DNA of 64,000 nucleotides from an uncultured Pirellulales bacterium (GCA_964520535.1 CAZFOQ010000002.1:32990-96989), one strand, 5' to 3'; numbered from the stretch's first letter, positions 1 through 64,000 are shown. Numbers and translations are program-made. The notes: a model not told the origin generated them from the letters alone.

Positions 1-816
1 CCATCGAAAGCGTCGTTAATCTCCCCAATGAGATGTTCGAGTTTGGTGTTACTTGTAATGCTAAGATCCACCTGGGTTATGGCGTTGCCGTTATGGTCGG
101 TTCCGGTTATTTCGATAACTTCACCACCTTCAAGCGGGTCTTCCCCAAACTGGTCGAGATCTTCAATCTTTGTGTTCAGAGCGGCATTATCGCTGCCAAC
201 CGTAAATTCACTGTTTGCTTCCCAGACTTCTGTACTGCTTGCATTAATTGAGATTCGATAATCCGTACCGGCGTCATTACCATTGAGCACCAAATGATAG
301 GCATCGTTGTAGTACAATAAGCTTGCTGTGACACCCGGATTATTCGCATCATTATTGATCAAGCCGGCCAATTCCTCAAGTGTAGTGGTCGCTGTAGTTG
401 TTATTGTTGTTTCCTTATCGTTGTATGAGTAGATAAAAGTGCCGTCTCCTACGTAATCCTCGGCATATTCCAGGCCGGTTGTGTGAACCCAGCGTTCGGC
501 GTTAGCCAATTGGTTGATTACAAGCGTATGATTGCCTTCATAAGCATTGTAGGACGCTTCTGCAGTCAATATATCGGTGTCGCTGGAAGCGGTCGAAAAT
601 GCTCGAAGCTCATTAGCATCGGAAAGAGCCCGAATAGAAGTTTGTAGATTGCTCAACTTTGCTTCCAAAGTGCTCAGATCACTTTTCCTCTCATCCCACA
701 TCTCCTTGCGTTCTTCATACACATTGAGCGAACGCCGCTCGATAGCCATCATTTGAGCGATAAGCTCAGATGTATCAATACCTGTTAGAAGCCCTGGAAA
801 ACGTATAGTCGACATC
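1..816 (-). CDS. fliD: flagellar filament cap protein FliD (hook-associated protein 2), N-terminal about 272 codons; gene runs off the window start
   Basis: Manual minus-strand translation from the ATG at 816-814 gives MSTIRFPGLLTGIDTSELIAQMMAIERRSLNVYEERKEMW...LVINQLANAE. This matches the conserved FliD N-terminus (GLxSGIDTxxLIxQLMxxE ... QLA). It is absent from the ORF track because there is no in-window stop. The + strand ORFs 28-261 and 33-251 are antisense to it. Confidence 0.7.
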
Positions 817-966
817 TTTGTTTACCTTTATTTAATAAATACAAACCAACACACATCACCCTCGCTATATATTATCGTTCAAAAACACCTTCTTCTTAAG
901 GATTTATCATAGGCGAAAAACATTTCAAAGTTCTTTGAACCGGATACCATAATTTTATCTCATTGG

Positions 967-3945
967 CTAATATACTGTTTGTTGTATCATTTCGTCATAT
1001 CTTTGTTTGCCGGATTCACATTTTTGCAATAACTCCCGAATTTGCCGGTTATCCGGTTCGCTTTTCAGACAACCATTTAATTCGGTGCAGGCAAATTCAT
1101 TAGCTATTTCATTATAGACCGGCGGCGAGCTTACCTTAACATGCACCTGGCCAATTGCGAGGTAAGTTGCAGCAATCAGATATTTAGCACGCAATTGCCT
1201 TCTTTGAGGAGATATCTTTTCCCACGCAACATCCGGAAACAGTTCATTGTACGTGAATGTTTCTGCAAATCGCCTGAGGACTTCAAAGAGACATTTAGCC
1301 TTTTGTGTTGCGAAGTCCCCTGAAAGACAGTCGAATCCCATGTGCCGCAAGTACGGAGCACTTCTGAGGTGATGTATTTTCAGGCCATGTTTTACGAACC
1401 GCCGTATCATGTCGTAGCCTTCACCAAAAGACAGGCTTTCGTCATAAAAACCGATTTTGTCGAAAACGCTTTTTCTGATACAAGTTCTGAACGGCACTAT
1501 GGGAAAGCCACTGCGAAACAGGTCCCTTATGAGCGATTTTTCATCTGTGTACTCTGGACTTTCGATTACACGAATCGGCTTGCCGTCCCGGTCAATAAGA
1601 CAATCATCGCAATAAACAAGGTCGGTCTCGGGATGTTTTTCAAACTCATGAAGGTGACTGGAAATTAAGTCAGGCATCATCATATCGTCAGCATCAAGAA
1701 TGACTATAAAAGAACCCTCGGATTTTTTAACTGCTAAGTTTCGGGCACTCGCGGCACCCTCTTTTTCTTTGTAGAAATATTTTATCCTGTTATCTTTAAA
1801 TCCGGTTATTACATCTTTTGTATTGTCAGTGGAGCCGTCATCGACAATAATCAATTCAAAATTTCTATAGTTTTGACTCAGAACACTTTCAATAGCCTTT
1901 GCAATATGCCTTGAGGCATTATAGGGCGGCATAATAACGGAAACTAAAGGGCCCGGCCGGTCATGAGAGGAATTTTGATGGTTATGCTGAGATTTTATAA
2001 GAGATAAATATCGCTCGATACTATCGGCTTTCTTCGACTCGCCGGCAGTAAATAGTTTTTGTGCATATTGAGCAGCTTCCTTCTGAAAATCATGAGGCGT
2101 GAAACAAAATTTATTCACCATATTATCTGAAAATATTTTTAACGCCGCTCTAACTTCTTCAGGCAATAGGGAATTTTTTAGATTATCTATTGTGCCAGTC
2201 AAATGCGGCATTAAGGCTTGTTTCAAATCATCAGGACAATGTTGTGAAAGCCACTCACCCAAGCGCTCAAGCAAGGCTGTATTGAAATAACATTTGTACA
2301 TCATGGCATTTAAATTGAAAATAACCGCCAGTGTTTCCTTAATAGCTTTTGCGGCTCCCTGGGCGGTAGTCAGGTCAATTACGGGAAAACATTCGCCGAA
2401 TTCATGTGAATTCAGGAACTCTATACATGCCTGGGATGAATCATAACAACCGGCTCCCGGAAAGCTTCTCATACCTTGCTTTCTGTGCCAGCGGGTAACA
2501 CATGTTTTCTGGTCAATGAAAAGTGCCCTGTAACGAGCGTTTATCCTGAGCCACATATCAAAATCCTGGCCGTACCTGTATTTTTCATTGAAGCAACCGA
2601 CCTGGTCGAATACTTCCCGATGTATAGCAACACTAATTCCATTAGTATAGTTCCTCTCAAAATAGTGCAGAACCTGCAACTCTACCGGCGGGATAAATTC
2701 CCCTGGATCCGATTTTAATGCACATTTAACACTTCTTTCTTCATCGAAGAGGAAATAGTTTGTATGGAAAAAGCGTATATCCGGATTCTCTTTTATAGCC
2801 TGTAAATGCACCTCCAATTTTTCAGGTTCAAACATGTCATCGGAAGATAACCAGCAAATCCACTCACCACGGGCAGTTTTAATTCCCTCATTCAAAGCAG
2901 AAGCAACGCCACCATTTGTTTTGTGAATGATGCGAATCCGCGCATCTTTTTTTGCATAACCATTCATCACTTCTACAGTCTGGTCGGTCGAACCATCATT
3001 TACTACAATAGCTTCCCAATTATCATAAGTCTGACTTAAGATACTATCCAGGGCTACAGGCAGAAATTCCGCCTGGTTATAAGTTGGGACAATGACAGAA
3101 AATAACGGTTGACTATTCACAAATACCTGTTCGTTTATTTCTGAAGCTTGTGCAAGAAATTTCCCTGCGATAGAGACCTGTCCGGATCCAGGTATTGATC
3201 CCTTGATATTAGACATTTCAGCTCTTTTTACATTATGCAGGCTATCTTTTATTAAGAACTTCTTAGGAGTGGATAGGCGGGGCGTGTATTCTTTGCCTGA
3301 CACCAGGCGTTCGGTTTCCAACTTTTGTAATTTATCACGGTCAAAAACCAAATTGTTATCTTTATAATCGTGTTTTTCAAGAAGATAAACTACAGCGTTA
3401 TAACCGCAAATGGGAGTTTGATATAACACGTTGAAGTACTTCTTCAATTTTTCTTCCCATTCTTCAAAGGAAAAGATGCTGACATGTAGCGGCAACCCAT
3501 CCCAGACACTCTGATGATTAGCAATGGAAAAAATGAGGTACTTTTTACCACAGAAAGCCAATGAGCTCAAAGTTAAATCAATGTCGTCCGGAGGGATGTG
3601 TTCCAATACGTCAAGGCATACGACCACATCGAACAGTTCTTCAGAAAAGTGGCTTGGAATATCCTGAATACATATTTTTTTTATCCTATTATCATCCTTG
3701 TGAAATTTCTCGATGGCCACTTTGCTTGGTTCTATTCCATACACATCATATCCATTTTTAACGAGGCTATAAAATCCTCCTTTGCCCACACCTGCATCTA
3801 AAATTGTTTTGACTCCGTGAATAGACATAAGGTAATTTAAGGTGACAACAAACCGGGGATAATCTGCATTGACTTGTCCATATTCAGGATGATTCAGATA
3901 TACATGGTCGTACTTACTTATCTCTTTTTGACTTAAGTTGGTCAT
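967..3945 (-). CDS. tri-domain protein: class I SAM-dependent methyltransferase (N-terminus) followed by two glycosyltransferase family 2 domains
   Basis: 992 aa ORF. The N-terminus carries a SAM motif LDAGVGKGGF ... VVCLDVLEHI. There are two GT2 signatures: FSVIVPTYNQAEFL...VVNDGSTD and VSVIMPPYNASRHI...IIVDDGSTD. Confidence 0.8.
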   Translation of the reverse strand: MTNLSQKEISKYDHVYLNHPEYGQVNADYPRFVVTLNYLMSIHGVKTILDAGVGKGGFYSLVKNGYDVYGIEPSKVAIEKFHKDDNRIKKICIQDIPSHFSEELFDVVVCLDVLEHIPPDDIDLTLSSLAFCGKKYLIFSIANHQSVWDGLPLHVSIFSFEEWEEKLKKYFNVLYQTPICGYNAVVYLLEKHDYKDNNLVFDRDKLQKLETERLVSGKEYTPRLSTPKKFLIKDSLHNVKRAEMSNIKGSIPGSGQVSIAGKFLAQASEINEQVFVNSQPLFSVIVPTYNQAEFLPVALDSILSQTYDNWEAIVVNDGSTDQTVEVMNGYAKKDARIRIIHKTNGGVASALNEGIKTARGEWICWLSSDDMFEPEKLEVHLQAIKENPDIRFFHTNYFLFDEERSVKCALKSDPGEFIPPVELQVLHYFERNYTNGISVAIHREVFDQVGCFNEKYRYGQDFDMWLRINARYRALFIDQKTCVTRWHRKQGMRSFPGAGCYDSSQACIEFLNSHEFGECFPVIDLTTAQGAAKAIKETLAVIFNLNAMMYKCYFNTALLERLGEWLSQHCPDDLKQALMPHLTGTIDNLKNSLLPEEVRAALKIFSDNMVNKFCFTPHDFQKEAAQYAQKLFTAGESKKADSIERYLSLIKSQHNHQNSSHDRPGPLVSVIMPPYNASRHIAKAIESVLSQNYRNFELIIVDDGSTDNTKDVITGFKDNRIKYFYKEKEGAASARNLAVKKSEGSFIVILDADDMMMPDLISSHLHEFEKHPETDLVYCDDCLIDRDGKPIRVIESPEYTDEKSLIRDLFRSGFPIVPFRTCIRKSVFDKIGFYDESLSFGEGYDMIRRFVKHGLKIHHLRSAPYLRHMGFDCLSGDFATQKAKCLFEVLRRFAETFTYNELFPDVAWEKISPQRRQLRAKYLIAATYLAIGQVHVKVSSPPVYNEIANEFACTELNGCLKSEPDNRQIRELLQKCESGKQRYDEMIQQTVY

Positions 3946-3994
3946 TTTATTGTCTTTCTCAGTCTATCATTTAATTAAAACCATTCAGTATGGT

Positions 3995-5893
3995 TTAATT
4001 GGTCGATATATCTAAGACCCTGGAAACTTTTTCTATATTTTCAATAATCACCGGGTCAAGGGGCTGCAATTCAAGTGCATTTTTAAAGTGCCTGCGCGCA
4101 TCTTCATACTTACCCTGATAATAAGAAACCAGCCCAAGATTATTATGAGCAACGGTAAAGCCGGGATCAGACTCAACAGAGCATAAAAATGCTGCTCCGG
4201 CACTTTCCATATCCCCCATATTTAACAAATCTACTCCTTTGATATTGTGTTTTTGGGCGGATAGATATTTGAAATCTTCTATTTCATTACAGGCTGCAGC
4301 AAAGGGGATAACTTGATCGTTCAAAATCTTATCTGCAAAATAGCAATAAGTATTCTCAAACTCTTTATAATTATCTTCTGTTAGTAAGTTATTGTATTTC
4401 TGAGAAATCGCATCTCCGGCATACCAATGTATACCAATACAGTTCTCTGGAATATCAGTATGTTTGACACAAAAAACTTCTTCCATCCTGTCGAATGTCC
4501 ACGGATAGAGAAGCGCCATTTCATTATTATATGCCTTGATATGCGGATAATATCGTTCCATCATTTTCCAGAAATCTATCTGATACGGTCCAATCTCCTC
4601 AGGAGTATCAGATATTTTTTTTAACCACGCATAAATATTTTCCACACCAACCGTTTGATATTTTTTCACATTGAAGTTATCAAAGGCATTTCGGAATATA
4701 TCCCCATAAAACCTGTTATTTCCGGAAGAGCCGAGAAAACCAATAGAAAAATAATTATTCCTGTAGCATATTATCAGATCATAATTTTTAACCTTCTGAT
4801 AATACTCCTCCATCGGCCTGATGTATAATACATCCAGGTCAGAATAAAATCCGCCTTCTTCTGATAGCTTCTGCCATTTGAAGAAATTACTTTTATGAGA
4901 AGAGCAGAGTATACTCGACCAATCCGTTCCGTCTTTATCGTACAGATCCCATTGTTTTATGGTTATATTTAGTTTCTCTATTTCCTCAAAGTAGTCCTTT
5001 CCACCAAAATTAAAAAAATCCTGAGTTGGCGAATCATTCCACGGCTTGTACTCAATCTCATTAGGTTTGCATAAGTGTAACTCTATTTGCCAATCGGGAT
5101 TTAACTTTCTAAACGAGTATAATGTCATATATCTCAACCACGACATACTTTCGTTTGCCCAAAAGAAGCACATTTTCCTGGGTATCACTTTTGGGCTCGT
5201 CCTATATCTTTTCAATTCTTCTCTTATCCTGGGGACATCATCCAGTATCTTGGCCAGATTCTTTTTTGTTGTCGTGTTATCATGTTTTCTTTTTTTATAT
5301 AATGTTTGAGGTACACATCTGAATTCCATGTCGTGAACGGTCGCTTTGATCATCCAATAAAAATCCTCGCTATAATTTAAATGCTCCGGAAAAGGACCCG
5401 TAATATCGAAGGTTTTCATAGGTATCCAAATCCCGGTAAAGCCAATCGGGGAATCATGCCAGACTACCTTTTTGAACTCTTCCGGTGAATATCTTTTAGG
5501 TGACACTTGATTTACATATTTCCCGTGCTCATCTATAATAATCCAGTCCGAATAAAGTATGGCACCTGGATATTTTTTGGCCTCTTCGTTTTTTACCTCG
5601 AGTAGATTGGGTAACCATATGTCATCGCTCGGGCACCATGTCCATACATTGCCTCTGGTATTTCTTATGCTTTTATTAATAACAACTCCAACGTTGTGAG
5701 ATTTGGGAATCTGAAAAGGTCTTATACGTTCATCTTTTTTAGCATAACTTTGTATAACATCCCATGTATTGTCGGTAGAGCCATCGTCATATATCAAATA
5801 TTCGAAATCAGAATATGCCTGATTTAAAACACTTTCGATTGCCTCAGGCAGATGCTTACCCTGGTTATAACATGAAGTAAATACAGTAATCAT
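3995..5893 (-). CDS. glycosyltransferase family 2 domain, a second DXD-type sugar-transferase-like region (GGFYSDLDV), and C-terminal TPR repeats
   Basis: 632 aa ORF. N-terminus VFTSCYNQGKHL...LIYDDGSTD is GT2. The middle has a Gly_transf_sug-like GGxYxDxD motif. The C-terminus has TPR-like repeats (AFLCSVESDPGFTVAHNNLGLVSYYQGKYEDARRHFKNALELQP). RBS GAGAGA upstream. Confidence 0.75.
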   Translation of the reverse strand: MITVFTSCYNQGKHLPEAIESVLNQAYSDFEYLIYDDGSTDNTWDVIQSYAKKDERIRPFQIPKSHNVGVVINKSIRNTRGNVWTWCPSDDIWLPNLLEVKNEEAKKYPGAILYSDWIIIDEHGKYVNQVSPKRYSPEEFKKVVWHDSPIGFTGIWIPMKTFDITGPFPEHLNYSEDFYWMIKATVHDMEFRCVPQTLYKKRKHDNTTTKKNLAKILDDVPRIREELKRYRTSPKVIPRKMCFFWANESMSWLRYMTLYSFRKLNPDWQIELHLCKPNEIEYKPWNDSPTQDFFNFGGKDYFEEIEKLNITIKQWDLYDKDGTDWSSILCSSHKSNFFKWQKLSEEGGFYSDLDVLYIRPMEEYYQKVKNYDLIICYRNNYFSIGFLGSSGNNRFYGDIFRNAFDNFNVKKYQTVGVENIYAWLKKISDTPEEIGPYQIDFWKMMERYYPHIKAYNNEMALLYPWTFDRMEEVFCVKHTDIPENCIGIHWYAGDAISQKYNNLLTEDNYKEFENTYCYFADKILNDQVIPFAAACNEIEDFKYLSAQKHNIKGVDLLNMGDMESAGAAFLCSVESDPGFTVAHNNLGLVSYYQGKYEDARRHFKNALELQPLDPVIIENIEKVSRVLDISTN

Positions 5894-5979
5894 AGTCTCT
5901 CGCCTTCGATGCTGTAATTGGATAAACTAACATCAACATTAATAGCCCTTGCTGTGTAGTCTGGACTAACTGTGACGTA

Positions 5980-7062
5980 TCACAAATACAAATATCCCAT
6001 AAGAATTCTTACTACCAACTCACTAACGTCTTCCCTAAGATATTCCCGGGGAGCGTTCCAGTCCTTTTCCAGTGTCAGAACTGTCCCTACACACCGTATT
6101 ATGTTCTCAGTTTCAGTGCCGCTAAGTATATTGCTGCCGCATTCAATTGTCTCCGGACGTTCAGTTACATCGCGAATCGTAACTGTCGGAACTTTGAAAA
6201 TGGCACATTCTTCCTGAACAGTCCCGCTATCACTGATGACGCAGAGTGCGTTTCTCTCAAGAGCAATAAACTCGAAAAATCCAAATGGAGACATAAAGCG
6301 AATTTCTTTGTTGTCCGGCAGAATGCCGAACTCTGCCATCCTTTTTTTTGTACGCGGATGAGTACTTACAATGACAGGAACATCATATTCGGCCTGTAGT
6401 CTGTTCAATGCTTTGGCTACGCCGTTTAGCCGTCCTTCTATATCTACATTCTCCTCGCGGTGCATTGTCACAAGAAAATATTTTTGTGCTTTAAGATTTA
6501 ATTCTTCAAGAATCGAGCACCGTTGGATATGTTTATCATAATGCCGGATAACCTCGTATATCGGATTTCCAGTGACATATATTCTCTCACCTTCAATTCC
6601 CTCTCGCAGCAGATTAGCCCTGCTTCGCTCGGTATAAGGCAAAAGCACATCGCTCGAATGGTCGATAATCCGGCGATTAACTTCTTCCGGAACACGGTCG
6701 TCATAACAACGATTTCCCGCTTCCATGTGATAGACCGGGATCGCCATCCGCTTTGCCATAATTGCCGCCATACTGCTGTTTGTGTCACCTAAGACAAGAA
6801 ATTTATCCGGGTTTTCCCGGCGAAGAACTTTTTCTATTCCCGCCAATATAATGCTGACTTGTTCGCCGAATGTCCCCCTGGCATTAAGAAAACAATCCGG
6901 CTTTCTGACTCCAAGCTGCTGAAAAAAAATATCGTTAAGATTAAAATCGTAGTTCTGACAGGTATGCACCACGATTTGCTCGCAGAGCTTATCGAGCTTA
7001 GCAATAATCCGACTCAATCGAATTATCTCAGGCCGAGTGCCTAAAATGGTGAGTATCTTCAT
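5980..7062 (-). CDS. UDP-N-acetylglucosamine 2-epimerase (WecB/CapG/FnlC-like, non-hydrolysing family)
   Basis: 360 aa. N-terminus MKILTILGTRPEIIRL and the overall length are typical of UDP-GlcNAc 2-epimerases. Overlaps the upstream gene by 4 bp (translational coupling). Confidence 0.8.
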   Translation of the reverse strand: MKILTILGTRPEIIRLSRIIAKLDKLCEQIVVHTCQNYDFNLNDIFFQQLGVRKPDCFLNARGTFGEQVSIILAGIEKVLRRENPDKFLVLGDTNSSMAAIMAKRMAIPVYHMEAGNRCYDDRVPEEVNRRIIDHSSDVLLPYTERSRANLLREGIEGERIYVTGNPIYEVIRHYDKHIQRCSILEELNLKAQKYFLVTMHREENVDIEGRLNGVAKALNRLQAEYDVPVIVSTHPRTKKRMAEFGILPDNKEIRFMSPFGFFEFIALERNALCVISDSGTVQEECAIFKVPTVTIRDVTERPETIECGSNILSGTETENIIRCVGTVLTLEKDWNAPREYLREDVSELVVRILMGYLYL

Positions 7063-7991
7063 TCTCCAAGCTCCTCGAACCGATAATCAAAAGTAGCAAG
7101 CTCCTCCACCATCTCGCAAATAGTTGGTGGGCGATCATTGTACCCGGCATTTTCCCAAAGTTTTTCATTTAGATTTTGATTTTCTGTAGCCAGCCTCCTA
7201 TCGATAATACTCTGTGCATCTATCGCTGAGATCTTAATATCAGGACGTTGATAACATCTTGCAAAACAGTACAACAGGTCATGCTTTGTAATATCTCCAC
7301 CGGGAACTATATGCTGGATATGAGGCAAAGGGATATTATCTTTAATAATACCGTGACAGATTTTAGCAAAATGCAGCGTTGTCACGCCGTTCCAGGAATG
7401 ATTTTTGTAGCCGGAAACTTTCGCATTAGCCGGTTGCCGCCGAAACCATTCGAGTAACGAGACGTAACTTTTCGGTTCAGGACCAATAATCGAACAGCGA
7501 AGGTGACTAAAATTTGGAAGCCGGACCTCACCCAGGCTTTTTGTCTTGCCATATACATCAAGGGCATCGTGCTTATTGCTTTCGAGATAGCATCCTCTTA
7601 AACCTGAATACACACAATCAGTTGCAATTTGCAATATACGGGATTTCTCAAAACATCGAGCCAACCAATGCGGATAGCAGGAATTTCCCACTATTGCACG
7701 TTCTGCTTCCATTGGTTGATCGTCATGTATGTAAGGCTTGATGATGCCAATGGCGTTTATAATCCAATCAGGTTCGGCAAATTCCCGAAATTGCCGTACA
7801 GTCTGATTTTCGTCTTTAATTTCGAAAATCTGCCATTCGACATTACCTATACGGTTACGAGTCTTTTCAATAAGCTTCTGTGAGCGGACGGTGCCGGTTA
7901 CAGACAGACTTTTATCACGAGAAAGAACATCTGTCACCATAGAGCCAAGCATACCGCTTGCACCAAGAACAAGCACTGTCGTTTTGTTCAC
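7059..7991 (-). CDS. NAD(P)-dependent sugar-nucleotide reductase, RmlD (dTDP-4-dehydrorhamnose reductase)-like SDR
   Basis: 310 aa. N-terminal Rossmann motif VLVLGASGMLGS, with length and pattern of the RmlD substrate-binding family. Confidence 0.6.
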   Translation of the reverse strand: MNKTTVLVLGASGMLGSMVTDVLSRDKSLSVTGTVRSQKLIEKTRNRIGNVEWQIFEIKDENQTVRQFREFAEPDWIINAIGIIKPYIHDDQPMEAERAIVGNSCYPHWLARCFEKSRILQIATDCVYSGLRGCYLESNKHDALDVYGKTKSLGEVRLPNFSHLRCSIIGPEPKSYVSLLEWFRRQPANAKVSGYKNHSWNGVTTLHFAKICHGIIKDNIPLPHIQHIVPGGDITKHDLLYCFARCYQRPDIKISAIDAQSIIDRRLATENQNLNEKLWENAGYNDRPPTICEMVEELATFDYRFEELGE

Positions 7992-8012
7992 AAGAACTTT
8001 CCCTTGTATATT

Positions 8013-8456
8013 TTATCTCTCAACAACATTCCAGATGTCCCAATAACGGGCATCATAGCGAATATCGTCTTTGGCACTTTCTTCAAGTGTCGCATTTGAG
8101 AAGAACATCAATATCAGGTCGGAGGTGAGCGACATAAAGCCGTTGGCATATCCCGGAGGGATATAAAGCACCTGCGGTTTCTTTGAAGAAATCACATACC
8201 GCCCTACCTGCAAATTGATGGAAGGTTTTTCCCAGTTGTCAATTTTTACCGCACCGACAAGAGCGGCACCGGCCACTGGAATTACATATTTTGCTTCGCG
8301 CTTATGGGCGTGCCAGGCTCGTACAAATCCGGCTTTGTGATTTGATACAATATAAAAACGCTTAACAGACTCAAATTGAAATCCATTGACAAAAGCTATT
8401 TCGCCCCGGTCATCCACAGCTAATCCGCCGTCAAGAATGTAAGGTCCATCTTTCAT
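8013..8456 (-). CDS. small cupin-fold sugar-nucleotide epimerase/3,4-ketoisomerase (RmlC/FdtA-like)
   Basis: 147 aa. Cupin-like core FVRAWHAHKREAKYVIPVAG. Size and context (between an SDR dehydratase/epimerase and a reductase) fit FdtA/RmlC-type enzymes. Confidence 0.5.
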   Translation of the reverse strand: MKDGPYILDGGLAVDDRGEIAFVNGFQFESVKRFYIVSNHKAGFVRAWHAHKREAKYVIPVAGAALVGAVKIDNWEKPSINLQVGRYVISSKKPQVLYIPPGYANGFMSLTSDLILMFFSNATLEESAKDDIRYDARYWDIWNVVER

Positions 8457-9442
8457 CTGACGTGCTCCAACATTTCCCTTTTTAAAAGAGTCACCTTAAA
8501 TCGCTGCAGCTCCGGCACGCACTTTGTTAAAAAAGCCTGGTTGGTATACCGTGGATTCATAACATCTTTTAAACGTCTTGTTTCGATCAGCTCTTTGATC
8601 TCGATGATACCGTCATCGATAGAATATCGCGGCCTCCATCCCAATTCTGTACGTATCTTGTCGCTGCTGACGCGGTAATTTCTCACATCTCCAAATTCCA
8701 TATCGGTCTTGCTCACAACGGTATCCGGAAAATGGTTTCGCACCTGATATGCCAAATCCACAATGCGAACGTTTTGACGGTGTAAGTTGTATATGCCCGT
8801 GTATTCAGTATCGATATAGTCAACTATTGCCCCTGCCACATCCCGAACATGCAGAAGAGGCCGAAATTGTTCTCCTCCAAATACCGTCAATTCCCCATCC
8901 AGTGCAGCTCGAACAGTCATCACATTTACAACCAAATCAAGACGCAAACGTGCAAATAAATCACTGACGCCGAATAAGGTGCCAAGCCGAAATATCAGTG
9001 CATTTTTATCATTCAAATATTGTTCAGCATTTAATTTTGTTCCGGCATAAACTGAAAGAGGTCCGGTTGGAGATCCTTCAGAAAGTATGCCATTCTGCGC
9101 CCCATATACAGAGCACGTTGAAGTGAAAATTATCCGCCCATCATAATTTTCACAAAGCCATCTTACCGAATTTTGGTTTATTTCCATGCTTAGATTCGGA
9201 TTAATGGCACACGCTCCATCACCGACCAATGCCGCCAGCCAAATAACTGCATCGGCCCAGTCTAACTGTTCGCCGAGTCGGTCACTATTGCGGATATCTC
9301 CATAAACAAACTCAACCGGTTTACGATATGACTCTTCATAGATTAAGGAATCATAGACCCTTGTTCTGTGATTTGTTTCCCGTAATATATCCGTAATTGC
9401 TCCGCCGATGTAACCGGCTCCACCTACGACTAAGATGTTCAT
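8453..9442 (-). CDS. NAD-dependent nucleotide-sugar epimerase/dehydratase (extended SDR, GalE-like)
   Basis: 329 aa. N-terminus MNILVVGGAGYIGG (Rossmann), with an STCSVYG catalytic-Ser region and a YxxxK-type SDR layout. 4-bp overlap with the downstream cupin gene. Confidence 0.75.
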   Translation of the reverse strand: MNILVVGGAGYIGGAITDILRETNHRTRVYDSLIYEESYRKPVEFVYGDIRNSDRLGEQLDWADAVIWLAALVGDGACAINPNLSMEINQNSVRWLCENYDGRIIFTSTCSVYGAQNGILSEGSPTGPLSVYAGTKLNAEQYLNDKNALIFRLGTLFGVSDLFARLRLDLVVNVMTVRAALDGELTVFGGEQFRPLLHVRDVAGAIVDYIDTEYTGIYNLHRQNVRIVDLAYQVRNHFPDTVVSKTDMEFGDVRNYRVSSDKIRTELGWRPRYSIDDGIIEIKELIETRRLKDVMNPRYTNQAFLTKCVPELQRFKVTLLKREMLEHVR

Positions 9443-9529
9443 TTACCTAATCACTCCAAAATAATTAATATGATTCCAACTGATAGTTAGACTCAGAGTG
9501 AAAATATTTTTCTTATATATTTATTTCAG

Positions 9530-9868
9530 TCAAATATTATTGCGATATGTCACTATTGTTTTTTTGCCTTTGCGTATATGATTCAACTCTTTAGCAGTTT
9601 CGGCTTTTTGAGCTGTGATAGCCAGATGAAGATTATCGTATAGTTTTTTTATTCGCTCCCTTCGATTTATGAATTGAGCTAATTCAAGAATTCCTGCCTG
9701 TTTGATTTTTCCTACAAGAACATCTGCCTGCATGGACATATTTTCAATCCTTCTTCCCGCCGGATCACCTTGATGAATCTGCTCTATTTGTTTTTCCAAC
9801 AGATTCTCCAGTTCATCTAACAGATGCATCTGTTCTACCGGAATAAAATCTATACTTTCGGTGCTCAT
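9530..9868 (-). CDS. hypothetical all-helical 112 aa protein, possibly a flagellar export chaperone-like protein (FliT/FlgN-like); unassigned
   Basis: ORF in the operon with 4-bp overlap to the upstream TPR gene. Coiled-coil-like composition. No diagnostic motif recognised. Confidence 0.35.
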   Translation of the reverse strand: MSTESIDFIPVEQMHLLDELENLLEKQIEQIHQGDPAGRRIENMSMQADVLVGKIKQAGILELAQFINRRERIKKLYDNLHLAITAQKAETAKELNHIRKGKKTIVTYRNNI

Positions 9869-10503
9869 ACTGTTTGAACTCTTGCTTGTTTTGCCTGAGT
9901 CATCCTGTGTTCTACTTCTTCAAGCAGATAGGCTGCATCTCTGTGATCGCAGTCGAGTGTTAAGATATCCAGAAGTATATTTTTAGAATCCTCCAACTTG
10001 CCATCTTTCATATATAAAGCTGCCAAGGGGTACATCACGGATACGTCGCCCGGATGCATATTCAAATACAATTCCAAATAGTGCGTGACTTTTGCAAACG
10101 AACCCATCTGGCAGGATGTTTGAAACAAACCCAAAATACCTATGAGGTTGTCAGTATCCAATTCCAGGCATTTTAGAAACATCTCAAAGGCCCTTTTGTA
10201 ATCGCCTCTTTGTTGTGCGACTAAACCCAAACCGGCATAGGCCTTAGCCGACCTGTTGTCCAGTCGACAAGCAACCTTGAAGGCTGTCTCAGCATCATCA
10301 ATGAGATTCTTTTGCAGGGCCACTACACCAAGACCAACATAAGGCCCCGCTTCGTCAGGACATAAAACAGCCGCTTTTTCATAAAATTGCTGTGCCTGTA
10401 CCAAGTCACCGACAGAAGTGTGGCAGTCTCCCAGTTCCTGTAATACTTCATAATGCTGTGTTGAATCATGCTTTTGATCCGTATTATTCTGTGTCATGTC
10501 CAT
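9865..10503 (-). CDS. TPR repeat protein
   Basis: 212 aa with repeated TPR-like 34-mers (AGPYVGLGVVALQKNLIDDAETAFKVACRLD... AKAYAGLGLVAQQRGDYKRAFEMFLKCLELD). Confidence 0.65.
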   Translation of the reverse strand: MDMTQNNTDQKHDSTQHYEVLQELGDCHTSVGDLVQAQQFYEKAAVLCPDEAGPYVGLGVVALQKNLIDDAETAFKVACRLDNRSAKAYAGLGLVAQQRGDYKRAFEMFLKCLELDTDNLIGILGLFQTSCQMGSFAKVTHYLELYLNMHPGDVSVMYPLAALYMKDGKLEDSKNILLDILTLDCDHRDAAYLLEEVEHRMTQAKQARVQTV

Positions 10504-12062
10504 ATCAATTCATGTCCTTCGAGTGTATATGCTGCTGTTGTGAGTAATTCAATCGCCGAATTAAACTCCTTGTTTTCACGCTTGAGTTTCGCTTCCAATA
10601 AAAGAGTATCCACCGTTGGCCGCTGCTGATTAATCTCGTGGCATATTCTATCCGCTGTGCTGTGGTCTCCGGCTTCGAAAAAGGCCTTTGCCGCTAATTT
10701 TTTCATCCACAATATGTTTTGATGTTGGTCGGCAATATATTCATACATTTCTGCCGCCTGCAACCAGTCTCCCTCACTCTCAATCGATAGGGCCTGATGA
10801 TATAAATTATCGAACTGGAAAGGCAGCTCTTCATTACTCGGATGTCTAAGAGTAATGCCAGAGGCCTTTAAGGATTCCAAAACAGATAAATCGGGAAAGC
10901 TTTTCCGGGCAAATTGTAAATCTTCTCTTCTAACTACTGCTGCCCGGAGCTTATCTTTTGCTTGTTCCAATAAAAATCCCTGCCGGTCATTGGTACAATT
11001 TATCAGAGCGTAGAGCGGACTCTCTATCCACATATCCTTTATGGGTAAGCCACTTGGTACTATTGCTATATATTCGCCCTCGCATCTTTCGAGAGCTCTG
11101 TCCAATTGCAGTTTAATAGAAGAAATGTTAGTGACAGGCACAAAAACCAAATTAGGCATGTCGGTATTTAGCCTGTTGAAATCAGATTCTGATATTGGAA
11201 GATAAAGCTTATAGGGATAGAAGGTATGCTGCCAGATGGAACCGATTGTTTTTCCTGCACGTTTGTCTAATCTGTCCGTAACAAAAATGATAGACAAATC
11301 CCCAATCTTTGGCCAGGGTTTGGCCGGTCTTGAGGTCCTTATCGTCAAAACGTTTTTCAGGTATTCGTTCTTATCCTTGCGTCGCTGAACAGATATTCTG
11401 TCACATTCACCCATCGGATGGGAATATTCCCCGGTTACTTTATGAACATGGTAAAAATCGGAAAAGAAGACCGATCGACGTGTCAAATCCCAATCAATTA
11501 AAACATTGAGCCGCTCATTATAAGGACCTGTTTTTTCAATCAGGTCCCGGCGATGCATCAGACTGACGTGAAGAACATGGTTGAAATTCAGCATCAAAAA
11601 GCGATCAAAGCCACGACTAACCTCCACAACTTTACTGAGAACCTGTCGGCTGCCATCCGGAAAGACTTTGCAATATACCTTGTACAAATCACTATATGCG
11701 ACCTGACAGTGAGTCTCATTTTCCAAAGCGTCAACTAAAGTTTCGATGTGAAACGGATAGTAGAGATCATCATCGTCAAGGTAAGCAATATATTTACCTT
11801 CGGCTCGATTCAATGCTTCGTTCAGCGAATAAGCTTTGCCGCGATTTTCTTTTCTGTCGATATATTTAAGCCTGGCATCGTTAAACGAATCGATTATGCC
11901 ACTTACATCTTCTCCGCCATCATTGATTACGATAATCTGAAGGTTTCCGTAACTCTGGGATAGAACGCTGGCAAGGGCTTCATATAGATATTGGGGCCGG
12001 TTAAAAGTTGGAATAAGAACACTAACGACCGGCCCACTTTTTTTCTCGTAATTTTCTAACAT
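10494..12062 (-). CDS. glycosyltransferase family 2 (N-terminus) fused to C-terminal TPR repeats
   Basis: 522 aa. VVSVLIPTFNRPQYL...IIVINDGGED is a GT2 motif. The C-terminus has TPR-like repeats (AAKAFFEAGDHSTADRICHEINQ...). Confidence 0.75.
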   Translation of the reverse strand: MLENYEKKSGPVVSVLIPTFNRPQYLYEALASVLSQSYGNLQIIVINDGGEDVSGIIDSFNDARLKYIDRKENRGKAYSLNEALNRAEGKYIAYLDDDDLYYPFHIETLVDALENETHCQVAYSDLYKVYCKVFPDGSRQVLSKVVEVSRGFDRFLMLNFNHVLHVSLMHRRDLIEKTGPYNERLNVLIDWDLTRRSVFFSDFYHVHKVTGEYSHPMGECDRISVQRRKDKNEYLKNVLTIRTSRPAKPWPKIGDLSIIFVTDRLDKRAGKTIGSIWQHTFYPYKLYLPISESDFNRLNTDMPNLVFVPVTNISSIKLQLDRALERCEGEYIAIVPSGLPIKDMWIESPLYALINCTNDRQGFLLEQAKDKLRAAVVRREDLQFARKSFPDLSVLESLKASGITLRHPSNEELPFQFDNLYHQALSIESEGDWLQAAEMYEYIADQHQNILWMKKLAAKAFFEAGDHSTADRICHEINQQRPTVDTLLLEAKLKRENKEFNSAIELLTTAAYTLEGHELIWT

Positions 12063-12083
12063 TACAGGAGTATTTGATAATCC

Positions 12084-13604
12084 TTAATCTGCGGTTAATT
12101 CTACCTTTTCAGGTTCCCGGTTCTGTGAGTTGTTGCCTGGCATGGTCGACTTATGTTCCGAATCTATCTTATTTTCGAGTTGAATCAGAATATTATTGAC
12201 GTTGGTCAATTGTTTCATAAGTGGATAGTTTTCTTCGACAAACCTGCGATACTTTTGAGGTTCGTATGATGCCGAGAGAACATGCTCACAGAATTCTTCT
12301 GAGATGTTAAACAGAAAATCAGACGGGAAGATTTTATCCGCGCCAGGAAAGTTATGGATAACTGGTTTCAAGCCGCAGGCCATTGCTTCAAGCAGTCCCA
12401 TTCCCTGACTTTCTATGGTACTTGTCGAGACGATATAATGCTTGTCCTCAAGCCATGAGCAGACATCTTTCTGCCAGTTATCGAAGAACACCACATCCCG
12501 TAAATTAAGAGCATCAACCATATGTTTCATATATTGCTCAAGAGCCATGTCCTGAAATTGACCGGCGAAAAACAAACGATACTCGGGATCAAAATAGTGC
12601 AGTTTCTGCATACACTGCAAAACCATTGCAGGATTCTTGACTGCTCGGATATTACCCACAACGGCAATATTTTTGCCCTGTTGTCGTTCAGTAAATGTAA
12701 ATTTCTGCAGATCGACTCCATTTGGAATCGTGACAATTGAGGTTTGATGTTCGATATCCGGGACATGTCGAACAAGGACATCCCTGACAAAACTATTGCC
12801 CACTGTTATCAGTGTATCAATATTCTGCCAGTTGATTTGCTGTGTCCATGGACCATAGGCTTCATAGCGATGCAGTCTAACAATATTTTCACAGACCTTT
12901 GTCTGCCGGGAACCTATCACGGCCAGATCAGTACACCACTCAAACCAGGAGATATCGCTCCATTGCATGAGTTCATACAATTGTTCTTCTGTTTTTCCTT
13001 CAAAAAGACGTACCTCAAAGCGCTCTTGTACAAATTCATAGATATCTTTCAAAAAGGTCATCCCATCGCCACCACAAAAGAACGCCACCTTCGGTCTTTT
13101 CGAACGAATCACCTGAACCATTGGTGAGAGAATATTCTGTTCGGGGCATATTTCCAAGGAGCGAATAAGCATTTCAATGGCACCAGCTTTGTTCCCCTGA
13201 TTTAAAAATACATTGGCGGTTCTGTTTAATAAATCCACATTAAGTATATCCATCTTCTCCATATCATCAAAAAGCTGTACAGCTTCACATACCCTGCCAG
13301 TGGAAAGATATGCCTCCACTAAATTCCAAATTATTTCAGCGGAGTTGCTCTGCAGGCTTCGAGCTTTTATAAAATGTGTAATAGCCTCGTCAGAGCGGCC
13401 AAGGCAATGGAGAATTGCTCCCGTATCATTCAGCACCTGTGCATTTTCGCCGGTGCTGTGAAGATGCTCCTGCATACAGGCAAGTGCCTCCTGATAATCG
13501 CCGGCCTGGGCGAATTCCAAACCTCTCTCATAACCATTCATGTTTTCGAACGCACCATCTCGCTTTTGCCCACCCTGCGGATTCATATTTGTTTCGAGAG
13601 TCAT
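12084..13604 (-). CDS. N-terminal TPR repeats fused to a C-terminal GT-B (GT1/GT4 family) glycosyltransferase; O-GlcNAc-transferase-like architecture
   Basis: 506 aa. N-terminal TPRs (GDYQEALACMQEHL..., SDEAITHFIKARSLQSNSAEIIWNLVEAYLSTGR). C-terminal GT4 motif ESQGMGLLEAMACGLKPVIHNFPG. Confidence 0.75.
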   Translation of the reverse strand: MTLETNMNPQGGQKRDGAFENMNGYERGLEFAQAGDYQEALACMQEHLHSTGENAQVLNDTGAILHCLGRSDEAITHFIKARSLQSNSAEIIWNLVEAYLSTGRVCEAVQLFDDMEKMDILNVDLLNRTANVFLNQGNKAGAIEMLIRSLEICPEQNILSPMVQVIRSKRPKVAFFCGGDGMTFLKDIYEFVQERFEVRLFEGKTEEQLYELMQWSDISWFEWCTDLAVIGSRQTKVCENIVRLHRYEAYGPWTQQINWQNIDTLITVGNSFVRDVLVRHVPDIEHQTSIVTIPNGVDLQKFTFTERQQGKNIAVVGNIRAVKNPAMVLQCMQKLHYFDPEYRLFFAGQFQDMALEQYMKHMVDALNLRDVVFFDNWQKDVCSWLEDKHYIVSTSTIESQGMGLLEAMACGLKPVIHNFPGADKIFPSDFLFNISEEFCEHVLSASYEPQKYRRFVEENYPLMKQLTNVNNILIQLENKIDSEHKSTMPGNNSQNREPEKVELTAD

Positions 13605-13676
13605 CTGTATTACTCCTTTAATGGCTTGCTGGGCAGATTTTCATTATAGGAACAACCTTATTTTTCAATATGTATG

Positions 13677-13692
13677 TGCAAATTCCGTGCCG
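13677..13692 (-). promoter_or_regulatory. candidate sigma54 (RpoN) -24/-12 promoter upstream of the glycosylation-island operon
   Basis: The minus strand reads CGGCAC-GGAAT-TTGCA. This is the consensus TGGCAC-N5-TTGCW with one mismatch, about 60 nt upstream of the start of the 12084-13604 gene. A second GGCACGG lies immediately upstream. Confidence 0.4.
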
Positions 13693-13812
13693 TTTGTCCG
13701 TGCCAATGTATAATCGTGATTCAGTCATGTTTTCCGTCTGAAAGTGTATAAATATCAAACATTTATGTTGTATAATAACCATTTATTTATTGCCAGCCTT
13801 TGCTCTTAACAG

Positions 13813-14997
13813 CTACCCGATAAAATCCAGCAGCGACATAGACATCAGTTTTCCAGCTACCGATAACGACATTTGATATAAAACCTCACAACGAGAGAGC
13901 TCTATTGCTATCTGGGCTATATCAGCCTCCTGCAGGCGAGTCGTTTCATCCTCTGCATCGTATTTAAGGTTGTTTAGACTTTCCTTAAGGTTGTCAAGAA
14001 AACCGATTTTTGAACCAACAGAAACTTCAGCCTGAATGAGAAGCTCATATATCTCCTCAAGAGAGCTTAAAGAGACATCCTGCAACTCTTGCAACTGAGC
14101 TCCAGATAGACTTTGGTCATTTCTCAATATGTCCCGTATACTAATAAGTGTGTTGAATAAGTCATAAGTACCGGGTATACTAACCAGGTCTGTTCCAGCA
14201 CCGGTAATTTCCGTAGTGTCAATGTATAGAACTTCTCCAGTTGTAGAATTAGTTACTGCAAGGTTAGTGTCTGTACCATCGGTATTGAAAGTGCTCAGAC
14301 CACCATCGATAGAAAGAATGTAATTACCGGCAGAACCGGTTATTGTCAGCCAGGTATCACCACGAACACTGGATGTTCCCGTACCGGCTTTGGCACCCGT
14401 ATCGCCCAAAAAAATCGGAACACTACGGTCATCAGACCGAAAAATATCATCTCCTACCTGATAAGCTGATGACTCCAGGCCCGGGGCTACTTCTATATCA
14501 CGATTCTTATAGCTGCCCTGGTATGTTACATTCGTGATTTCTCCATTGGTACGTTCCACCAGATATGGCTCTGAAGTCGTATTGCCTCCTCCAAATAAGT
14601 ATTGTCCCATATGTTTAGTGTTTGCCAATGTGACTAATTGCTCTAATATTTCGTCGATTCCTTCGGCAGTCCTTTTTCTGTTATCTTCGTTATAGATGCC
14701 GCTGGTGACTTGAGTCAGGCGTACTTTAGTTTCTGAAACAGCAGAAATCATATCCCGGAAAATTGTGCTGGAAAACTCAAGCGTACTCACAAGCTCCGAT
14801 AGATTGTCTACATAATTTCCTAAAGAACTTTGATGCGAATTGAGTCCGAGAACCTTATATGCGGCGGAAGAATCATCGGAGACTCTATTGATCCTTGAAC
14901 CGGTTGATACCTGTTCCTGCAAACGAGCCATTGCATCAGTATGCAAATGCAAGGCAAGGCTGACATTATTATAAATATTGTTTAGTGTACCGCCCAT
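13813..14997 (-). CDS. flgL: flagellar hook-associated protein 3 FlgL
   Basis: 394 aa. Flagellin-like N-terminus (...LQEQVSTGSRINRVSDDSSAA...) and C-terminus (...ADIAQIAIELSRCEVLYQMSLSVAGKLMSMSLLDFIG). Sits immediately downstream of flgK. Confidence 0.8.
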   Translation of the reverse strand: MGGTLNNIYNNVSLALHLHTDAMARLQEQVSTGSRINRVSDDSSAAYKVLGLNSHQSSLGNYVDNLSELVSTLEFSSTIFRDMISAVSETKVRLTQVTSGIYNEDNRKRTAEGIDEILEQLVTLANTKHMGQYLFGGGNTTSEPYLVERTNGEITNVTYQGSYKNRDIEVAPGLESSAYQVGDDIFRSDDRSVPIFLGDTGAKAGTGTSSVRGDTWLTITGSAGNYILSIDGGLSTFNTDGTDTNLAVTNSTTGEVLYIDTTEITGAGTDLVSIPGTYDLFNTLISIRDILRNDQSLSGAQLQELQDVSLSSLEEIYELLIQAEVSVGSKIGFLDNLKESLNNLKYDAEDETTRLQEADIAQIAIELSRCEVLYQMSLSVAGKLMSMSLLDFIG

Positions 14998-15041
14998 TTC
15001 TTGTATTTTCCCTGCGCTTTATAGAAAACGTTTCATACATC

Positions 15042-17006
15042 TCATAACAGTTCCATAATAGTTGACAATGACGTTTGAACTGTGTTCAGATATTTTGCCA
15101 TAGCTTTGAACATTTGTTCGAAGACCAACATTTGAGCAGCTTCATCGTTGATGTCAACGCCGCTTATCTCGCTCTGTTGATTGGCAAGATTTTGGACTAT
15201 AGCTTCAATGTTATCCTGGTGTATCTGCCTGACGGAAAGATCCAGTCCGATGTCCGTAACAAGCCGACGATAAAATTCTCCTGGTGTCATAGAATCCAAA
15301 CCTGTTATGGCCTCGTCCCTCAAACCGACCAAACGCAAGGCATTGGTGTTGTCTGTCATATCTGCACCCAGGGCTGTTGCTATACGTCCCGGCGTATCAG
15401 ATATATCTGAACAAACTGCTATATCCGAAGCATTTTTGCCGGAAAAAAAAGTGTTGATTCCTACTGCCGCCAGCACTCCCGAGCTATCTGTATCGGCAAA
15501 AGCATCAACTTCAAAAGCATTACCATCTGCCAGATCACCAATACCGAGAGTTATTTTGATTCCGTTTCCGGCATCAAGAACATCACCCGCGGCATAACCG
15601 GAACCGACATTGAGCGTAGTCACTGTATTGGCGGCACCGTCAGTAACAGTAATTTGCAATGTACCATTTCCCACTGAGCCGGTCCCTGATACTGTAAAAG
15701 TGAAAGTCTGGTTTTCCGTGCCTGAATAAATACCAGATACCGATATAGCCGGCGGTGATGTCGCCCCGGTAAAGTCACTATTGGTTGGTAAAGGAAGAAC
15801 ACTGGGCAGGAAATCGAAATTATAGCCTGTATCAGCCTGGATACGAAGTTTCGAATCAGACACCGAAGCAGACAAACCTGTTATCGCTGTAATGGCGGTG
15901 GCTAAAGACGACAAGGAATCTGCCGAAGCATCGACCGGTACGGCGGTTCGTGTTACAGCCCCGGAACTGGTATTTATCACCCTTATATAGATATTACCGT
16001 CTGTCACGGGTGGATCAAAATCAGACAAATTCTCACTCACCAACGGCCAGCCGGACAGTTCCGAAAATGAACCCTCCGATCCTGCTCCCTGGACGTGGTA
16101 CTTATTTATCTGCTGGATTATAGCGCCTGCCAGAGTGTTCAGGTCGTTGTGAATATCCGAGATAATAGTGTTCTTTAACGACAATAATCCCCCGAGCCGT
16201 CCGCCCTGTATATCTGTGTAATAGTTACATTCGCCGGCCACGGTAATCCCCAGTCCGAGGTATTCTTCAAAACCAACTTCCAGTTCAACTGCAGAAGTAC
16301 CTGTTAAAACAGGTATGCCGGCAATACTCACATCGACAACACCATATTCTCGTGATTGGGTCTGGACACTAACCAGTTTTGAAAGCTCTGTTATACACTG
16401 GTCTCTTTGGTCCCGCAGATTATTGGCCTGGCCACCACCGATTTCCTGTCTTTCAATATTTGCATTGAGCTGAGCTATTGTGCCAACCAGAGCATTAATC
16501 CGTTGGATTGTGTCCTCAGCTTCTAATGTAATTTGATTTTCCAAGATTGCCAGAAATTCTTCTAACGATCTAAAACGACTGGCCATCGTCTCTGCGGCTG
16601 TCACCGCTTGATTTTGCCAAACAATCTGGGCCGGATGTGCGGAAAGGTCCTGCAATGCGTTAAAAAATCCGTCTATAGCTTCATTCAAACCACTCCCTGC
16701 CGAAAGCTCTCCAAATGCGGTTTCGACTGTCCGCAGCATTCCGACTTCCTGTGATATCTGACCCAATGAAGACTGCTGACGGAAAATCTCATTCTCCAAA
16801 AGCACGTCAATCATCCTGGTAACTCCGGCAACTTCTACACCCCCTCCCATAATCATTGCATCAACCTGCGATGAATAGGCAGGAAGCAGGTCGAGTCTCT
16901 GACGGTGGTAGCTATCAGTCGCTGCATTGGCAATATTATTGCCAATAATCTCAAAAGCACTCTGTGCTGCGTTAAGGCCACTAATTCCTATATCAAAACT
17001 ATCCAC
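15042..17006 (-). CDS. flgK: flagellar hook-associated protein 1 FlgK
   Basis: 654 aa. N-terminus MDSFDIGISGLNAAQSAFEIIGNNIANAATDSYHRQ. C-terminal rod/hook-family helix ...VFEQMFKAMAKYLNTVQTSLSTIMELL. Confidence 0.85.
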   Translation of the reverse strand: MDSFDIGISGLNAAQSAFEIIGNNIANAATDSYHRQRLDLLPAYSSQVDAMIMGGGVEVAGVTRMIDVLLENEIFRQQSSLGQISQEVGMLRTVETAFGELSAGSGLNEAIDGFFNALQDLSAHPAQIVWQNQAVTAAETMASRFRSLEEFLAILENQITLEAEDTIQRINALVGTIAQLNANIERQEIGGGQANNLRDQRDQCITELSKLVSVQTQSREYGVVDVSIAGIPVLTGTSAVELEVGFEEYLGLGITVAGECNYYTDIQGGRLGGLLSLKNTIISDIHNDLNTLAGAIIQQINKYHVQGAGSEGSFSELSGWPLVSENLSDFDPPVTDGNIYIRVINTSSGAVTRTAVPVDASADSLSSLATAITAITGLSASVSDSKLRIQADTGYNFDFLPSVLPLPTNSDFTGATSPPAISVSGIYSGTENQTFTFTVSGTGSVGNGTLQITVTDGAANTVTTLNVGSGYAAGDVLDAGNGIKITLGIGDLADGNAFEVDAFADTDSSGVLAAVGINTFFSGKNASDIAVCSDISDTPGRIATALGADMTDNTNALRLVGLRDEAITGLDSMTPGEFYRRLVTDIGLDLSVRQIHQDNIEAIVQNLANQQSEISGVDINDEAAQMLVFEQMFKAMAKYLNTVQTSLSTIMELL

Positions 17007-17039
17007 TTACGAACTCCGTTTTATGCCGGATGGTGTCTC

Positions 17040-17561
17040 TTAAAACTGCAAATTAACAAAAGCCATTTCACTCTGCTGTCTGGTTGTGCCATCGGCGCTG
17101 TAGTAAAGTGCCCCCGACTTACCAAGGTCGAAGATACTTTTTAGAAGCAAGCTGTTGAATCTAGCGCATTCGGATAAAAGTACTGCCGTGCTTGAATACT
17201 CTTTCTTAAGGTCTTCAATCAACACTCTTAACTTTGCTTTACTCTGGGTGATACGATCTTTTTTAGCTTCAGGGATAGACTTCTCAAGCTTCGATAAAGT
17301 CATGTTTTTTACGCTACAGCCAAAATATTTCGCTAACTCTGATCGTACTAACTGTCGGTTCGATTCATGTTTTCTAAAATTATCCGTCTCGGCCTGGATG
17401 TTTTCAAGCAATCTACCTAAAGCGGCATCGTCACGCTTGATAACCAAACTTCGCAGCTCATCCAGATTCGACAGGCTCTTTTGAATATGCTCTATGTCTT
17501 TTTCCAGACACACCAGCAGTTCATCAATTTTATCTTCTATTTCAATTGCAACCGTTTTCAT
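17040..17561 (-). CDS. flgN: flagellar export chaperone FlgN-like protein
   Basis: 173 aa helical protein directly upstream of flgK, the conserved flgN position. Contains the helical EDKIDELLVCLEKDIEHIQKSLSNLDEL region. Confidence 0.5.
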   Translation of the reverse strand: MKTVAIEIEDKIDELLVCLEKDIEHIQKSLSNLDELRSLVIKRDDAALGRLLENIQAETDNFRKHESNRQLVRSELAKYFGCSVKNMTLSKLEKSIPEAKKDRITQSKAKLRVLIEDLKKEYSSTAVLLSECARFNSLLLKSIFDLGKSGALYYSADGTTRQQSEMAFVNLQF

Positions 17562-17911
17562 AAATGCCTATCTATTGAATTTCCCGCCTGATTTACATGG
17601 TCGGTACTTGTTAAGGTTTGATATATATCCTTCCAGAGTCCGAAGCCGCCGTTATTCGCAATGTCACGGGCAAGGTATAACCAAAATATCCCCTGAACCT
17701 GCATGGAAGTGCCATCTTTTTCAAAGCCCCAGTTACCGATCGTATTTTTCATTTCGTCCAGCAATTTATTTATCAGGAGCGACTCGAAATCCTTTGCGAT
17801 TTGTTTTTTCTTTTCCTCCGATATTCCATCCAGATTCAATTTTTCGAGCTGCCCGATGGGCACCGGCGGTGAGACTTGTTCGTTCAATATCAACTTGGCG
17901 CTATCCATCAT
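17558..17911 (-). CDS. flgJ: rod-binding protein (stand-alone FlgJ N-terminal domain)
   Basis: 117 aa. AKDFESLLINKLLDEMKNT...GFGLWKDIY resembles the Rod_binding domain (FEAxFLxxMLKSMR ... GLGLAEM). Lies between flgI and flgN with 4-bp overlaps. Confidence 0.55.
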   Translation of the reverse strand: MMDSAKLILNEQVSPPVPIGQLEKLNLDGISEEKKKQIAKDFESLLINKLLDEMKNTIGNWGFEKDGTSMQVQGIFWLYLARDIANNGGFGLWKDIYQTLTSTDHVNQAGNSIDRHL

Positions 17912-17918
17912 ACTGTTC

Positions 17919-19067
17919 CTACATTATCACCAGCCTGGCCTGGAGGGCACCGGCCTGTTTTAGGGCATTAAATATAGCTATCATATCGCTCGGTGTTGCG
18001 CCAATCCCGTTGAGGCTCTTGGCTAATTCAGAAACCGTAACGGATCGGGACACAGGAATCAGGTACGCTTGCTGCTCTTCGATCCCGATTGTCGTCTCCG
18101 GAATTCTTTCGGTCGTACCGGAATTAGAGAAAGGAGCGATCGGCTGGGAGACACGCTCGGTCTCAGTGATTTTCACAACGAGGCTGCCCTGCGAAATCGC
18201 CACGGCAGATATGCCAACGTTCTCACCAACTACAATAGTACCGGTACGCTCGTTGATTACCACTACGGCAGGAACATCAACCTTGACTTCGAGCTTTGTA
18301 ATATCTGCGATAAAGCCAGCTATCTTTTCACCACTAATTTCGCCGGGAACTTTTACTTTGATGGTGCCGGCATCAGCTACTACAGTACTGTCCGGAAAAT
18401 CCTGGTTGATAACTTTACTAATTTGCTCCGCAGTTGAAAAATCGCTGTTTCTTAGATTCAGCGTGACAACTCGATCGCCAGCAATATTTTCAACAAATTT
18501 CGCAATCTCCTCCTTTTCAACAATAGCACCATTGGGGATTCGGCCCACCGTCTGGTGGTTCTTTGTAACCGATGCCTTATCGCCTGAAGCCGTCCAGCCG
18601 CCTATTGAAACACCACCTTCAGCCACTGCATAAACCTGGTCGTCAAGGCCTTTTAGAGGTGTTGGCAGGAGCTTACCGCCCTGGAGGCTTTTGGCTTCTC
18701 CCACAGCCGAAACATCAACATCAAATCGTGAACCCTCACGAGCGAAGGGTCCCAACTCTGCTGTTACCATCACCACAGCGATATTACCGCCGGACAAGTC
18801 AGAAGGATTGAGAACCAAACCCGAATCTCTCAATATATTCGTTAACATTTGCCGTGACAGCAGTGAAGTATCGCCGCTATTGGCCAGACCAACAACCAGA
18901 CCAATACCTCTGAGCGGATTGCCGCGAAGTCCCTGAATATCAACAATATCTTTTATGCGCTCGCACTTTCCAGTGTTAGCCATAAAGGTACACACGACAA
19001 GTGCACAAATCATCAGTACCATTAAGTGTTTTTGCTTTTTTGCTTGCTTTCTCTTTGCCGGTTTCAT
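17919..19067 (-). CDS. flgI: flagellar P-ring protein FlgI
   Basis: ERIKDIVDIQGLRGNPLRGIGLVVGLANSGDTS is the FlgI signature, preceded by a signal peptide. The track start at 19073 is a TTG; the ATG at 19067 (MKPAK...) is more likely. Confidence 0.85.
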   Translation of the reverse strand: MKPAKRKQAKKQKHLMVLMICALVVCTFMANTGKCERIKDIVDIQGLRGNPLRGIGLVVGLANSGDTSLLSRQMLTNILRDSGLVLNPSDLSGGNIAVVMVTAELGPFAREGSRFDVDVSAVGEAKSLQGGKLLPTPLKGLDDQVYAVAEGGVSIGGWTASGDKASVTKNHQTVGRIPNGAIVEKEEIAKFVENIAGDRVVTLNLRNSDFSTAEQISKVINQDFPDSTVVADAGTIKVKVPGEISGEKIAGFIADITKLEVKVDVPAVVVINERTGTIVVGENVGISAVAISQGSLVVKITETERVSQPIAPFSNSGTTERIPETTIGIEEQQAYLIPVSRSVTVSELAKSLNGIGATPSDMIAIFNALKQAGALQARLVIM

Positions 19068-19106
19068 AAGCAATTACTTTCAAAGAACTGCTGGCATATG
19101 TTGTCA

Positions 19107-19715
19107 TCAAAACGGCCAAATAATATCAAATATCGCTCCAAGCCAACCCGGCCTTGTGTAGGGATCGCTGACACCTCCATTTTTTGTTAAAAGGCGAAAG
19201 TCTGCAACCTGCCCACTTTGAACCGTATTATCGAATGCGACATCACTTGGCCTGACTATACCGCTTATTTCTATTGTTTGTACATCACCTGCGATGTTGC
19301 GCTGACGATTTCCCATGACAACCAGGTTACTATTTGGAAGGATATCCACCACAACTACAGTGATATTGTCAACAAACTTTCGCTCGTCTTTGTAATCGGC
19401 CTTGCTTGTTAATTCATTCCCCGAACTGGCAGCCATACCAAATTCACCGATGTCGGCAAAATTTCCTATTTCTCCATTAAATGCCGTTGACCTGTCGGTT
19501 TCTTTTTTAAGGTCTCTTTTTGCCTTGTTATCGACCGTGCTGTTCTCAGAAACTTTAATGGTCAGAATGTCACCGATTTGCCGGGCCACGTCGTCGGCAT
19601 ATAAAGCTTTCATATTCTTGCATCTCTTGGCCCAGATAGAATCCGCCCAAGAGCAATTCGTCAATAAAAGTACAAAAGACGTCAAGAAAATTACTGAGAT
19701 CATATTCCTGTTCAT
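19107..19715 (-). CDS. flgH: flagellar L-ring lipoprotein FlgH
   Basis: 202 aa. Lipoprotein signal (LLLTNCSWA) and FlgH motif SLYADDVARQIGDILTIKVSE. Confidence 0.8.
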   Translation of the reverse strand: MNRNMISVIFLTSFVLLLTNCSWADSIWAKRCKNMKALYADDVARQIGDILTIKVSENSTVDNKAKRDLKKETDRSTAFNGEIGNFADIGEFGMAASSGNELTSKADYKDERKFVDNITVVVVDILPNSNLVVMGNRQRNIAGDVQTIEISGIVRPSDVAFDNTVQSGQVADFRLLTKNGGVSDPYTRPGWLGAIFDIIWPF

Positions 19716-19726
19716 TGTTTCTCCTT

Positions 19727-20755
19727 CTATATGACAGGTTCCACGCTTCGATCTTCTTTGACTTGAGCTAAGATGATTCGTTGCGAGTCGACATTTCGGA
19801 CTTTTATATATTCACCGGCTTTACCATCCTGCATTGCCTTTCCGACAGCAGTAATCAAAAAGCCGGGCTTTTCAATCCGAATGACAACATTTTGATTTCG
19901 CTTAACAATAATGGGTGACTCGGCTGAACCAATCATGTAAGGCTGAAGCACAGTTTCAGCCGGTAGTTTACGCCTGGCAATCAGACCATACGGCGGCTCC
20001 CAGTTGACTGGCTCAGGATAGTTCGACGGTTTGTTTTCTATCTTGATATTTTCGCTGCTGATAAGCGTTCCTGCCGGGATATCAACCAATGCAACTGCCG
20101 TACGGTTGTTATATTGCAGAGTGAAAGTGACTTCGCGAGTTCCAACCTGCTCATCGCCTGAAAATACGGCAATTTTAACCATCGTCCGATTTCTTGCACT
20201 GCTTCGGACTAACTGAGGTGAAAATCTTGTATCTTTGCCCGGATCGGGAATAACTAAATCTTTGGGTTTGCGGACCGGGTTCCACTTAGAAACTGAATTG
20301 CCGGTAAGATTCTGTTTCAAAAAAGCTCCTGCCAGCTTTATAAAATCATCGCCACTGATAATTTTCTGCTGTCGTCTTACGGTGACTTTTTCAGCTCCTT
20401 TCAATGTCACTTGTGAAGCAGGAATTCCATCGCTGGCCAGTCTGCTAAGAACAATGTTCCGTTCGATAACAATTTCCTGGCCCGGCACTGAAAAACGGCC
20501 TAAAGTGATTTCATTTGCTTTGGCTTCGAGAGCTTTTGGGCCCCGGATTATGCCGATCCGACCCAGTTTTAAAGTGTTATCCTTGATCGTAACCTCTCTC
20601 GGCAGATAAACCTGCAGGCCGGAATCCTTTTTAATGCCATTGGTATGATCATCCGCCAGAGTCCGGCAAAAAAATGCACAAGAGATAAGTGCACAAGAAA
20701 GGAGCATCCTTGTGTACATACATTTCTGTGATATTATGCCGATTCTTTGACTCAT
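19727..20755 (-). CDS. flgA: flagellar P-ring assembly chaperone FlgA-like (C-terminal SAF/FlgA domain), unusually long
   Basis: 342 aa with a signal peptide. C-terminus GEYIKVRNVDSQRIILAQVKEDRSVEPVI is the FlgA/SAF-type signature. Conserved position between flgG and flgH. Confidence 0.55.
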   Translation of the reverse strand: MSQRIGIISQKCMYTRMLLSCALISCAFFCRTLADDHTNGIKKDSGLQVYLPREVTIKDNTLKLGRIGIIRGPKALEAKANEITLGRFSVPGQEIVIERNIVLSRLASDGIPASQVTLKGAEKVTVRRQQKIISGDDFIKLAGAFLKQNLTGNSVSKWNPVRKPKDLVIPDPGKDTRFSPQLVRSSARNRTMVKIAVFSGDEQVGTREVTFTLQYNNRTAVALVDIPAGTLISSENIKIENKPSNYPEPVNWEPPYGLIARRKLPAETVLQPYMIGSAESPIIVKRNQNVVIRIEKPGFLITAVGKAMQDGKAGEYIKVRNVDSQRIILAQVKEDRSVEPVI

Positions 20756-20764
20756 AATAATCCT

Positions 20765-21550
20765 TTATCTGACGATACCATTAGCTGTCCGAAGCATATC
20801 ATCGCCCGCCCTGATTGCACGCGAGTTGATTTCGTATGCTCGCTGGGCGGTTATAAGATTGACCAGCTCGGTCACCATTTGCACATTGGATTTCTCCAGA
20901 AACCCCGACTGGATAGTCCCGAAACCATTCTCACCCGGCGTTCCGGTTGTTGGTGTCCCGCTGGCTTCGGTCTCCGCGTATAGATTATCTCCTTCACTCG
21001 AAAGACCCGCCGGATTCGGAAATCGTGCCAATTGAATGTTGCCCGCAACTGACTGTGTCCCTGAGGAATCCGTAACATTGACGCCGCCATCTTTTTCAAT
21101 ACTTATAGAAGACGCGTCTATGGGTACACTAATGGTAGGTTCTATGGCGTAACCGTTAGTTGTAACCAGTTGACCGTTGGCGTTGATTTGTAATGCTCCG
21201 TCTCGCGTGTACTTGATATCACCATTCGGCATAACAACCTGGAGAAAACCCAAGCCTCCAATCGCAACATCGAAAGGATTACTTGTATTCTGAAGCTCAC
21301 CGGGACTAAAGACTTTAACATTAGACGCGGCGCGGACTCCACTGCCTATTTCCAGACCACTGGGCGAATTTATGCCGGAGGCTATTTCAGCGCCTTCTTC
21401 TTGCATCTCGACATAAACCAAATCCTGAAAGTTAATTTGACTTCGCTTGAAGCCTGTTGTGTTAATGTTGGCAAGGTTGTTAGCGATTATATCCACCATC
21501 ATCTGCTGGGCCGTCATACCTGTCGCTGCAGTGGAAAATGCTCTTAACAT
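20765..21550 (-). CDS. flgG: flagellar distal rod protein FlgG
   Basis: 261 aa. N-terminus MLRAFSTAATGMTAQQMMVDIIANNLANINTTGFKR. C-terminus ...AQRAYEINSRAIRAGDDMLRTANGIVR. Confidence 0.85.
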   Translation of the reverse strand: MLRAFSTAATGMTAQQMMVDIIANNLANINTTGFKRSQINFQDLVYVEMQEEGAEIASGINSPSGLEIGSGVRAASNVKVFSPGELQNTSNPFDVAIGGLGFLQVVMPNGDIKYTRDGALQINANGQLVTTNGYAIEPTISVPIDASSISIEKDGGVNVTDSSGTQSVAGNIQLARFPNPAGLSSEGDNLYAETEASGTPTTGTPGENGFGTIQSGFLEKSNVQMVTELVNLITAQRAYEINSRAIRAGDDMLRTANGIVR

Positions 21551-21612
21551 AATGTTATTCTCCTTTTATCTTAGTTCACAGTTGAACTGGAATAATCATT
21601 CAAATCAGTGTC

Positions 21613-22365
21613 TTATCCCATGGCGACACTCATAAGACTACTGGTAGTTTGACTCCCGGCACTAATGAAATCCATATTTGCTTCGTAAAGTCTGGAGACC
21701 ATGATCAAATCCACCAATTCATGTATAATTTCAACGTTAGAGGCCTCTTGGTAGCCTTGTTTTACGACAATATTTTCAGCCGCAACCGGTTCAATGTCCG
21801 GCTCTGTCATCTGGTAGCAATTCCCACCTGTTGGGGCAAGCTTGTTTTCATCATCACCGAAATCAACTAACCTGAACTGTCCAATAGCGGTCCCGCCGGC
21901 ACTTATACTTCCATCGCTGGATACACAAAGCTGCGAGAGTCCTACATTATTCGGAATCGTGATTGGTCCAGCCTGTCCCGCTACGACCCGGCCCTTAAAA
22001 TCCACGATTTGACCGTTCTGGTTTGTACTGAATACGCCGTTACGGGTGTAAAGAGCCCCTTCGGGAGTTTCTATAACGAAAAATCCTTTGCCACATAAGG
22101 CGAAATCCAACTTCCGAGACGTCTCAACTATGCTGCCCTGGGAGAAATCGAATGATGAATTCAAATCTACAGACCCGGGTGAATATGTCTGTGTCCCCGC
22201 CTCCTGAGCTTCGAGAACTTTTGAAAATGCATTACATCTACGCTTATATCCGACCGTACTTGCATTGGCCAGATTATGCGTAATGATTTCAAATTCCTTC
22301 GTTAATGCATCAAGACTTGTGCTAACCTGATCTGTAATCTCTGACATTTCAGACTCCTTAGACAA
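21613..22365 (-). CDS. flgF: flagellar proximal rod protein FlgF
   Basis: 250 aa. N-terminal rod motif ITHNLANASTVGYKR. C-terminal rod-family helix ...VSRLYEANMDFISAGSQTTSSLMSVAMG. Directly upstream of flgG. Confidence 0.75.
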   Translation of the reverse strand: MSKESEMSEITDQVSTSLDALTKEFEIITHNLANASTVGYKRRCNAFSKVLEAQEAGTQTYSPGSVDLNSSFDFSQGSIVETSRKLDFALCGKGFFVIETPEGALYTRNGVFSTNQNGQIVDFKGRVVAGQAGPITIPNNVGLSQLCVSSDGSISAGGTAIGQFRLVDFGDDENKLAPTGGNCYQMTEPDIEPVAAENIVVKQGYQEASNVEIIHELVDLIMVSRLYEANMDFISAGSQTTSSLMSVAMG

Positions 22366-23680
22366 CTACCGTCTCGGAAACAACTGCCCTTTTCTTCTTC
22401 TTGTTGTCTGCAGCAGCCGGGGCCAGTTGTGTTTCGAACCGGGCTTTGAGAGAAGCTGCATTAGTTGCTCGAACCAACTCGCTGAGATTTGTATCACTCA
22501 AGCCTATCAATTCAACCGCTATAGAAAAACCATTTTGAACAGCTTCGGTGTGCCTGACCACACCTATATTTTCCACAATTTTTGAAGGTCCCATTCTTCC
22601 ATTACCGTTGAAAACCGAATGTAAGGCGGTGGTATCGGCCTGTGAAATTAAATTATGAATCTTTCTTTCACTCAGCTTCAGTATCACTACCACTCTGTCG
22701 CCTATATTTACTTCCAAAGGAGCTACTACTCGCAGACCTGGACCTGCTAATTCAGTAACATCAGCCGGTACAAATTTCGGCGGCCCCCAGGTGTTACCGG
22801 ATGAACTGACTGAATCGACATCCGCTTTGAAGTTATCATTATCTGACAGTGTTTTCGCGAATGGAAATGCCGCAATATAGGCAGGTTCGTTTATGGGAAC
22901 ACGTAAAAACCGCCTGCGATTAACAAACCTCACATTATCGTTGTGATTTAAGATTAGAATATTACTATTGCAGCTAATTACAGATGTATCGAACTCCCAA
23001 ATTGAAGCTCCATAATAGTAACGAACGCACAATGATTCACCCTGCTTTATTTCAAGCGACTTCGACAATTCGACTATGAGCTCCATATCATCGTTCTCAA
23101 TAACAACGGACTCAACATTCGCAAAATCACCTGTTTCAAGACTTGTTATATAAAGTTTTCTGCTTATAGGGATTTGCCTGCTGCTCGGTCTATCAGTCGC
23201 TAACGTATCTATTGATGCAGAGCTTCGCTTACGAAAACCGAGCTTTTCACGTAGAACAGACAACTCAGCACTTAATTGTCTTCTTTTATCCCTTCCTTTG
23301 AGTGCAAGAGCAGCTCTGATTATTTTAGTAGCTCCACGGTCAAAAGCATCAGCCATCGTAAAAATCGACTCTGTTTGCCTGAGTTTTGCCTTGCTTGCAA
23401 TGTACATCAGAATATGACGTTCACGTGGGCTTAGACCCCTTTCGTCTGCATACTTAAAAAATAACCGACTGGCGGCTTCTCTTTCTTTCCTTGAGTGATA
23501 ATAGGTCATTACAATGAATAAAACAGTTAAAATAATCAATGCGGCTACACATGTTGTTATAAACCAATCCTCGCCCATGAAGCTGATGTTTAGCCCGCGG
23601 GCAGCCTGCCAACGCTGAACCGGGCTCAATGACAGGACAATAGAACATTGTCCTGTATTCATTAAAGATGTTGTTGCCAT
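22358..23680 (-). CDS. membrane-anchored protein with a putative YcgR-like PilZ (c-di-GMP binding) C-terminal region, embedded between flgE and flgF
   Basis: 440 aa. One N-terminal TM helix (FITTCVAALIILTVLFIVMTYY). Contains RRRFLRV (the PilZ RxxxR motif) followed about 70 aa later by DVTELAG (a DxSxxG-like motif). 8-bp overlap with flgF. Confidence 0.4.
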   Translation of the reverse strand: MATTSLMNTGQCSIVLSLSPVQRWQAARGLNISFMGEDWFITTCVAALIILTVLFIVMTYYHSRKEREAASRLFFKYADERGLSPRERHILMYIASKAKLRQTESIFTMADAFDRGATKIIRAALALKGRDKRRQLSAELSVLREKLGFRKRSSASIDTLATDRPSSRQIPISRKLYITSLETGDFANVESVVIENDDMELIVELSKSLEIKQGESLCVRYYYGASIWEFDTSVISCNSNILILNHNDNVRFVNRRRFLRVPINEPAYIAAFPFAKTLSDNDNFKADVDSVSSSGNTWGPPKFVPADVTELAGPGLRVVAPLEVNIGDRVVVILKLSERKIHNLISQADTTALHSVFNGNGRMGPSKIVENIGVVRHTEAVQNGFSIAVELIGLSDTNLSELVRATNAASLKARFETQLAPAAADNKKKKRAVVSETVVV

Positions 23681-23698
23681 ATTAGAATTCCAAAGTTA

Positions 23699-25360
23699 TT
23701 ATCTGATCAGGCTGGTCAATTCCCGGAGGATATCATTTGCGACTCTGATACTTCTTGCATTGGCTTGGAAGCCGTTTTGTGCTTGAATCATATTTACGAA
23801 CTCGGTTGCAACATCGGCATTGGATTTTTCCAATGACCCGCCGTGTATAGAGCCCGCCCCGCCGGTCATAGCTTGTGTGGCTATTGCTTCTCCTGAGTTA
23901 GCCGAGGGAATGAAGTACCCGTTACCAATATTTTCCAGACCTGTAGTATTCTGGAACAAAGATATCTGTAAGGTAGCAATGTTTTTCTTGATGCCGTTAG
24001 AGAACGCGCCAATGACTATACCTTCGTTATTAGCCGAGACCGTTGAAAGCCTCCCCGCTTCATAACCATCCTGCTCCCTTGCTACTGCTGTAGAATTACC
24101 GGCGAACTGCGTCAATCCATCCAGCCTCCCGGGCGTACCCAGGTTTATATCGATAGTCTGTGGACTGGAAATATCATGGGCAAAGGTAATTACGAATTCA
24201 GCGGAGTCCGGACCACTTAAACCGGCATAAGAACTATCACTGGCGTCAAAGGTAATATCTTCAATACGCCGGTTAGCCATCGTTATCTCACTTATATCTC
24301 CGGTTATCGAGGTCAGGACCATATCCCATGTATTGGGTGTATCCGATCGGACAAACGCACCAGAGAGAACGTGTTTACCTCCCTGAGAGTCATAAGCTGT
24401 GATATTGACACTTTTAACTTCTTCTCCACCAACGGTCGAAATCTCAAAATAAGCCGGCATTGTCAGTGAATTATTTTCATACGAAAGAGCCATATCCGTT
24501 TTGCTGTAACCGCTGGTATCATCAGTTATTCGAATTTGTCCATTAACTAAAGAGGCGGATGAACCATTAAGCACAGTGGTATTGAGATAGCTAATAAAGT
24601 CGCCAAGTGTTGTAGTTCCACCAACAACAGCAAAGGTCAATGGGCCAAAGGGTGTACTATCTTTGTCAAACCCCGTGACAGTGATGTTACCATCAGTCAA
24701 TGATCCATTGCATTGATCTAGATCACTGAATAATGTGGATTCGCTTGCGGTAATCCCGTTATTATAGGTATAAGCTACATTCGAACTAATCACTTGTGCT
24801 CTTGTTACAGAAAATGCTGCATCGGCACTGAGGTTACCGGAAACAACGATTTCTGATGTTTCTTTGGCTGGCATAGCAACATCATAAGGAACATGTATAT
24901 CGCTAACACCCGGAGTCTGAAAGCCGTCAATTTCACCTTCCGAGCCAATACGCTGGACATGAAAACCTGTTGAAGGATCGACCAGGTTCGAGTCCGCATC
25001 AACAGCAAACGAACCGGAACGTGAGTAAATATTCTGCTGGCCATCACTCAAAACGAAATAACCTTCTCCTTCTACCGCCATGTCCAGGGGATTGCCGGTA
25101 TTGATGATATTACCCTGTGTCATGTTGGGAGATATACCCGAGACGCCAACACCGCTGCCCATTTGCTGGGGATTTGTGCCACCGACACCCGAGGTTGGCT
25201 GTGATGCCTTTTTAATCGTTTCGCTCAGAAGCTCTGAAAATGTTATTCTACTGGCCTTAAAAGCAGTAGTATTGACGTTGGCAAGGTTGTTACCGGCTAT
25301 ATCAAGCATTTTTTGGTGGGCCTGCAATCCGGTAACTCCGGCTGATAATGCAAAACTCAT
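23699..25360 (-). CDS. flgE: flagellar hook protein FlgE
   Basis: 553 aa. N-terminus MSFALSAGVTGLQAHQKMLDIAGNNLANVNTTAFK. C-terminus ...SLEKSNADVATEFVNMIQAQNGFQANARSIRVANDILRELTSLIR. Confidence 0.85.
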   Translation of the reverse strand: MSFALSAGVTGLQAHQKMLDIAGNNLANVNTTAFKASRITFSELLSETIKKASQPTSGVGGTNPQQMGSGVGVSGISPNMTQGNIINTGNPLDMAVEGEGYFVLSDGQQNIYSRSGSFAVDADSNLVDPSTGFHVQRIGSEGEIDGFQTPGVSDIHVPYDVAMPAKETSEIVVSGNLSADAAFSVTRAQVISSNVAYTYNNGITASESTLFSDLDQCNGSLTDGNITVTGFDKDSTPFGPLTFAVVGGTTTLGDFISYLNTTVLNGSSASLVNGQIRITDDTSGYSKTDMALSYENNSLTMPAYFEISTVGGEEVKSVNITAYDSQGGKHVLSGAFVRSDTPNTWDMVLTSITGDISEITMANRRIEDITFDASDSSYAGLSGPDSAEFVITFAHDISSPQTIDINLGTPGRLDGLTQFAGNSTAVAREQDGYEAGRLSTVSANNEGIVIGAFSNGIKKNIATLQISLFQNTTGLENIGNGYFIPSANSGEAIATQAMTGGAGSIHGGSLEKSNADVATEFVNMIQAQNGFQANARSIRVANDILRELTSLIR

Positions 25361-25398
25361 TTTTGTTTCTCCTTATATAGAAACTCTTGTTTTTGAAT

Positions 25399-25782
25399 TT
25401 AGTTTTGGACTGATATGACTTCTTTTAAAGCGAGAGCATGGTCTTCTACGACTAAAACGATTTCGCCATCATAATCATTTATGACCTGCTCAACTATTCC
25501 ACTTGTAATGTCTGATGTACCTGTCTCTGTTTCTGCCAAGAATGATACCTCTTTACCTATCAATGAATTGGCATATGTTCGCTCAGCAGCGACAAGAGCC
25601 TGCGCAAAGCTCGAATTCATCGTTTCGAGTTGTGAAAGTTGTGAGAACTGAGCCAACTGGGATGCCATTTCGTTGTTGTCTAATGGTTCCAGCGGATTCT
25701 GGTTTTGTAGTTGCGTAACCAGAAGTTTCATATAATCCATCTGGATATTACTTGCGACGCTTGTTACCGATGATGCTTCCAT
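25399..25782 (-). CDS. flgD: flagellar hook-capping/assembly protein FlgD
   Basis: 127 aa. MDYMKLLVTQLQNQNPLEPLDNNEMASQLAQFSQLSQLE is the FlgD N-terminal signature. Sits immediately upstream of flgE. Confidence 0.7.
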   Translation of the reverse strand: MEASSVTSVASNIQMDYMKLLVTQLQNQNPLEPLDNNEMASQLAQFSQLSQLETMNSSFAQALVAAERTYANSLIGKEVSFLAETETGTSDITSGIVEQVINDYDGEIVLVVEDHALALKEVISVQN

Positions 25783-25842
25783 AATCTCTCAACCTTTTTT
25801 ATCAAAAAAACAGTTTATTCAATGAATATATTAAAAAAGGTT

Positions 25843-25858
25843 AGCAATTGCCGTGCCA
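25843..25858 (-). promoter_or_regulatory. sigma54 (RpoN) -24/-12 promoter for the flgD-flgL operon
   Basis: The minus strand reads TGGCACGGCAATTGCT, an exact match to the TGGCAC-N5-TTGCW consensus. The -12 element is about 60 nt upstream of the flgD ATG. Confidence 0.55.
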
Positions 25859-26157
25859 TATTGGTGTTATCCGCAAATTACTTATACACAACTTATTGTT
25901 ATTAATAATGTTATGGCAACTTCAAAAATACATAAACGAGGAAATAACACTTTTTAGACGACTTATATGTGCGGATAGATTTTCCTTCTCCTCAGAAAAT
26001 TCTGCCGGTTTTTATTTAAGAATCTTAAAGACATTTTCCATTTAATCTCTTGAAATCAGGGATGCGTTTTAGGTTATTGAAATCTAAAAACAACTTCTGG
26101 CTGAAAACGAAAGCAATAAAGTTGACTTGCTCTGAGAGCTTTATTAGACTACGTTTT

Positions 26158-27672
26158 ATGAAGCAAAAATTTGAAAACAATCCCTCTAATGCCAAATGTG
26201 ACGGTTATTGTGGTCTTACTATCAGAGACCATACTAACGATCGCATTGGGGAAAACTGTGGTCTTTTTGGCATTTTTGGCGACTCAGATGCAGTCAGGAA
26301 AACCTATTTCGGCTTACACAGCCTTCAGCATCGCGGCCAAGAGTCAGCCGGTATCGCCTCCAGCAACGGTGAATCACTCCAATGCTACACAGATATGGGT
26401 ACGGTGAGCAGAGTTTTTCGTATCGGAAGAGGTGTTTTTGAAAATTTATCTAATCCGATTGCGATCGGCCACGTCCGATATTCAACAACCGGTACAAGCA
26501 AAGTAATAAACAGTCAACCGCTTTTGGCAGAATTCTCCCGTGGACAGGTGGCGGTAGCACATAACGGCAATCTTATCAACGCACCATTGCTGCGAGACGA
26601 ATATGAGGCTTACGGTAGTATCTTTAAGTCCACAAGTGACACCGAAATAATTATACATTTGCTCGCCAAACCGACTCATGTCAGCAAACCCGACCCACTT
26701 GCACATGTATTAAACCATCTTCAGGGAGCATATAGCTTGCTTTTTCTGTTTGCCGACCGGATCGAAGCCGCTCGTGATCCTTATGGGATTAGGCCTTTGT
26801 GTATTGGCAAAATCCCTGATGGCGCCTATGTGGTCGCTAGTGAGACTTGCGCTTTCGATACAATAAATGCAGAGTTTATTCGAGAGGTCGAACCAGGCGA
26901 AATCGTTAAACTGGATAAAGACGGCCTGCACAGCAGATTTTTTGCTGCACAGGAAGCTATCAAGCCTACTCATTGTATCTTCGAGCATGTCTACTTTGCC
27001 AAACAGAACAGTACAATCTTTGGTGAAAATGTACACCAGTTCAGAAAAAAACTCGGCAGGCAAGTGGCCATTGAGCATCCCGCTGAGGCCGACGTTGTAA
27101 TCCCCGTCCCGGATTCAGGAACATCGGCTGCAATAGGTTATGCAGAGCAAAGTAACATACCTTTCGATATGGGACTGGTCAGAAGCCACTACATCGGCAG
27201 AACATTTATCTCACCGGAGCAGAGACAAAGGGAGCTGGAGGTCAAACTCAAGCTGGCGATTGTCAAGGAAGTTGTCAGCGGCAAACGCATCGTGATTGTC
27301 GATGATTCTATAGTTCGCGGCACCACTACCAGGGGCAAAATCAGGGCATTACGCCAGGCTGGGGCAAAGGAAATTCACATGCGGGTGAGCTGTCCGCCAA
27401 TCAGATTCCCCTGCTTTTACGGCGTCGATTTTCCCACAAAAGAAGAACTGCTGGCAAACAACCGCGATATCAAACAAATCAAGGAATTCCTCGAAGTTGA
27501 CAGCATCGGTTATATTTCGCTGGAAGGAATGCTCAGTTGTGCGGCTCTGCCTGCGGACCACTACTGCACCGCATGCTGGAACGGAAAATATAAAATTCCC
27601 GTAGATGTTACAGTCAACAAATTCTCTCTGGAACGTTACCAGTTGCATATGTTCGACAAACTCGATACTTAG
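26158..27672 (+). CDS. purF: amidophosphoribosyltransferase PurF (class II glutamine amidotransferase + PRTase), with an N-terminal propeptide-like extension
   Basis: Contains CGLFGIFG (Cys nucleophile), LQHRGQESAGIA, the PRTase motifs VIPVPDSG and VIVDDSIVRGTT, and C-terminal Cys residues (HYCTACWNG). The track ORF starts at 26050, but the first plausible ATG is 26158 (MKQKFEN...), still 34 aa before the Cys. Confidence 0.85.
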   Translation: MKQKFENNPSNAKCDGYCGLTIRDHTNDRIGENCGLFGIFGDSDAVRKTYFGLHSLQHRGQESAGIASSNGESLQCYTDMGTVSRVFRIGRGVFENLSNPIAIGHVRYSTTGTSKVINSQPLLAEFSRGQVAVAHNGNLINAPLLRDEYEAYGSIFKSTSDTEIIIHLLAKPTHVSKPDPLAHVLNHLQGAYSLLFLFADRIEAARDPYGIRPLCIGKIPDGAYVVASETCAFDTINAEFIREVEPGEIVKLDKDGLHSRFFAAQEAIKPTHCIFEHVYFAKQNSTIFGENVHQFRKKLGRQVAIEHPAEADVVIPVPDSGTSAAIGYAEQSNIPFDMGLVRSHYIGRTFISPEQRQRELEVKLKLAIVKEVVSGKRIVIVDDSIVRGTTTRGKIRALRQAGAKEIHMRVSCPPIRFPCFYGVDFPTKEELLANNRDIKQIKEFLEVDSIGYISLEGMLSCAALPADHYCTACWNGKYKIPVDVTVNKFSLERYQLHMFDKLDT

Positions 27673-27754
27673 TACTTTTCAGACATTAAAAACATCGTAA
27701 AACAGAAAGCTTAATATAAAAATACGTGAAGAACACCTTTCAGGCTTTGAATAG

Positions 27755-28822
27755 ATGAGCAAGTACCTCAGCTATGACCAATCGGGTGTGAGCATCGATG
27801 CCAACGACCAGATGGTTCAGCAAATCTGGTCCGCTGTAGCGGGGACTTTCGGACCTCGTGTGATAGAATCGAAAGGTGGCTTCGCGGGAATGTTTCGGTT
27901 GGACTATGATGAAAAACTCTTCAAAAGAAATTACAAGAATCCCGTCCTCGTGGCCTGCACAGATGGCGTCGGCAGTAAAGTCCAGTTAGCCACCAAAATA
28001 AAAAAGTACGATACAGTCGGTATCGATTTGGTGGCGATGAGCGTCAACGATATGCTTGTTGCCGGTGCTGAGCCGTTGTTTTTTCTCGATTACATCGCTG
28101 TCCATAAGCTGGAGCCTCAAACAATAGCCGAGCTTGTCAAAGGTGTCGCTGCCGGCTGCCGACAAGCCGACTGTGCATTGATCGGCGGAGAAACTGCCGA
28201 GATGCCGGATACCTATGCCAAGGACGACTTTGATATGGCCGGTTTCGCCGTCGGCGTTCTTGAGCGGGATAAAATCATCGCCGGTGAAACCGTCAGGAAT
28301 GGAGATGTGATCCTGGGTCTTGCCTCGAACGGCCTGCACAGCAACGGATATACGCTGGTTCGCAATATCTGCTTCAAGCAGGCCGGGCTTAAAATGACCG
28401 ATACTCCGGACCAGCTCGACGGCACCACTCTGGGTAATATGCTGCTGGAGCCGACACGAATTTATGTCAGGCCTGTGATAAAATTGCTCTCACAGTACAA
28501 AGTAAAACGTATTGTCCACGCAATGGCTCACATCACCGGCGGCGGTCTTGTCGGGAATATCCCACGAGTGCTGCCGAAAAACTGTGACGCTGTAATAAAA
28601 AAATCGAGCTGGCCCAGGCACAAGATATTTACATTTTTACAAAAAACCGGCCCAGTCACCGAAGAGGAAATGTACAGAGTCTTCAATATGGGGATAGGAT
28701 TTGTTATGATAGTTGCTGAGGACTTTGCAAATTCCATTGTGAAGAAGTTAAAAAGATACGGCGAACAGGTTTATAGAATAGGAAGAATCACAACAGGTAA
28801 CGGCAAAGTCGTGCTCAAATAA
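27755..28822 (+). CDS. purM: phosphoribosylformylglycinamidine cyclo-ligase (AIR synthetase) PurM
   Basis: 355 aa. PurM-family motifs: VACTDGVGSK, DLVAMSVNDMLVAGAEPLFFLDYIA, ITGGGL. Confidence 0.85.
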   Translation: MSKYLSYDQSGVSIDANDQMVQQIWSAVAGTFGPRVIESKGGFAGMFRLDYDEKLFKRNYKNPVLVACTDGVGSKVQLATKIKKYDTVGIDLVAMSVNDMLVAGAEPLFFLDYIAVHKLEPQTIAELVKGVAAGCRQADCALIGGETAEMPDTYAKDDFDMAGFAVGVLERDKIIAGETVRNGDVILGLASNGLHSNGYTLVRNICFKQAGLKMTDTPDQLDGTTLGNMLLEPTRIYVRPVIKLLSQYKVKRIVHAMAHITGGGLVGNIPRVLPKNCDAVIKKSSWPRHKIFTFLQKTGPVTEEEMYRVFNMGIGFVMIVAEDFANSIVKKLKRYGEQVYRIGRITTGNGKVVLK

Positions 28823-28906
28823 CTTATGCCCTGATGTTCGAATCAAGGAGGACGGCACTTATTTCAAGGATTGATAACAAACCTTAAAAAGATTTTCCAT
28901 TCGGAT

Positions 28907-28936
28907 TTGAATTCGCCAATGCAAATATGATACAAT
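28907..28936 (+). promoter_or_regulatory. candidate sigma70 promoter (TTGAAT-18-TACAAT) for the purF-like paralogue
   Basis: TTGAAT at 28907-28912, an 18-nt spacer, and TACAAT at 28931-28936, about 78 nt upstream of the ATG at 29015. RBS AGGAGG lies 7 nt before the ATG. Confidence 0.35.
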
Positions 28937-29014
28937 GTCGATATCCAGGAACTTGGCGGTGTCGCTGAGCATTTTAACAAGGAAGTCACAGGCAAAACAA
29001 ACAGGAGGTAAATC

Positions 29015-30502
29015 ATGAGCGGTATCTTTGGAGTGGTCTCAAAGGGAAATTGTGCGGAAACACTTTTTTACGGCACAGATTATCATTCGCATCTCGGCAC
29101 CGAATATGGGGGTATTGCAGTACTTGAGGAGGATTTTACCCGCCAAATACATAACTTAAACCAAAGCCAGTTCAAATCAAAATTCTATGACGACTATAAA
29201 CATATCAAAGGCAACAAAGGCATCGGTGTTATCAGCGACTATGACGAACAGCCGATTTATCTTAACTCCAGACATGGGCCATTCTGTATAGTGACCAGCG
29301 GATTTGTTGAAAACGCCGAAGAACTGGCCGGACAATTGCTGAGCCAGGGAATATCTTTTAGCGAAGTCAGCGGCAGAACGGTTAATACTCCCGAACTGAT
29401 TGCGAAAATAATCAATCAGGGAAATAACTTGACTAACGGCATCGAGAAGGTATTTGAGGCCATTGAGGGTTCATGCTCGTTGCTCTTACTGAACAAAGAT
29501 GGAATATATGCAGCCAGGGACAGACATGGATATACACCGCTTATTATTGGCAGGCGTTCGGACGCATGGGCGGTGACTGCCGAGACAAGTGCCTTTCCTA
29601 ATAACGCATTCGAGATCGTAAAGCATATTGAACCCGGGGAGATAGTACTGCTCAATGAGGCGGGGATGGTCCAGAGCAGACCGGGTGATGATAGTCAAAA
29701 TCAGATTTGCGCGTTTCTCTGGATTTATACCGGCTTTCCGGCCTCAAACTACGAAGGAATTAATGTTGAGATCGTCAGGGAAAAGTGCGGCCGGCATTTG
29801 GCAAAACACGATAAGGACATCGAAGTTGATTTGGTCTCAGGTGTCCCGGACTCCGGCTTAGCCCATGGATTAGGATATGCTATGGAATCAGGCAAGCCGT
29901 TCAGACGCCCCCTGGTCAAATACACGCAGGGTTACGGCAGAAGCTATACGCCTCCCTCACAAGATAGACGAGACCTGATTGCCAAGATGAAGCTTATCCC
30001 CATCAAGGAAGTGATCGAGGGCAACAGCATTGTCATCTGTGAGGACTCGATAGTTAGAGGAACTCAGCTTAAAAACTTCACAATCAAAAAACTGTGGGAC
30101 TGTGGGGCTAAGAAGATACATATCAGACCTGCCTGCCCACCTTTAATGTTTCCTTGTAGATTCAATCTTTCTACGCGATCGATTAAGGAGCTTGCGGCTC
30201 GCAAAGCTATTCGCAGCCTCGAGAAGAAAGATACTGAAAACGTCTCAGAATATATCGACCACAAATCTGAAAAGTACAAAAAAATGGTCGAATGGATCGC
30301 CAAAGACATCGATGTCACGACATTAAGATATCAAACCGTGGACGATATGGTTGAAGCGATCGGGCTGCCCAAAGAAAAACTTTGCCTCTACTGCTGGACC
30401 GGCAAATGCCCAAAAACAGTTTGCCCAAAATCCAAAACAAAGATCGTTGATGTCAAGAAACAAGCCGCAAAAAAACAGGTCCGGGTAAAAGTCGAACTCT
30501 AA
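29015..30502 (+). CDS. PurF-like paralogue: degenerate Ntn-amidotransferase-like N-domain (Cys1 replaced by Ser) with an intact type I PRTase domain and a Cys-rich, Lys-rich C-terminal tail
   Basis: The N-terminus MSGIFGVV replaces the MCGIxG of PurF, and the glutaminase RGQE motif is not conserved (HSHLGTEYGGIAV). The PRTase motifs are retained (VSGVPDSG, VICEDSIVRGTQ). The C-terminus has CLYCWTGKC and CPKTVC, then KKQAAKKQVRVKVEL. Confidence 0.7.
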   Translation: MSGIFGVVSKGNCAETLFYGTDYHSHLGTEYGGIAVLEEDFTRQIHNLNQSQFKSKFYDDYKHIKGNKGIGVISDYDEQPIYLNSRHGPFCIVTSGFVENAEELAGQLLSQGISFSEVSGRTVNTPELIAKIINQGNNLTNGIEKVFEAIEGSCSLLLLNKDGIYAARDRHGYTPLIIGRRSDAWAVTAETSAFPNNAFEIVKHIEPGEIVLLNEAGMVQSRPGDDSQNQICAFLWIYTGFPASNYEGINVEIVREKCGRHLAKHDKDIEVDLVSGVPDSGLAHGLGYAMESGKPFRRPLVKYTQGYGRSYTPPSQDRRDLIAKMKLIPIKEVIEGNSIVICEDSIVRGTQLKNFTIKKLWDCGAKKIHIRPACPPLMFPCRFNLSTRSIKELAARKAIRSLEKKDTENVSEYIDHKSEKYKKMVEWIAKDIDVTTLRYQTVDDMVEAIGLPKEKLCLYCWTGKCPKTVCPKSKTKIVDVKKQAAKKQVRVKVEL

Positions 30503-30519
30503 AACCAGGCCATCCATTT

Positions 30520-31566
30520 TTGTGCCGCTTTCAAATTATAAACGATATGCAGAAAACAAGGTATTCCATGTTCATTGCTGCAGCTCTGGTGTATGCCGGT
30601 TTTGCGGTTTATTTATATCAGCCCTATTTTCAAAACTTCGAAAGGTTCCAGCATCTTCTGGTTTTCAACCTGTTCCTTGCTTCATTGGGTTGTTATGTGC
30701 TCAGCCGACGTTGGATTTCAGGCTTTATCGAGTCGCTTTTGGCCGGTGCCCTTTATGGTTTCGGGCCTTTCACACTTTCTCTGGCTAAATATCACCCAAC
30801 AGTCGGCTTATTGGCAGCATCCGTACCCTGGCTGTTCTGCCCTGTTGCATTTGGTCTCAAAGACAGGTGGCGGTGGCTGAGTATGTTGTTAGCAACGCTG
30901 CCGTTCCTGGCCATCGTATTGTTCTTCCAGATAACCATCCACCTTCGTTTATTCGCAATTTCAACACAGGCCCGGCTGGAAATCACAGAATTATACAGCC
31001 TGTTGGCTCCGTTGGTTGCAGCTAAGCGGGGTACTACTTTGATAGGTTTTTACCACGTGCCCATGGCGGCACTAATTATGGGCTTCGCTATGTTGATTGC
31101 CGCCAGGCGGTTCGGTGTCATGGCAATTTTAGCTATCGGCATAATTCTGACTTTTTGTGATCCGATTAATTCCATTCTTGAGGTCAGCCCGATTATCTGG
31201 CTAACCATCAGCGTGTTATGCTGTTCGATCATTATTGGTGCCGGTTTGCAGGGACTTGTCTCAGCCGGTCACGCAGACCGCAAGTGGATACTCGCAACAG
31301 CAATCGTTATGGGCATTCTGGCTATCGTGACATTACTGTTGGCGACAAAATATTTTCAGACATTTTTAGGACTTGGCTCGGGATATGCCAGGCTTTTTAC
31401 CGAAGAGGCCAAAATGTATATACTCGGCACAGTTGCAGTTGCGATAATCTTTTTTCTCTCATGTGCAAAATTGCGATCGCACCGGCTGCGCGAGGCTATT
31501 CTTTTCGCCGCGATAGCATTGGATGTATTTCTCGGAGCGAGATACATCATCGATAAGATTTTCTAA
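30520..31566 (+). CDS. polytopic integral membrane protein of unknown function
   Basis: 348 aa with about 9 hydrophobic segments. No recognised motif. The start may lie at an internal Met (MQKTRYSMFIAAAL). Confidence 0.5.
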   Translation: MCRFQIINDMQKTRYSMFIAAALVYAGFAVYLYQPYFQNFERFQHLLVFNLFLASLGCYVLSRRWISGFIESLLAGALYGFGPFTLSLAKYHPTVGLLAASVPWLFCPVAFGLKDRWRWLSMLLATLPFLAIVLFFQITIHLRLFAISTQARLEITELYSLLAPLVAAKRGTTLIGFYHVPMAALIMGFAMLIAARRFGVMAILAIGIILTFCDPINSILEVSPIIWLTISVLCCSIIIGAGLQGLVSAGHADRKWILATAIVMGILAIVTLLLATKYFQTFLGLGSGYARLFTEEAKMYILGTVAVAIIFFLSCAKLRSHRLREAILFAAIALDVFLGARYIIDKIF

Positions 31567-31592
31567 ATAATAAGCCAGAGATAGATTTGTGC

Positions 31593-31877
31593 TTATGAAA
31601 ACTTTTCCCGCTCGATTTGACCAAGAATGAATCGTCTGTCGTTTCGCATAAAATTGATAATGGAATCGAATTGCTGGTCGATAAAGCGTGCTTCGTTGCA
31701 GACCACGGCAATCCCAATAACCGCACTTGTTTTACTATCCTGTTGGTCAACTTCGGCAATTGAAACATTGAATCTGCTCTTGAGCCTGCCGATCAGGCTT
31801 TTAATGATGCTCCTTTTGCCCTTGAGCGAGGTTACCCCCGGCAAAGAAAGATGGGCTGTCATGACACCGACAATCAT
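31593..31877 (-). CDS. DUF503 (YlxP-like) family small protein
   Basis: 94 aa. MIVGVMTAHLSLPGVTSLKGKRSIIKSLIGRLKSRFNVSIAEVDQQD matches the DUF503 pattern (M.iG...l.L.ip...SLKeKR.v...i..l..kFNvS.aE.d.qD). Confidence 0.55.
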   Translation of the reverse strand: MIVGVMTAHLSLPGVTSLKGKRSIIKSLIGRLKSRFNVSIAEVDQQDSKTSAVIGIAVVCNEARFIDQQFDSIINFMRNDRRFILGQIEREKFS

Positions 31878-31891
31878 ACTCGTTGCTCATC

Positions 31892-32810
31892 TTAAGCGTT
31901 CATATATTGTTCGCGGATTTTTTCCAATAGCTTTTTAGTGGCTATAATCCCGTCGTTTTCACTGAGCCGATCTCCTTCGTACTCGACATTGACATAGCTT
32001 TGATAGCCTGCATCAAGAACAATCTTCATCATACGATAAGTCGATCTTCGTCTCATCGCCGTTTTCATCAAAGTCATAGCTCTTGGCACTAACGCTCTTA
32101 GCGTAGGGCATCAGCGTCTCGACGGCCTCGTAGCGATCAATTTCCTCCGGAAAATTACCAAAGTCAGGCAATGTCCCGCAATTTGGAAGATTCACCTCTT
32201 TGATAACACAGGTAAGCCACTGTGGATCTGACGATAAGCCGCCATGATTCTCGACAATCACGTTGAGCTTATGCCCGGAGGCATACTCGCACAAACACCG
32301 AAGTCCGTCGGCGGCGAGTTTCTGCTGTTCCTCGTAAGTGCCTTGTGAAGCAGCGTTGACACGGATGGAGTGACAACCGAGATACTTGGCAGCTTCGACC
32401 CACTTATAATGGTTCTCGACAGTCTGTGTGCGTCGTTTTGTGTCCGGGTCGCCGAGATCACCCTCTTCGTCGCACATAATCAGCAGGCTCTTGACGCCGT
32501 GATCGGCCGCCCTTTTTTTCATCTGGGCCAGATACTCAGTGTCTTTAGCCTTGTCCATGAAGAACTTGTTGACGTACTCAATAGCATCGATGCCAAAGCT
32601 TCGCGCTTCTTTAGCAAAATCGAGATTGTCCAGCTTCGGTTCCTGTCGGCCGAAAAGCCTTCGGTTCAGAGACCACTGCGCCAAAGAAATCTTAAACGGC
32701 ATTTTTTTGCCTCCCAACATCGCATCAAAACTGGTACAACCTGCCAGACAAAGCCCCACGGTTGTACCGGCACTGAGTGTAAGAAATCTCCTTCGGTTCA
32801 TATTCTCCAT
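31892..32810 (-). pseudogene. xylose-isomerase-like TIM-barrel sugar phosphate isomerase/epimerase with a TAT signal, interrupted by an apparent frameshift near 32013-32089
   Basis: The 265 aa ORF (32013-32810) starts [15 protein letters not shown] (twin-arginine) and carries AP-endonuclease-2/xylose-isomerase-like TIM motifs. It ends at ...[23 protein letters not shown]. The overlapping 65 aa ORF (31892-32089), in another frame, continues with the family's conserved C-terminus [27 protein letters not shown]. Confidence 0.5.
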
Positions 32811-32830
32811 CCTAAATTCTCCTACTTACT

Positions 32831-33730
32831 CTAAACAGAGTTAAATCTGTTATTTCCATCTTGTCCGGGGACGTCAATATTGCTTAGCTTGACTAATCTG
32901 ACTTTGATACCCCAGGGTGCTACGTCCTTTTCAAGAATATACTGAATATTATGTGCTATTTTTTCGCGAGAGGCACGAAGTGTCTGGGCCGGCTCCTTGC
33001 AACACTCGTTCCTCAAAATGGCACGAACTACATTCTCAATTGCTATTTCGTAATTGTCCACCTCAAAAAGAGCTTTTCCCGGATCGTCTATTCTGTAACA
33101 GATCATAACGTCAAGTTTACACCTAACTCCATCGCTCGTGATAACCATTTCTCTTTCGTAGGGAATCGTTGTCTCCTTACATTGGATCAAAGGCTTATTT
33201 TTGTATGCACGCTGGTAAATACCCCAAAGGCTCCATATACAACCAAGTCCGGGCTTACAAGACTTTCGGTATTTTCCGAACGTTGTTACAACGAGGGCAT
33301 TTCCCTGTGGTACGGCATAAAATTTACAGAATCCCAGTGTCATAAATCCAAGAATCTTACAAACAAAGGGCCGTTCCACTTCTAATCGTCCCAAATCACC
33401 CTCTTTTGGCATACTCGAATCTCTATTCGGCACTATGTCAATTCTCGGCAGCTCACTTCTCGTTGTTTTAGCCGCCTTTTTTTCCCTGCGCTTGCGACTT
33501 ATCGAAGACACAAGATAAGCCAAACCGCCGGCCAGAAAACCGGTACCACCACAGATATATACAGGCAAAGGCTGACTTCTGAATGCAATCCATGCCTTAC
33601 TGAATGAGTTCACTTTCTCCAGGGTTGCTCTGTCAAAAGCTATTTTCTCTTCGTCGATTCGACCAAAAACCAGTAACCCTAAAACAAGAGCCAAAATTCC
33701 CAGTAAACAAGCAAATATTAGTGTTTTCAT
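32831..33730 (-). CDS. SPFH/band-7 (stomatin/prohibitin-like) domain membrane protein
   Basis: 299 aa. N-terminal TM helix. SPFH core: AVPQGNALVVTTFGKYRKSCKPGL...EREMVITSDGVRCKLDVMICYRIDDPGKALFEVDNYEIAIENVVRAILRN. Confidence 0.7.
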   Translation of the reverse strand: MKTLIFACLLGILALVLGLLVFGRIDEEKIAFDRATLEKVNSFSKAWIAFRSQPLPVYICGGTGFLAGGLAYLVSSISRKRREKKAAKTTRSELPRIDIVPNRDSSMPKEGDLGRLEVERPFVCKILGFMTLGFCKFYAVPQGNALVVTTFGKYRKSCKPGLGCIWSLWGIYQRAYKNKPLIQCKETTIPYEREMVITSDGVRCKLDVMICYRIDDPGKALFEVDNYEIAIENVVRAILRNECCKEPAQTLRASREKIAHNIQYILEKDVAPWGIKVRLVKLSNIDVPGQDGNNRFNSV

Positions 33731-34119
33731 TATTTTAATCCATAATTATTTTGTAAATAGTATGCCACGATTCCCTATCGCCGCTTAACATTGTTCCAAG
33801 AGTGATGTGCCCTGCCGGACTAAATCCCCCAGCGGTGCCAACACTAAACATAAGAAATATCCTTTGGTTCATGAAAAGCTTCACTATAACAATCTATTCT
33901 CGTCGGCTTCAAATAACCAGACCAATCATAAACGGTCAGGGCATTTCAGTCAATCCAATTATCGCCGTTATCTCGATAGATGGAACATGTTTTGAATATT
34001 TTTATTGTCATGATGGTTAAGTCAAAGTATCATCATTACTCAATGCAGAGGTACATGATGACAATATTCCTGTTGATTGTTAGTGCAAGGTTAACTTTAG
34101 AAAATCGAGGTGACAGAGT

Positions 34120-34770
34120 TTGAATTTAATACAATGTACTCAATGCGGTCAGGAAATTGACGGTGCGGCAAACTATTGTCTCAACTGCGGTGCTGAAATT
34201 GTAAACTATCCACAGCCGGCGGGTTTCTGGATCAGAGTCTGTGCCCACATTATCGATGGTGTGATATTTATTCCCCTGGTCATATTTTCCTTTTTAAACT
34301 TCTTTTTTATCAAGAACATGATACTTTTAATTTTTCTCTCGGTGCCGGGACTGATATACAAGCCTTTTATGGAATCGTTTTACGGTGCTACGCTGGGTAA
34401 GATGGTTTGTGGAATTAAGGTCATCGATGGCAACGGCCTAAGGCTCACTTTGGAAACGGCATATCTTCGATTCCTTCCCTTTCTCCTCTCATCTTTGATA
34501 AGCATCATAAGCAGTATAATATTATATTCGACACCGGAATTTGAATCCGTAAAAACATTAGAAGAAATTGGGCAACTACAACAAATCGGCCCAATGGATA
34601 TAGTCGGATATCTCGCGAGCTTCTTTTTAATGGCAGATTGTATCGTTGCTGCTTTCACTTATAGAAAGCAGGCCCTACATGACATGATGGCCGGCTCCTA
34701 CTGCGTTTATAAAGAGCCGCAGGAACAACAAGAACAGCAGCAGTCACTTTCCGATACAGGAGCTTTTTAA
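34120..34770 (+). CDS. RDD-family membrane protein with an N-terminal zinc-ribbon
   Basis: 216 aa with a TTG start and RBS GAGGTG. CTQCGQEIDGAANYCLNCGAEI is a zinc ribbon. Three TM segments with the RDD-type layout (...YRKQALHDMMAGSYCV). Confidence 0.6.
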   Translation: MNLIQCTQCGQEIDGAANYCLNCGAEIVNYPQPAGFWIRVCAHIIDGVIFIPLVIFSFLNFFFIKNMILLIFLSVPGLIYKPFMESFYGATLGKMVCGIKVIDGNGLRLTLETAYLRFLPFLLSSLISIISSIILYSTPEFESVKTLEEIGQLQQIGPMDIVGYLASFFLMADCIVAAFTYRKQALHDMMAGSYCVYKEPQEQQEQQQSLSDTGAF

Positions 34771-34904
34771 TATTACTTCTGGAAGACCGAATTCAACTTG
34801 CAAATTTTTCACTGGACAGTATAACCGAAACAATTAATCGATTCCTGTGTATCAAGCATATATTTAGCAAAAAATTTGAAAAAAGATTTTGCCGGGAGGC
34901 GATA

Positions 34905-35312
34905 ATGTTCACAGCAGAAGAAATTATGACCAAAGACGTCATTAGTGTCACGAGGGAAACGCCGGTTCGAGAAGCGATGGAGCTGATGCTCAAACACAGA
35001 ATTTCAGGCCTGCCGGTCGTTGACGATAATATGAATCTTGTCGGTGTTATTTCGGAAAAAGATGTCGTCAGCCTGCTGTATGACATTGAGACTCTCGAAA
35101 CACAAAAGGTCCGCAATTTCATGACCGAGCGGGCGATGCATTTCGATATCGATGACAGCCTGGTTGATATTTGTGACTTTTTCGCCAAGAACCTGTTCCG
35201 GCGGGTGCCCATCACATCCGACGGCAAGCTGGTCGGCATTATCAGCGTCCCTGACATCATCAACTATACGCTCAAGCTCAGCCGGGAAAAAGCAAAGACT
35301 CCAAGTGAGTAA
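34905..35312 (+). CDS. CBS-domain pair protein
   Basis: 135 aa. Two CBS motifs: IMTKDVISVTRETPVREAMELMLKHRISGLPVVDD and NFMTERAMHFDIDDSLVDICDFFAKNLFRRVPITSDGKLVGIISVPDII. RBS GGGAGG. Confidence 0.75.
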   Translation: MFTAEEIMTKDVISVTRETPVREAMELMLKHRISGLPVVDDNMNLVGVISEKDVVSLLYDIETLETQKVRNFMTERAMHFDIDDSLVDICDFFAKNLFRRVPITSDGKLVGIISVPDIINYTLKLSREKAKTPSE

Positions 35313-35519
35313 AAGAAATCTGCTCATCATTCACATTTCGGCACTTTCAAGCCCAGTGACAACAGAAATATGATGTGTGGAAACAGCGGTTATTATAGAA
35401 GGAAAATTCCAATTAATCAAAAGCCACCGAGTGCCGCTTTAAAAAATATATACCTACCGGCATCTGCTCAATTTACTAAGCGGTGACATAACTACTTGAT
35501 ATTTTAAATCATTGTTTTT

Positions 35520-37499
35520 TTAGTTTTGACTCAGGCTCAATTCGTTCGGGAGTTCCTCATCTTCAGAGACTTCGTCAATGAAATCGACACGGGCGTAGCT
35601 TATGCCATCATACCAGGTGCGGGCAACGTTCCCGATGAGGGTATTCTCTGTGCCGATCTGAACCGCTTCATCATCCACGAACACCTCAAAAGTATGGTCA
35701 TCCGAGACCTGGATGCGGCCAAGATAGGCTTGATAGAGGAATAAATTGCTGCGACGTCTGCCGGTCAGGACAAGCGTACTATCATGGTCACCATCCACCA
35801 CCTGTTGACAAGCCATCTGGCGGTATATTTGCATTCCGCCCTCGGATAATCCCGCTTTAATCCTCCAGTCATAGGTCGGATTCGCCCAAAAGTTTACCCA
35901 CACATCATAGGTCCCCGTTTCAGACACCATCACCTGTGTCTTGAGGGTAGGTGCATCTTCTCCATCAATCTCGGCAGATGTCAGAACGGTGCTGCCGTTA
36001 CCATACGCCGTTCGCTCATGCCATTTATTATCCGCCGCTCCACTGATAACATCCGGCCCGGTGGTAATAAGCGGTGAACCGGTTGAGAGCATGGTGTTTG
36101 TGAGATCGGCATCAACGTAGCTTTTTGTATTGATGATTTCTGAATTCCGCTCGATAATGCCGACCACAGCGGCATCAAAGTTCTGGGCAGCGTTGTAGGT
36201 TCCCCGCAACCATAGCAAAACAGTGTTGTCTTCGTCCCAGGCCGGAACGATCGGGCGAAGGTTGTCACGGGTGGATTCTTGCGTGATGGGTGTCCATGTC
36301 CATGTCGCTCCCTGGTCATCGGTGAGGCCTTTAAAGATTTCATGGACGCCCAGGTCCGTATCATCGCAAGGATCAAAGGGCGTCGAGATGTAGATTGTAT
36401 TCGGGTCGTTGGGGTGCAATGCTGCCAAACCGGTATAGTCCTGTTCGCTGTCATACAATTTCGATCCCGCTTTACCCAAATACGTTGATGTCCAATTCGA
36501 ACCGTCAAAGCGGGCGTAAAAGAAGCGATGATCATATTCAGAATTGTTGGCCCTCGCTTTGAATATCGTGGTAATGGTGCCGTCCTGATACGTTTGAAGG
36601 TCAATGGTCCAACAACGTGTCATTGTTGTATCCTGAACAACTGCATCGGCCGCAAAAACCAGCGTAAAATCAACCGGTTTTGGGGCGAGCTTGTCAGAGA
36701 TGTCACTATCCATCAGGATGCCGTCCGAATCGAAGCTCTGGCCGTTCTTGATATAGCCGTGATAAATGCTCGTATTATAATCACGGGGATGATGCTCCGT
36801 CGCGACAAAATCAATGCGATCAATACCATTGTCGGAATATTTGAAATATCCGTTAACATAACCGATGCTTTCGTCGGGCTCCGTCAAGAGGCCGCCATAG
36901 GACCATGTCTCGCCAAGGTCGGTGGAGACCATCAGATTCGGGCTGCGGGCATAGCATCGGACGATGTTATAAACCTTATTTTCGACCGAGAGATAGAAGA
37001 GATTGGAATAGGTGGTTGAAAAATCAGTGCCACCGGGGATGTTGTTCCAATCGAACAGCCGTTCCTCAGTCCAATCGTTGCCATCATAGATGCGATAGCG
37101 ACTGGCATAGTCGTAGTGCTGGGCGTATATCGCCAGGTACTTCCCGTCCGGCCGAATCAGAAACGCAGGCGCATTGTGATCATCGCAGCCAGCCTTCATG
37201 AACGTAAATCTTTGCGATAATCCGGTCTTAACATCAAAGATTACCACTTCAATGTTACCGTTTCGAGATGAGCCGCCCACACCGGCACTGCTTGCGTCGG
37301 AACCAATAATCAACTTGCCGCCCGCCACATCAACGACGGCCCGTTCGTCCTGATACCAGGACCAGGCGCCGTTGTCATTGAACTGAATTAAATTGCCGCT
37401 GACCAGGTCATGCGCTCCCTGGCTGGAGACGACCATCTCTAATAAAACGATGGTGACTGTTATATACAAAAATTTACTACCGAATATTTTCGGTATCAT
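35520..37499 (-). CDS. secreted BNR-repeat (sialidase/glycoside-hydrolase-like beta-propeller) protein
   Basis: The signal peptide is MIPKIFGSKFLYITVTIVLLEMVVSSQG, taking the Met start at 37499 (the track start is 37541). BNR motifs (SxDxGxTW) include STDLGETWSY and TDDQGATWTW. Confidence 0.6.
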   Translation of the reverse strand: MIPKIFGSKFLYITVTIVLLEMVVSSQGAHDLVSGNLIQFNDNGAWSWYQDERAVVDVAGGKLIIGSDASSAGVGGSSRNGNIEVVIFDVKTGLSQRFTFMKAGCDDHNAPAFLIRPDGKYLAIYAQHYDYASRYRIYDGNDWTEERLFDWNNIPGGTDFSTTYSNLFYLSVENKVYNIVRCYARSPNLMVSTDLGETWSYGGLLTEPDESIGYVNGYFKYSDNGIDRIDFVATEHHPRDYNTSIYHGYIKNGQSFDSDGILMDSDISDKLAPKPVDFTLVFAADAVVQDTTMTRCWTIDLQTYQDGTITTIFKARANNSEYDHRFFYARFDGSNWTSTYLGKAGSKLYDSEQDYTGLAALHPNDPNTIYISTPFDPCDDTDLGVHEIFKGLTDDQGATWTWTPITQESTRDNLRPIVPAWDEDNTVLLWLRGTYNAAQNFDAAVVGIIERNSEIINTKSYVDADLTNTMLSTGSPLITTGPDVISGAADNKWHERTAYGNGSTVLTSAEIDGEDAPTLKTQVMVSETGTYDVWVNFWANPTYDWRIKAGLSEGGMQIYRQMACQQVVDGDHDSTLVLTGRRRSNLFLYQAYLGRIQVSDDHTFEVFVDDEAVQIGTENTLIGNVARTWYDGISYARVDFIDEVSEDEELPNELSLSQN

Positions 37500-37757
37500 G
37501 GTAAACCCTTCCTGAGCCATCATAACTTTGAAAAAATGCAACAGTTATTGAAGCTGTGATTTTCCATCTGACTTTTTTCGGCTACGCTGCATTGCCCCAT
37601 CAATAATATCCTACCAAGTTTGCCCTGATAATTCAAGTGATTTTACTGCTTTTCGAAGTATTCCGTGAGACAGGAAAATGGCCAATGTCGTGTCGAAGGA
37701 GAGGAAAAGCGAGGAAAAACAACAAAAGCAAACAAATCACTATAATAGCGATTGCTT

Positions 37758-38195
37758 TTACTCGAACCGCAGGAGGTTCAGGCCGGAGTTTTCATCGAGT
37801 TTTCTACCGGCGGACAATCCTTCAATTTCGATGATTGTCACTTCGAGAATCAGGAACGTTTTTGCCCGGCCCCGTGGACAGCCCACAACCACTTCATCAT
37901 TTTTGCCGATGGCAGTATGGATATGCAGCTTTGGTCCTTCGTTGTCACAGTAAATCGTTCCTACGCCGAGCACTTCACCAGGACCGGCAAATTCTTTCAA
38001 GTTGCCGATGATTTTTGGTTTTTCCTGCTTCGGCCCGACAATGACATCTGCTTTCCTGAATCCGCCGGTAATCAAAACCGCTGCCGTTTGAATATTTTCC
38101 GTCCGTGCAATTTTATGTATGGATTCGTAAAGGTCTTCACCTTCGAATAATCTCGCCGCGACTATTCTGCCTGTTTTACCGATCGCGTATTCCAT
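37758..38195 (-). CDS. DUF296/PPC-domain protein (predicted DNA-binding PD1-like)
   Basis: 145 aa. The pattern ...RLFEGEDLYESIHKIARTENIQTAAVLITGGFRKADV...GPKLHIHTAIG is typical of PPC/DUF296. Confidence 0.45.
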   Translation of the reverse strand: MEYAIGKTGRIVAARLFEGEDLYESIHKIARTENIQTAAVLITGGFRKADVIVGPKQEKPKIIGNLKEFAGPGEVLGVGTIYCDNEGPKLHIHTAIGKNDEVVVGCPRGRAKTFLILEVTIIEIEGLSAGRKLDENSGLNLLRFE

Positions 38196-38260
38196 TTTGC
38201 AATCCTGTGGAAAAGTTGCTATTGAAAACCCACTGATACACCGGCTCAGCTTTGTTGCAA

Positions 38261-39109
38261 TTATTTCGAGACTTCTTTTCTATATAACAGAAACCGATAG
38301 GTTTTGAATTTTTTGAAATCCTCTGCTGTCCTGCCGCCGCTGAAATATTTTTTATATGTTTTATCCAGCTCCTTTTGGTATTTCCAGCTCACAAGCTTGA
38401 CCGATTTCGGAAACCTTTGGGCAAGAAATTCTCCAATCGAATCAATCGCCGGTTTAGCGACCCGATTCATTGCATCATCGAGCAAACGAATATTCGGCGC
38501 CGTTTGCTCTGTTATGTCAAGATCCTCTAAGCTTGCAAAGGGATATTTTTCCATAAGAGCGAAAAACTTCTTCAACTCATGCCCACCCTTTTGCTGCTGC
38601 CTGCCCTCAACATCCTTCCTAAAAAAGTCACAGATAAACAAGTATCCTCCGTCATTTAATAATTTCGCGGTATTAAATAATGCCTTCTCTAATTTGATAT
38701 ATTGAAAACTTTCAAGAAACATGACCATGTCGTATCGCTTTTGAGTATCAAAATCTTCATACTTGCATTCAAAAATTTCGCATTTCTGTCCAATTAATTC
38801 ACGTGCCTGTTGTGCAAGAAAATCGTTAGGCGAAACACAATCCACCTTATACCCCAATGAAAACAGTCTATGGGCAACTCTTCCCGATCCGCAGCCCACA
38901 TCGAGAATAGTTTTTACACCTTTCGGGATGTGCGAAAGAATGAATTTGACATATTCCTCCTGTGCAAAACGCAAATTTGTGATATCCTCTTCCAGCTCCC
39001 CCGTCCAGTAGCCGTAATGCAGATGTTCCAATTTAAGAAAATATTCACCAAAAATCCATCCGATCTTCAAACCCATTTCTCGAGAATTGCCCCTTTTCCT
39101 TTTTTTCAT
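38261..39109 (-). CDS. class I SAM-dependent methyltransferase
   Basis: 282 aa. Motif I is ILDVGCGSGRVAHRLFSLGYKVDCVSPN, with a post-I acidic residue and motif II DMVMFLESFQYI. Confidence 0.7.
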   Translation of the reverse strand: MKKRKRGNSREMGLKIGWIFGEYFLKLEHLHYGYWTGELEEDITNLRFAQEEYVKFILSHIPKGVKTILDVGCGSGRVAHRLFSLGYKVDCVSPNDFLAQQARELIGQKCEIFECKYEDFDTQKRYDMVMFLESFQYIKLEKALFNTAKLLNDGGYLFICDFFRKDVEGRQQQKGGHELKKFFALMEKYPFASLEDLDITEQTAPNIRLLDDAMNRVAKPAIDSIGEFLAQRFPKSVKLVSWKYQKELDKTYKKYFSGGRTAEDFKKFKTYRFLLYRKEVSK

Positions 39110-39618
39110 TCCGTTTACCTTTACTCGTTAACTATTTCTATTTAGCATAACTTCCTTTATTTGCTCAAGATAACATATTTTTATTTACTAATAAACTTGT
39201 TGTTTAAAGTTTTTTTACAACAATATCAATCCAAAATGATCAGGTAACAGCACATATCAGGAGCATTTCTTTTCTTATATATGCTCTTAAGAAAGTAAAA
39301 AAATCACCTTTTCGTCAGAGCGAATCTAAAAAAAAGTTTACATTTCGGAACAGACTTGGTAGGTTCACAAAGCAAGGGCGATGAAATTTTTTTGAAGCAC
39401 TGATGGGGGGGTGGATTGTATATGGGAGGAGGCAAATGGTGAAGAGGATATCTACATATCCAACAGCGATTTATTTAATGTTCATCTATGCGGGAACTCT
39501 CATCTCCAGTGATACAGGGATCGGCTGTGTCAATCGGTTGCGGAAATGAAAAAGACTATAAAGCTCAAAGGTGTGAGCTTTATATGGGCTGCGCGCATGA
39601 TGCTAACAGCTCTTTTTG

Positions 39619-39666
39619 CAGCCCCTGCCTTATAGTTGGCTCCTTAGGGCGGGGGCTGTTTTATTG
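39619..39666 (+). terminator. putative intrinsic terminator hairpin on the + strand (stem 11 bp with one G-U pair, 18-nt loop, then TTTTATTG)
   Basis: CAGCCCCTGCC...GGCGGGGGCTG followed by TTTTATT. It overlaps the end of an unannotated 29-codon + strand ORF (39547-39636, MKKTIKLKGVSFIWAARMMLTALFAAPAL) in a 600-bp otherwise ORF-free spacer. Confidence 0.3.
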
Positions 39667-39706
39667 AAATACCTGATTTCTCTATTCGATAACAATTGAA
39701 GTCTGA

Positions 39707-40636
39707 TTACAGTTGAGCTTCCAGAGCGGCCAGTGTCGCAGCCAGTTCGGCCGAGTAATCATCCTGTACAATTCCAATCGCTTCAGTCAAACAATGCTTC
39801 ATGAGTCCGGCCGGTACGGTGAGAGATAATCCATATTCCTCTTCCAGGATAATCTCTGCCAGTCGTGCTCCTTCTTCGGCCATTAAATCAAGGGCATCAG
39901 CCCGTGACAATACGCCACCATAAAGCATCATATACTGTCTGAACTGCTCTTCCGCCTCGAAGATAACGAAGGCGGCTTCTTCGAATGTCATTGATGGTTG
40001 TTGGGCAAAGTCCCATACATAAGCTCTGAACAACAATAGCGGGACTAATGGACTACGCGAGCCGGCGGCCATGAACATCCGTATCCCCACATAAGGGTCC
40101 TCATTCTCACTGACCAAATAATCGATTGCACTTTCGACAGCACTATCGGCAATCACCGGAGCGATTTGCCATGCAAATGATTCTGCATCAGCATCTGAAA
40201 AACCCTGGTTAATCAAAAATTGCTTGAGCGGGGGAACCAGGATCGGAAATAAAATATCCCTTTTCTCAATGACATAACCACCTCCCAGACCAATTGCCGA
40301 ACAAATATGTGCCGTATAGTCTGCTCCATAGTCTTCATTATGGCTTTCAAAGCCAAGAGCAAAGGCTTTCATTATCCGCAGATGGGCTTTATCAACGACC
40401 TTCATAAACTCATAATGGGTTTCGTTCCACAAGTAATCCTGATATGGATAACCAAAGAGCAAATTGAACATATCCGGCACAACCGCACCGTACATCTCGT
40501 GCAGATTTTTGATGCCATATTGGCTGCCCAGCTCATCAGCCAGATAGGTATGAGTCGCCGCTCCATAACCGAACGCCGATTGGGCTGTCATATATAGAAC
40601 CAAAATGATGATAATTGAACTCGTTATTGTTTTCAT
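39707..40636 (-). CDS. secreted hypothetical protein (signal peptide; weak resemblance to S1/P1-nuclease/zinc phospholipase C N-terminus)
   Basis: The best start is the ATG at 40636 with RBS AAGGAGGA, giving MKTITSSIIIILVLYMTAQSAFG|YGAATHTYLADELG. The track start at 40723 is over-extended. Confidence 0.5.
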   Translation of the reverse strand: MKTITSSIIIILVLYMTAQSAFGYGAATHTYLADELGSQYGIKNLHEMYGAVVPDMFNLLFGYPYQDYLWNETHYEFMKVVDKAHLRIMKAFALGFESHNEDYGADYTAHICSAIGLGGGYVIEKRDILFPILVPPLKQFLINQGFSDADAESFAWQIAPVIADSAVESAIDYLVSENEDPYVGIRMFMAAGSRSPLVPLLLFRAYVWDFAQQPSMTFEEAAFVIFEAEEQFRQYMMLYGGVLSRADALDLMAEEGARLAEIILEEEYGLSLTVPAGLMKHCLTEAIGIVQDDYSAELAATLAALEAQL

Positions 40637-40858
40637 TTCGATCCTCCTTATTGAATCAACACAATATCTCTTCGAACAATCTTGCCCAGCAACATAGCTG
40701 AGCCTGTCCGCCGTATCAGGCATATGAATCTGAATCTAAATCCTGGCCGCCACTATACTGCTACAGTCAATTCCCGCAGCAAGTCCACGAATCATCGAAC
40801 CGGCAGTCCGGATTCGAGGACTTTCAAAACATAGATGTATTCTCGTAAAAAACGTTCC

Positions 40859-42091
40859 TTATTGGAGAGCCCACATCGCCAGAGATTCCTGGTCTTTGAT
40901 AAATATGCGGTTGCCCGAGACGACCGGATGTGCATAGATCGGAGTCTCGGAGACGTCATATCGCGCGATTTCGCTGAACTGTTTCCCGTCGGGCTTATAG
41001 ACAATCAATTCGGAACTGCTGGGCAGAGCCAGAAGACATGAGCCGACATCAACAATGGAGCAGAAACCGCCGCGATCGAGCTGGGTTTCATCGGTCCATG
41101 CCGTCTCGCTGGTCTTTGCATTCAGGCAGTATAAATTGCCCTGGTTGGACATGCCAAAGAGCAGGCCGTCCTTGAGCACCGGAGTATTATATTGCGGATT
41201 GAGCTCAGCATTACTCCAAATCTCTTTAGCGACAAAGCCGTCTGCCTGCTTCTCGACCTTGACAGCCTTTGTGCCCCGGGCCGCTCCCGTAAAGATCACC
41301 GTTTGCCCATTGACTATCGGTGTGGCGGCGTTATACGCACGTCTTTGAGGTTCGAAGGAGATTTTCCATAACAGCTCACCATCGGCAGCATCCACACCTA
41401 CGACGTTTTTTTCGGTCATCTGAACGATCTGTTTCGTACCTTCGACCGTTATCAAAACAGGCGAGGAATACGCCGGGCCGTCTTCGGTCCATTTCCATTT
41501 CGAATCGCCGGTAGCCAAATCGAACGCGATGATTCCGCCGTTGCCCTCTCCTCCGAGGTGGACGATGGTCATTCCGTCAACAATAATCGGTGACGTTGAC
41601 GTATAGAAGCGTGGCCATACACCGGGATACTCGTCCTTACGCCAGAGCATTTTGCCGTTGGAGGCATCCAGACAGGAGACAATCCCGCTAACACCCAGTG
41701 TGACGACTTTTCCTTCCCCCACCGCGGGTGAGCTTCTGGGTCCCGGGTGACGGCTGGGCGCTCCGGTCACGGCCGGGGCCGCGTAGTGATCCTTCCACAG
41801 TTCATTTCCGTCGCCGGCCTCCAGGCACAAAACGACCTCCTCATCCCCCTGCCGCGTAAAGACATATAGTTTGTCACCAACGAGAGCGGGTGTTGCGTCA
41901 CCCTGGCCTACAGTGACTTTCCACTTCTGCGTCAACTCCGCAGGCCATTTCTCCGGCTCGGCGAACTTGCTGACCTTTCCATCCCGATTGGGTCCTCGCC
42001 ATTGCGGCCAATCCTGAGCGAAGATGCTTCTCGAGCAGATGAAAATCAAACAGCCTGTAACGACAACAATGAACTGATGTGTCTTTTTCAT
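40859..42091 (-). CDS. PQQ-like beta-propeller repeat protein with a signal peptide (BamB-like fold)
   Basis: Start ATG at 42091 with RBS GGGAGG, giving MKKTHQFIVVVTGCLIFICSRSIFA|QDWPQWRGPNRDG. Multiple PQQ/WD-like repeats (GDGNELWK, SNGKMLWRK, ADGELLWK, ...). Confidence 0.7.
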   Translation of the reverse strand: MKKTHQFIVVVTGCLIFICSRSIFAQDWPQWRGPNRDGKVSKFAEPEKWPAELTQKWKVTVGQGDATPALVGDKLYVFTRQGDEEVVLCLEAGDGNELWKDHYAAPAVTGAPSRHPGPRSSPAVGEGKVVTLGVSGIVSCLDASNGKMLWRKDEYPGVWPRFYTSTSPIIVDGMTIVHLGGEGNGGIIAFDLATGDSKWKWTEDGPAYSSPVLITVEGTKQIVQMTEKNVVGVDAADGELLWKISFEPQRRAYNAATPIVNGQTVIFTGAARGTKAVKVEKQADGFVAKEIWSNAELNPQYNTPVLKDGLLFGMSNQGNLYCLNAKTSETAWTDETQLDRGGFCSIVDVGSCLLALPSSSELIVYKPDGKQFSEIARYDVSETPIYAHPVVSGNRIFIKDQESLAMWALQ

Positions 42092-42293
42092 GATGGCCTC
42101 CCATTCAAATCCTACAGAGTTGTCCGCACCGAGCTGCACACATAACAACTGAATACCAATGCGAACATTCGAGAACAATCTAATCTACCCCCGGCGATAT
42201 GTCAATATCATTGATAACAGAAACTTCGTGAAAACTTATTGAAATCCTCTCGAAATTAACGAGTTTATGAGATAATTTCGCATGGCTGGTATT

Positions 42294-42326
42294 AAAAAAG
42301 GGCTGCAAACATTACATTTGCAACCC
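42294..42326 (-). terminator. rho-independent terminator downstream of the PEP-CTERM protein gene
   Basis: The minus strand reads GGGTTGCAAA-tgtaatg-TTTGCAGCCC followed by TTTTTT. It lies about 30 nt after the stop at 42358. Confidence 0.5.
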
Positions 42327-42357
42327 AAATGAAAAATATATTGAATCACAGAGCGGC

Positions 42358-43038
42358 TTAAATTGCCCTGCGTCTGCGCATCCAACCAACAAGTCCCACG
42401 CCGAGACTACCTAACAAAATCGCCCCTGGTGCAGGGATGGCGATGATACTGCCGGATGACAATTGATCTATTGGAGGAACGCCAGATGGCACACCTACCG
42501 AGGATAAAGCGGAAGGTGGCAGCCCTAATGCGTTGACATAATCCTGGATGACAAACTCCCAGACTTCGCCGGGCTGGAAGATACCATCGAAAATCAAACT
42601 CTCCCAGACCAACGGCGTGTTAAATAATCCGACACTGTCAATCTTGAAAGCCAATCCACCGTTAATCCAGCCGTCATCGTTGCTTAACGGAGCTGGTGTA
42701 CCTGCAGGTGCAATGTCAGCGACGTACCAGACCTCCGTCCAGGTGATACCGGTCGCATTTACAATACCCACAACCGGATTTGCAATGTTTGGATTGTCAG
42801 GATTCTGTACACATGGCACGTGCTGAACCTCCGGGATATAGTAGTAGGAATATATCTGCTCATTCTGTGGAAACGGAGCCGCTCCCGGGGGATTCACGCC
42901 CAGCTCATGAACCCATAGCGGAGTCCACAATGGATCCTGAGGACCATTAACGTATGTAACCTTTGTCAGAATCGCCTGCGCCGTGTTACTTAAGCACACC
43001 AGCAAAACAACAATCGAAATTACTGTTAATTTTTTCAT
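42358..43038 (-). CDS. secreted protein with a PEP-CTERM-like exosortase sorting signal
   Basis: 226 aa. N-terminal signal MKKLTVISIVVLLVCLSNTAQA. The C-terminus is ...IAIPAPGAILLGSLGVGLVGWMRRRRAI: a Pro-rich motif, a hydrophobic helix and then an Arg cluster. Confidence 0.55.
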   Translation of the reverse strand: MKKLTVISIVVLLVCLSNTAQAILTKVTYVNGPQDPLWTPLWVHELGVNPPGAAPFPQNEQIYSYYYIPEVQHVPCVQNPDNPNIANPVVGIVNATGITWTEVWYVADIAPAGTPAPLSNDDGWINGGLAFKIDSVGLFNTPLVWESLIFDGIFQPGEVWEFVIQDYVNALGLPPSALSSVGVPSGVPPIDQLSSGSIIAIPAPGAILLGSLGVGLVGWMRRRRAI

Positions 43039-43891
43039 TATCTCACCCTCTTCCTGTAAAAAAATTCCTCTTATTTTTTTCTCCCTGCCTATATCAAAAA
43101 GTATTGCTTTCGATGATTCTGCCTAAAGATGTTTTCTCTTAAAACATTTGCTTTTCAATTTGTGCGACCAGAAGCCGGGATATGCGAAAAAACTTCCAGA
43201 CCGCTCCTCCCTGAATTTATATAGATTAAAGATAATTCTACCTGAAATAGTGATCTAAGTCAAGATGATATTGCCTATTTTTACATTTTTTTAAAGACCA
43301 GAAGCTCACATTTTAACATTTATAAGGATAATAGCAGGCAAAAAGGTGCCTCAGCAGCCCGACACATGCGAAATACGGCAAAAAAAAGCCTATTTTTTGA
43401 GAAATCCGGCACAAAAGGAACGCGTGGAACAGGCAAATCCTTAATTGTTATTTTTTTGCACCCAAAACTTTAAATAATATTGAAAATGTCTGTCCTGCCG
43501 CCGGTTAATCGGGATCGGTATCAAGAGCAATTGCTTCTATCTCGCATATCCTCCTCCATGACCTAGTGTTTTTAAGAGGTGGTTTTGATTTATGTCACAA
43601 GCAGACGGGTTCGCGGGTTTGGGGGATTTCTAATGCATAGTAAAAGAAATCACATAACATTTGGATAGCATTTTATGTAGACAATCAAAGACATGAGTAC
43701 TTTCAGAAAAAATATGAAAAACGAATTGGCCCATAAAAAAAGCAGCAGACTAACTCAAAATCCAGCCGCTGAGCACCTTCTACTCTTGGTAGATGTACAT
43801 CTAAATTATCAGAGAAAAATGCTTCAATCTTTTTTTGTCATCCATTTCTAAAATATCATAGAGAACCAACTTATATTCGTAAATTTACACC

Positions 43892-43957
43892 TTCATTTGG
43901 GTAACGAGCCAGCGAGTTTGTAGGGATTGATCTTTGTGAGCATGTTTGAAGGCGGCG
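43892..43957. repeat. 66-bp imperfect direct repeat (copy 1); a displaced duplicate of the 3' end of the lipoprotein gene at 45924-46541
   Basis: TTCATTTGGGTAACGAGCCAGCGAGTTTGTAGGGATTGATCTTTGTGAGCATGTTTGAAGGCGGCG is about 86 % identical to 45931-45996. On the minus strand it encodes AFKHAHKDQSLQTRWLVTQMKV*, compared with the gene's real C-terminus AFKHAHKDQSPHTRQIVTQMKA*. Confidence 0.65.
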
Positions 43958-43972
43958 AAAATCGCTTTCTTT

Positions 43973-44401
43973 TTATATCCAGCCTTTTAGTTTAGCGAAA
44001 GCCATAGCATTTTTACAAAGCGTCTCCTCTTTTTCAGTGGTTATTTCTTTTTCATATTCGCTCAATACTTTCTGAGCTTTTAAAAAGGCATCTTCAGCTT
44101 CGCTTTGAGAAAATTCCCTATCAAGATGATAATCTGCATCCTCACGGACTTGCTGCAAGTCACGAAGATACTGAGCTGCCTTAACACACTCATTAACATT
44201 AGAGAACTGAAGACATTGAATTACAAATGCGTGTGCTTCTTTACTGGGCTGTTTTGTCTTTTCTAATCCCAGGTGTTTGAAATATTCCCTAAAATATAAA
44301 AGTGCAGCGTAATAAGAGCGCCCAGCAGAAGTACGTAAATGTGCTTGTTCAGTTTGTGTCTTTAATAATTTTGCGGTTTTTAGAAAATCGGCAGGATCCA
44401 T
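43973..44401 (-). CDS. hypothetical protein of the low-GC islet with HEPN-like features (helical; Rx4-6H-like REDADYH)
   Basis: 142 aa. The N-terminus AKLLKTQTEQAHLRTSAGRSYYAALLYFREYFKHLGL has a HEPN-like first-helix pattern. LRDLQQVREDADYH fits Rx4-6H. Third gene of a tightly packed three-gene operon. Confidence 0.45.
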   Translation of the reverse strand: MDPADFLKTAKLLKTQTEQAHLRTSAGRSYYAALLYFREYFKHLGLEKTKQPSKEAHAFVIQCLQFSNVNECVKAAQYLRDLQQVREDADYHLDREFSQSEAEDAFLKAQKVLSEYEKEITTEKEETLCKNAMAFAKLKGWI

Positions 44402-44410
44402 TCAAAAAAT

Positions 44411-44869
44411 TTACACCCGTTTGATATTTATCGTAAAATACTCACCCTGACTCGGAGAAATATTCTTGGCTATCCAGCAAACCATCTTGTCATACTCTTC
44501 AAACGCAATCTGTTGAGCAGATTTGACCTCTACTCTTATAACAACATGTTCAGTTTTTTCATTTTCATCATCCCTGAAGTAATCAAGCTCGGCCGATAAG
44601 CTTAATATATTTGAAAAGACTTTTCTGGCTTCTTTAAGACATTCTGTAAGAATAGAATTTAAATTATGTGAATCACAAAACTCTAAGCATTCCAAACTAA
44701 TCGAATCAACAATCGGAATCTCAGTCTCAACGATATTTATCGTATCTGTTTTTAAATCTGATTCTTTAATATAATCCTTTAACCTTCTAATATTATCACC
44801 AATAACTTGATAACAAGTATCAGACAAGACCGAACCCATAGCAATACTGGATGTTGTAACCACTTTCAT
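44411..44869 (-). CDS. hypothetical protein (152 aa), middle gene of the islet operon
   Basis: ORF with 4-bp overlap to the upstream gene and a 9-bp gap to the downstream gene. No recognisable motif. Low GC. Confidence 0.5.
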   Translation of the reverse strand: MKVVTTSSIAMGSVLSDTCYQVIGDNIRRLKDYIKESDLKTDTINIVETEIPIVDSISLECLEFCDSHNLNSILTECLKEARKVFSNILSLSAELDYFRDDENEKTEHVVIRVEVKSAQQIAFEEYDKMVCWIAKNISPSQGEYFTINIKRV

Positions 44870-45618
44870 TCTCCTCCGAAAGAAACGTTAAGAAAATCAT
44901 ACAATTCTTTATTATTATATTGCCTTCCCTTATGAAGAATACCGAGTATCTTATCTTCATTAAGGTCTTTACTCATATCCCGATTATTAAAATCCACAAT
45001 AACCTGTACGCCATAAGAACGAACTTGATCAATACCTGGAATATTAGGATCTCTCTCAATTTTTTGTGCTGGCTGTATTTGTATCTTTCTATTATAGTCA
45101 TCATCGGGACGATTAATATTCAAAATTATTTCTCCATTTGGAGGTATCTTCATCTTTGTAAAACGTGAGCATACTAATTTAGTACTTTCTGTCTGACCTG
45201 TGTTAAAAATATATTCGTTTACTAATCCAACTCGGCATATTATTTTACCAGCAAAACTTTCTCGAAATATCTTCAGACCATCAAGGCTAACGTCATCTAT
45301 ATCATTTATCTGAATTTCCTCTTGGAACATACTCAATGTTTGAGGAAAAATGAAAACAACACCTCGAGGTGTAATTGCCAAGGTTGCCAAATCCGCCTCA
45401 CCTTTTCCGGGAAAAATGAACTTTTTCCTTATTAGAAACTCGGTAGGAGATTGGACCAAACTTTCAAATAGATTCGGATACTTATCTACTAATTTTTGAC
45501 CGACATCAAACAATTTAACTCGGTCCAACTTGCACTCAATAACAGGACGTATATCTACACCTACTTTTATTGTGTGTTCATCGATTTTTGTTTTTGAAAA
45601 TTTGAAAGGATCCGCCAT
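44866..45618 (-). CDS. hypothetical protein (250 aa), first gene of the islet operon
   Basis: ORF preceded by about 300 bp of AT-rich promoter-like DNA. No recognisable motif. Confidence 0.5.
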   Translation of the reverse strand: MADPFKFSKTKIDEHTIKVGVDIRPVIECKLDRVKLFDVGQKLVDKYPNLFESLVQSPTEFLIRKKFIFPGKGEADLATLAITPRGVVFIFPQTLSMFQEEIQINDIDDVSLDGLKIFRESFAGKIICRVGLVNEYIFNTGQTESTKLVCSRFTKMKIPPNGEIILNINRPDDDYNRKIQIQPAQKIERDPNIPGIDQVRSYGVQVIVDFNNRDMSKDLNEDKILGILHKGRQYNNKELYDFLNVSFGGE

Positions 45619-45923
45619 ATTACAATTTGATACCTAAGAACAGATAATATTCATAAACCATATTCGGTTAATTTGAAGCCCTATCTTAAATTTTATTGTA
45701 CGATTTGTAAATAATAGAAATCTGCTCTTTATGAAAATTATACTATATAATCTTTTGTAAAGTCAAGATAATATTGGTTTCTGCACTATATTACTATCTA
45801 AAATCAATATCTTTGCCACTAATCATCATATTTAACGGAGATATTGACAGTCTTTGAAGCCGGACTCAAGGCTTCTATTCATCATTTTTTTACATTTTCA
45901 AGCAATAAATATCAAAAGTCCGG

Positions 45924-46541
45924 TTATGCTTTCATTTGGGTAACGATCTGGCGAGTGTGTGGGGATTGATCTTTGTGAGCATGTTTAAATGCAACGGCAT
46001 AAGATTCGTTCTGCTGTTTGAACAATTCATTGCCGGTAATAATCTCCTGCAGGGCTTTGGATTTTGTTCGGGCATCTCTCAAGCATCGAACCGCTTGTGT
46101 GCCATAGACTCCGCCGAACAGAGCACAGATTCCGATTCCCAACTCCAGAGCAGCATCGGCCACCTGCCAGCCGTCCGGACGAGCCGCTCCAGACTGCAAC
46201 GCTGTCTCGGCAAGCTGCCAGTTCGATTCGACAAGAATATCTTCGGCGGTTTCGGCCGGCGGGAATTGTTCAGGCAGACCGAAATAAGACACAAATGCCC
46301 TGCTCTGAGTCTTGCTGAGCCGGCTTAAGGCCTGAAGCTTTTCCGAAGAATTTTCCGCCCGAGCGGTCTCAGCGGTAATTGCCGCGGTTTGGTTGTGCAG
46401 CCAGGCATTTTGCTTTTGAGCCTCATCCGGAACAAAACGCAGACTCTCGCAGCCAGCCAACAACAGGCACAAAATCACACAGGCAAAAACTCCGATACGG
46501 CAGCAGGTTTTCACTCTTTTGGAATCGTGTAAATTTTTCAT
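45924..46541 (-). CDS. lipoprotein of unknown function; target gene of the islet insertion
   Basis: Best start is the ATG at 46541 with RBS GGAGAG, giving MKNLHDSKRVKTCCRIGVFACVILCLLLAGCES (lipobox LAGC). The track ORF extends upstream to 46760. Confidence 0.6.
   Translation of the reverse strand: MKNLHDSKRVKTCCRIGVFACVILCLLLAGCESLRFVPDEAQKQNAWLHNQTAAITAETARAENSSEKLQALSRLSKTQSRAFVSYFGLPEQFPPAETAEDILVESNWQLAETALQSGAARPDGWQVADAALELGIGICALFGGVYGTQAVRCLRDARTKSKALQEIITGNELFKQQNESYAVAFKHAHKDQSPHTRQIVTQMKA
45931..45996. repeat. 66-bp imperfect direct repeat (copy 2), forming the actual 3' end of the lipoprotein gene
   Basis: See copy 1 (43892-43957). Identity is about 57/66. Confidence 0.65.
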
Positions 46542-46562
46542 TGTTTCTCTCCTTGTTTGTAG

Positions 46563-46588
46563 TTGACTTGTATGTTTTGGGGTATAAT
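46563..46588 (+). promoter_or_regulatory. consensus-hexamer sigma70-like promoter (TTGACT ... TATAAT) with a short 14-nt spacer, upstream of the radical SAM gene
   Basis: TTGACT at 46563-46568 and TATAAT at 46583-46588. The spacer is suboptimal at 14 nt. Confidence 0.3.
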
Positions 46589-46637
46589 GTTGTCGAACAA
46601 GGTAAAAAGTATTCTGTGGCCGAAAGGACTCTTTCCT

Positions 46638-47729
46638 ATGGGCACAGCAAAAACATTCAGGCCGCGAACCATTATGCTCTCGCAAAAAGTGGCCGAGCTT
46701 CCGGAGGCTCAGCGAATTCTGGATTTGTTTCCATGTGCGGACGTCCGGGTGATTGAGCAACAGCGAAAGCCTTCACTGCCGGATATGTCACCATCTCAAT
46801 CGCTGCTTGCAAGCAAAAGAACTTTGATGATAGGCCGAACCACTTCTTTCGTAGGCCGCTTCGATGGTCAGCTCGGCGAAAATATCCGATGCTGTCCTTA
46901 CTATAAACTGGTTCCGATCTCGAACGGCTGCCCTTACTATTGTACGTATTGTTACCTGGCATATGTTTATCGCAAGCATGCTCCATTCATCAAAATAAAC
47001 ATCAACTACGATGCGATGTTCCGGCAGATCCGCAGGACTACGGACGGTGCCGACGGTAAGGTAAGCTTCAATATGGGAGAGATGCTGGACAGCCTCGCTC
47101 TCGATCACATCACAAATCTGACACCAAAGCTGATCCCGTTCTTTTCCAAATTCTCCAACGCCTATCTCATGCTGCTGACCAAAAGCAGCAATATCAACAA
47201 CCTGCTGCAAGTTGAGCCGAACGGGCAAATCGTCTTGTCCTGGAGTCTGAACAGCCTTCAGGCGATTCGCCAATATGAATTAGGTACTGCCGACCTTGAC
47301 GACCGTATCGAGGCAGCCAGACGTTGCCGGGAGCATGGCTATCGAATCCGATTTCGCATCGACCCGGGCATTCTCCATGACAACTGGCAAGCCGGCTATG
47401 CTGATTTAATCCGGAAGTCACTCACTGCCGTAAAGCCGGAAAATATCACGCTCGGAATGTTGAGATTGCTGCCCGGGCATTTCCAACTGGCCGAAGGCGC
47501 GTATGGCGATCGTGCACATCAGCTTTGCAATCGCAGCTTCGTCAAAGGTGCTTCTGACCGCAAGCTTCGTTATCCGCCAAAAGAACGGGCGGAATTCTAC
47601 AGCTTCCTGATCGATAAAATTCGCAGCTTCGATAAGGATGTCTCTATCAGCCTTTGCAGAGAAACGCCGGAGATTTGGGACATCTTCAAAAACCGCTGCG
47701 ATCCGGCCAAATGCAACTGCGTGATATAG
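46638..47729 (+). CDS. radical SAM protein of the spore-photoproduct-lyase-like (DNA repair photolyase) family
   Basis: NGCPYYCTYCYL (CxxxCxxC). The C-terminal half resembles SPL-family elements (RIRFRIDP, MLRLLPGH). The start at 46638 (MGTAKTF...) is chosen because the track start at 46563 lies inside the promoter hexamers; the start is uncertain. Confidence 0.65.
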   Translation: MGTAKTFRPRTIMLSQKVAELPEAQRILDLFPCADVRVIEQQRKPSLPDMSPSQSLLASKRTLMIGRTTSFVGRFDGQLGENIRCCPYYKLVPISNGCPYYCTYCYLAYVYRKHAPFIKININYDAMFRQIRRTTDGADGKVSFNMGEMLDSLALDHITNLTPKLIPFFSKFSNAYLMLLTKSSNINNLLQVEPNGQIVLSWSLNSLQAIRQYELGTADLDDRIEAARRCREHGYRIRFRIDPGILHDNWQAGYADLIRKSLTAVKPENITLGMLRLLPGHFQLAEGAYGDRAHQLCNRSFVKGASDRKLRYPPKERAEFYSFLIDKIRSFDKDVSISLCRETPEIWDIFKNRCDPAKCNCVI

Positions 47730-47742
47730 CAACCAATGATAA

Positions 47743-48048
47743 TTAAAAAGTCTCATCGGCAATGTCAGTTTCAGAGACGTGTTTTTCAATTGCACGCAGG
47801 CGGTATTCGTATGAGATGCTCTTTCCCCAGAGTAATTCGAGTTTCTGCTCAAAATCCTTTTGTCCGGCCAGCAGCATACTGACATCCCGCTGGAGCAGGT
47901 CGAGCTGCATCTGCAAATTAAACCAGCTTCCGACAATCAATGAAGCTAAAAGGAACAGTTGAACAATCACAGAGAGATTAATCTGCCGATTCAGCCGCCA
48001 TCGATTTGAATTTTCTCTTACCATTATTGACCTCATGTGCTCGAGCAA
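47743..48048 (-). CDS. small membrane/coiled-coil protein (101 aa), uncertain
   Basis: ORF in an otherwise empty 330-bp gap. It has one TM segment (LSVIVQLFLLASLIVGSWF) and then a coiled-coil. Confidence 0.3.
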   Translation of the reverse strand: MLEHMRSIMVRENSNRWRLNRQINLSVIVQLFLLASLIVGSWFNLQMQLDLLQRDVSMLLAGQKDFEQKLELLWGKSISYEYRLRAIEKHVSETDIADETF

Positions 48049-48061
48049 ATTGCATTCTCAT

Positions 48062-48433
48062 TTATGCCGGTGTATAGAAAACATTTTTGCCGCCTATGCG
48101 AAACATGACGACATATGTGTCCGCCGCCAGGGTCCCCTGCTGATCGAAAGGCTCGGCCAGATTAAATGCCTGAATTTGCTGGCCGATTTCGACCGGCTCT
48201 GTGCCGGCATCGCTGATCACAATAACGATGACATTATAGAGATTATAGGAGGAATTACTTTTAACCTTGACCGCCCAGGCAATTGTTCCGGCACCGGGTG
48301 AAGTCACCATCGTTGTATCATGCGTCCTTTGTGATGGCGCTCGGGAAAGCTGCTCCAGCACCTGCCGTGCGTTCGTGTTGGATGTTGGCTCGCTCATGAT
48401 TTTCTCATCCGGATAATTTTCAAATTCGTACAC
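48062..48433 (-). CDS. hypothetical protein (123 aa), last gene of the phage-like module
   Basis: ORF in the co-directional cluster, overlapping the upstream gene by about 40 bp. No recognisable motif. Confidence 0.45.
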   Translation of the reverse strand: MYEFENYPDEKIMSEPTSNTNARQVLEQLSRAPSQRTHDTTMVTSPGAGTIAWAVKVKSNSSYNLYNVIVIVISDAGTEPVEIGQQIQAFNLAEPFDQQGTLAADTYVVMFRIGGKNVFYTPA

Positions 48434-50226
48434 TGCTTTTGAAAATCCATGTGCACACGCTCGATTCGGCTCCGGCTGCGGTTGTCCCTGCGGCAGGAAA
48501 GCAGGTCCCTGCTCTCGGGAGAAGCGCTCACTCTATCACCGAGACGATAATCAAAGGACAAATACGGCGTTTGAATCTCCGCTGTCTCGATGATCTCCGG
48601 CGACGTTTCCGCCGCCTTGCGGACAAACTCATAGAGGGCCTCGGAATCATCCACTTCATTCGGGACACCGAGCATCGGATCCGTACTATTGGCGAAGATG
48701 CTCTGGCCGCAAACTTTGCAGTATTTGAATTGTTTCGGCAGAGTCAGGATATGCTCAACAACTGGAACCACAGAATGAACCGGACCATCGGCCACAATGG
48801 CACTTAATCTCTTATCGCTGATGACCGACGCCGTGATTCGGAACCTCAGGCCTCCCTTGAGCAATGCCTCCCAGAGTTTTGTGCCGAGCCGCTCGCCGCT
48901 GAGCCAGACGCCGCATTCATCAGTTAGGGTATTGAAGGCATCGAGATACTGCCACCAGGTCAGGCCGTTATCATACGAGACCTGGAGATAATAGCCCAAC
49001 GATCTGCCCTGACTGTCGGTGGTCAGTGCCGGCCAAAAACGTTTGCGGCAATGGATGTAGTTTTCGCTCTGAAAAATCTTTGAAAAATCTAATGCGTCAC
49101 CCCGATAGTAAGGAGGGCCGCTATAATCGCCCGCCTCGTTCAAAGTCCATTTGCGATAGACATCCCGAACCTGATAGAAATCCGGATTCGTGGACGGCGA
49201 GAAATAGTCATAGCCGTTACTTTCGAGACTGCTGTCCCAGGCCATCTTTAATTCGAAGGTCCCTTCGAAGATTTTGTAATCGCCCAAACCGATATACTTG
49301 TGTGTCACCGGCCAGAAATTCTTACTACTGCTCAAACCGGCAATATTTGTCTTAGAGAGACTAAGCTGCTCGCCTGCTTTCTGACAATCCAATTCGACGA
49401 TTCTTCCCGTATCGGATTTATAAAATACAATCGCCTGAGCCGGTCCGGTCGGATTCATCCGGGGAACAAACTTAAAATCAAGACCAATTCTCTCGCAGCA
49501 GCGATGAAGAGCCTCCAAAAGACTCAATCCGGTGACATCGAGATCACGCACAATCTGGTTATCCGTCAACGCCTGCAAGCGGTTAAATTCCGGCATGTAC
49601 AGACAACCTGTCGGCAGATATTCGCTTAGAAGATAATCCATCGCCTGGGCATACGTCCAGAGCCTGCCTTGTGACACTTTCGGGCAGAAAACCGTATATT
49701 TTTTGCCGTTCATCTGCACCGGCGATTCGCTCGCATTGGGATTGCTGTCGGGATTAAAGATGGTATCAAAACCTTCCAAAAACACATTTGTTCCATCGGC
49801 ATTTGCAATTCGCTGGCCGAAGACTGTCACCCGCTTGAGGTTCGCACTAAAATCTCTGGCGATAATCTCGACAGTTTCATCGTCAGCTTGCAGTTGAGTT
49901 TTAATACTCTCGATATGTCCTTCAAAGACAGGATAGCTAAAAACCGCCGCTCCGGGAGCTACACCATTGTATAGGGCCCGAATGCTGATGGATTTGCCCA
50001 TAGGAAAAAGTGTTTCAATATCTTCGATAGCATTGAAACTGCCGTTCTCATACGCAGCGGAATTATATTTTAACCTAGCTCGGCTAAATTCCGGCCAGCC
50101 GTCACGAACAATCTCGAGTGGCTCCAGAGCCGGGCACAATATACCATCAACAAAAATACAGACAGAAGCAGCCGGCAGTGCCAGTGATGTTTGCTCTGAT
50201 TGAAAAAAGTCGATTCGATTGGACAT
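48394..50226 (-). CDS. large hypothetical structural protein (610 aa), phage tail/baseplate-like
   Basis: Long ORF. No NTP-binding motif (no GxxxxGK[ST]), so it is not a terminase. Lies downstream of the LamG fibre-like gene. Confidence 0.5.
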   Translation of the reverse strand: MSNRIDFFQSEQTSLALPAASVCIFVDGILCPALEPLEIVRDGWPEFSRARLKYNSAAYENGSFNAIEDIETLFPMGKSISIRALYNGVAPGAAVFSYPVFEGHIESIKTQLQADDETVEIIARDFSANLKRVTVFGQRIANADGTNVFLEGFDTIFNPDSNPNASESPVQMNGKKYTVFCPKVSQGRLWTYAQAMDYLLSEYLPTGCLYMPEFNRLQALTDNQIVRDLDVTGLSLLEALHRCCERIGLDFKFVPRMNPTGPAQAIVFYKSDTGRIVELDCQKAGEQLSLSKTNIAGLSSSKNFWPVTHKYIGLGDYKIFEGTFELKMAWDSSLESNGYDYFSPSTNPDFYQVRDVYRKWTLNEAGDYSGPPYYRGDALDFSKIFQSENYIHCRKRFWPALTTDSQGRSLGYYLQVSYDNGLTWWQYLDAFNTLTDECGVWLSGERLGTKLWEALLKGGLRFRITASVISDKRLSAIVADGPVHSVVPVVEHILTLPKQFKYCKVCGQSIFANSTDPMLGVPNEVDDSEALYEFVRKAAETSPEIIETAEIQTPYLSFDYRLGDRVSASPESRDLLSCRRDNRSRSRIERVHMDFQKQCTNLKIIRMRKS

Positions 50227-50270
50227 ATTTCGCTTCTCGTACTTATCCCTGATTTCACCGGGCGACTATA

Positions 50271-51782
50271 TCAAATACTTTTGACCTTTATAATATCGAT
50301 TGGATTGGGATTTGCCGAATCGAGTTGAATCCTTAACTGTGACAAAGATTCGTTCTCGATCCCATCAGGACTTTCAGCTCGTACGGCAAAAAGATATTGA
50401 TCGGCTTCGAGTGCATGACTTTCATAGATGTAAAATTTTCGTCCCCGATATTCAATTGTAGCCAGCGGATTTTCGTAGTCGATTTGACCTGAGGCATTAT
50501 CGTAATAAATCCTGAAACAAACCGGCTGTGATTTCTGCTCGAGCTGGCAATAATACAAGATAATCCTTATCTTATTTCCTGCGACCCGCTCCACTGTTGA
50601 TACAAAAACTTTATTGGGATGCGGCCCCTCAAGACCGCCGTCTGATGTTATCGTGATTTTCACCGCAGCGGCTATAGTCCGCTCCTGACAGCCACAATTG
50701 TTGAATCGGCGAACGATATAAAAACAGGTCGAGTCAGCATCATGTGGGATATAGGTCGGCGGATTGATATCATCGGCATCCGGCTCGGAGACAACCAGGA
50801 TATTATCAAAGTCGATTTGTACCATCGAGGGGCCACGATAAAGTGTCGTACAGCCGTTAACACGAATCCAGAACCAACCCAGACTCAAAACCGTGCCCAA
50901 CTTAAAGGCATTGGCGGTCATTCCATTAAATAATGCATCGTAAATCCAAAACCTTTCTAACTCCGGCAATCTGCAAATTGATGTCAACTGACCCTTTACT
51001 GTAGATTGTGCACTGATTGCACCAGCGAGGTAAACTACAGTTACAGGGACATGCATTGAGACCGACGCAACATCATCGAACATTGCAAACGGTTCCCGAT
51101 AGAGCCAGGCAATTTCCCGGGCAGACAGGACACGATTATAAAGCATTACATGGTCGATAATACCCGACATATAAGCGCCGGGAGTTGAATCCGCAGTCGC
51201 CCCTATATGCGTTCGGTCCACAGGCGGAACGGCACAAGCAGTTGCATTTGTACCTTCATTTCCCCCATCAATATATGCTCTTCGATCACTGTTAGAAACA
51301 AATACAGCTACACACTGATGCCAAATACCGACTGAGAAAGCCTTCGTCGCAACAGCAGTGCCACCGCTCCAGTCGGTATCACGTATGAAAGCAGCAACCG
51401 GATTCCCGGACCACGTTCCCAGCATACCGAGAAGAATGTTACCCGCTTCTGCTCCTGAATAACCAATATCTAAAATCACATTGTCGGTATTTGTGTTATC
51501 ACTTTTAGCCCAACTGACAATTGAAATGGGAAGTTGAGTTAATATTGCAGAACTATATTGCAGATATTCACCGCTCCCACTATTAAACAATAAACCGCCT
51601 CCATATTTACTATTCGACCACTCCGGAGAACCGTTGCCGATATCGAAATTATTCTTCATTCCGCTCGAATCAAGAAATATACTGCCGGACCTTTCATTGA
51701 AAAGCCAGCAACCGACTAATCCCCGAGCAAGCGGATGGCTTCGGTTTATTTGTATTGCTCTTAGAGGTTTAAGAAGTGACAT
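50271..51782 (-). CDS. LamG/concanavalin-A-like lectin domain protein (phage tail-fibre/receptor-binding-like) with a C-terminal IYYDNASGQIDYENPL domain
   Basis: 503 aa. LamG_3-like segment LLFNSGSGEYLQYS...VSWAKSDN...GIWHQCVAVFVSNSDRRAYIDGG...MSGIIDHVMLYNRVLSAREIAWLY. The C-terminus shares the IY[YF]DNxxGxIDYENPL motif with the 53973-54749 protein. Confidence 0.6.
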   Translation of the reverse strand: MSLLKPLRAIQINRSHPLARGLVGCWLFNERSGSIFLDSSGMKNNFDIGNGSPEWSNSKYGGGLLFNSGSGEYLQYSSAILTQLPISIVSWAKSDNTNTDNVILDIGYSGAEAGNILLGMLGTWSGNPVAAFIRDTDWSGGTAVATKAFSVGIWHQCVAVFVSNSDRRAYIDGGNEGTNATACAVPPVDRTHIGATADSTPGAYMSGIIDHVMLYNRVLSAREIAWLYREPFAMFDDVASVSMHVPVTVVYLAGAISAQSTVKGQLTSICRLPELERFWIYDALFNGMTANAFKLGTVLSLGWFWIRVNGCTTLYRGPSMVQIDFDNILVVSEPDADDINPPTYIPHDADSTCFYIVRRFNNCGCQERTIAAAVKITITSDGGLEGPHPNKVFVSTVERVAGNKIRIILYYCQLEQKSQPVCFRIYYDNASGQIDYENPLATIEYRGRKFYIYESHALEADQYLFAVRAESPDGIENESLSQLRIQLDSANPNPIDIIKVKSI

Positions 51783-51809
51783 TTATTGTTTTTCCGTAAA
51801 CACAACTGT

Positions 51810-52202
51810 TTAAGCAGTGATATAATTCCATGCCTGAACATAAGCTCTGACATTGTGACTATCTGTTGAACCTGTCTGTTGCACGCCGATCCTGAAATGA
51901 GCCAGATCCCTGACGATAAAGCTCAACTGTTGTGGGTCCGTACTTTTATCTCCCTGCATCTCCCAGATAGGCGTGTCATCATAATTGGAGCCATCGAGGC
52001 AGCCATAGAGCTTGATCTTGACCTCATCCGTCGGGGATGCATCATAGTCAATTTCCACGACCAGATGTACTCCCTCATAGCCGTTTGTCTCCAAATCAAC
52101 ATCCGAAGAAAAGACTTCAGTCGTTCCGGATAAAGTTACCCAACCATCTCCGGTTCCGATGATCTGACTTTGAGAAGCCCAGTTCTTACTTATAGTTGCC
52201 AT
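51810..52202 (-). CDS. hypothetical protein (130 aa), phage-like module
   Basis: ORF in the cluster. Confidence 0.45.
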   Translation of the reverse strand: MATISKNWASQSQIIGTGDGWVTLSGTTEVFSSDVDLETNGYEGVHLVVEIDYDASPTDEVKIKLYGCLDGSNYDDTPIWEMQGDKSTDPQQLSFIVRDLAHFRIGVQQTGSTDSHNVRAYVQAWNYITA

Positions 52203-52347
52203 TACTCGCTCCTTATTTGTTTTTGTATCTTATTAATCCAGGCTCAGGACCAAATCACCTGCCGCAAATTTTACGATGTCTCCACTGCCGATGGATTTTG
52301 ACGGACTTAGTTCGCCGCAAGCCAGCATATTTCCACCTGCGACGGCA

Positions 52348-52623
52348 TCAAACAAAATAAGTCATTGTCCCCCAATTGCCGGTCGCCATTGGAAAGATTA
52401 TCTCATTGGCATTATCTAATGAACCGCTTAAAGCGGCATTCCAATCACCGGCGGAAGTTTGTACTCGTGCATATGCATTTCCGCTCGGCTCGGCCAGAGA
52501 CAAACCATCATCGGCCGGATCTCCTATGGATAATCCCACGTAAATCGTCGGAGGCGTTAATGTGGCTTTGCTAAAAAGATAGTCTATGATTCTATCTTCC
52601 CAATAATCTGAAAAACTTCCCAT
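52348..52623 (-). CDS. hypothetical protein (91 aa), phage-like module
   Basis: ORF in the cluster. Confidence 0.35.
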   Translation of the reverse strand: MGSFSDYWEDRIIDYLFSKATLTPPTIYVGLSIGDPADDGLSLAEPSGNAYARVQTSAGDWNAALSGSLDNANEIIFPMATGNWGTMTYFV

Positions 52624-52651
52624 GTCCCTATCCCCTCGTTATTGCCGTTAT

Positions 52652-53137
52652 TTATTCCGGCGTTTTTGTGATACTCGATTGACTTTCGGATGGAGTATGA
52701 GTCACCAGCACCGTTTGCCCATCATCATCGTAATACTGGATTTGTCCGCTTAATTTGTTCTGAACGGCCTTATTGGCAAGCAATTTCTCGGCGGTGATTT
52801 TTCCTGAGCCCGACCAGACAATCTCGCTACTTTCCACGAATGTATCGCCATCTGCGGGATTAGCGCCGGCCTGCAGGAATATCTGGATGGAATATCTCCC
52901 TGACGAAATATTGCTATCGAAGTCTCCTACATATCTGCACCCGTCCTTGTCCGTCAGGCTGATATCATAATCGTCGGCATCTCGGCTGTCCGTCCCCCAA
53001 TCTTCGAAAACCTGCCCCGCCACGTACCAAACTTGTCCTGCGGAGTTTCGGACAATGGAATAAAGGGTATTACCGGATACGTAATCTGCTTGTATTTCGT
53101 TCGGCATTTGAGAACTCCAGTGAAATTCCTCAATCAA
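52652..53137 (-). CDS. hypothetical protein (161 aa), phage-like module
   Basis: ORF in the cluster. Confidence 0.45.
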   Translation of the reverse strand: MIEEFHWSSQMPNEIQADYVSGNTLYSIVRNSAGQVWYVAGQVFEDWGTDSRDADDYDISLTDKDGCRYVGDFDSNISSGRYSIQIFLQAGANPADGDTFVESSEIVWSGSGKITAEKLLANKAVQNKLSGQIQYYDDDGQTVLVTHTPSESQSSITKTPE

Positions 53138-53165
53138 TTGAGGGGCTATATACTTTTAACTTATG

Positions 53166-53954
53166 TTATGTTTCCTCAGTCCAGGTCCCGTTCTTGGCGA
53201 TAGTCACCCAGTCACCATTAGCATCGGCTATCAGGCTCAGGCTTTCACCTATTGCATTCGCGGATTTATATTTGCCTGCCGTCTGGCCACTATCGTCCCG
53301 AATCGTCGCCGAGCCGGGATCGATGTGTAATTCCTGTGCCGCCTGCACGGCAAAATGAAAGATGGTTCCAGCCTGTGCCGAAGCCGGTAGCGTTAGTGTC
53401 ACTGTTGTAGTTGCCCCCAGGTTGGTGTGAACGCTGCCGGATTCGGACTCTGTGAGTGTGTCATCGGTGGTGTGCACCTCGATGGTCTTTGTCAGGCCGC
53501 CAGCACCATATGGCATCAAAACATTATGACCGGCCCGGCAATCAGTGATCGAATCGATATCACCGCCGGAGGTGGACACAATCGCCAAACGGATATGCGG
53601 CGTTACCGCCATATCGGGAAAATCATCGTATTCGTTAGTGACAAGACTACCGGCAGAATCCAGATAGATGTAAATATCCTGCTTATCATCCGCCAAAGTA
53701 TTGCCCGAAGAACCTCCGAAACTGATAAGCTCCGTCCCCAGCCAGAACTTTCCCGCCTTGACACCGATGTCCAGACCGCCTTCGTCATAGACTCTTAGGT
53801 CGTTTGACCGGCAAGTCGCCAGTAACAGCCGATATAACAGCTTTCTGAAATGCAGGTAATACGGCGCTGTCCCGGTCGGGATATATTCTACGCCGGTCTC
53901 GCTTTCGGCTTGCAGGTTCAGCAGTTCATTATCCGACGGATATGTTTCAGCCAT
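53166..53954 (-). CDS. hypothetical protein (262 aa), phage-like module
   Basis: ORF in the cluster. Confidence 0.5.
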   Translation of the reverse strand: MAETYPSDNELLNLQAESETGVEYIPTGTAPYYLHFRKLLYRLLLATCRSNDLRVYDEGGLDIGVKAGKFWLGTELISFGGSSGNTLADDKQDIYIYLDSAGSLVTNEYDDFPDMAVTPHIRLAIVSTSGGDIDSITDCRAGHNVLMPYGAGGLTKTIEVHTTDDTLTESESGSVHTNLGATTTVTLTLPASAQAGTIFHFAVQAAQELHIDPGSATIRDDSGQTAGKYKSANAIGESLSLIADANGDWVTIAKNGTWTEET

Positions 53955-53972
53955 AACGTCCTCCCTATGCTT

Positions 53973-54749
53973 CTATAGAATGTTCAAAACCAGTTCATTT
54001 GTCTGTTTGTCAAACGATGAAATCTCCAATCCCTCGGCCGGCCTTGCAGCAGGCGTCACTGTAATCGGCCCGGTTTCAGTCACGTTGCTGGAGTTGCCTT
54101 TTTCATCAACGACTATGACGGCAAACTTATAAACACCGGCATCCAGCGGCGGGCTGGTCCATTGGATCGTATCCGCATCGAGTCCGAACAGGCCATATCC
54201 GAAGCTTCCCTTGCCGAATCCAATCGCGGCGGCACCATCATAACCAAAGTCACTGATCCCGAACTGGCTCATTCCAAAGCCGGCCTTGTCCTGCCAGGCA
54301 GGCCAGAGACGAATGGGCGGATCTGTGAGTGGATTTTCGTAATCGATTTCGCCGGTGCAATTATCGAAGTATATTTGTGCCGTTGCTTCAGGTGGCAAAT
54401 CATGGCTTCTCAGCATAGATATTTTCACTCGTCCACTGTCACCATGTGAATCGTCAAGCTCGTCACTGAAATCGATGTCCGCATCCTGAGCCTGAACGGC
54501 AAAAACTTCAATCCTCACCGCACAAGTCAAAAAACTCGGTACCGGGACAATCATTTGCCTTTGCTCGGTATCGAGCGTTGTGCTGGCAAATTTTCCGTTT
54601 ACATAAATTTGATAAAACACCTCCTGTAAAACCGACCGCCATCGAACCAAAGCAACTCGCGGAGCTGGAACGGGACACCCATCCGCCCAGATACCGTCGG
54701 GCAATACAAAAGCTCGAACCGAACTGATGCCGTTACTAATAAGTGACAT
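53973..54749 (-). CDS. hypothetical structural protein (258 aa) sharing the IYFDNCTGEIDYENPL motif with the LamG protein
   Basis: ORF in the cluster. Motif IYFDNCTGEIDYENPLTDPP versus IYYDNASGQIDYENPLATIE. Gly/Phe-rich segment GFGKGSFGYGLFGLD. Confidence 0.5.
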   Translation of the reverse strand: MSLISNGISSVRAFVLPDGIWADGCPVPAPRVALVRWRSVLQEVFYQIYVNGKFASTTLDTEQRQMIVPVPSFLTCAVRIEVFAVQAQDADIDFSDELDDSHGDSGRVKISMLRSHDLPPEATAQIYFDNCTGEIDYENPLTDPPIRLWPAWQDKAGFGMSQFGISDFGYDGAAAIGFGKGSFGYGLFGLDADTIQWTSPPLDAGVYKFAVIVVDEKGNSSNVTETGPITVTPAARPAEGLEISSFDKQTNELVLNIL

Positions 54750-54760
54750 AATAGTGCTCT

Positions 54761-55129
54761 TTAGGTCAATTGTGTGTAAGTGATTTCATAGTCGACGACG
54801 ATGAAAGCCCCGTCCAGCCGCTCATCCGTCACCTGAAAAAAATCCATTCGAAGATGATCAAATTCTCTTCCATCCTCGGTGACAAGAGTATGCGTTTTCC
54901 CATCCATATAATTCGATATGGCACTGATTCTATCGTCTACTTTTACCCTGCTTTTGGCTCGCAAAGTTCCTGTTTGTTTGACTTTTCTGCCGCGTTGGCC
55001 AAGATCAATGGTCAATACGCCGTCCAGGCCCGGCACAGCTTTTTCTATCGAATCCCGGCGAAAACTCCCGGCCTCGAACACCAACTGCTGCTGGTCAAAT
55101 ACTGCTTGTCCGTCTATTGTTGTACTCAT
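54761..55129 (-). CDS. hypothetical protein (122 aa), phage-like module
   Basis: ORF in the cluster. Confidence 0.45.
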   Translation of the reverse strand: MSTTIDGQAVFDQQQLVFEAGSFRRDSIEKAVPGLDGVLTIDLGQRGRKVKQTGTLRAKSRVKVDDRISAISNYMDGKTHTLVTEDGREFDHLRMDFFQVTDERLDGAFIVVDYEITYTQLT

Positions 55130-55141
55130 TTGGTTTCGCCT

Positions 55142-55798
55142 TTAATCCCGCATTAATCTGCCGGATGCCCCGATCTGAGTGACATCAACCACGCCGTCGG
55201 TACCAAGGTCGAGACTGAGTCGCGTTCGTTCTTTTGCCCTTGTAAAGAGCCTCTGATAGTGCAGGGACTTTTTCCAGAAATTCTCATCATCAGCTTTACC
55301 TGCCAGCATGGCATACACGCACGAAAGTACGGCAAAAACTGATGCCTGCCTCAGCACACTCGTATCCAGAACATCTTCGATGTCATAATCGGACGACGGA
55401 TTTCCCGGACGGATACCGAAATATTCAGTTATTTGAAATCCAACCTCATTGGCCTGAGGCGCCAAGGTACTGACACGGTATGAGACATTTGTTGCCGCCG
55501 GTGGTGCGATGGCATTGGCTTGAGAATCCGACCTGATTATCGAAACACTCAGTTGCGTCGCCGAGTCCACTGAAACAATCTCGTAAGCTCCGTCCAGCGT
55601 CCCATCTTCTGACTGAAGATAGATCACGCCGCCCGCCGAGACCTGAGCAGAGATAAAATCTTCGCCGGATGCGGTGAAGGTTGTTCCGCTGAGAGCCCCC
55701 CCTGTCCCCTCAGTCAGGACTTGCCATGGAAGATGAAGCTGCCCGAAAAGCATTGGCTCATATATCAAAATATCCGCATCGTTCGAAAAGCTAACCAT
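55142..55798 (-). CDS. hypothetical protein (218 aa), phage-like module (head-tail connector or tail tubular candidate)
   Basis: ORF immediately downstream of the capsid-like gene. Confidence 0.45.
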   Translation of the reverse strand: MVSFSNDADILIYEPMLFGQLHLPWQVLTEGTGGALSGTTFTASGEDFISAQVSAGGVIYLQSEDGTLDGAYEIVSVDSATQLSVSIIRSDSQANAIAPPAATNVSYRVSTLAPQANEVGFQITEYFGIRPGNPSSDYDIEDVLDTSVLRQASVFAVLSCVYAMLAGKADDENFWKKSLHYQRLFTRAKERTRLSLDLGTDGVVDVTQIGASGRLMRD

Positions 55799-55826
55799 TT
55801 TTGTTTGTCCTTGTTATTTTCTTCTT

Positions 55827-55874
55827 GTTATTCTGAGCGGAACGCTCTTTACATTGTCATTCTGAGCGGAACGC
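55827..55874. repeat. two 19-bp direct repeats (GTYATTCTGAGCGGAACGC) in the spacer downstream of the capsid-like gene
   Basis: 55827-55845 gttattctgagcggaacgc and 55856-55874 gtcattctgagcggaacgc. They share the core TGTCATYCTGAGC with the tandem repeat at the window end. Confidence 0.5.
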
Positions 55875-55976
55875 AGTGGAGTCGAAGAATCTGGCCTGGT
55901 GGTTTAATATCATTCTCGAAATTAACTTTGCAATCATCGGCCAGATCCTTCGTTATCGCTCAGGATGACAAGCCCT

Positions 55977-57131
55977 TTAACTTGTGCTCAAGTCGCGAAT
56001 CAGGCCGTGGGCCGCTTCATTTTTCAGCTCGACGGTATATTCGCCGATTAGTTCACCGCACTCATAATCTCCACTGCTGGCCAGAGGTTTGAAATGGAAA
56101 CTCCGCCCGGCCAACGGCAGAACGTTGATGCGGGATGAATCCAGCAACAGCACCGCATCGGCTGGCAGCCATCGGGTCGTAATAATCCGGCACACACCGA
56201 AGTCACTCTCATAAATGCTGATCATATCGGTGAAAGTCGTATCGTTGGCGCCGAAGCTCCTGCTGTTGGCGGAAAAGGCGTTGATCTTTCGTTTCTGAAA
56301 ACCGCCGACCACAATCAGGTCCACATTACCACTGCTGTTGTTCCAGATTTGTCGAAGTACATAATTAATTTTGTCTTCATCAAGATCTGTGCCGGATGGA
56401 AAGCCGCTGTCACCGGTGTGGAAGACATTCATCGAGAAGTGCTGAATAATTCCCTTCATCGACCTTCGTACCGAGCCGCTGCCCTCGGGATTACTGGCCG
56501 GCTGGCCGCCGTTGATAACTGTATTTTCCAAATCGCGAATCATCTCTCGCAACCGTTCCTGCTTTTGAAAATCCAGCTCGTCGGCCAATCCCAACTGACT
56601 TGCCGCCATATCTGTGCCGCTAACCTCGACAGTCGCAGTAAATATCTGTGTGTAGTTGCCGCACCGGCTGCGGTTGGTGAACCGAGCACTGGGTTTGTCC
56701 GCCCCTTCGAGAGCCGCGTTTCCGAGAATATTGATGACCTGGTCATCGGCCAGGTCCTCGGCGGTTGTACCGGCATAGCCGCGGACAACCGTCAATGTAT
56801 TGCTGTTGATTGCCGTGACGAGCATTAATTCCTCACTACCAGCGATCTGAATCTGGTCGCCAATGCGAAATCGGCTTCCGTTATCGACAACAAAATCCGT
56901 GTCAGTGCTCGGATCAGTATACGTGCTGTCATTGACCGCGTCTTTGTTCGGCAGAAGTTCATCTTCGAGCCACTCGTGATGCGTGCTTCGGGCCTCCCGC
57001 ATCGGGTCACCCAGAGCATCCAGCAAAGGAGTCTCATAAGGCGTAATAAGCCCGATGATATCCGATACATCCTCAGCCAGCTCCGGCAGAGTCGTCCCTG
57101 CTGTATATGTCGCTTTTCCTGTAAATGCCAT
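55977..57131 (-). CDS. phage major-capsid-protein-like protein (384 aa)
   Basis: Its size, its position after a coiled-coil scaffold-like gene and a portal-like gene, and the 178-bp spacer with repeats downstream (typical of highly expressed capsid genes) support the call. No definitive motif. Confidence 0.4.
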   Translation of the reverse strand: MAFTGKATYTAGTTLPELAEDVSDIIGLITPYETPLLDALGDPMREARSTHHEWLEDELLPNKDAVNDSTYTDPSTDTDFVVDNGSRFRIGDQIQIAGSEELMLVTAINSNTLTVVRGYAGTTAEDLADDQVINILGNAALEGADKPSARFTNRSRCGNYTQIFTATVEVSGTDMAASQLGLADELDFQKQERLREMIRDLENTVINGGQPASNPEGSGSVRRSMKGIIQHFSMNVFHTGDSGFPSGTDLDEDKINYVLRQIWNNSSGNVDLIVVGGFQKRKINAFSANSRSFGANDTTFTDMISIYESDFGVCRIITTRWLPADAVLLLDSSRINVLPLAGRSFHFKPLASSGDYECGELIGEYTVELKNEAAHGLIRDLSTS

Positions 57132-57199
57132 TTTCTTTTCTCCTGTTTAAACCTCCCAGTAACACCGGGGGCTAATTATTACTTTTCATCGTTACTTTT

Positions 57200-57715
57200 T
57201 CATAAATAGTTTCTTCGCAGTTTCAGATACTCATGCAAATCTGTTCGATTTCCTGTTGTCGCCGCTTTTTTTGCCGCCCTTTCGAGGATGGTATGAACGT
57301 TAGTTGAACGCTCCTTAGCTCCGGCGGTCTTTGTCGCCGTCACGAGCTCATCGGTTGGACTGAATAGATATTGCTTTTCCTTCTTTAACTGCTCAATTAC
57401 AGCATCCGGATCCGCTTCTTTGTTACCCTGCAACCTGGCTTTGGCAAGCAGCACTGCCGATTCAATATCAACCGCTCCGGCAGAAATTAATTTATGCATC
57501 AACGTTTGCTCGGCTTGGATGTCACTCAATTGCTCAGAGAGTTTTACTGTATTCTCCTGTGCCTGGGCCAATTGCTCGGTCAGGGATTCAACTTTTTTCT
57601 CGGCACTCTGTGCTCTTTTACGATAGCGGATCGATTCGGCCACCGGGACCAACTTCACGCTGTCGGCTTCTGATGTTTCGACGATGTCGTCTGACAAAAC
57701 TTCCTGTGTCTCCAT
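57200..57715 (-). CDS. phage scaffolding-like protein (171 aa, acidic coiled-coil)
   Basis: Highly charged helical sequence (ESLTEQLAQAQENTVKLSEQLSDIQAEQTLM...) between the portal-like and capsid-like genes. Confidence 0.4.
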   Translation of the reverse strand: METQEVLSDDIVETSEADSVKLVPVAESIRYRKRAQSAEKKVESLTEQLAQAQENTVKLSEQLSDIQAEQTLMHKLISAGAVDIESAVLLAKARLQGNKEADPDAVIEQLKKEKQYLFSPTDELVTATKTAGAKERSTNVHTILERAAKKAATTGNRTDLHEYLKLRRNYL

Positions 57716-57760
57716 TAGACTGTTACCTCCAGAGCCTCAATCAATCAGGGGCTCAATATC

Positions 57761-59293
57761 TCATTGTTCGTATCCTAATTCTCTGAGCACCTGCTCAGTT
57801 GACACTCCTAAATCTTTTTTCATCTGTGCTTCTTTGAGCTTTTCGGCCATGTTCTCCGGCAGCGGGCTGGGAAATATAATATCGACCTCTCTGTCCGTGG
57901 TGCCGGTCTTATATATGTCGGCGGTATCGAGCATTCTTAAAACCATCCGGCAAATTTGTTTTACCCCCTCGCTGTAAGTAAATCTCTTACGTTCGTTCTT
58001 TGAGAGCATCCCCATCAAGGTCAGTCTCAAGGCCACCGCACTTGTCAAATTGCCGAGCTTGTTCTTCAAAACCCCCGCCACCAATGGTGTCACCGAGCTG
58101 ACCTTGTCCATCGCCTCTCTGATTTCTGCTATGTGCAAAGCTTCGCTGGGAGTCGCTGCGTCTCCGCCGAACTCCTCGATAGAAGCCTCCGGATTATCGG
58201 TGTACCACATTCGACCGGGCGAAACAGGTTTGTCCTCAAAGCCCTCGATTCCTTTGCCCAGATACATTTTAAACGACTGGAACGTGATTCTGCTGGCCCT
58301 GTCGCTTAATCGTGTATTGAGTTCGTCCTGCAACGGGATTAACGGCTCAACGTTACTGTGACCCTCATAGAAATAGGGCTGTGCGATGTTCTGAATATGC
58401 ACGACCGGCAGAAATTCCCATGGCAAGATGCCCTCGGCCACAAGCTCCTTGTCTTCATATCTTTGCCAGGCATTTGCCGAAGTGATTTCGGTTACGGCGA
58501 CAATCTGCCGACTGTCACCGCTGCGCCGGCCGCCGGATAAAATCCGTGAAAGAAACGAGCTTTTTCTGGCGAGGGCATTTTTCTTCTGATAGAAATGCTG
58601 CACATAATACCGGATCTCTTTGTAATCGTTTTCATCCAGAACCGGCAGTGCTCTTGGCGCTTCAATCAGTTCCAGTCCGATTGTTTGTACCAGTCGTTGT
58701 GCTTCTTCGAGAGATCCCGTTGTCCGGGAATCCTGTGAGTGGTTTTGGAAGGAGGAGGAAGTGACTCGTTCGATGATCTCATCGCCAGGCCTGACGAAGC
58801 AATCGACGAAACCGTAAACACTTCCGAGCACTGCCATATCCTGGAGAAATCCGATAGCACCATTAGCCGAAAAGAGTGCCTTTATAATCGACTCAATTTC
58901 TGCACGTTTCAGGTCGTCCGGTGATTTGGAAGTAAAACTAATGGATTTGCCGAACAAAAAATCCACGGCGGCATTAATCCGCCATGCAATATCATTTTCG
59001 ATCACAACTTCTTTTCTCTGTATATCTCTCAATACCCTTGTACCGGGTAAACCAGAACGGCCGGAGTGGACGTAACCGGTTATTCTTGCCGGCAGGCCAA
59101 ATTCCTGTGCCTGTATGGATCTCTTTGATGATTCTGCCAGCCTGCTGTCAGAAATTTCGATCTTTGGATTTGCATAATAATTCCAAAGCAGCTCAAAGTG
59201 AGCTTGAATATCGACCCAGCGTGTATCGATGAGCCAGTCAATGTAATCTGCCTCAAGCCCGGTGTCCTGGAATATGTCAGTTTCAAATGCCAT
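57761..59293 (-). CDS. phage portal-like protein (510 aa)
   Basis: First gene of the module. Its size and position upstream of the scaffold and capsid genes fit a portal. It has no Walker A, so it is not a terminase. Confidence 0.4.
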   Translation of the reverse strand: MAFETDIFQDTGLEADYIDWLIDTRWVDIQAHFELLWNYYANPKIEISDSRLAESSKRSIQAQEFGLPARITGYVHSGRSGLPGTRVLRDIQRKEVVIENDIAWRINAAVDFLFGKSISFTSKSPDDLKRAEIESIIKALFSANGAIGFLQDMAVLGSVYGFVDCFVRPGDEIIERVTSSSFQNHSQDSRTTGSLEEAQRLVQTIGLELIEAPRALPVLDENDYKEIRYYVQHFYQKKNALARKSSFLSRILSGGRRSGDSRQIVAVTEITSANAWQRYEDKELVAEGILPWEFLPVVHIQNIAQPYFYEGHSNVEPLIPLQDELNTRLSDRASRITFQSFKMYLGKGIEGFEDKPVSPGRMWYTDNPEASIEEFGGDAATPSEALHIAEIREAMDKVSSVTPLVAGVLKNKLGNLTSAVALRLTLMGMLSKNERKRFTYSEGVKQICRMVLRMLDTADIYKTGTTDREVDIIFPSPLPENMAEKLKEAQMKKDLGVSTEQVLRELGYEQ

Positions 59294-59366
59294 CCTTAAT
59301 TCTCGCTCTTAATTTTTCAATTGTCGAACATCAACGGGCACAAATGCGCGCCCCCATAATTGGAGC

Positions 59367-59506
59367 TATATGCGCATATGTAGCGAAAAAAATGCCTTTT
59401 TTCGAAGTGGCCAATGAGCTAACTCTCTGTGGGAGCAGGAATAAAAAAATATTTCAATTTTTTTATTTTTGTCCGTAGGTATCTGCGCATTTGTTGCGAA
59501 AATCAG
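59367..59506. promoter_or_regulatory. pair of 23-bp imperfect direct repeats (TATNTGCGCATWTGTWGCGAAAA) upstream of the portal-like gene; candidate operator sites
   Basis: 59367-59394 tatatgcgcatatgtagcgaaaaaaatg and 59480-59506 tatctgcgcatttgttgcgaaaatcag, about 113 bp apart in the 330-bp AT-rich region 5' of the module. Confidence 0.3.
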
Positions 59507-59625
59507 ACAATATTTCCGACCAGAGGAGCGTTTTAGCAAATAAGATTGCTTCATCGGCGATGACCTTTTATCGTTTGTAAACAAGGTGAAATTTTTATAT
59601 AACCAGTTGTATAGAGTAGTATCCC

Positions 59626-59958
59626 ATGGACAATGAATTTAGAAAGGAGCAGATCGATATGAAAAAACCGAAAAGAACAGGCAGAATTCTCTTAGGATTG
59701 TTTTTACTTTTTGCTTTGGTTATTATTGGATTATTGTCTGCACCGATTTACGGCATCCAGACGACCAGAAGACCTTGGCTGACGCAGTTCGAGAATGGCC
59801 CTGTAACAGTCAGTTTTATAACAGCCCCTCCCGAAAAGGAAAAGATTATCGATGCTCGTCTTATATCCGTTGAGACATGCGGCCTCGTGCTCAGATTACC
59901 GAAAGATAGAGATAAGTTTTATCCCTATGCCAACATCATCTCGATAGACCCTAAGTGA
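59626..59958 (+). CDS. small membrane-anchored hypothetical protein (110 aa)
   Basis: ORF with one TM helix (ILLGLFLLFALVIIGLLSAPIYG). Confidence 0.35.
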   Translation: MDNEFRKEQIDMKKPKRTGRILLGLFLLFALVIIGLLSAPIYGIQTTRRPWLTQFENGPVTVSFITAPPEKEKIIDARLISVETCGLVLRLPKDRDKFYPYANIISIDPK

Positions 59959-59993
59959 AAAGAGATTTTTGAGTTGTTCAGACAGAATTACTG

Positions 59994-60956
59994 TTATTCC
60001 ATGTCTTCTTTCTGAAGGAGCTGGATAATATCCGCCTTTGTCGGCATCGATTCGATTGAGCCGAACTTCGTGCACGCCAATGCTCCTGCCGCCGATGCGA
60101 ACTTGACCGCTCCTCTAACATCGTCCTCGACAGCACAGTATGCTGCCAAAGCTCCTGTAAATGCATCCCCTCTGCCGGTCTGATCGACCAACTCAACTTC
60201 GAAAGCTGGAATCTGGTCGGCACCGTCTCTGTCAACAACCATACACCCGCGTTTGCCCATCGTTATTACTGCGTATTTAACGCCGCGAGCAACCAGGTCG
60301 GAACCGATAAGCTTTGCCTGGCGGAATCCTACCGCAGAATGATCGGTAATATCGGCAGCCTCGTCAAGATTCGGAATAATAATATCAACGGAAAAATACT
60401 CAATAGGAAGGTCGCTGCTTTCCTGACCCTTTTGTTCTATTGGCCTTGCGGGATTGAGAATAACCTTGGTTCCATGTACTTTTGCACATCGAACGGCAGC
60501 TACGATTGCATCCTGTGGCAGACCGCCATGAATTAAACACACATCCGCTTCGGATATAATCTGTTCGGCAGATTCTATATCGCGGATTCCCAAAGCAATG
60601 TTCGCTCCGGCATAATAGCAATCTGCATTTTCTCCCTCGGCATTGACCAGCGTTACAACCATGCCTGTATTTTTAGTTTCAGCCGTATGAACATTATCTG
60701 TATTGACTTTGTATTCTGCCAAACTCGTCTTTGCCATTTGCCCGAATGGGTCGCCGCCAATTTTGCTTACCAAATGAACTTCGCATCCACATAATGCAGC
60801 TTCGACCGCTTGATTTGGCCCGGGACCGATAGCCGCATATGATAGAGAATTGCCGATAACGCTCTGACCTGGTGTTGGGATTTGGCTGCAACGTATCGCC
60901 ATATCCACGTATGTGCCGCCGATTACAACGACCTTCGGAATCCTTCCCGAGACCAT
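59994..60956 (-). CDS. PfkB-family carbohydrate kinase (ribokinase-like)
   Basis: 320 aa. VVVIGGTYVDM (N-terminal GG motif) and C-terminal DTTGAGD-like motif VDQTGRGDAFTGALAA. Confidence 0.8.
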   Translation of the reverse strand: MVSGRIPKVVVIGGTYVDMAIRCSQIPTPGQSVIGNSLSYAAIGPGPNQAVEAALCGCEVHLVSKIGGDPFGQMAKTSLAEYKVNTDNVHTAETKNTGMVVTLVNAEGENADCYYAGANIALGIRDIESAEQIISEADVCLIHGGLPQDAIVAAVRCAKVHGTKVILNPARPIEQKGQESSDLPIEYFSVDIIIPNLDEAADITDHSAVGFRQAKLIGSDLVARGVKYAVITMGKRGCMVVDRDGADQIPAFEVELVDQTGRGDAFTGALAAYCAVEDDVRGAVKFASAAGALACTKFGSIESMPTKADIIQLLQKEDME

Positions 60957-61370
60957 ATTCTCAGCCCTTTTTTTATATGTCCTTTAACTTTTTTTTCGAT
61001 CCAGCAGCTTCTAAGAAAAAGCCCCTTCCAATGCTTGCTCAGGGAAAAAGATACTTTTCAACAGCTCATTATAGCCATTAATCCAGCTTTTTCAATATTT
61101 CTTTTGAATAATATGGTCTTAAAGTTCTAACAAAAGTAAAAATCTTTCAAACAAAATATCTTTACAACTAAAAAATATCCTCTATCTCTGCCTGCCAATT
61201 TTGCCCCCTTATAGCGGCAAAAATTGCATTTTTGATACTTTGTTATTTCAAAAACTACATAAAATAACAGATTTTTTGTAAAAAATTATAAAAAACACTT
61301 GACAGAGTTTACAAAAAAGCAAATACTATGTCAATGTTTGGTATATACACAATTAACTTATTGATATATA

Positions 61371-61787
61371 ATGAAAAGACTAAACAGCAATATACCACAA
61401 GAAAGACTCCAATCAAAGAATCATCATCGCGAAGATATAGATTTATTACGTTGCAGGATAAGCCTGCTTGATGGAAAAGATAAGCTATTGATGTCAATGT
61501 ACTTAGACAATGGCAACAGCTTTCGACAAATATCCAAGCTACTCGGAGTCTGTCAGCCGACAATAAGTCGCAGAATTCACAGATTAACAAACCATCTAAC
61601 AGGGCAGCCCTTCCAGATATACCGGCGATACAGGAAAAAATTTAATGAAGGGCAGAAAGACTTTGCACGGGACTACTTCCTAATGGGCCTGTCGATGCGG
61701 CAAATCGCCGCGAAACGCCGGTGCAGCTATTATCGAGTCCGAAATATTTTGGAAGAAATACAAAAAATTATAAATATTAATAAATAA
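61371..61787 (+). CDS. small regulator with two sigma70-region-4/LuxR-like HTH motifs
   Basis: 138 aa. FRQISKLLGVCQPTISRRIHRL and LSMRQIAAKRRCSYYRVRNIL resemble sigma-70 r4 HTHs. It follows a 300-bp AT-rich promoter-like region. Confidence 0.5.
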   Translation: MKRLNSNIPQERLQSKNHHREDIDLLRCRISLLDGKDKLLMSMYLDNGNSFRQISKLLGVCQPTISRRIHRLTNHLTGQPFQIYRRYRKKFNEGQKDFARDYFLMGLSMRQIAAKRRCSYYRVRNILEEIQKIININK

Positions 61788-61848
61788 TCACATCTTTTTT
61801 AGCCCCCATTTTAATGGGGCAATGGAACGAACAGATTTAAGGTAAATC

Positions 61849-62538
61849 ATGGCGACATACAGCATTTCAAAAAGCTTTACCTGGCAGGGAACAATAACAG
61901 ACAAAGTCGCATCTGTCTGCAGGATGTTCGGTCTCACTGCCGCGAGACTCAAAGAACAACGCCGATGTCATAGCTGCCAATTGGAAATCAACTCCGGCGA
62001 TATAGTTTATATCACAGGACCATCGGGCGCAGGCAAAAGCGTGCTTATGGGCGAGCTGGAAAAAGCCGTCCAGGCAGCGGACAGTGTGAACCTCACAAAT
62101 ATAGAACTTCCCAGTGACAAAACCGTCATCGATTGTATCGATGCAGGTCTTCTGGCCGGCCTGCGACTTCTCAGCACAGCCGGGCTGAATGATTGTTTTT
62201 GTATCCTGAATCAGCCGAGCAATCTCAGCGAAGGGGAAAAATACCGATTCCGCCTGGCGATGGCAATGGCGGCGAAGAAAAAATTTGTCTTTGCGGATGA
62301 ATTCTGCTCCGAGCTGGACCGGATTACTGCTGCATCTGTTTCGCACCAGCTCCGCAAATTCGCCGATAAAACAGGCACCACATTTATTCTGGCCTCAAGT
62401 CACGAAGATACCCTGCTCGATCTGGCACCGGATGTCCTGGTCAGCAAAGATTTAAGCGGCTCGACAAGGGTTGTCTATAAGGAAAGAGCCCGCAGTGCAA
62501 GTTCGCAAAATGAGAACCCGGCTTTAGGGAGAAGATGA
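61849..62538 (+). CDS. minimal stand-alone ABC-type ATPase (Walker A GPSGAGKS, signature-like LSEGEKYRF, Walker B VFADEF, H-loop SSHED)
   Basis: 229 aa. The order and spacing of the motifs match an ABC nucleotide-binding domain. No transmembrane or partner domain. Confidence 0.65.
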   Translation: MATYSISKSFTWQGTITDKVASVCRMFGLTAARLKEQRRCHSCQLEINSGDIVYITGPSGAGKSVLMGELEKAVQAADSVNLTNIELPSDKTVIDCIDAGLLAGLRLLSTAGLNDCFCILNQPSNLSEGEKYRFRLAMAMAAKKKFVFADEFCSELDRITAASVSHQLRKFADKTGTTFILASSHEDTLLDLAPDVLVSKDLSGSTRVVYKERARSASSQNENPALGRR

Positions 62539-63272
62539 TGCAACGCTGCACCTTATGCAGAAAAGTTCAGATTGTCCCCGGCACTTACGCTGATTATAAA
62601 CAGCTCGCTCAATATCATTATCGTGACAACGGCCCGGGACAATTCACATCGATTTATGCCCTCAGGCCAGCTCCAAATTCCGGCCGGCATCAGCAGACCG
62701 TAGGGGTAATCGTCTATTCGACGCCGAATCCCGGGCTGGAGCTACGCAACATTGCGACGAAGAATTTCTTCATCGGCTTCGATCAAAGCACGCAACTGGC
62801 ACTTCTGAACAAGAACATCCGCAGGATCAGCAGGGTCATTATCGAGCCACGATTCCGCCGCCTTGGTCTGGCTGCCCGGCTGGTCCGCGAGACGATGCCG
62901 ATGATGAATTTCCCGATCATCGAGGCAGTTGCGGTGATGGGTGTTGTCAATCCATTTTTTGAAAAAGCGGGAATGAAGGCCTACACAGCACCGGAAAAGG
63001 ATCGTAACATCCGGCTGACAGAGGCCCTCAGTGCCGTCGGGATAGAAAACAACCTGCTCATCGATCCTGAGACAGTGCAGCAGAAAATCGATCATCTCGC
63101 CGGTGAGAAGGCTGAATTTATCGAGCTTGAAATGAGGCGCTTTCTGCAAAGCTACGGCGATCGCCGTTACGGACGTCACTCACTGAAGCGGACAAGATTC
63201 GTCCTGAATAAGCTCACGATAAGGCCCGTTTATTACATATGGTTTAATCCAAATTTAGGGCATAGGATTTAG
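62535..63272 (+). CDS. hypothetical protein with a possible GNAT-like acetyltransferase core (RVIIEPRFRRLGLAARLV)
   Basis: 245 aa. Start overlaps the ATPase stop (ATGA). Motif-A-like segment; the assignment is weak. Confidence 0.4.
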   Translation: MMQRCTLCRKVQIVPGTYADYKQLAQYHYRDNGPGQFTSIYALRPAPNSGRHQQTVGVIVYSTPNPGLELRNIATKNFFIGFDQSTQLALLNKNIRRISRVIIEPRFRRLGLAARLVRETMPMMNFPIIEAVAVMGVVNPFFEKAGMKAYTAPEKDRNIRLTEALSAVGIENNLLIDPETVQQKIDHLAGEKAEFIELEMRRFLQSYGDRRYGRHSLKRTRFVLNKLTIRPVYYIWFNPNLGHRI

Positions 63273-63293
63273 GACATAGGGTACAGATATATA

Positions 63294-64000
63294 ATGGCAA
63301 ATCAAATACAAACAATTGAAATCGACAGGCTCATCGCTCATCCCGATAATCCGAACCGGATGAGTAAAGACAGATTCGCCAAGCTGGTTCGAAACATTGA
63401 GCGGACCGGCCGATATGAACCAATCGTCGTGAGGCCAAAAGGGTTTGCATTTGAGATAATCAACGGCCATCATCGTGTGAAGGCACTCCAACAGCTCGGA
63501 CACAAAACCGCCGATGTTGTTGTCTGGGAAGTGGACGACCACGAGGCCGACATTCTGCTGGCTACGCTGAATCGGCTTGCCGGCTCGGACGTGCTTGAGA
63601 AGAAACTGGCATTACTCAAGCGGCTCAACGAACAAACAAAGGCACGCGAGCTGGCCAGACTTCTGCCGCATAACGCAAAACAGATCGAACGCCTGACCAA
63701 TTTGAAATTGCCCACTGCCCCGGCGGAAATAGATGCAAACTGCTTTGCGATTCCGCTGATGTTTTTTGTCAACAACGAGCAGCACAAAATCATCCGGCAT
63801 GCTTTGTCACTTGTTCAAAGCACTCGAAAAGAAACTACCAAAGCTAAAAGAAACGCAGCAGCCCTGACACGCATCGCCAGGAGCTATATCGATATGAATA
63901 AAAACCTCAGATTAAGTTATTCCTGTCATCCTGAGCTTAATTCACCCTGTCATCCTGAGCTTAATTCACCCTGTCATCCTGAGCTTAATTCACCCTGTCA
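63294..64000 (+). CDS. ParB/Srx-type nuclease-domain protein, 5' portion (runs off window end), with C-terminal in-frame tandem CHPELNSP repeats
   Basis: Manual translation from the ATG at 63294 gives MANQIQTIEIDRLIAHPDNPNRMS...IVVRPKGFAFEIINGHHRVKALQQLG, the ParB N-terminal domain. It is not in the ORF track because there is no stop in the window. Confidence 0.65.
   Translation, partial: MANQIQTIEIDRLIAHPDNPNRMSKDRFAKLVRNIERTGRYEPIVVRPKGFAFEIINGHHRVKALQQLGHKTADVVVWEVDDHEADILLATLNRLAGSDVLEKKLALLKRLNEQTKARELARLLPHNAKQIERLTNLKLPTAPAEIDANCFAIPLMFFVNNEQHKIIRHALSLVQSTRKETTKAKRNAAALTRIARSYIDMNKNLRLSYSCHPELNSPCHPELNSPCHPELNSPC
63922..64000. repeat. 24-bp tandem repeat (CCTGTCATCCTGAGCTTAATTCAC) x at least 3.3, truncated by the window end; in frame within the ParB-like CDS
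   Basis: Perfect copies start at 63922, 63946 and 63970, with a partial copy from 63994. The repeat encodes the repeated octapeptide CHPELNSP. Confidence 0.85.

Follow-up and report, generated by a model that had tools for sequence, protein, structure and literature searches.

The four genes at the right-hand end of the window, which is the whole 64,000-nucleotide stretch of DNA analysed here, are best explained as the leading half of a DNA-packaging operon of phage type, now a fixed, vertically inherited chromosomal feature of the Phycisphaerae (Planctomycetota). We put the probability of this reading at ∼55%. The genes encode, in order, an HTH regulator, an ABC ATPase, a GNAT-like protein and a ParB N-domain protein, and both in relatives and in phages they have the properties of accessory genes of such an operon; the contig that carries the window ends before the terminases. 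The original prediction had raised the idea of a non-canonical packaging or partition system. Its link to packaging stands, given the terminases downstream in relatives and the ABC-GNAT pair beside the large terminase in phages, but neither replacement of the terminase nor partition does.

Architecture of the cassette

ORF calls and profile matches confirmed four co-directional genes following an AT-rich region. This intergenic region (61100..61370, + strand; GC 25% over 61100-61399, 5′ of the cassette) contains a match to the promoter consensus, TTGACA-17-AATACT at 61299-61327, and thus a putative promoter upstream of the operon. The first gene (61371..61787, + strand) encodes a 138-aa protein with two sigma-70 region-4-like HTH units, as had been predicted. 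Profile matches comprise HTH_23 (32.2 bits, cut-off 24.6), the sigma70-ECF region 4 model TIGR02937 over two stretches (43.6 bits, cut-off 42.9) and, for the second HTH at residues 82-134, UPF0122 (23.2 against a cut-off of 22.7); Sigma70_r4, Phage_antitermQ and sigma-factor and regulator families of PHROGs were also matched. The protein is probably a transcription regulator of the operon, to judge from these profiles. A role as small terminase was considered and rejected: only a generic HTH match was obtained against the DNA-binding/putative small-terminase genes of phages nickie and RHph_N1_15, and jackhmmer searches with the HTH protein and with a Phycisphaerae small terminase found no relatives among 77 viral loci.

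The second gene (61849..62538, + strand) encodes a stand-alone 229-aa ABC ATPase of the transporter-NBD type, in agreement with the original prediction. Walker A (GPSGAGKS), signature (LSEGE), Walker B with its catalytic Glu (FVFADEF), D-loop (SELD) and H-loop (SSHED) are legible in the translation in the order that defines the ABC ATPase superfamily, and the protein matches ABC_tran (E = 3e-11) and phrog_293 (E = 4e-29). Its closest kin in NCBIfam and PDB are the NBDs of DevA, LolD, FtsE, MJ0796 and MetN, but it scores far under every transporter equivalog cut-off. Neither a permease nor a coiled-coil gene was called within 10 kb, consistent with the predicted lack of a membrane or coiled-coil partner; since permeases were also missing within 10 kb in 10 related loci, an ABC transporter was dropped as a reading.

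The third gene (62535..63272, + strand) is translationally coupled to the second, the ABC stop and GNAT start sharing ATGA at 62535-62538. Its 245-aa product shows, as anticipated, the GNAT beta-alpha fold (residues ∼10-155) with the acyl-CoA pyrophosphate-binding motif Q/R-x-x-G-x-G/A, followed by a C-terminal helical domain (∼156-235), and is acyltransferase-like. Sequence searches of this protein against solved structures gave nothing significant, and Foldseek against viral models returned generic GNATs only. The AlphaFold model has a mean pLDDT of 66, a modest confidence that we count against our preferred explanation. The 245-aa protein makes up the latter half of a single ABC-GNAT unit: the two genes belong, as adjacent co-translated genes, to a family of fused ABC ATPase-acetyltransferases (labelled MK0520-like in phage records), and in 7/7 long representatives tested ABC and GNAT reside in one protein. 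A split large terminase made up of ABC and GNAT was dropped, as a real large terminase lies downstream in relatives and the fold of the GNAT protein does not resemble RNase H. None of the cassette proteins belongs to a terminase family, with the ATPase giving only chance-level matches (phrog_800, E = 0.0057; phrog_2666, E = 0.028), and profile searches identified the proteins neither as terminase components nor as ordinary plasmid partition components, the mundane identities that the original prediction had allowed for.

The fourth gene (63294..64000, + strand) is cut by the window end and has a full ORF of 282 aa in the contig. It was assigned from synteny and from its ParB_N domain (PF02195; 41.8 bits, cut-off 26.3), after which comes a helical, HTH-like region. 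The motifs GHHR and LNR align with the ParB boxes and place the protein in the ParB/Srx superfamily, its nearest solved kin being the CTP-binding proteins ParB, Spo0J and Noc, with alignments that span residues 5-142. It shares with these chromosomal CTP-dependent DNA clamps the positions of the GxxR and N-R motifs and the helical DNA-binding region after ParB_N, but differs in having GHHR opposite the ParB GERR and in the absence of a ParA partner. A further match, to ParB N-domains fused to phage DNA methyltransferases (phrog_498, E = 3e-18), is to proteins with a methyltransferase domain that the cassette ParB lacks. The protein had been described as having a ParB/Srx nuclease domain. The N domain is upheld, but ‘nuclease’ goes back to an old Pfam label and to phage annotations, and the closest solved structures are those of CTP-binding clamps; ParB/Srx domains can be either nucleases or NTPases (PMC10853773).

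The 3′ end of parB carries a perfect 24-bp tandem repeat (63922..64000, + strand), for which TRF counted 3.3 copies up to the window end and 4.6 over the full contig, in line with the expected minimum of at least three perfect copies. From its sequence, the repeat duplicates the left terminus of a MITE/REP-like element that has inserted at the parB 3′ end, where it adds ∼70 codons to the ORF. A second copy of this palindromic element, recognized by its inverted repeats and its alignment with the parB-tail element, is intergenic (55846..55972). Orthologous ParBs stop before the repeat tail in the alignment. The comparison of copy number drew on two assemblies and a single broken short-read contig, and two independent assemblies from two samples both hold 4.6 copies; an exact search for the repeat junction across metagenomes gave no match. 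The suggestion of a phase-variable or contingency region is not sustained by these data. The 24-bp unit is frame-neutral, so that a change in copy number cannot shift the frame, the tail is absent from orthologues, and the count did not differ between the assemblies compared. The tandem repeat is a by-product of the MITE-like insertion and has no designed role.

Conservation and the neighbouring structural module

Relatives of the GNAT-like gene were found in 452 GTDB species-representative genomes, all of them MAGs and almost all from Phycisphaerae or Sedimentisphaerales, and the 1550 homologues (62-81% identity) all belong to Planctomycetota or Phycisphaerae. Gene neighbourhoods are strongly conserved among the best 80 loci: ParB comes immediately after the GNAT gene in 72/72, the ABC gene lies upstream of the GNAT gene in 69/74, and the HTH gene upstream of the ABC gene in 61/70.

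Terminases are encoded further along the same strand. Among 96 related sequences a small terminase is present in 63 and a large terminase in 36, always downstream; in many relatives the small terminase is the gene right after ParB, with the large terminase further on. The two are adjacent in nine loci, including L043, L052, L059, L072, L082, L083 and L095. Family matches in locus L002 illustrate the assignment, with a small terminase at 11399-11830 (phrog_2538, E = 3e-10) and a large terminase at 16778-18274 (phrog_2, E = 1e-19), and the large terminase of relatives is canonical, with intact Walker A/B and nuclease aspartates. In the closest relative with enough sequence (L022), the small terminase is 8.4 kb downstream. 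The terminases of the window genome itself were not recovered because its contig stops 6.7 kb past the window end. The setting had been called ‘terminase-less’, which is correct for the window but not as a property of the element; since relatives have terminases downstream of ParB, their absence here is an effect of the window and contig edge.

The structural module lies upstream on the − strand and encodes an SU10-type major capsid protein (55977..57131; PF17236), a scaffold-like protein (57200..57715; weak match to PF06810) and an SPP1-type portal protein (57761..59293; PF05133). PHROGs gave almost no annotation for ten proteins of the module, and no tail, lysis or regulatory genes were recognized with them. 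In 21/43 loci with enough flank the portal gene lies no more than 10 kb upstream of the cassette (median identity 72%), and the scaffold-like protein is syntenic in relatives (median 63%). The capsid is 81-93% identical in related loci; it has 4685 homologues, and identity is 88-100% in the best 120 clusters, almost all of which measure exactly 384 aa. A host-like PfkB gene is located between portal and cassette in 41/62 loci. The median identity of the capsid (85%) exceeds that of PfkB (74%), and ABC, portal and capsid diverge in step with PfkB (rho = 0.82, 0.84 and 0.69). The portal/scaffold/capsid module, with its interspersed host-like genes and conserved capsid, suggests a domesticated element resembling gene transfer agents (GTAs). 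The roughly half of loci with no portal close to the cassette count against this reading.

These observations bear on the strongest competing explanation, in which the locus belongs to an ordinary, still mobile prophage family common in Phycisphaerae and the genes serve the phage's own packaging. Every identifiable neighbour is indeed phage-like (portal, scaffold, SU10 capsid, small and large terminases, a DUF1376 primosomal-like protein and HNH-AP2), and phages are the only other known source of the ABC-GNAT core. We nevertheless regard this explanation as unlikely. Host-like genes occupy conserved positions in the cluster, and variable host genes, among them sulfatase and oxidoreductase genes, sit between the small and large terminases of related loci. 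Families of integrases, repressors and lysis proteins are absent among the called genes of the window, and the capsid is better conserved than the neighbouring metabolic gene, whose divergence it follows. Moreover, the chromosomal version is absent from IMG/VR, where no contig is more than 41% identical to the GNAT protein. PfkB might itself belong to a mobile unit, which would weaken the argument for vertical inheritance.

With GTAs of the RcGTA type and those of Bartonella and Brachyspira, the Phycisphaerae element shares chromosomal phage-like head and packaging genes with host genes interspersed, a capsid under strong purifying selection, and the lack of an integrase or lysis module among the genes covered. 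Close to the element there is also a putative small DNA-binding activator, comparable to GafA of GTAs. This candidate element differs from known GTAs in its phylum and its lineage (SU10-type capsid, SPP1-type portal). To our knowledge, no GTA has been described in Planctomycetota and none of the known GTAs possesses an ABC-GNAT-ParB module; a literature search on GTAs in Phycisphaerae or Planctomycetes returned nothing relevant.

Phage relatives and competing roles

Salmonella phage SSU5, Pseudomonas phage nickie, Rhizobium phage RHph_N1_15 and Gordonia phage BiggityBass each encode ParB, ABC, GNAT, large terminase and portal as a single unit, and in these four phage groups ABC-GNAT is the immediate neighbour of the large terminase. 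Phage counterparts of the ABC-GNAT pair include SSU5 gp127+gp129, nickie gp157+gp155 and BiggityBass gp2; the ATPase is 35-39% identical to its phage homologues (E = 1e-31 to 1e-35), and the GNAT-like part of these predicted acetyltransferases is 25-27% identical (E ∼1e-8). Both groups share a C-terminal motif, P-[VL]-Y-x-[IV]-[WY]-x-N-P, and a neighbourhood with ParB and the large terminase. They differ in that the cassette has two separate, translationally coupled genes whereas the phage form is usually fused, in that ParB follows ABC-GNAT in the cassette but precedes it in phages, and in the two-HTH regulator that heads the cassette operon; the cassette is chromosomal and clade-wide, and the phage proteins are viral. 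In IMG/VR, ABC is directly upstream of GNAT in 73/77 loci, mostly as a single ORF of 480-500 aa, and a large terminase, confirmed by Terminase_6N/6C, is directly adjacent to ABC-GNAT in 45/77 viral contigs. ParB is present in only 3/77 loci and is therefore not an obligate partner in phages. Additional fusions combine GNAT with ParB and GNAT with a small terminase, and ParB, ABC and GNAT also lie together within one stop-free ORF. Sites adjoining terminases commonly hold unrelated cargo such as methylases, and adjacency alone is no proof of a packaging role.

ABC-GNAT, with or without ParB, could instead be moron cargo at a terminase-side hotspot. The enzyme would then play no part in packaging and would serve counter-defence or host takeover by acetylating a small molecule or a protein of the host. 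Its PHROG category is ‘moron, auxiliary metabolic gene and host takeover’, terminase flanks often house methylases and homing endonucleases (an N6_Mtase lies beside ABC-GNAT in locus L156), and most IMG/VR loci are without ParB. Set against this are the association with the large terminase, which is seen repeatedly, with either gene order and in phages whose hosts span four phyla, and the fusions of GNAT with small terminase and with ParB. The Phycisphaerae genes are also highly conserved, on a par with the portal, and their synteny is fixed across hundreds of species, unlike arms-race cargo. Such a role is thus less probable again than continued prophage mobility.

An anti-phage or abortive-infection system, in which the ABC ATPase would be the sensor and a ParB-family nuclease the effector, as in PARIS, Septu and Dnd-associated modules, is very improbable, and the earlier proposal of an anti-phage or DNA-modification system falls with it. 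The soluble ABC ATPase beside a nucleic-acid-related partner is shared with PARIS AriA/AriB, Septu PtuA/PtuB, Dnd/Ssp and MADS, the nuclease activity known for some ParB/Srx domains would fit an effector, and in PADLOC the signature-to-H-loop region of the ATPase matched positions 259-339 of the 374 in the mad3 profile (E = 1.5e-16), while ParB matched the ParB domain of the type II methyltransferase (MTase_II) model. However, PADLOC assembled no system from the four proteins and matched the GNAT protein to no model, and the cassette is without a TOPRIM or HNH effector, DndACDE or a coiled-coil insert. Its distribution is clade-wide, syntenic over hundreds of species and conserved rather than patchy, its operon is shared with terminases, and the nearest solved ParB kin are CTP-binding partition and Noc proteins. 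We give just as little credence to a plasmid or phage-plasmid partition system with the ABC ATPase in place of ParA alongside ParB: although SSU5-like elements are phage-plasmids with two ParB-like genes beside the ABC gene and weak NCBIfam ParB/RepB/Noc matches exist, the ATPase is an ABC-type NBD and not of the ParA/Walker type, no ParA gene is present in the locus, RHph_N1_15 has a separate ParA-like gene, BiggityBass and bacterial chromosomes have this module too (the genes are chromosomal or sit in lytic phages), and all ParB matches fall far under partition-family cut-offs (TIGR00180, 38.1 bits against 58.45), so that the locus does not qualify as ParABS.

Proposed mechanism and significance

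Under the packaging-operon reading, the ancestral gene order would be that of the relatives: HTH regulator, ABC ATPase, GNAT acyltransferase, ParB, small terminase and large terminase. In the window genome, insertions behind ParB would have brought in DUF1376, HNH-AP2 and beta-helix genes, and the contig stops short of the terminases. We infer a biochemical role for ABC-GNAT-ParB in which the two-HTH protein would switch the operon on from the AT-rich promoter, and ABC and GNAT would act as one enzyme. ATP-driven dimerisation of ABC may gate acyl-CoA-dependent acyl transfer by the GNAT domains to an acceptor handled at packaging, either DNA itself or a packaging or nucleoid protein. ParB, with its CTP-switch-type N-domain and HTH region, would mark or hold DNA for processing, and the whole element would be a domesticated, GTA-like particle system. 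A literature search on the function of ABC-GNAT-ParB returned nothing relevant.

Two systems offer partial parallels. TmcA/NAT10 RNA cytidine acetyltransferases couple a P-loop ATPase to a GNAT acting on nucleic acid and provide an analogy for ATP-gated acyl transfer, but their ATPase is a RecD-like helicase domain and not an ABC NBD, and their GNAT part is not sequence-related to that of the cassette. Mom of phage Mu (PDB 8bv8) is a GNAT-fold DNA adenine modifier with 10% identity, a level at which many ordinary GNATs score equally, and it has neither an ABC ATPase nor a ParB partner; by analogy, DNA may be a substrate of the cassette enzyme. The most far-reaching version of our explanation is that ABC-GNAT with ParB forms an unrecognised catalytic part of tailed-phage packaging, an ATP-gated acyltransferase marking DNA or a packaging protein during head filling, and that it resides in a new, independently domesticated GTA family across a Planctomycetota order. 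This we put forward tentatively, as a proposal with the odds against it.

The labels “ABC transporter”, “ParB-like nuclease” and “partition protein”, which are widely but wrongly attached to genes of this kind, hide the link to packaging. If ABC-GNAT works with the terminase, it would represent an unstudied enzymatic step in phage packaging, and maybe a new DNA or protein acylation. Such a step would be common to the phage-plasmids of Enterobacteria (SSU5 group) and to phages of Pseudomonas, Rhizobium and Gordonia, all of which are tractable in the laboratory. The set of capsid, portal and terminase genes with its host-like genes is a candidate GTA of the Planctomycetota, and as such would be relevant to gene flow among abundant sediment bacteria.

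A conserved four-gene cassette

The original prediction of four co-directional genes was confirmed by the ORF list and the sequence, and its gene labels agree with profile searches of the proteins. All four lie on the + strand: an HTH gene (61371–61787, 138 aa), an ABC ATPase gene (61849–62538, 229 aa), a gene for a GNAT-like protein (62535–63272, 245 aa) and a parB gene that starts at 63294 and is still open at the window edge. The proposed coupling of the second and third genes is present, with the GNAT ATG and the ABC TGA sharing ATGA. So is the AT-rich promoter region, with 25% GC at 61100–61399 compared to 42–56% nearby; inside it, upstream of the HTH gene, lies a TTGACA-17-AATACT site (61299–61327). 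A 14-bp direct repeat (ATTTAGGACATAGG; two copies, 92% match, 63253–63280) covers the GNAT stop codon, just 5′ of the parB start.

The HTH protein contains the two region-4-like HTH units ascribed to it, matching HTH_23 (32.2 bits) and, in two stretches, TIGR02937 (43.6 bits), and its residues 82–134 gave UPF0122/antiterminator-Q-like matches. In the ATPase, the motifs GPSGAGKS, LSEGE, FVFADEF and SSHED can all be read in translation. It matches ABC_tran (E = 3e-11), and its nearest families are transporter-type NBDs, with all scores far under the equivalog cut-offs. ParB matches ParB_N (41.8 bits, cut-off 26.3), and residues 5–142, which take in the N-domain and some of the HTH region, align with CTP-binding ParB, Spo0J and Noc. 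The N-R position of these proteins is kept, but ParB in the window has GHHR where they carry GERR. None of the results for this protein indicates a nuclease. The GNAT-like protein scored 22.1 bits against the GNAT profile, just below the cut-off of 23.6, and a sequence search of solved structures gave no significant relative. An AlphaFold model built from 38 homologues (mean pLDDT 66) predicts GNAT topology at residues ∼10–155, followed by a helical C-terminal domain, and its acyl-CoA loop carries an invariant R-x-x-G-x-A motif (RRLGLA).

We found 1550 homologues of the GNAT-like protein with 62–81% identity, all from Planctomycetota/Phycisphaerae metagenome bins, and a profile search recovered 1502 representatives of 50% clusters. 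Scanning one genome per GTDB species identified a relative in 452 genomes, most labelled Phycisphaerae/Sedimentisphaerales and many carrying the submitter label ‘uncultured Pirellulales’. Complete Phycisphaerae chromosomes with the cassette include CP070728.1 and CP070675.1. Synteny was counted in the best 80 loci, each count being restricted to loci with enough flank. ParB was directly 3′ of the GNAT gene in 72/72 loci, and upstream were the ABC gene (69/74), the HTH gene (61/70), a PfkB kinase gene (41/62) and, within 10 kb, a portal gene (21/43). Ten loci retrieved by exact protein identity have the same arrangement. The cassette is thus a conserved, clade-wide unit. One cassette-bearing locus (L029, JAIVYN010000211.1) is labelled Candidatus Aegiribacteria; because all remaining loci are Planctomycetota, this is probably a binning error and not horizontal transfer.

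Other genes occur in or near the cassette. A DUF1376 (primosomal-like) gene, often accompanied by an HNH-AP2 endonuclease gene, is found at 11638–13066 of L001, the window's own contig (JGI 3300028837), and in L035, L040, L041, L047 and L049–L051. Its position varies by species, either 3′ of ParB or separating the ABC gene from the GNAT gene, and it behaves like a mobile insertion able to interrupt ABC-GNAT coupling. In several lineages the cassette is followed by genes for large proteins of beta-helix, laminin-G, PKD and dockerin-like type (L001 13115–17911; L003 10206–16420; L009 10198–13428), which may belong to the element as fibres or spikes, or may be surface proteins unrelated to it.

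Association with terminases

The neighbouring structural module had been described as terminase-less, which is an effect of the window edge: relatives have small and large terminase genes downstream, on the same strand. Phage large-terminase queries match Phycisphaerae loci in this position. In the related locus L002, a 143-aa gene after ParB matches small-terminase family phrog_2538 (E = 3e-10). Another gene, of 498 aa, is a large-terminase match (phrog_2, E = 1e-19), and its sequence contains the Walker A (RAGGKT) and Walker B (CDEVE) motifs as well as the aspartates of the nuclease. Among 96 related sequences, 63 have a small and 36 a large terminase. Of 54 GTDB loci, 23 have the start of the small terminase no more than 100 nt from the ParB match and 46 have it within 1 kb; the large terminase follows after ∼1 kb or less in 9/27, the rest carrying 1.7–7.9 kb of inserted genes. 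From these positions we infer the ancestral order HTH, ABC, GNAT, ParB, small terminase, large terminase. The window lineage has genes for DUF1376, HNH-AP2 and beta-helix proteins after ParB; in L022, a relative with 75% identity, the small terminase is 8.4 kb downstream, and the window's contig, which extends 6.7 kb beyond the window end, stops short of that distance.

The ABC and GNAT proteins form one unit that recurs beside the large terminase in phages. PHROG 293 matches the ATPase (E = 4e-29) and PHROG 886 the GNAT part (E = 7e-15), and tblastn against GenBank phages located both genes in phage-plasmids of the SSU5 type as well as in other phages, among them those of Pseudomonas (nickie) and Rhizobium. 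SSU5, nickie and RHph_N1_15 share the order ParB, (ParB), ABC, small gene(s), GNAT, small gene; the latter two continue with a DNA-binding gene, large terminase and portal, and the SSU5 record stops just past the cassette. Genes 1–4 of Gordonia phage BiggityBass encode ParB, an ABC+GNAT fusion with a QGAGIG motif, a formyltransferase-like protein and terminase. The third (L018 1823–2473) is annotated ‘tRNA-methyltransferase’ and matches Formyl_trans_N (E = 7e-10), a hint that the module of this phage includes a step modifying a small molecule or a nucleotide.

IMG/VR contains 77 loci with a GNAT-like relative (26–41% identity). The ABC part is directly upstream in 73 of them, usually in a single ORF of 480–500 aa, with a Pfam check made of these assignments. 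ABC+GNAT fusion was present in 7/7 long representatives tested. The large terminase (Terminase_6N/6C) is directly upstream in 40/77 and directly downstream in 5/77, and a ParB-like ORF occurs in only 3/77. In Phycisphaerae, ABC-GNAT, ParB and both terminase subunits are encoded in one operon. Rare fusions (P0130 and P0268; L163 8771–10726 and L164 6978–9008) join GNAT to the small terminase or to ParB, or combine ParB, ABC and GNAT in one stop-free ORF; these could be real Rosetta-stone fusions or assembly frame errors.

Structural module and parB repeat

The module upstream of the cassette (∼42000–59300, − strand) contains portal, scaffold, SU10-type capsid, Gp80-like and many unannotated genes, and the remainder of the window is chromosomal, with flagellar, purine and glycosyltransferase genes. 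Host-like genes, for a spore-photoproduct-lyase-like radical SAM protein (46563–47729, +) and for PfkB (59994–60956, −), are located within or next to the module. Window profile searches gave no match to integrase, repressor or lysis families among the called genes. The Gp80-like gene (PF23140; ∼52233–52623, −; L015 7604–7994) was called as two overlapping pieces, 91 and 40 aa long, which a programmed frameshift or disruption of the gene may explain.

Median identity of related loci to the window proteins was 85% for capsid, 74% for PfkB, 72% for portal, 68% for ABC, 61% for GNAT, 56% for ParB and 46% for HTH, placing the capsid above the neighbouring PfkB. The capsid (55977–57131, −) has 4685 homologues, and its best 120 clusters, from Planctomycetota/Phycisphaerae, are 88–100% identical and nearly all exactly 384 aa long. 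Divergence follows that of PfkB for portal (Spearman 0.84), ABC (0.82) and capsid (0.69); that of ParB does not track it (−0.08). The chromosomal version of the cassette was absent from IMG/VR contigs, and about half of the loci are without adjacent structural genes.

The chromosomal setting, interspersed host-like genes, lack of autonomy genes, conservation, tracking of PfkB and absence from IMG/VR together fit a vertically inherited element resembling a gene transfer agent (GTA). We regard the structural module with its host-like genes as a candidate GTA-like element, and domestication as somewhat the better bet. We consider it improbable that the cassette belongs to a still-mobile prophage: host-like genes are interspersed, autonomy genes are missing and the pattern of conservation also speaks against it.

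The in-frame 24-bp tandem repeat at the 3′ end of parB does exist, with 4.6 perfect copies in L001, where the full ORF encodes 282 aa. The array passes directly into GTCATCCTGAGCGAAGCGAAGGATCTGGCC...CCAGATTCTTCGG...CTCAGAATGACA, part of a MITE/REP-like palindromic element (L001 11481–11600) with termini TGTCATCCTGAGCG...GGATCTGGCC and GGCCAGATTCTTCG...CTCAGAATGACA. A second copy, aligning at both termini, lies between two genes of the capsid module (55846–55972). The 24-bp unit starts with the left terminus of the element; translated, the element gives a ‘CHPERSEGS’-type peptide. Orthologous ParBs of 208–238 aa stop near residue 205–215 of the window ParB, without the repeat tail. A short-read contig breaks at the repeat, and the copy number is 4.6 in a second independent assembly (L178) as well. 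In addition, a 24-bp unit leaves the frame unshifted. The suggested phase-variable locus is rejected; the repeat is real but incidental, derived from a MITE/REP-like insertion that extended the parB ORF.

Proposed role of the ABC-GNAT-ParB module

We consider the cassette to be an accessory part of a packaging operon (probability about 0.8). More tentatively, the ABC domains would dimerise by ATP and thereby gate acyl-CoA-dependent transfer by the GNAT domains. The acceptor, handled at packaging, might be either DNA or a protein of the packaging machinery or nucleoid; ParB would mark or hold the DNA, and the two-HTH protein would switch the operon on. This specific acyl-transfer model is possible but less likely than not. 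The DNA option has precedents: the GNAT protein Mom acts on DNA, and TmcA/NAT10, which combines a P-loop ATPase and a GNAT domain, acts on RNA.

Alternatively, ABC-GNAT-ParB could be cargo that merely resides next to terminase genes, with no packaging role; this is unlikely, as it is hard to square with a synteny that is fixed over hundreds of species, or with the existence of fusions to ParB and small terminase. An anti-phage defence system, for which PADLOC assembled nothing beyond a generic, partial match to mad3, and a partition system, which would lack ParA and have an ATPase of the ABC type, are both very improbable.

In phage records these genes go under the names ‘ABC transporter’, ‘ABC-type ATPase fused to a predicted acyltransferase domain’ and ‘ParB-like nuclease/partition protein’. 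Our literature search found no report on their function or terminase link, nor on a GTA-like element in Phycisphaerae; two comparative-genomics papers naming ABC ATPases, GNAT and ParB concern Dnd/BREX systems and not the ABC-GNAT-ParB module. We rate the locus as a phage packaging operon or GTA-like element bearing an uncharacterised enzymatic accessory module.
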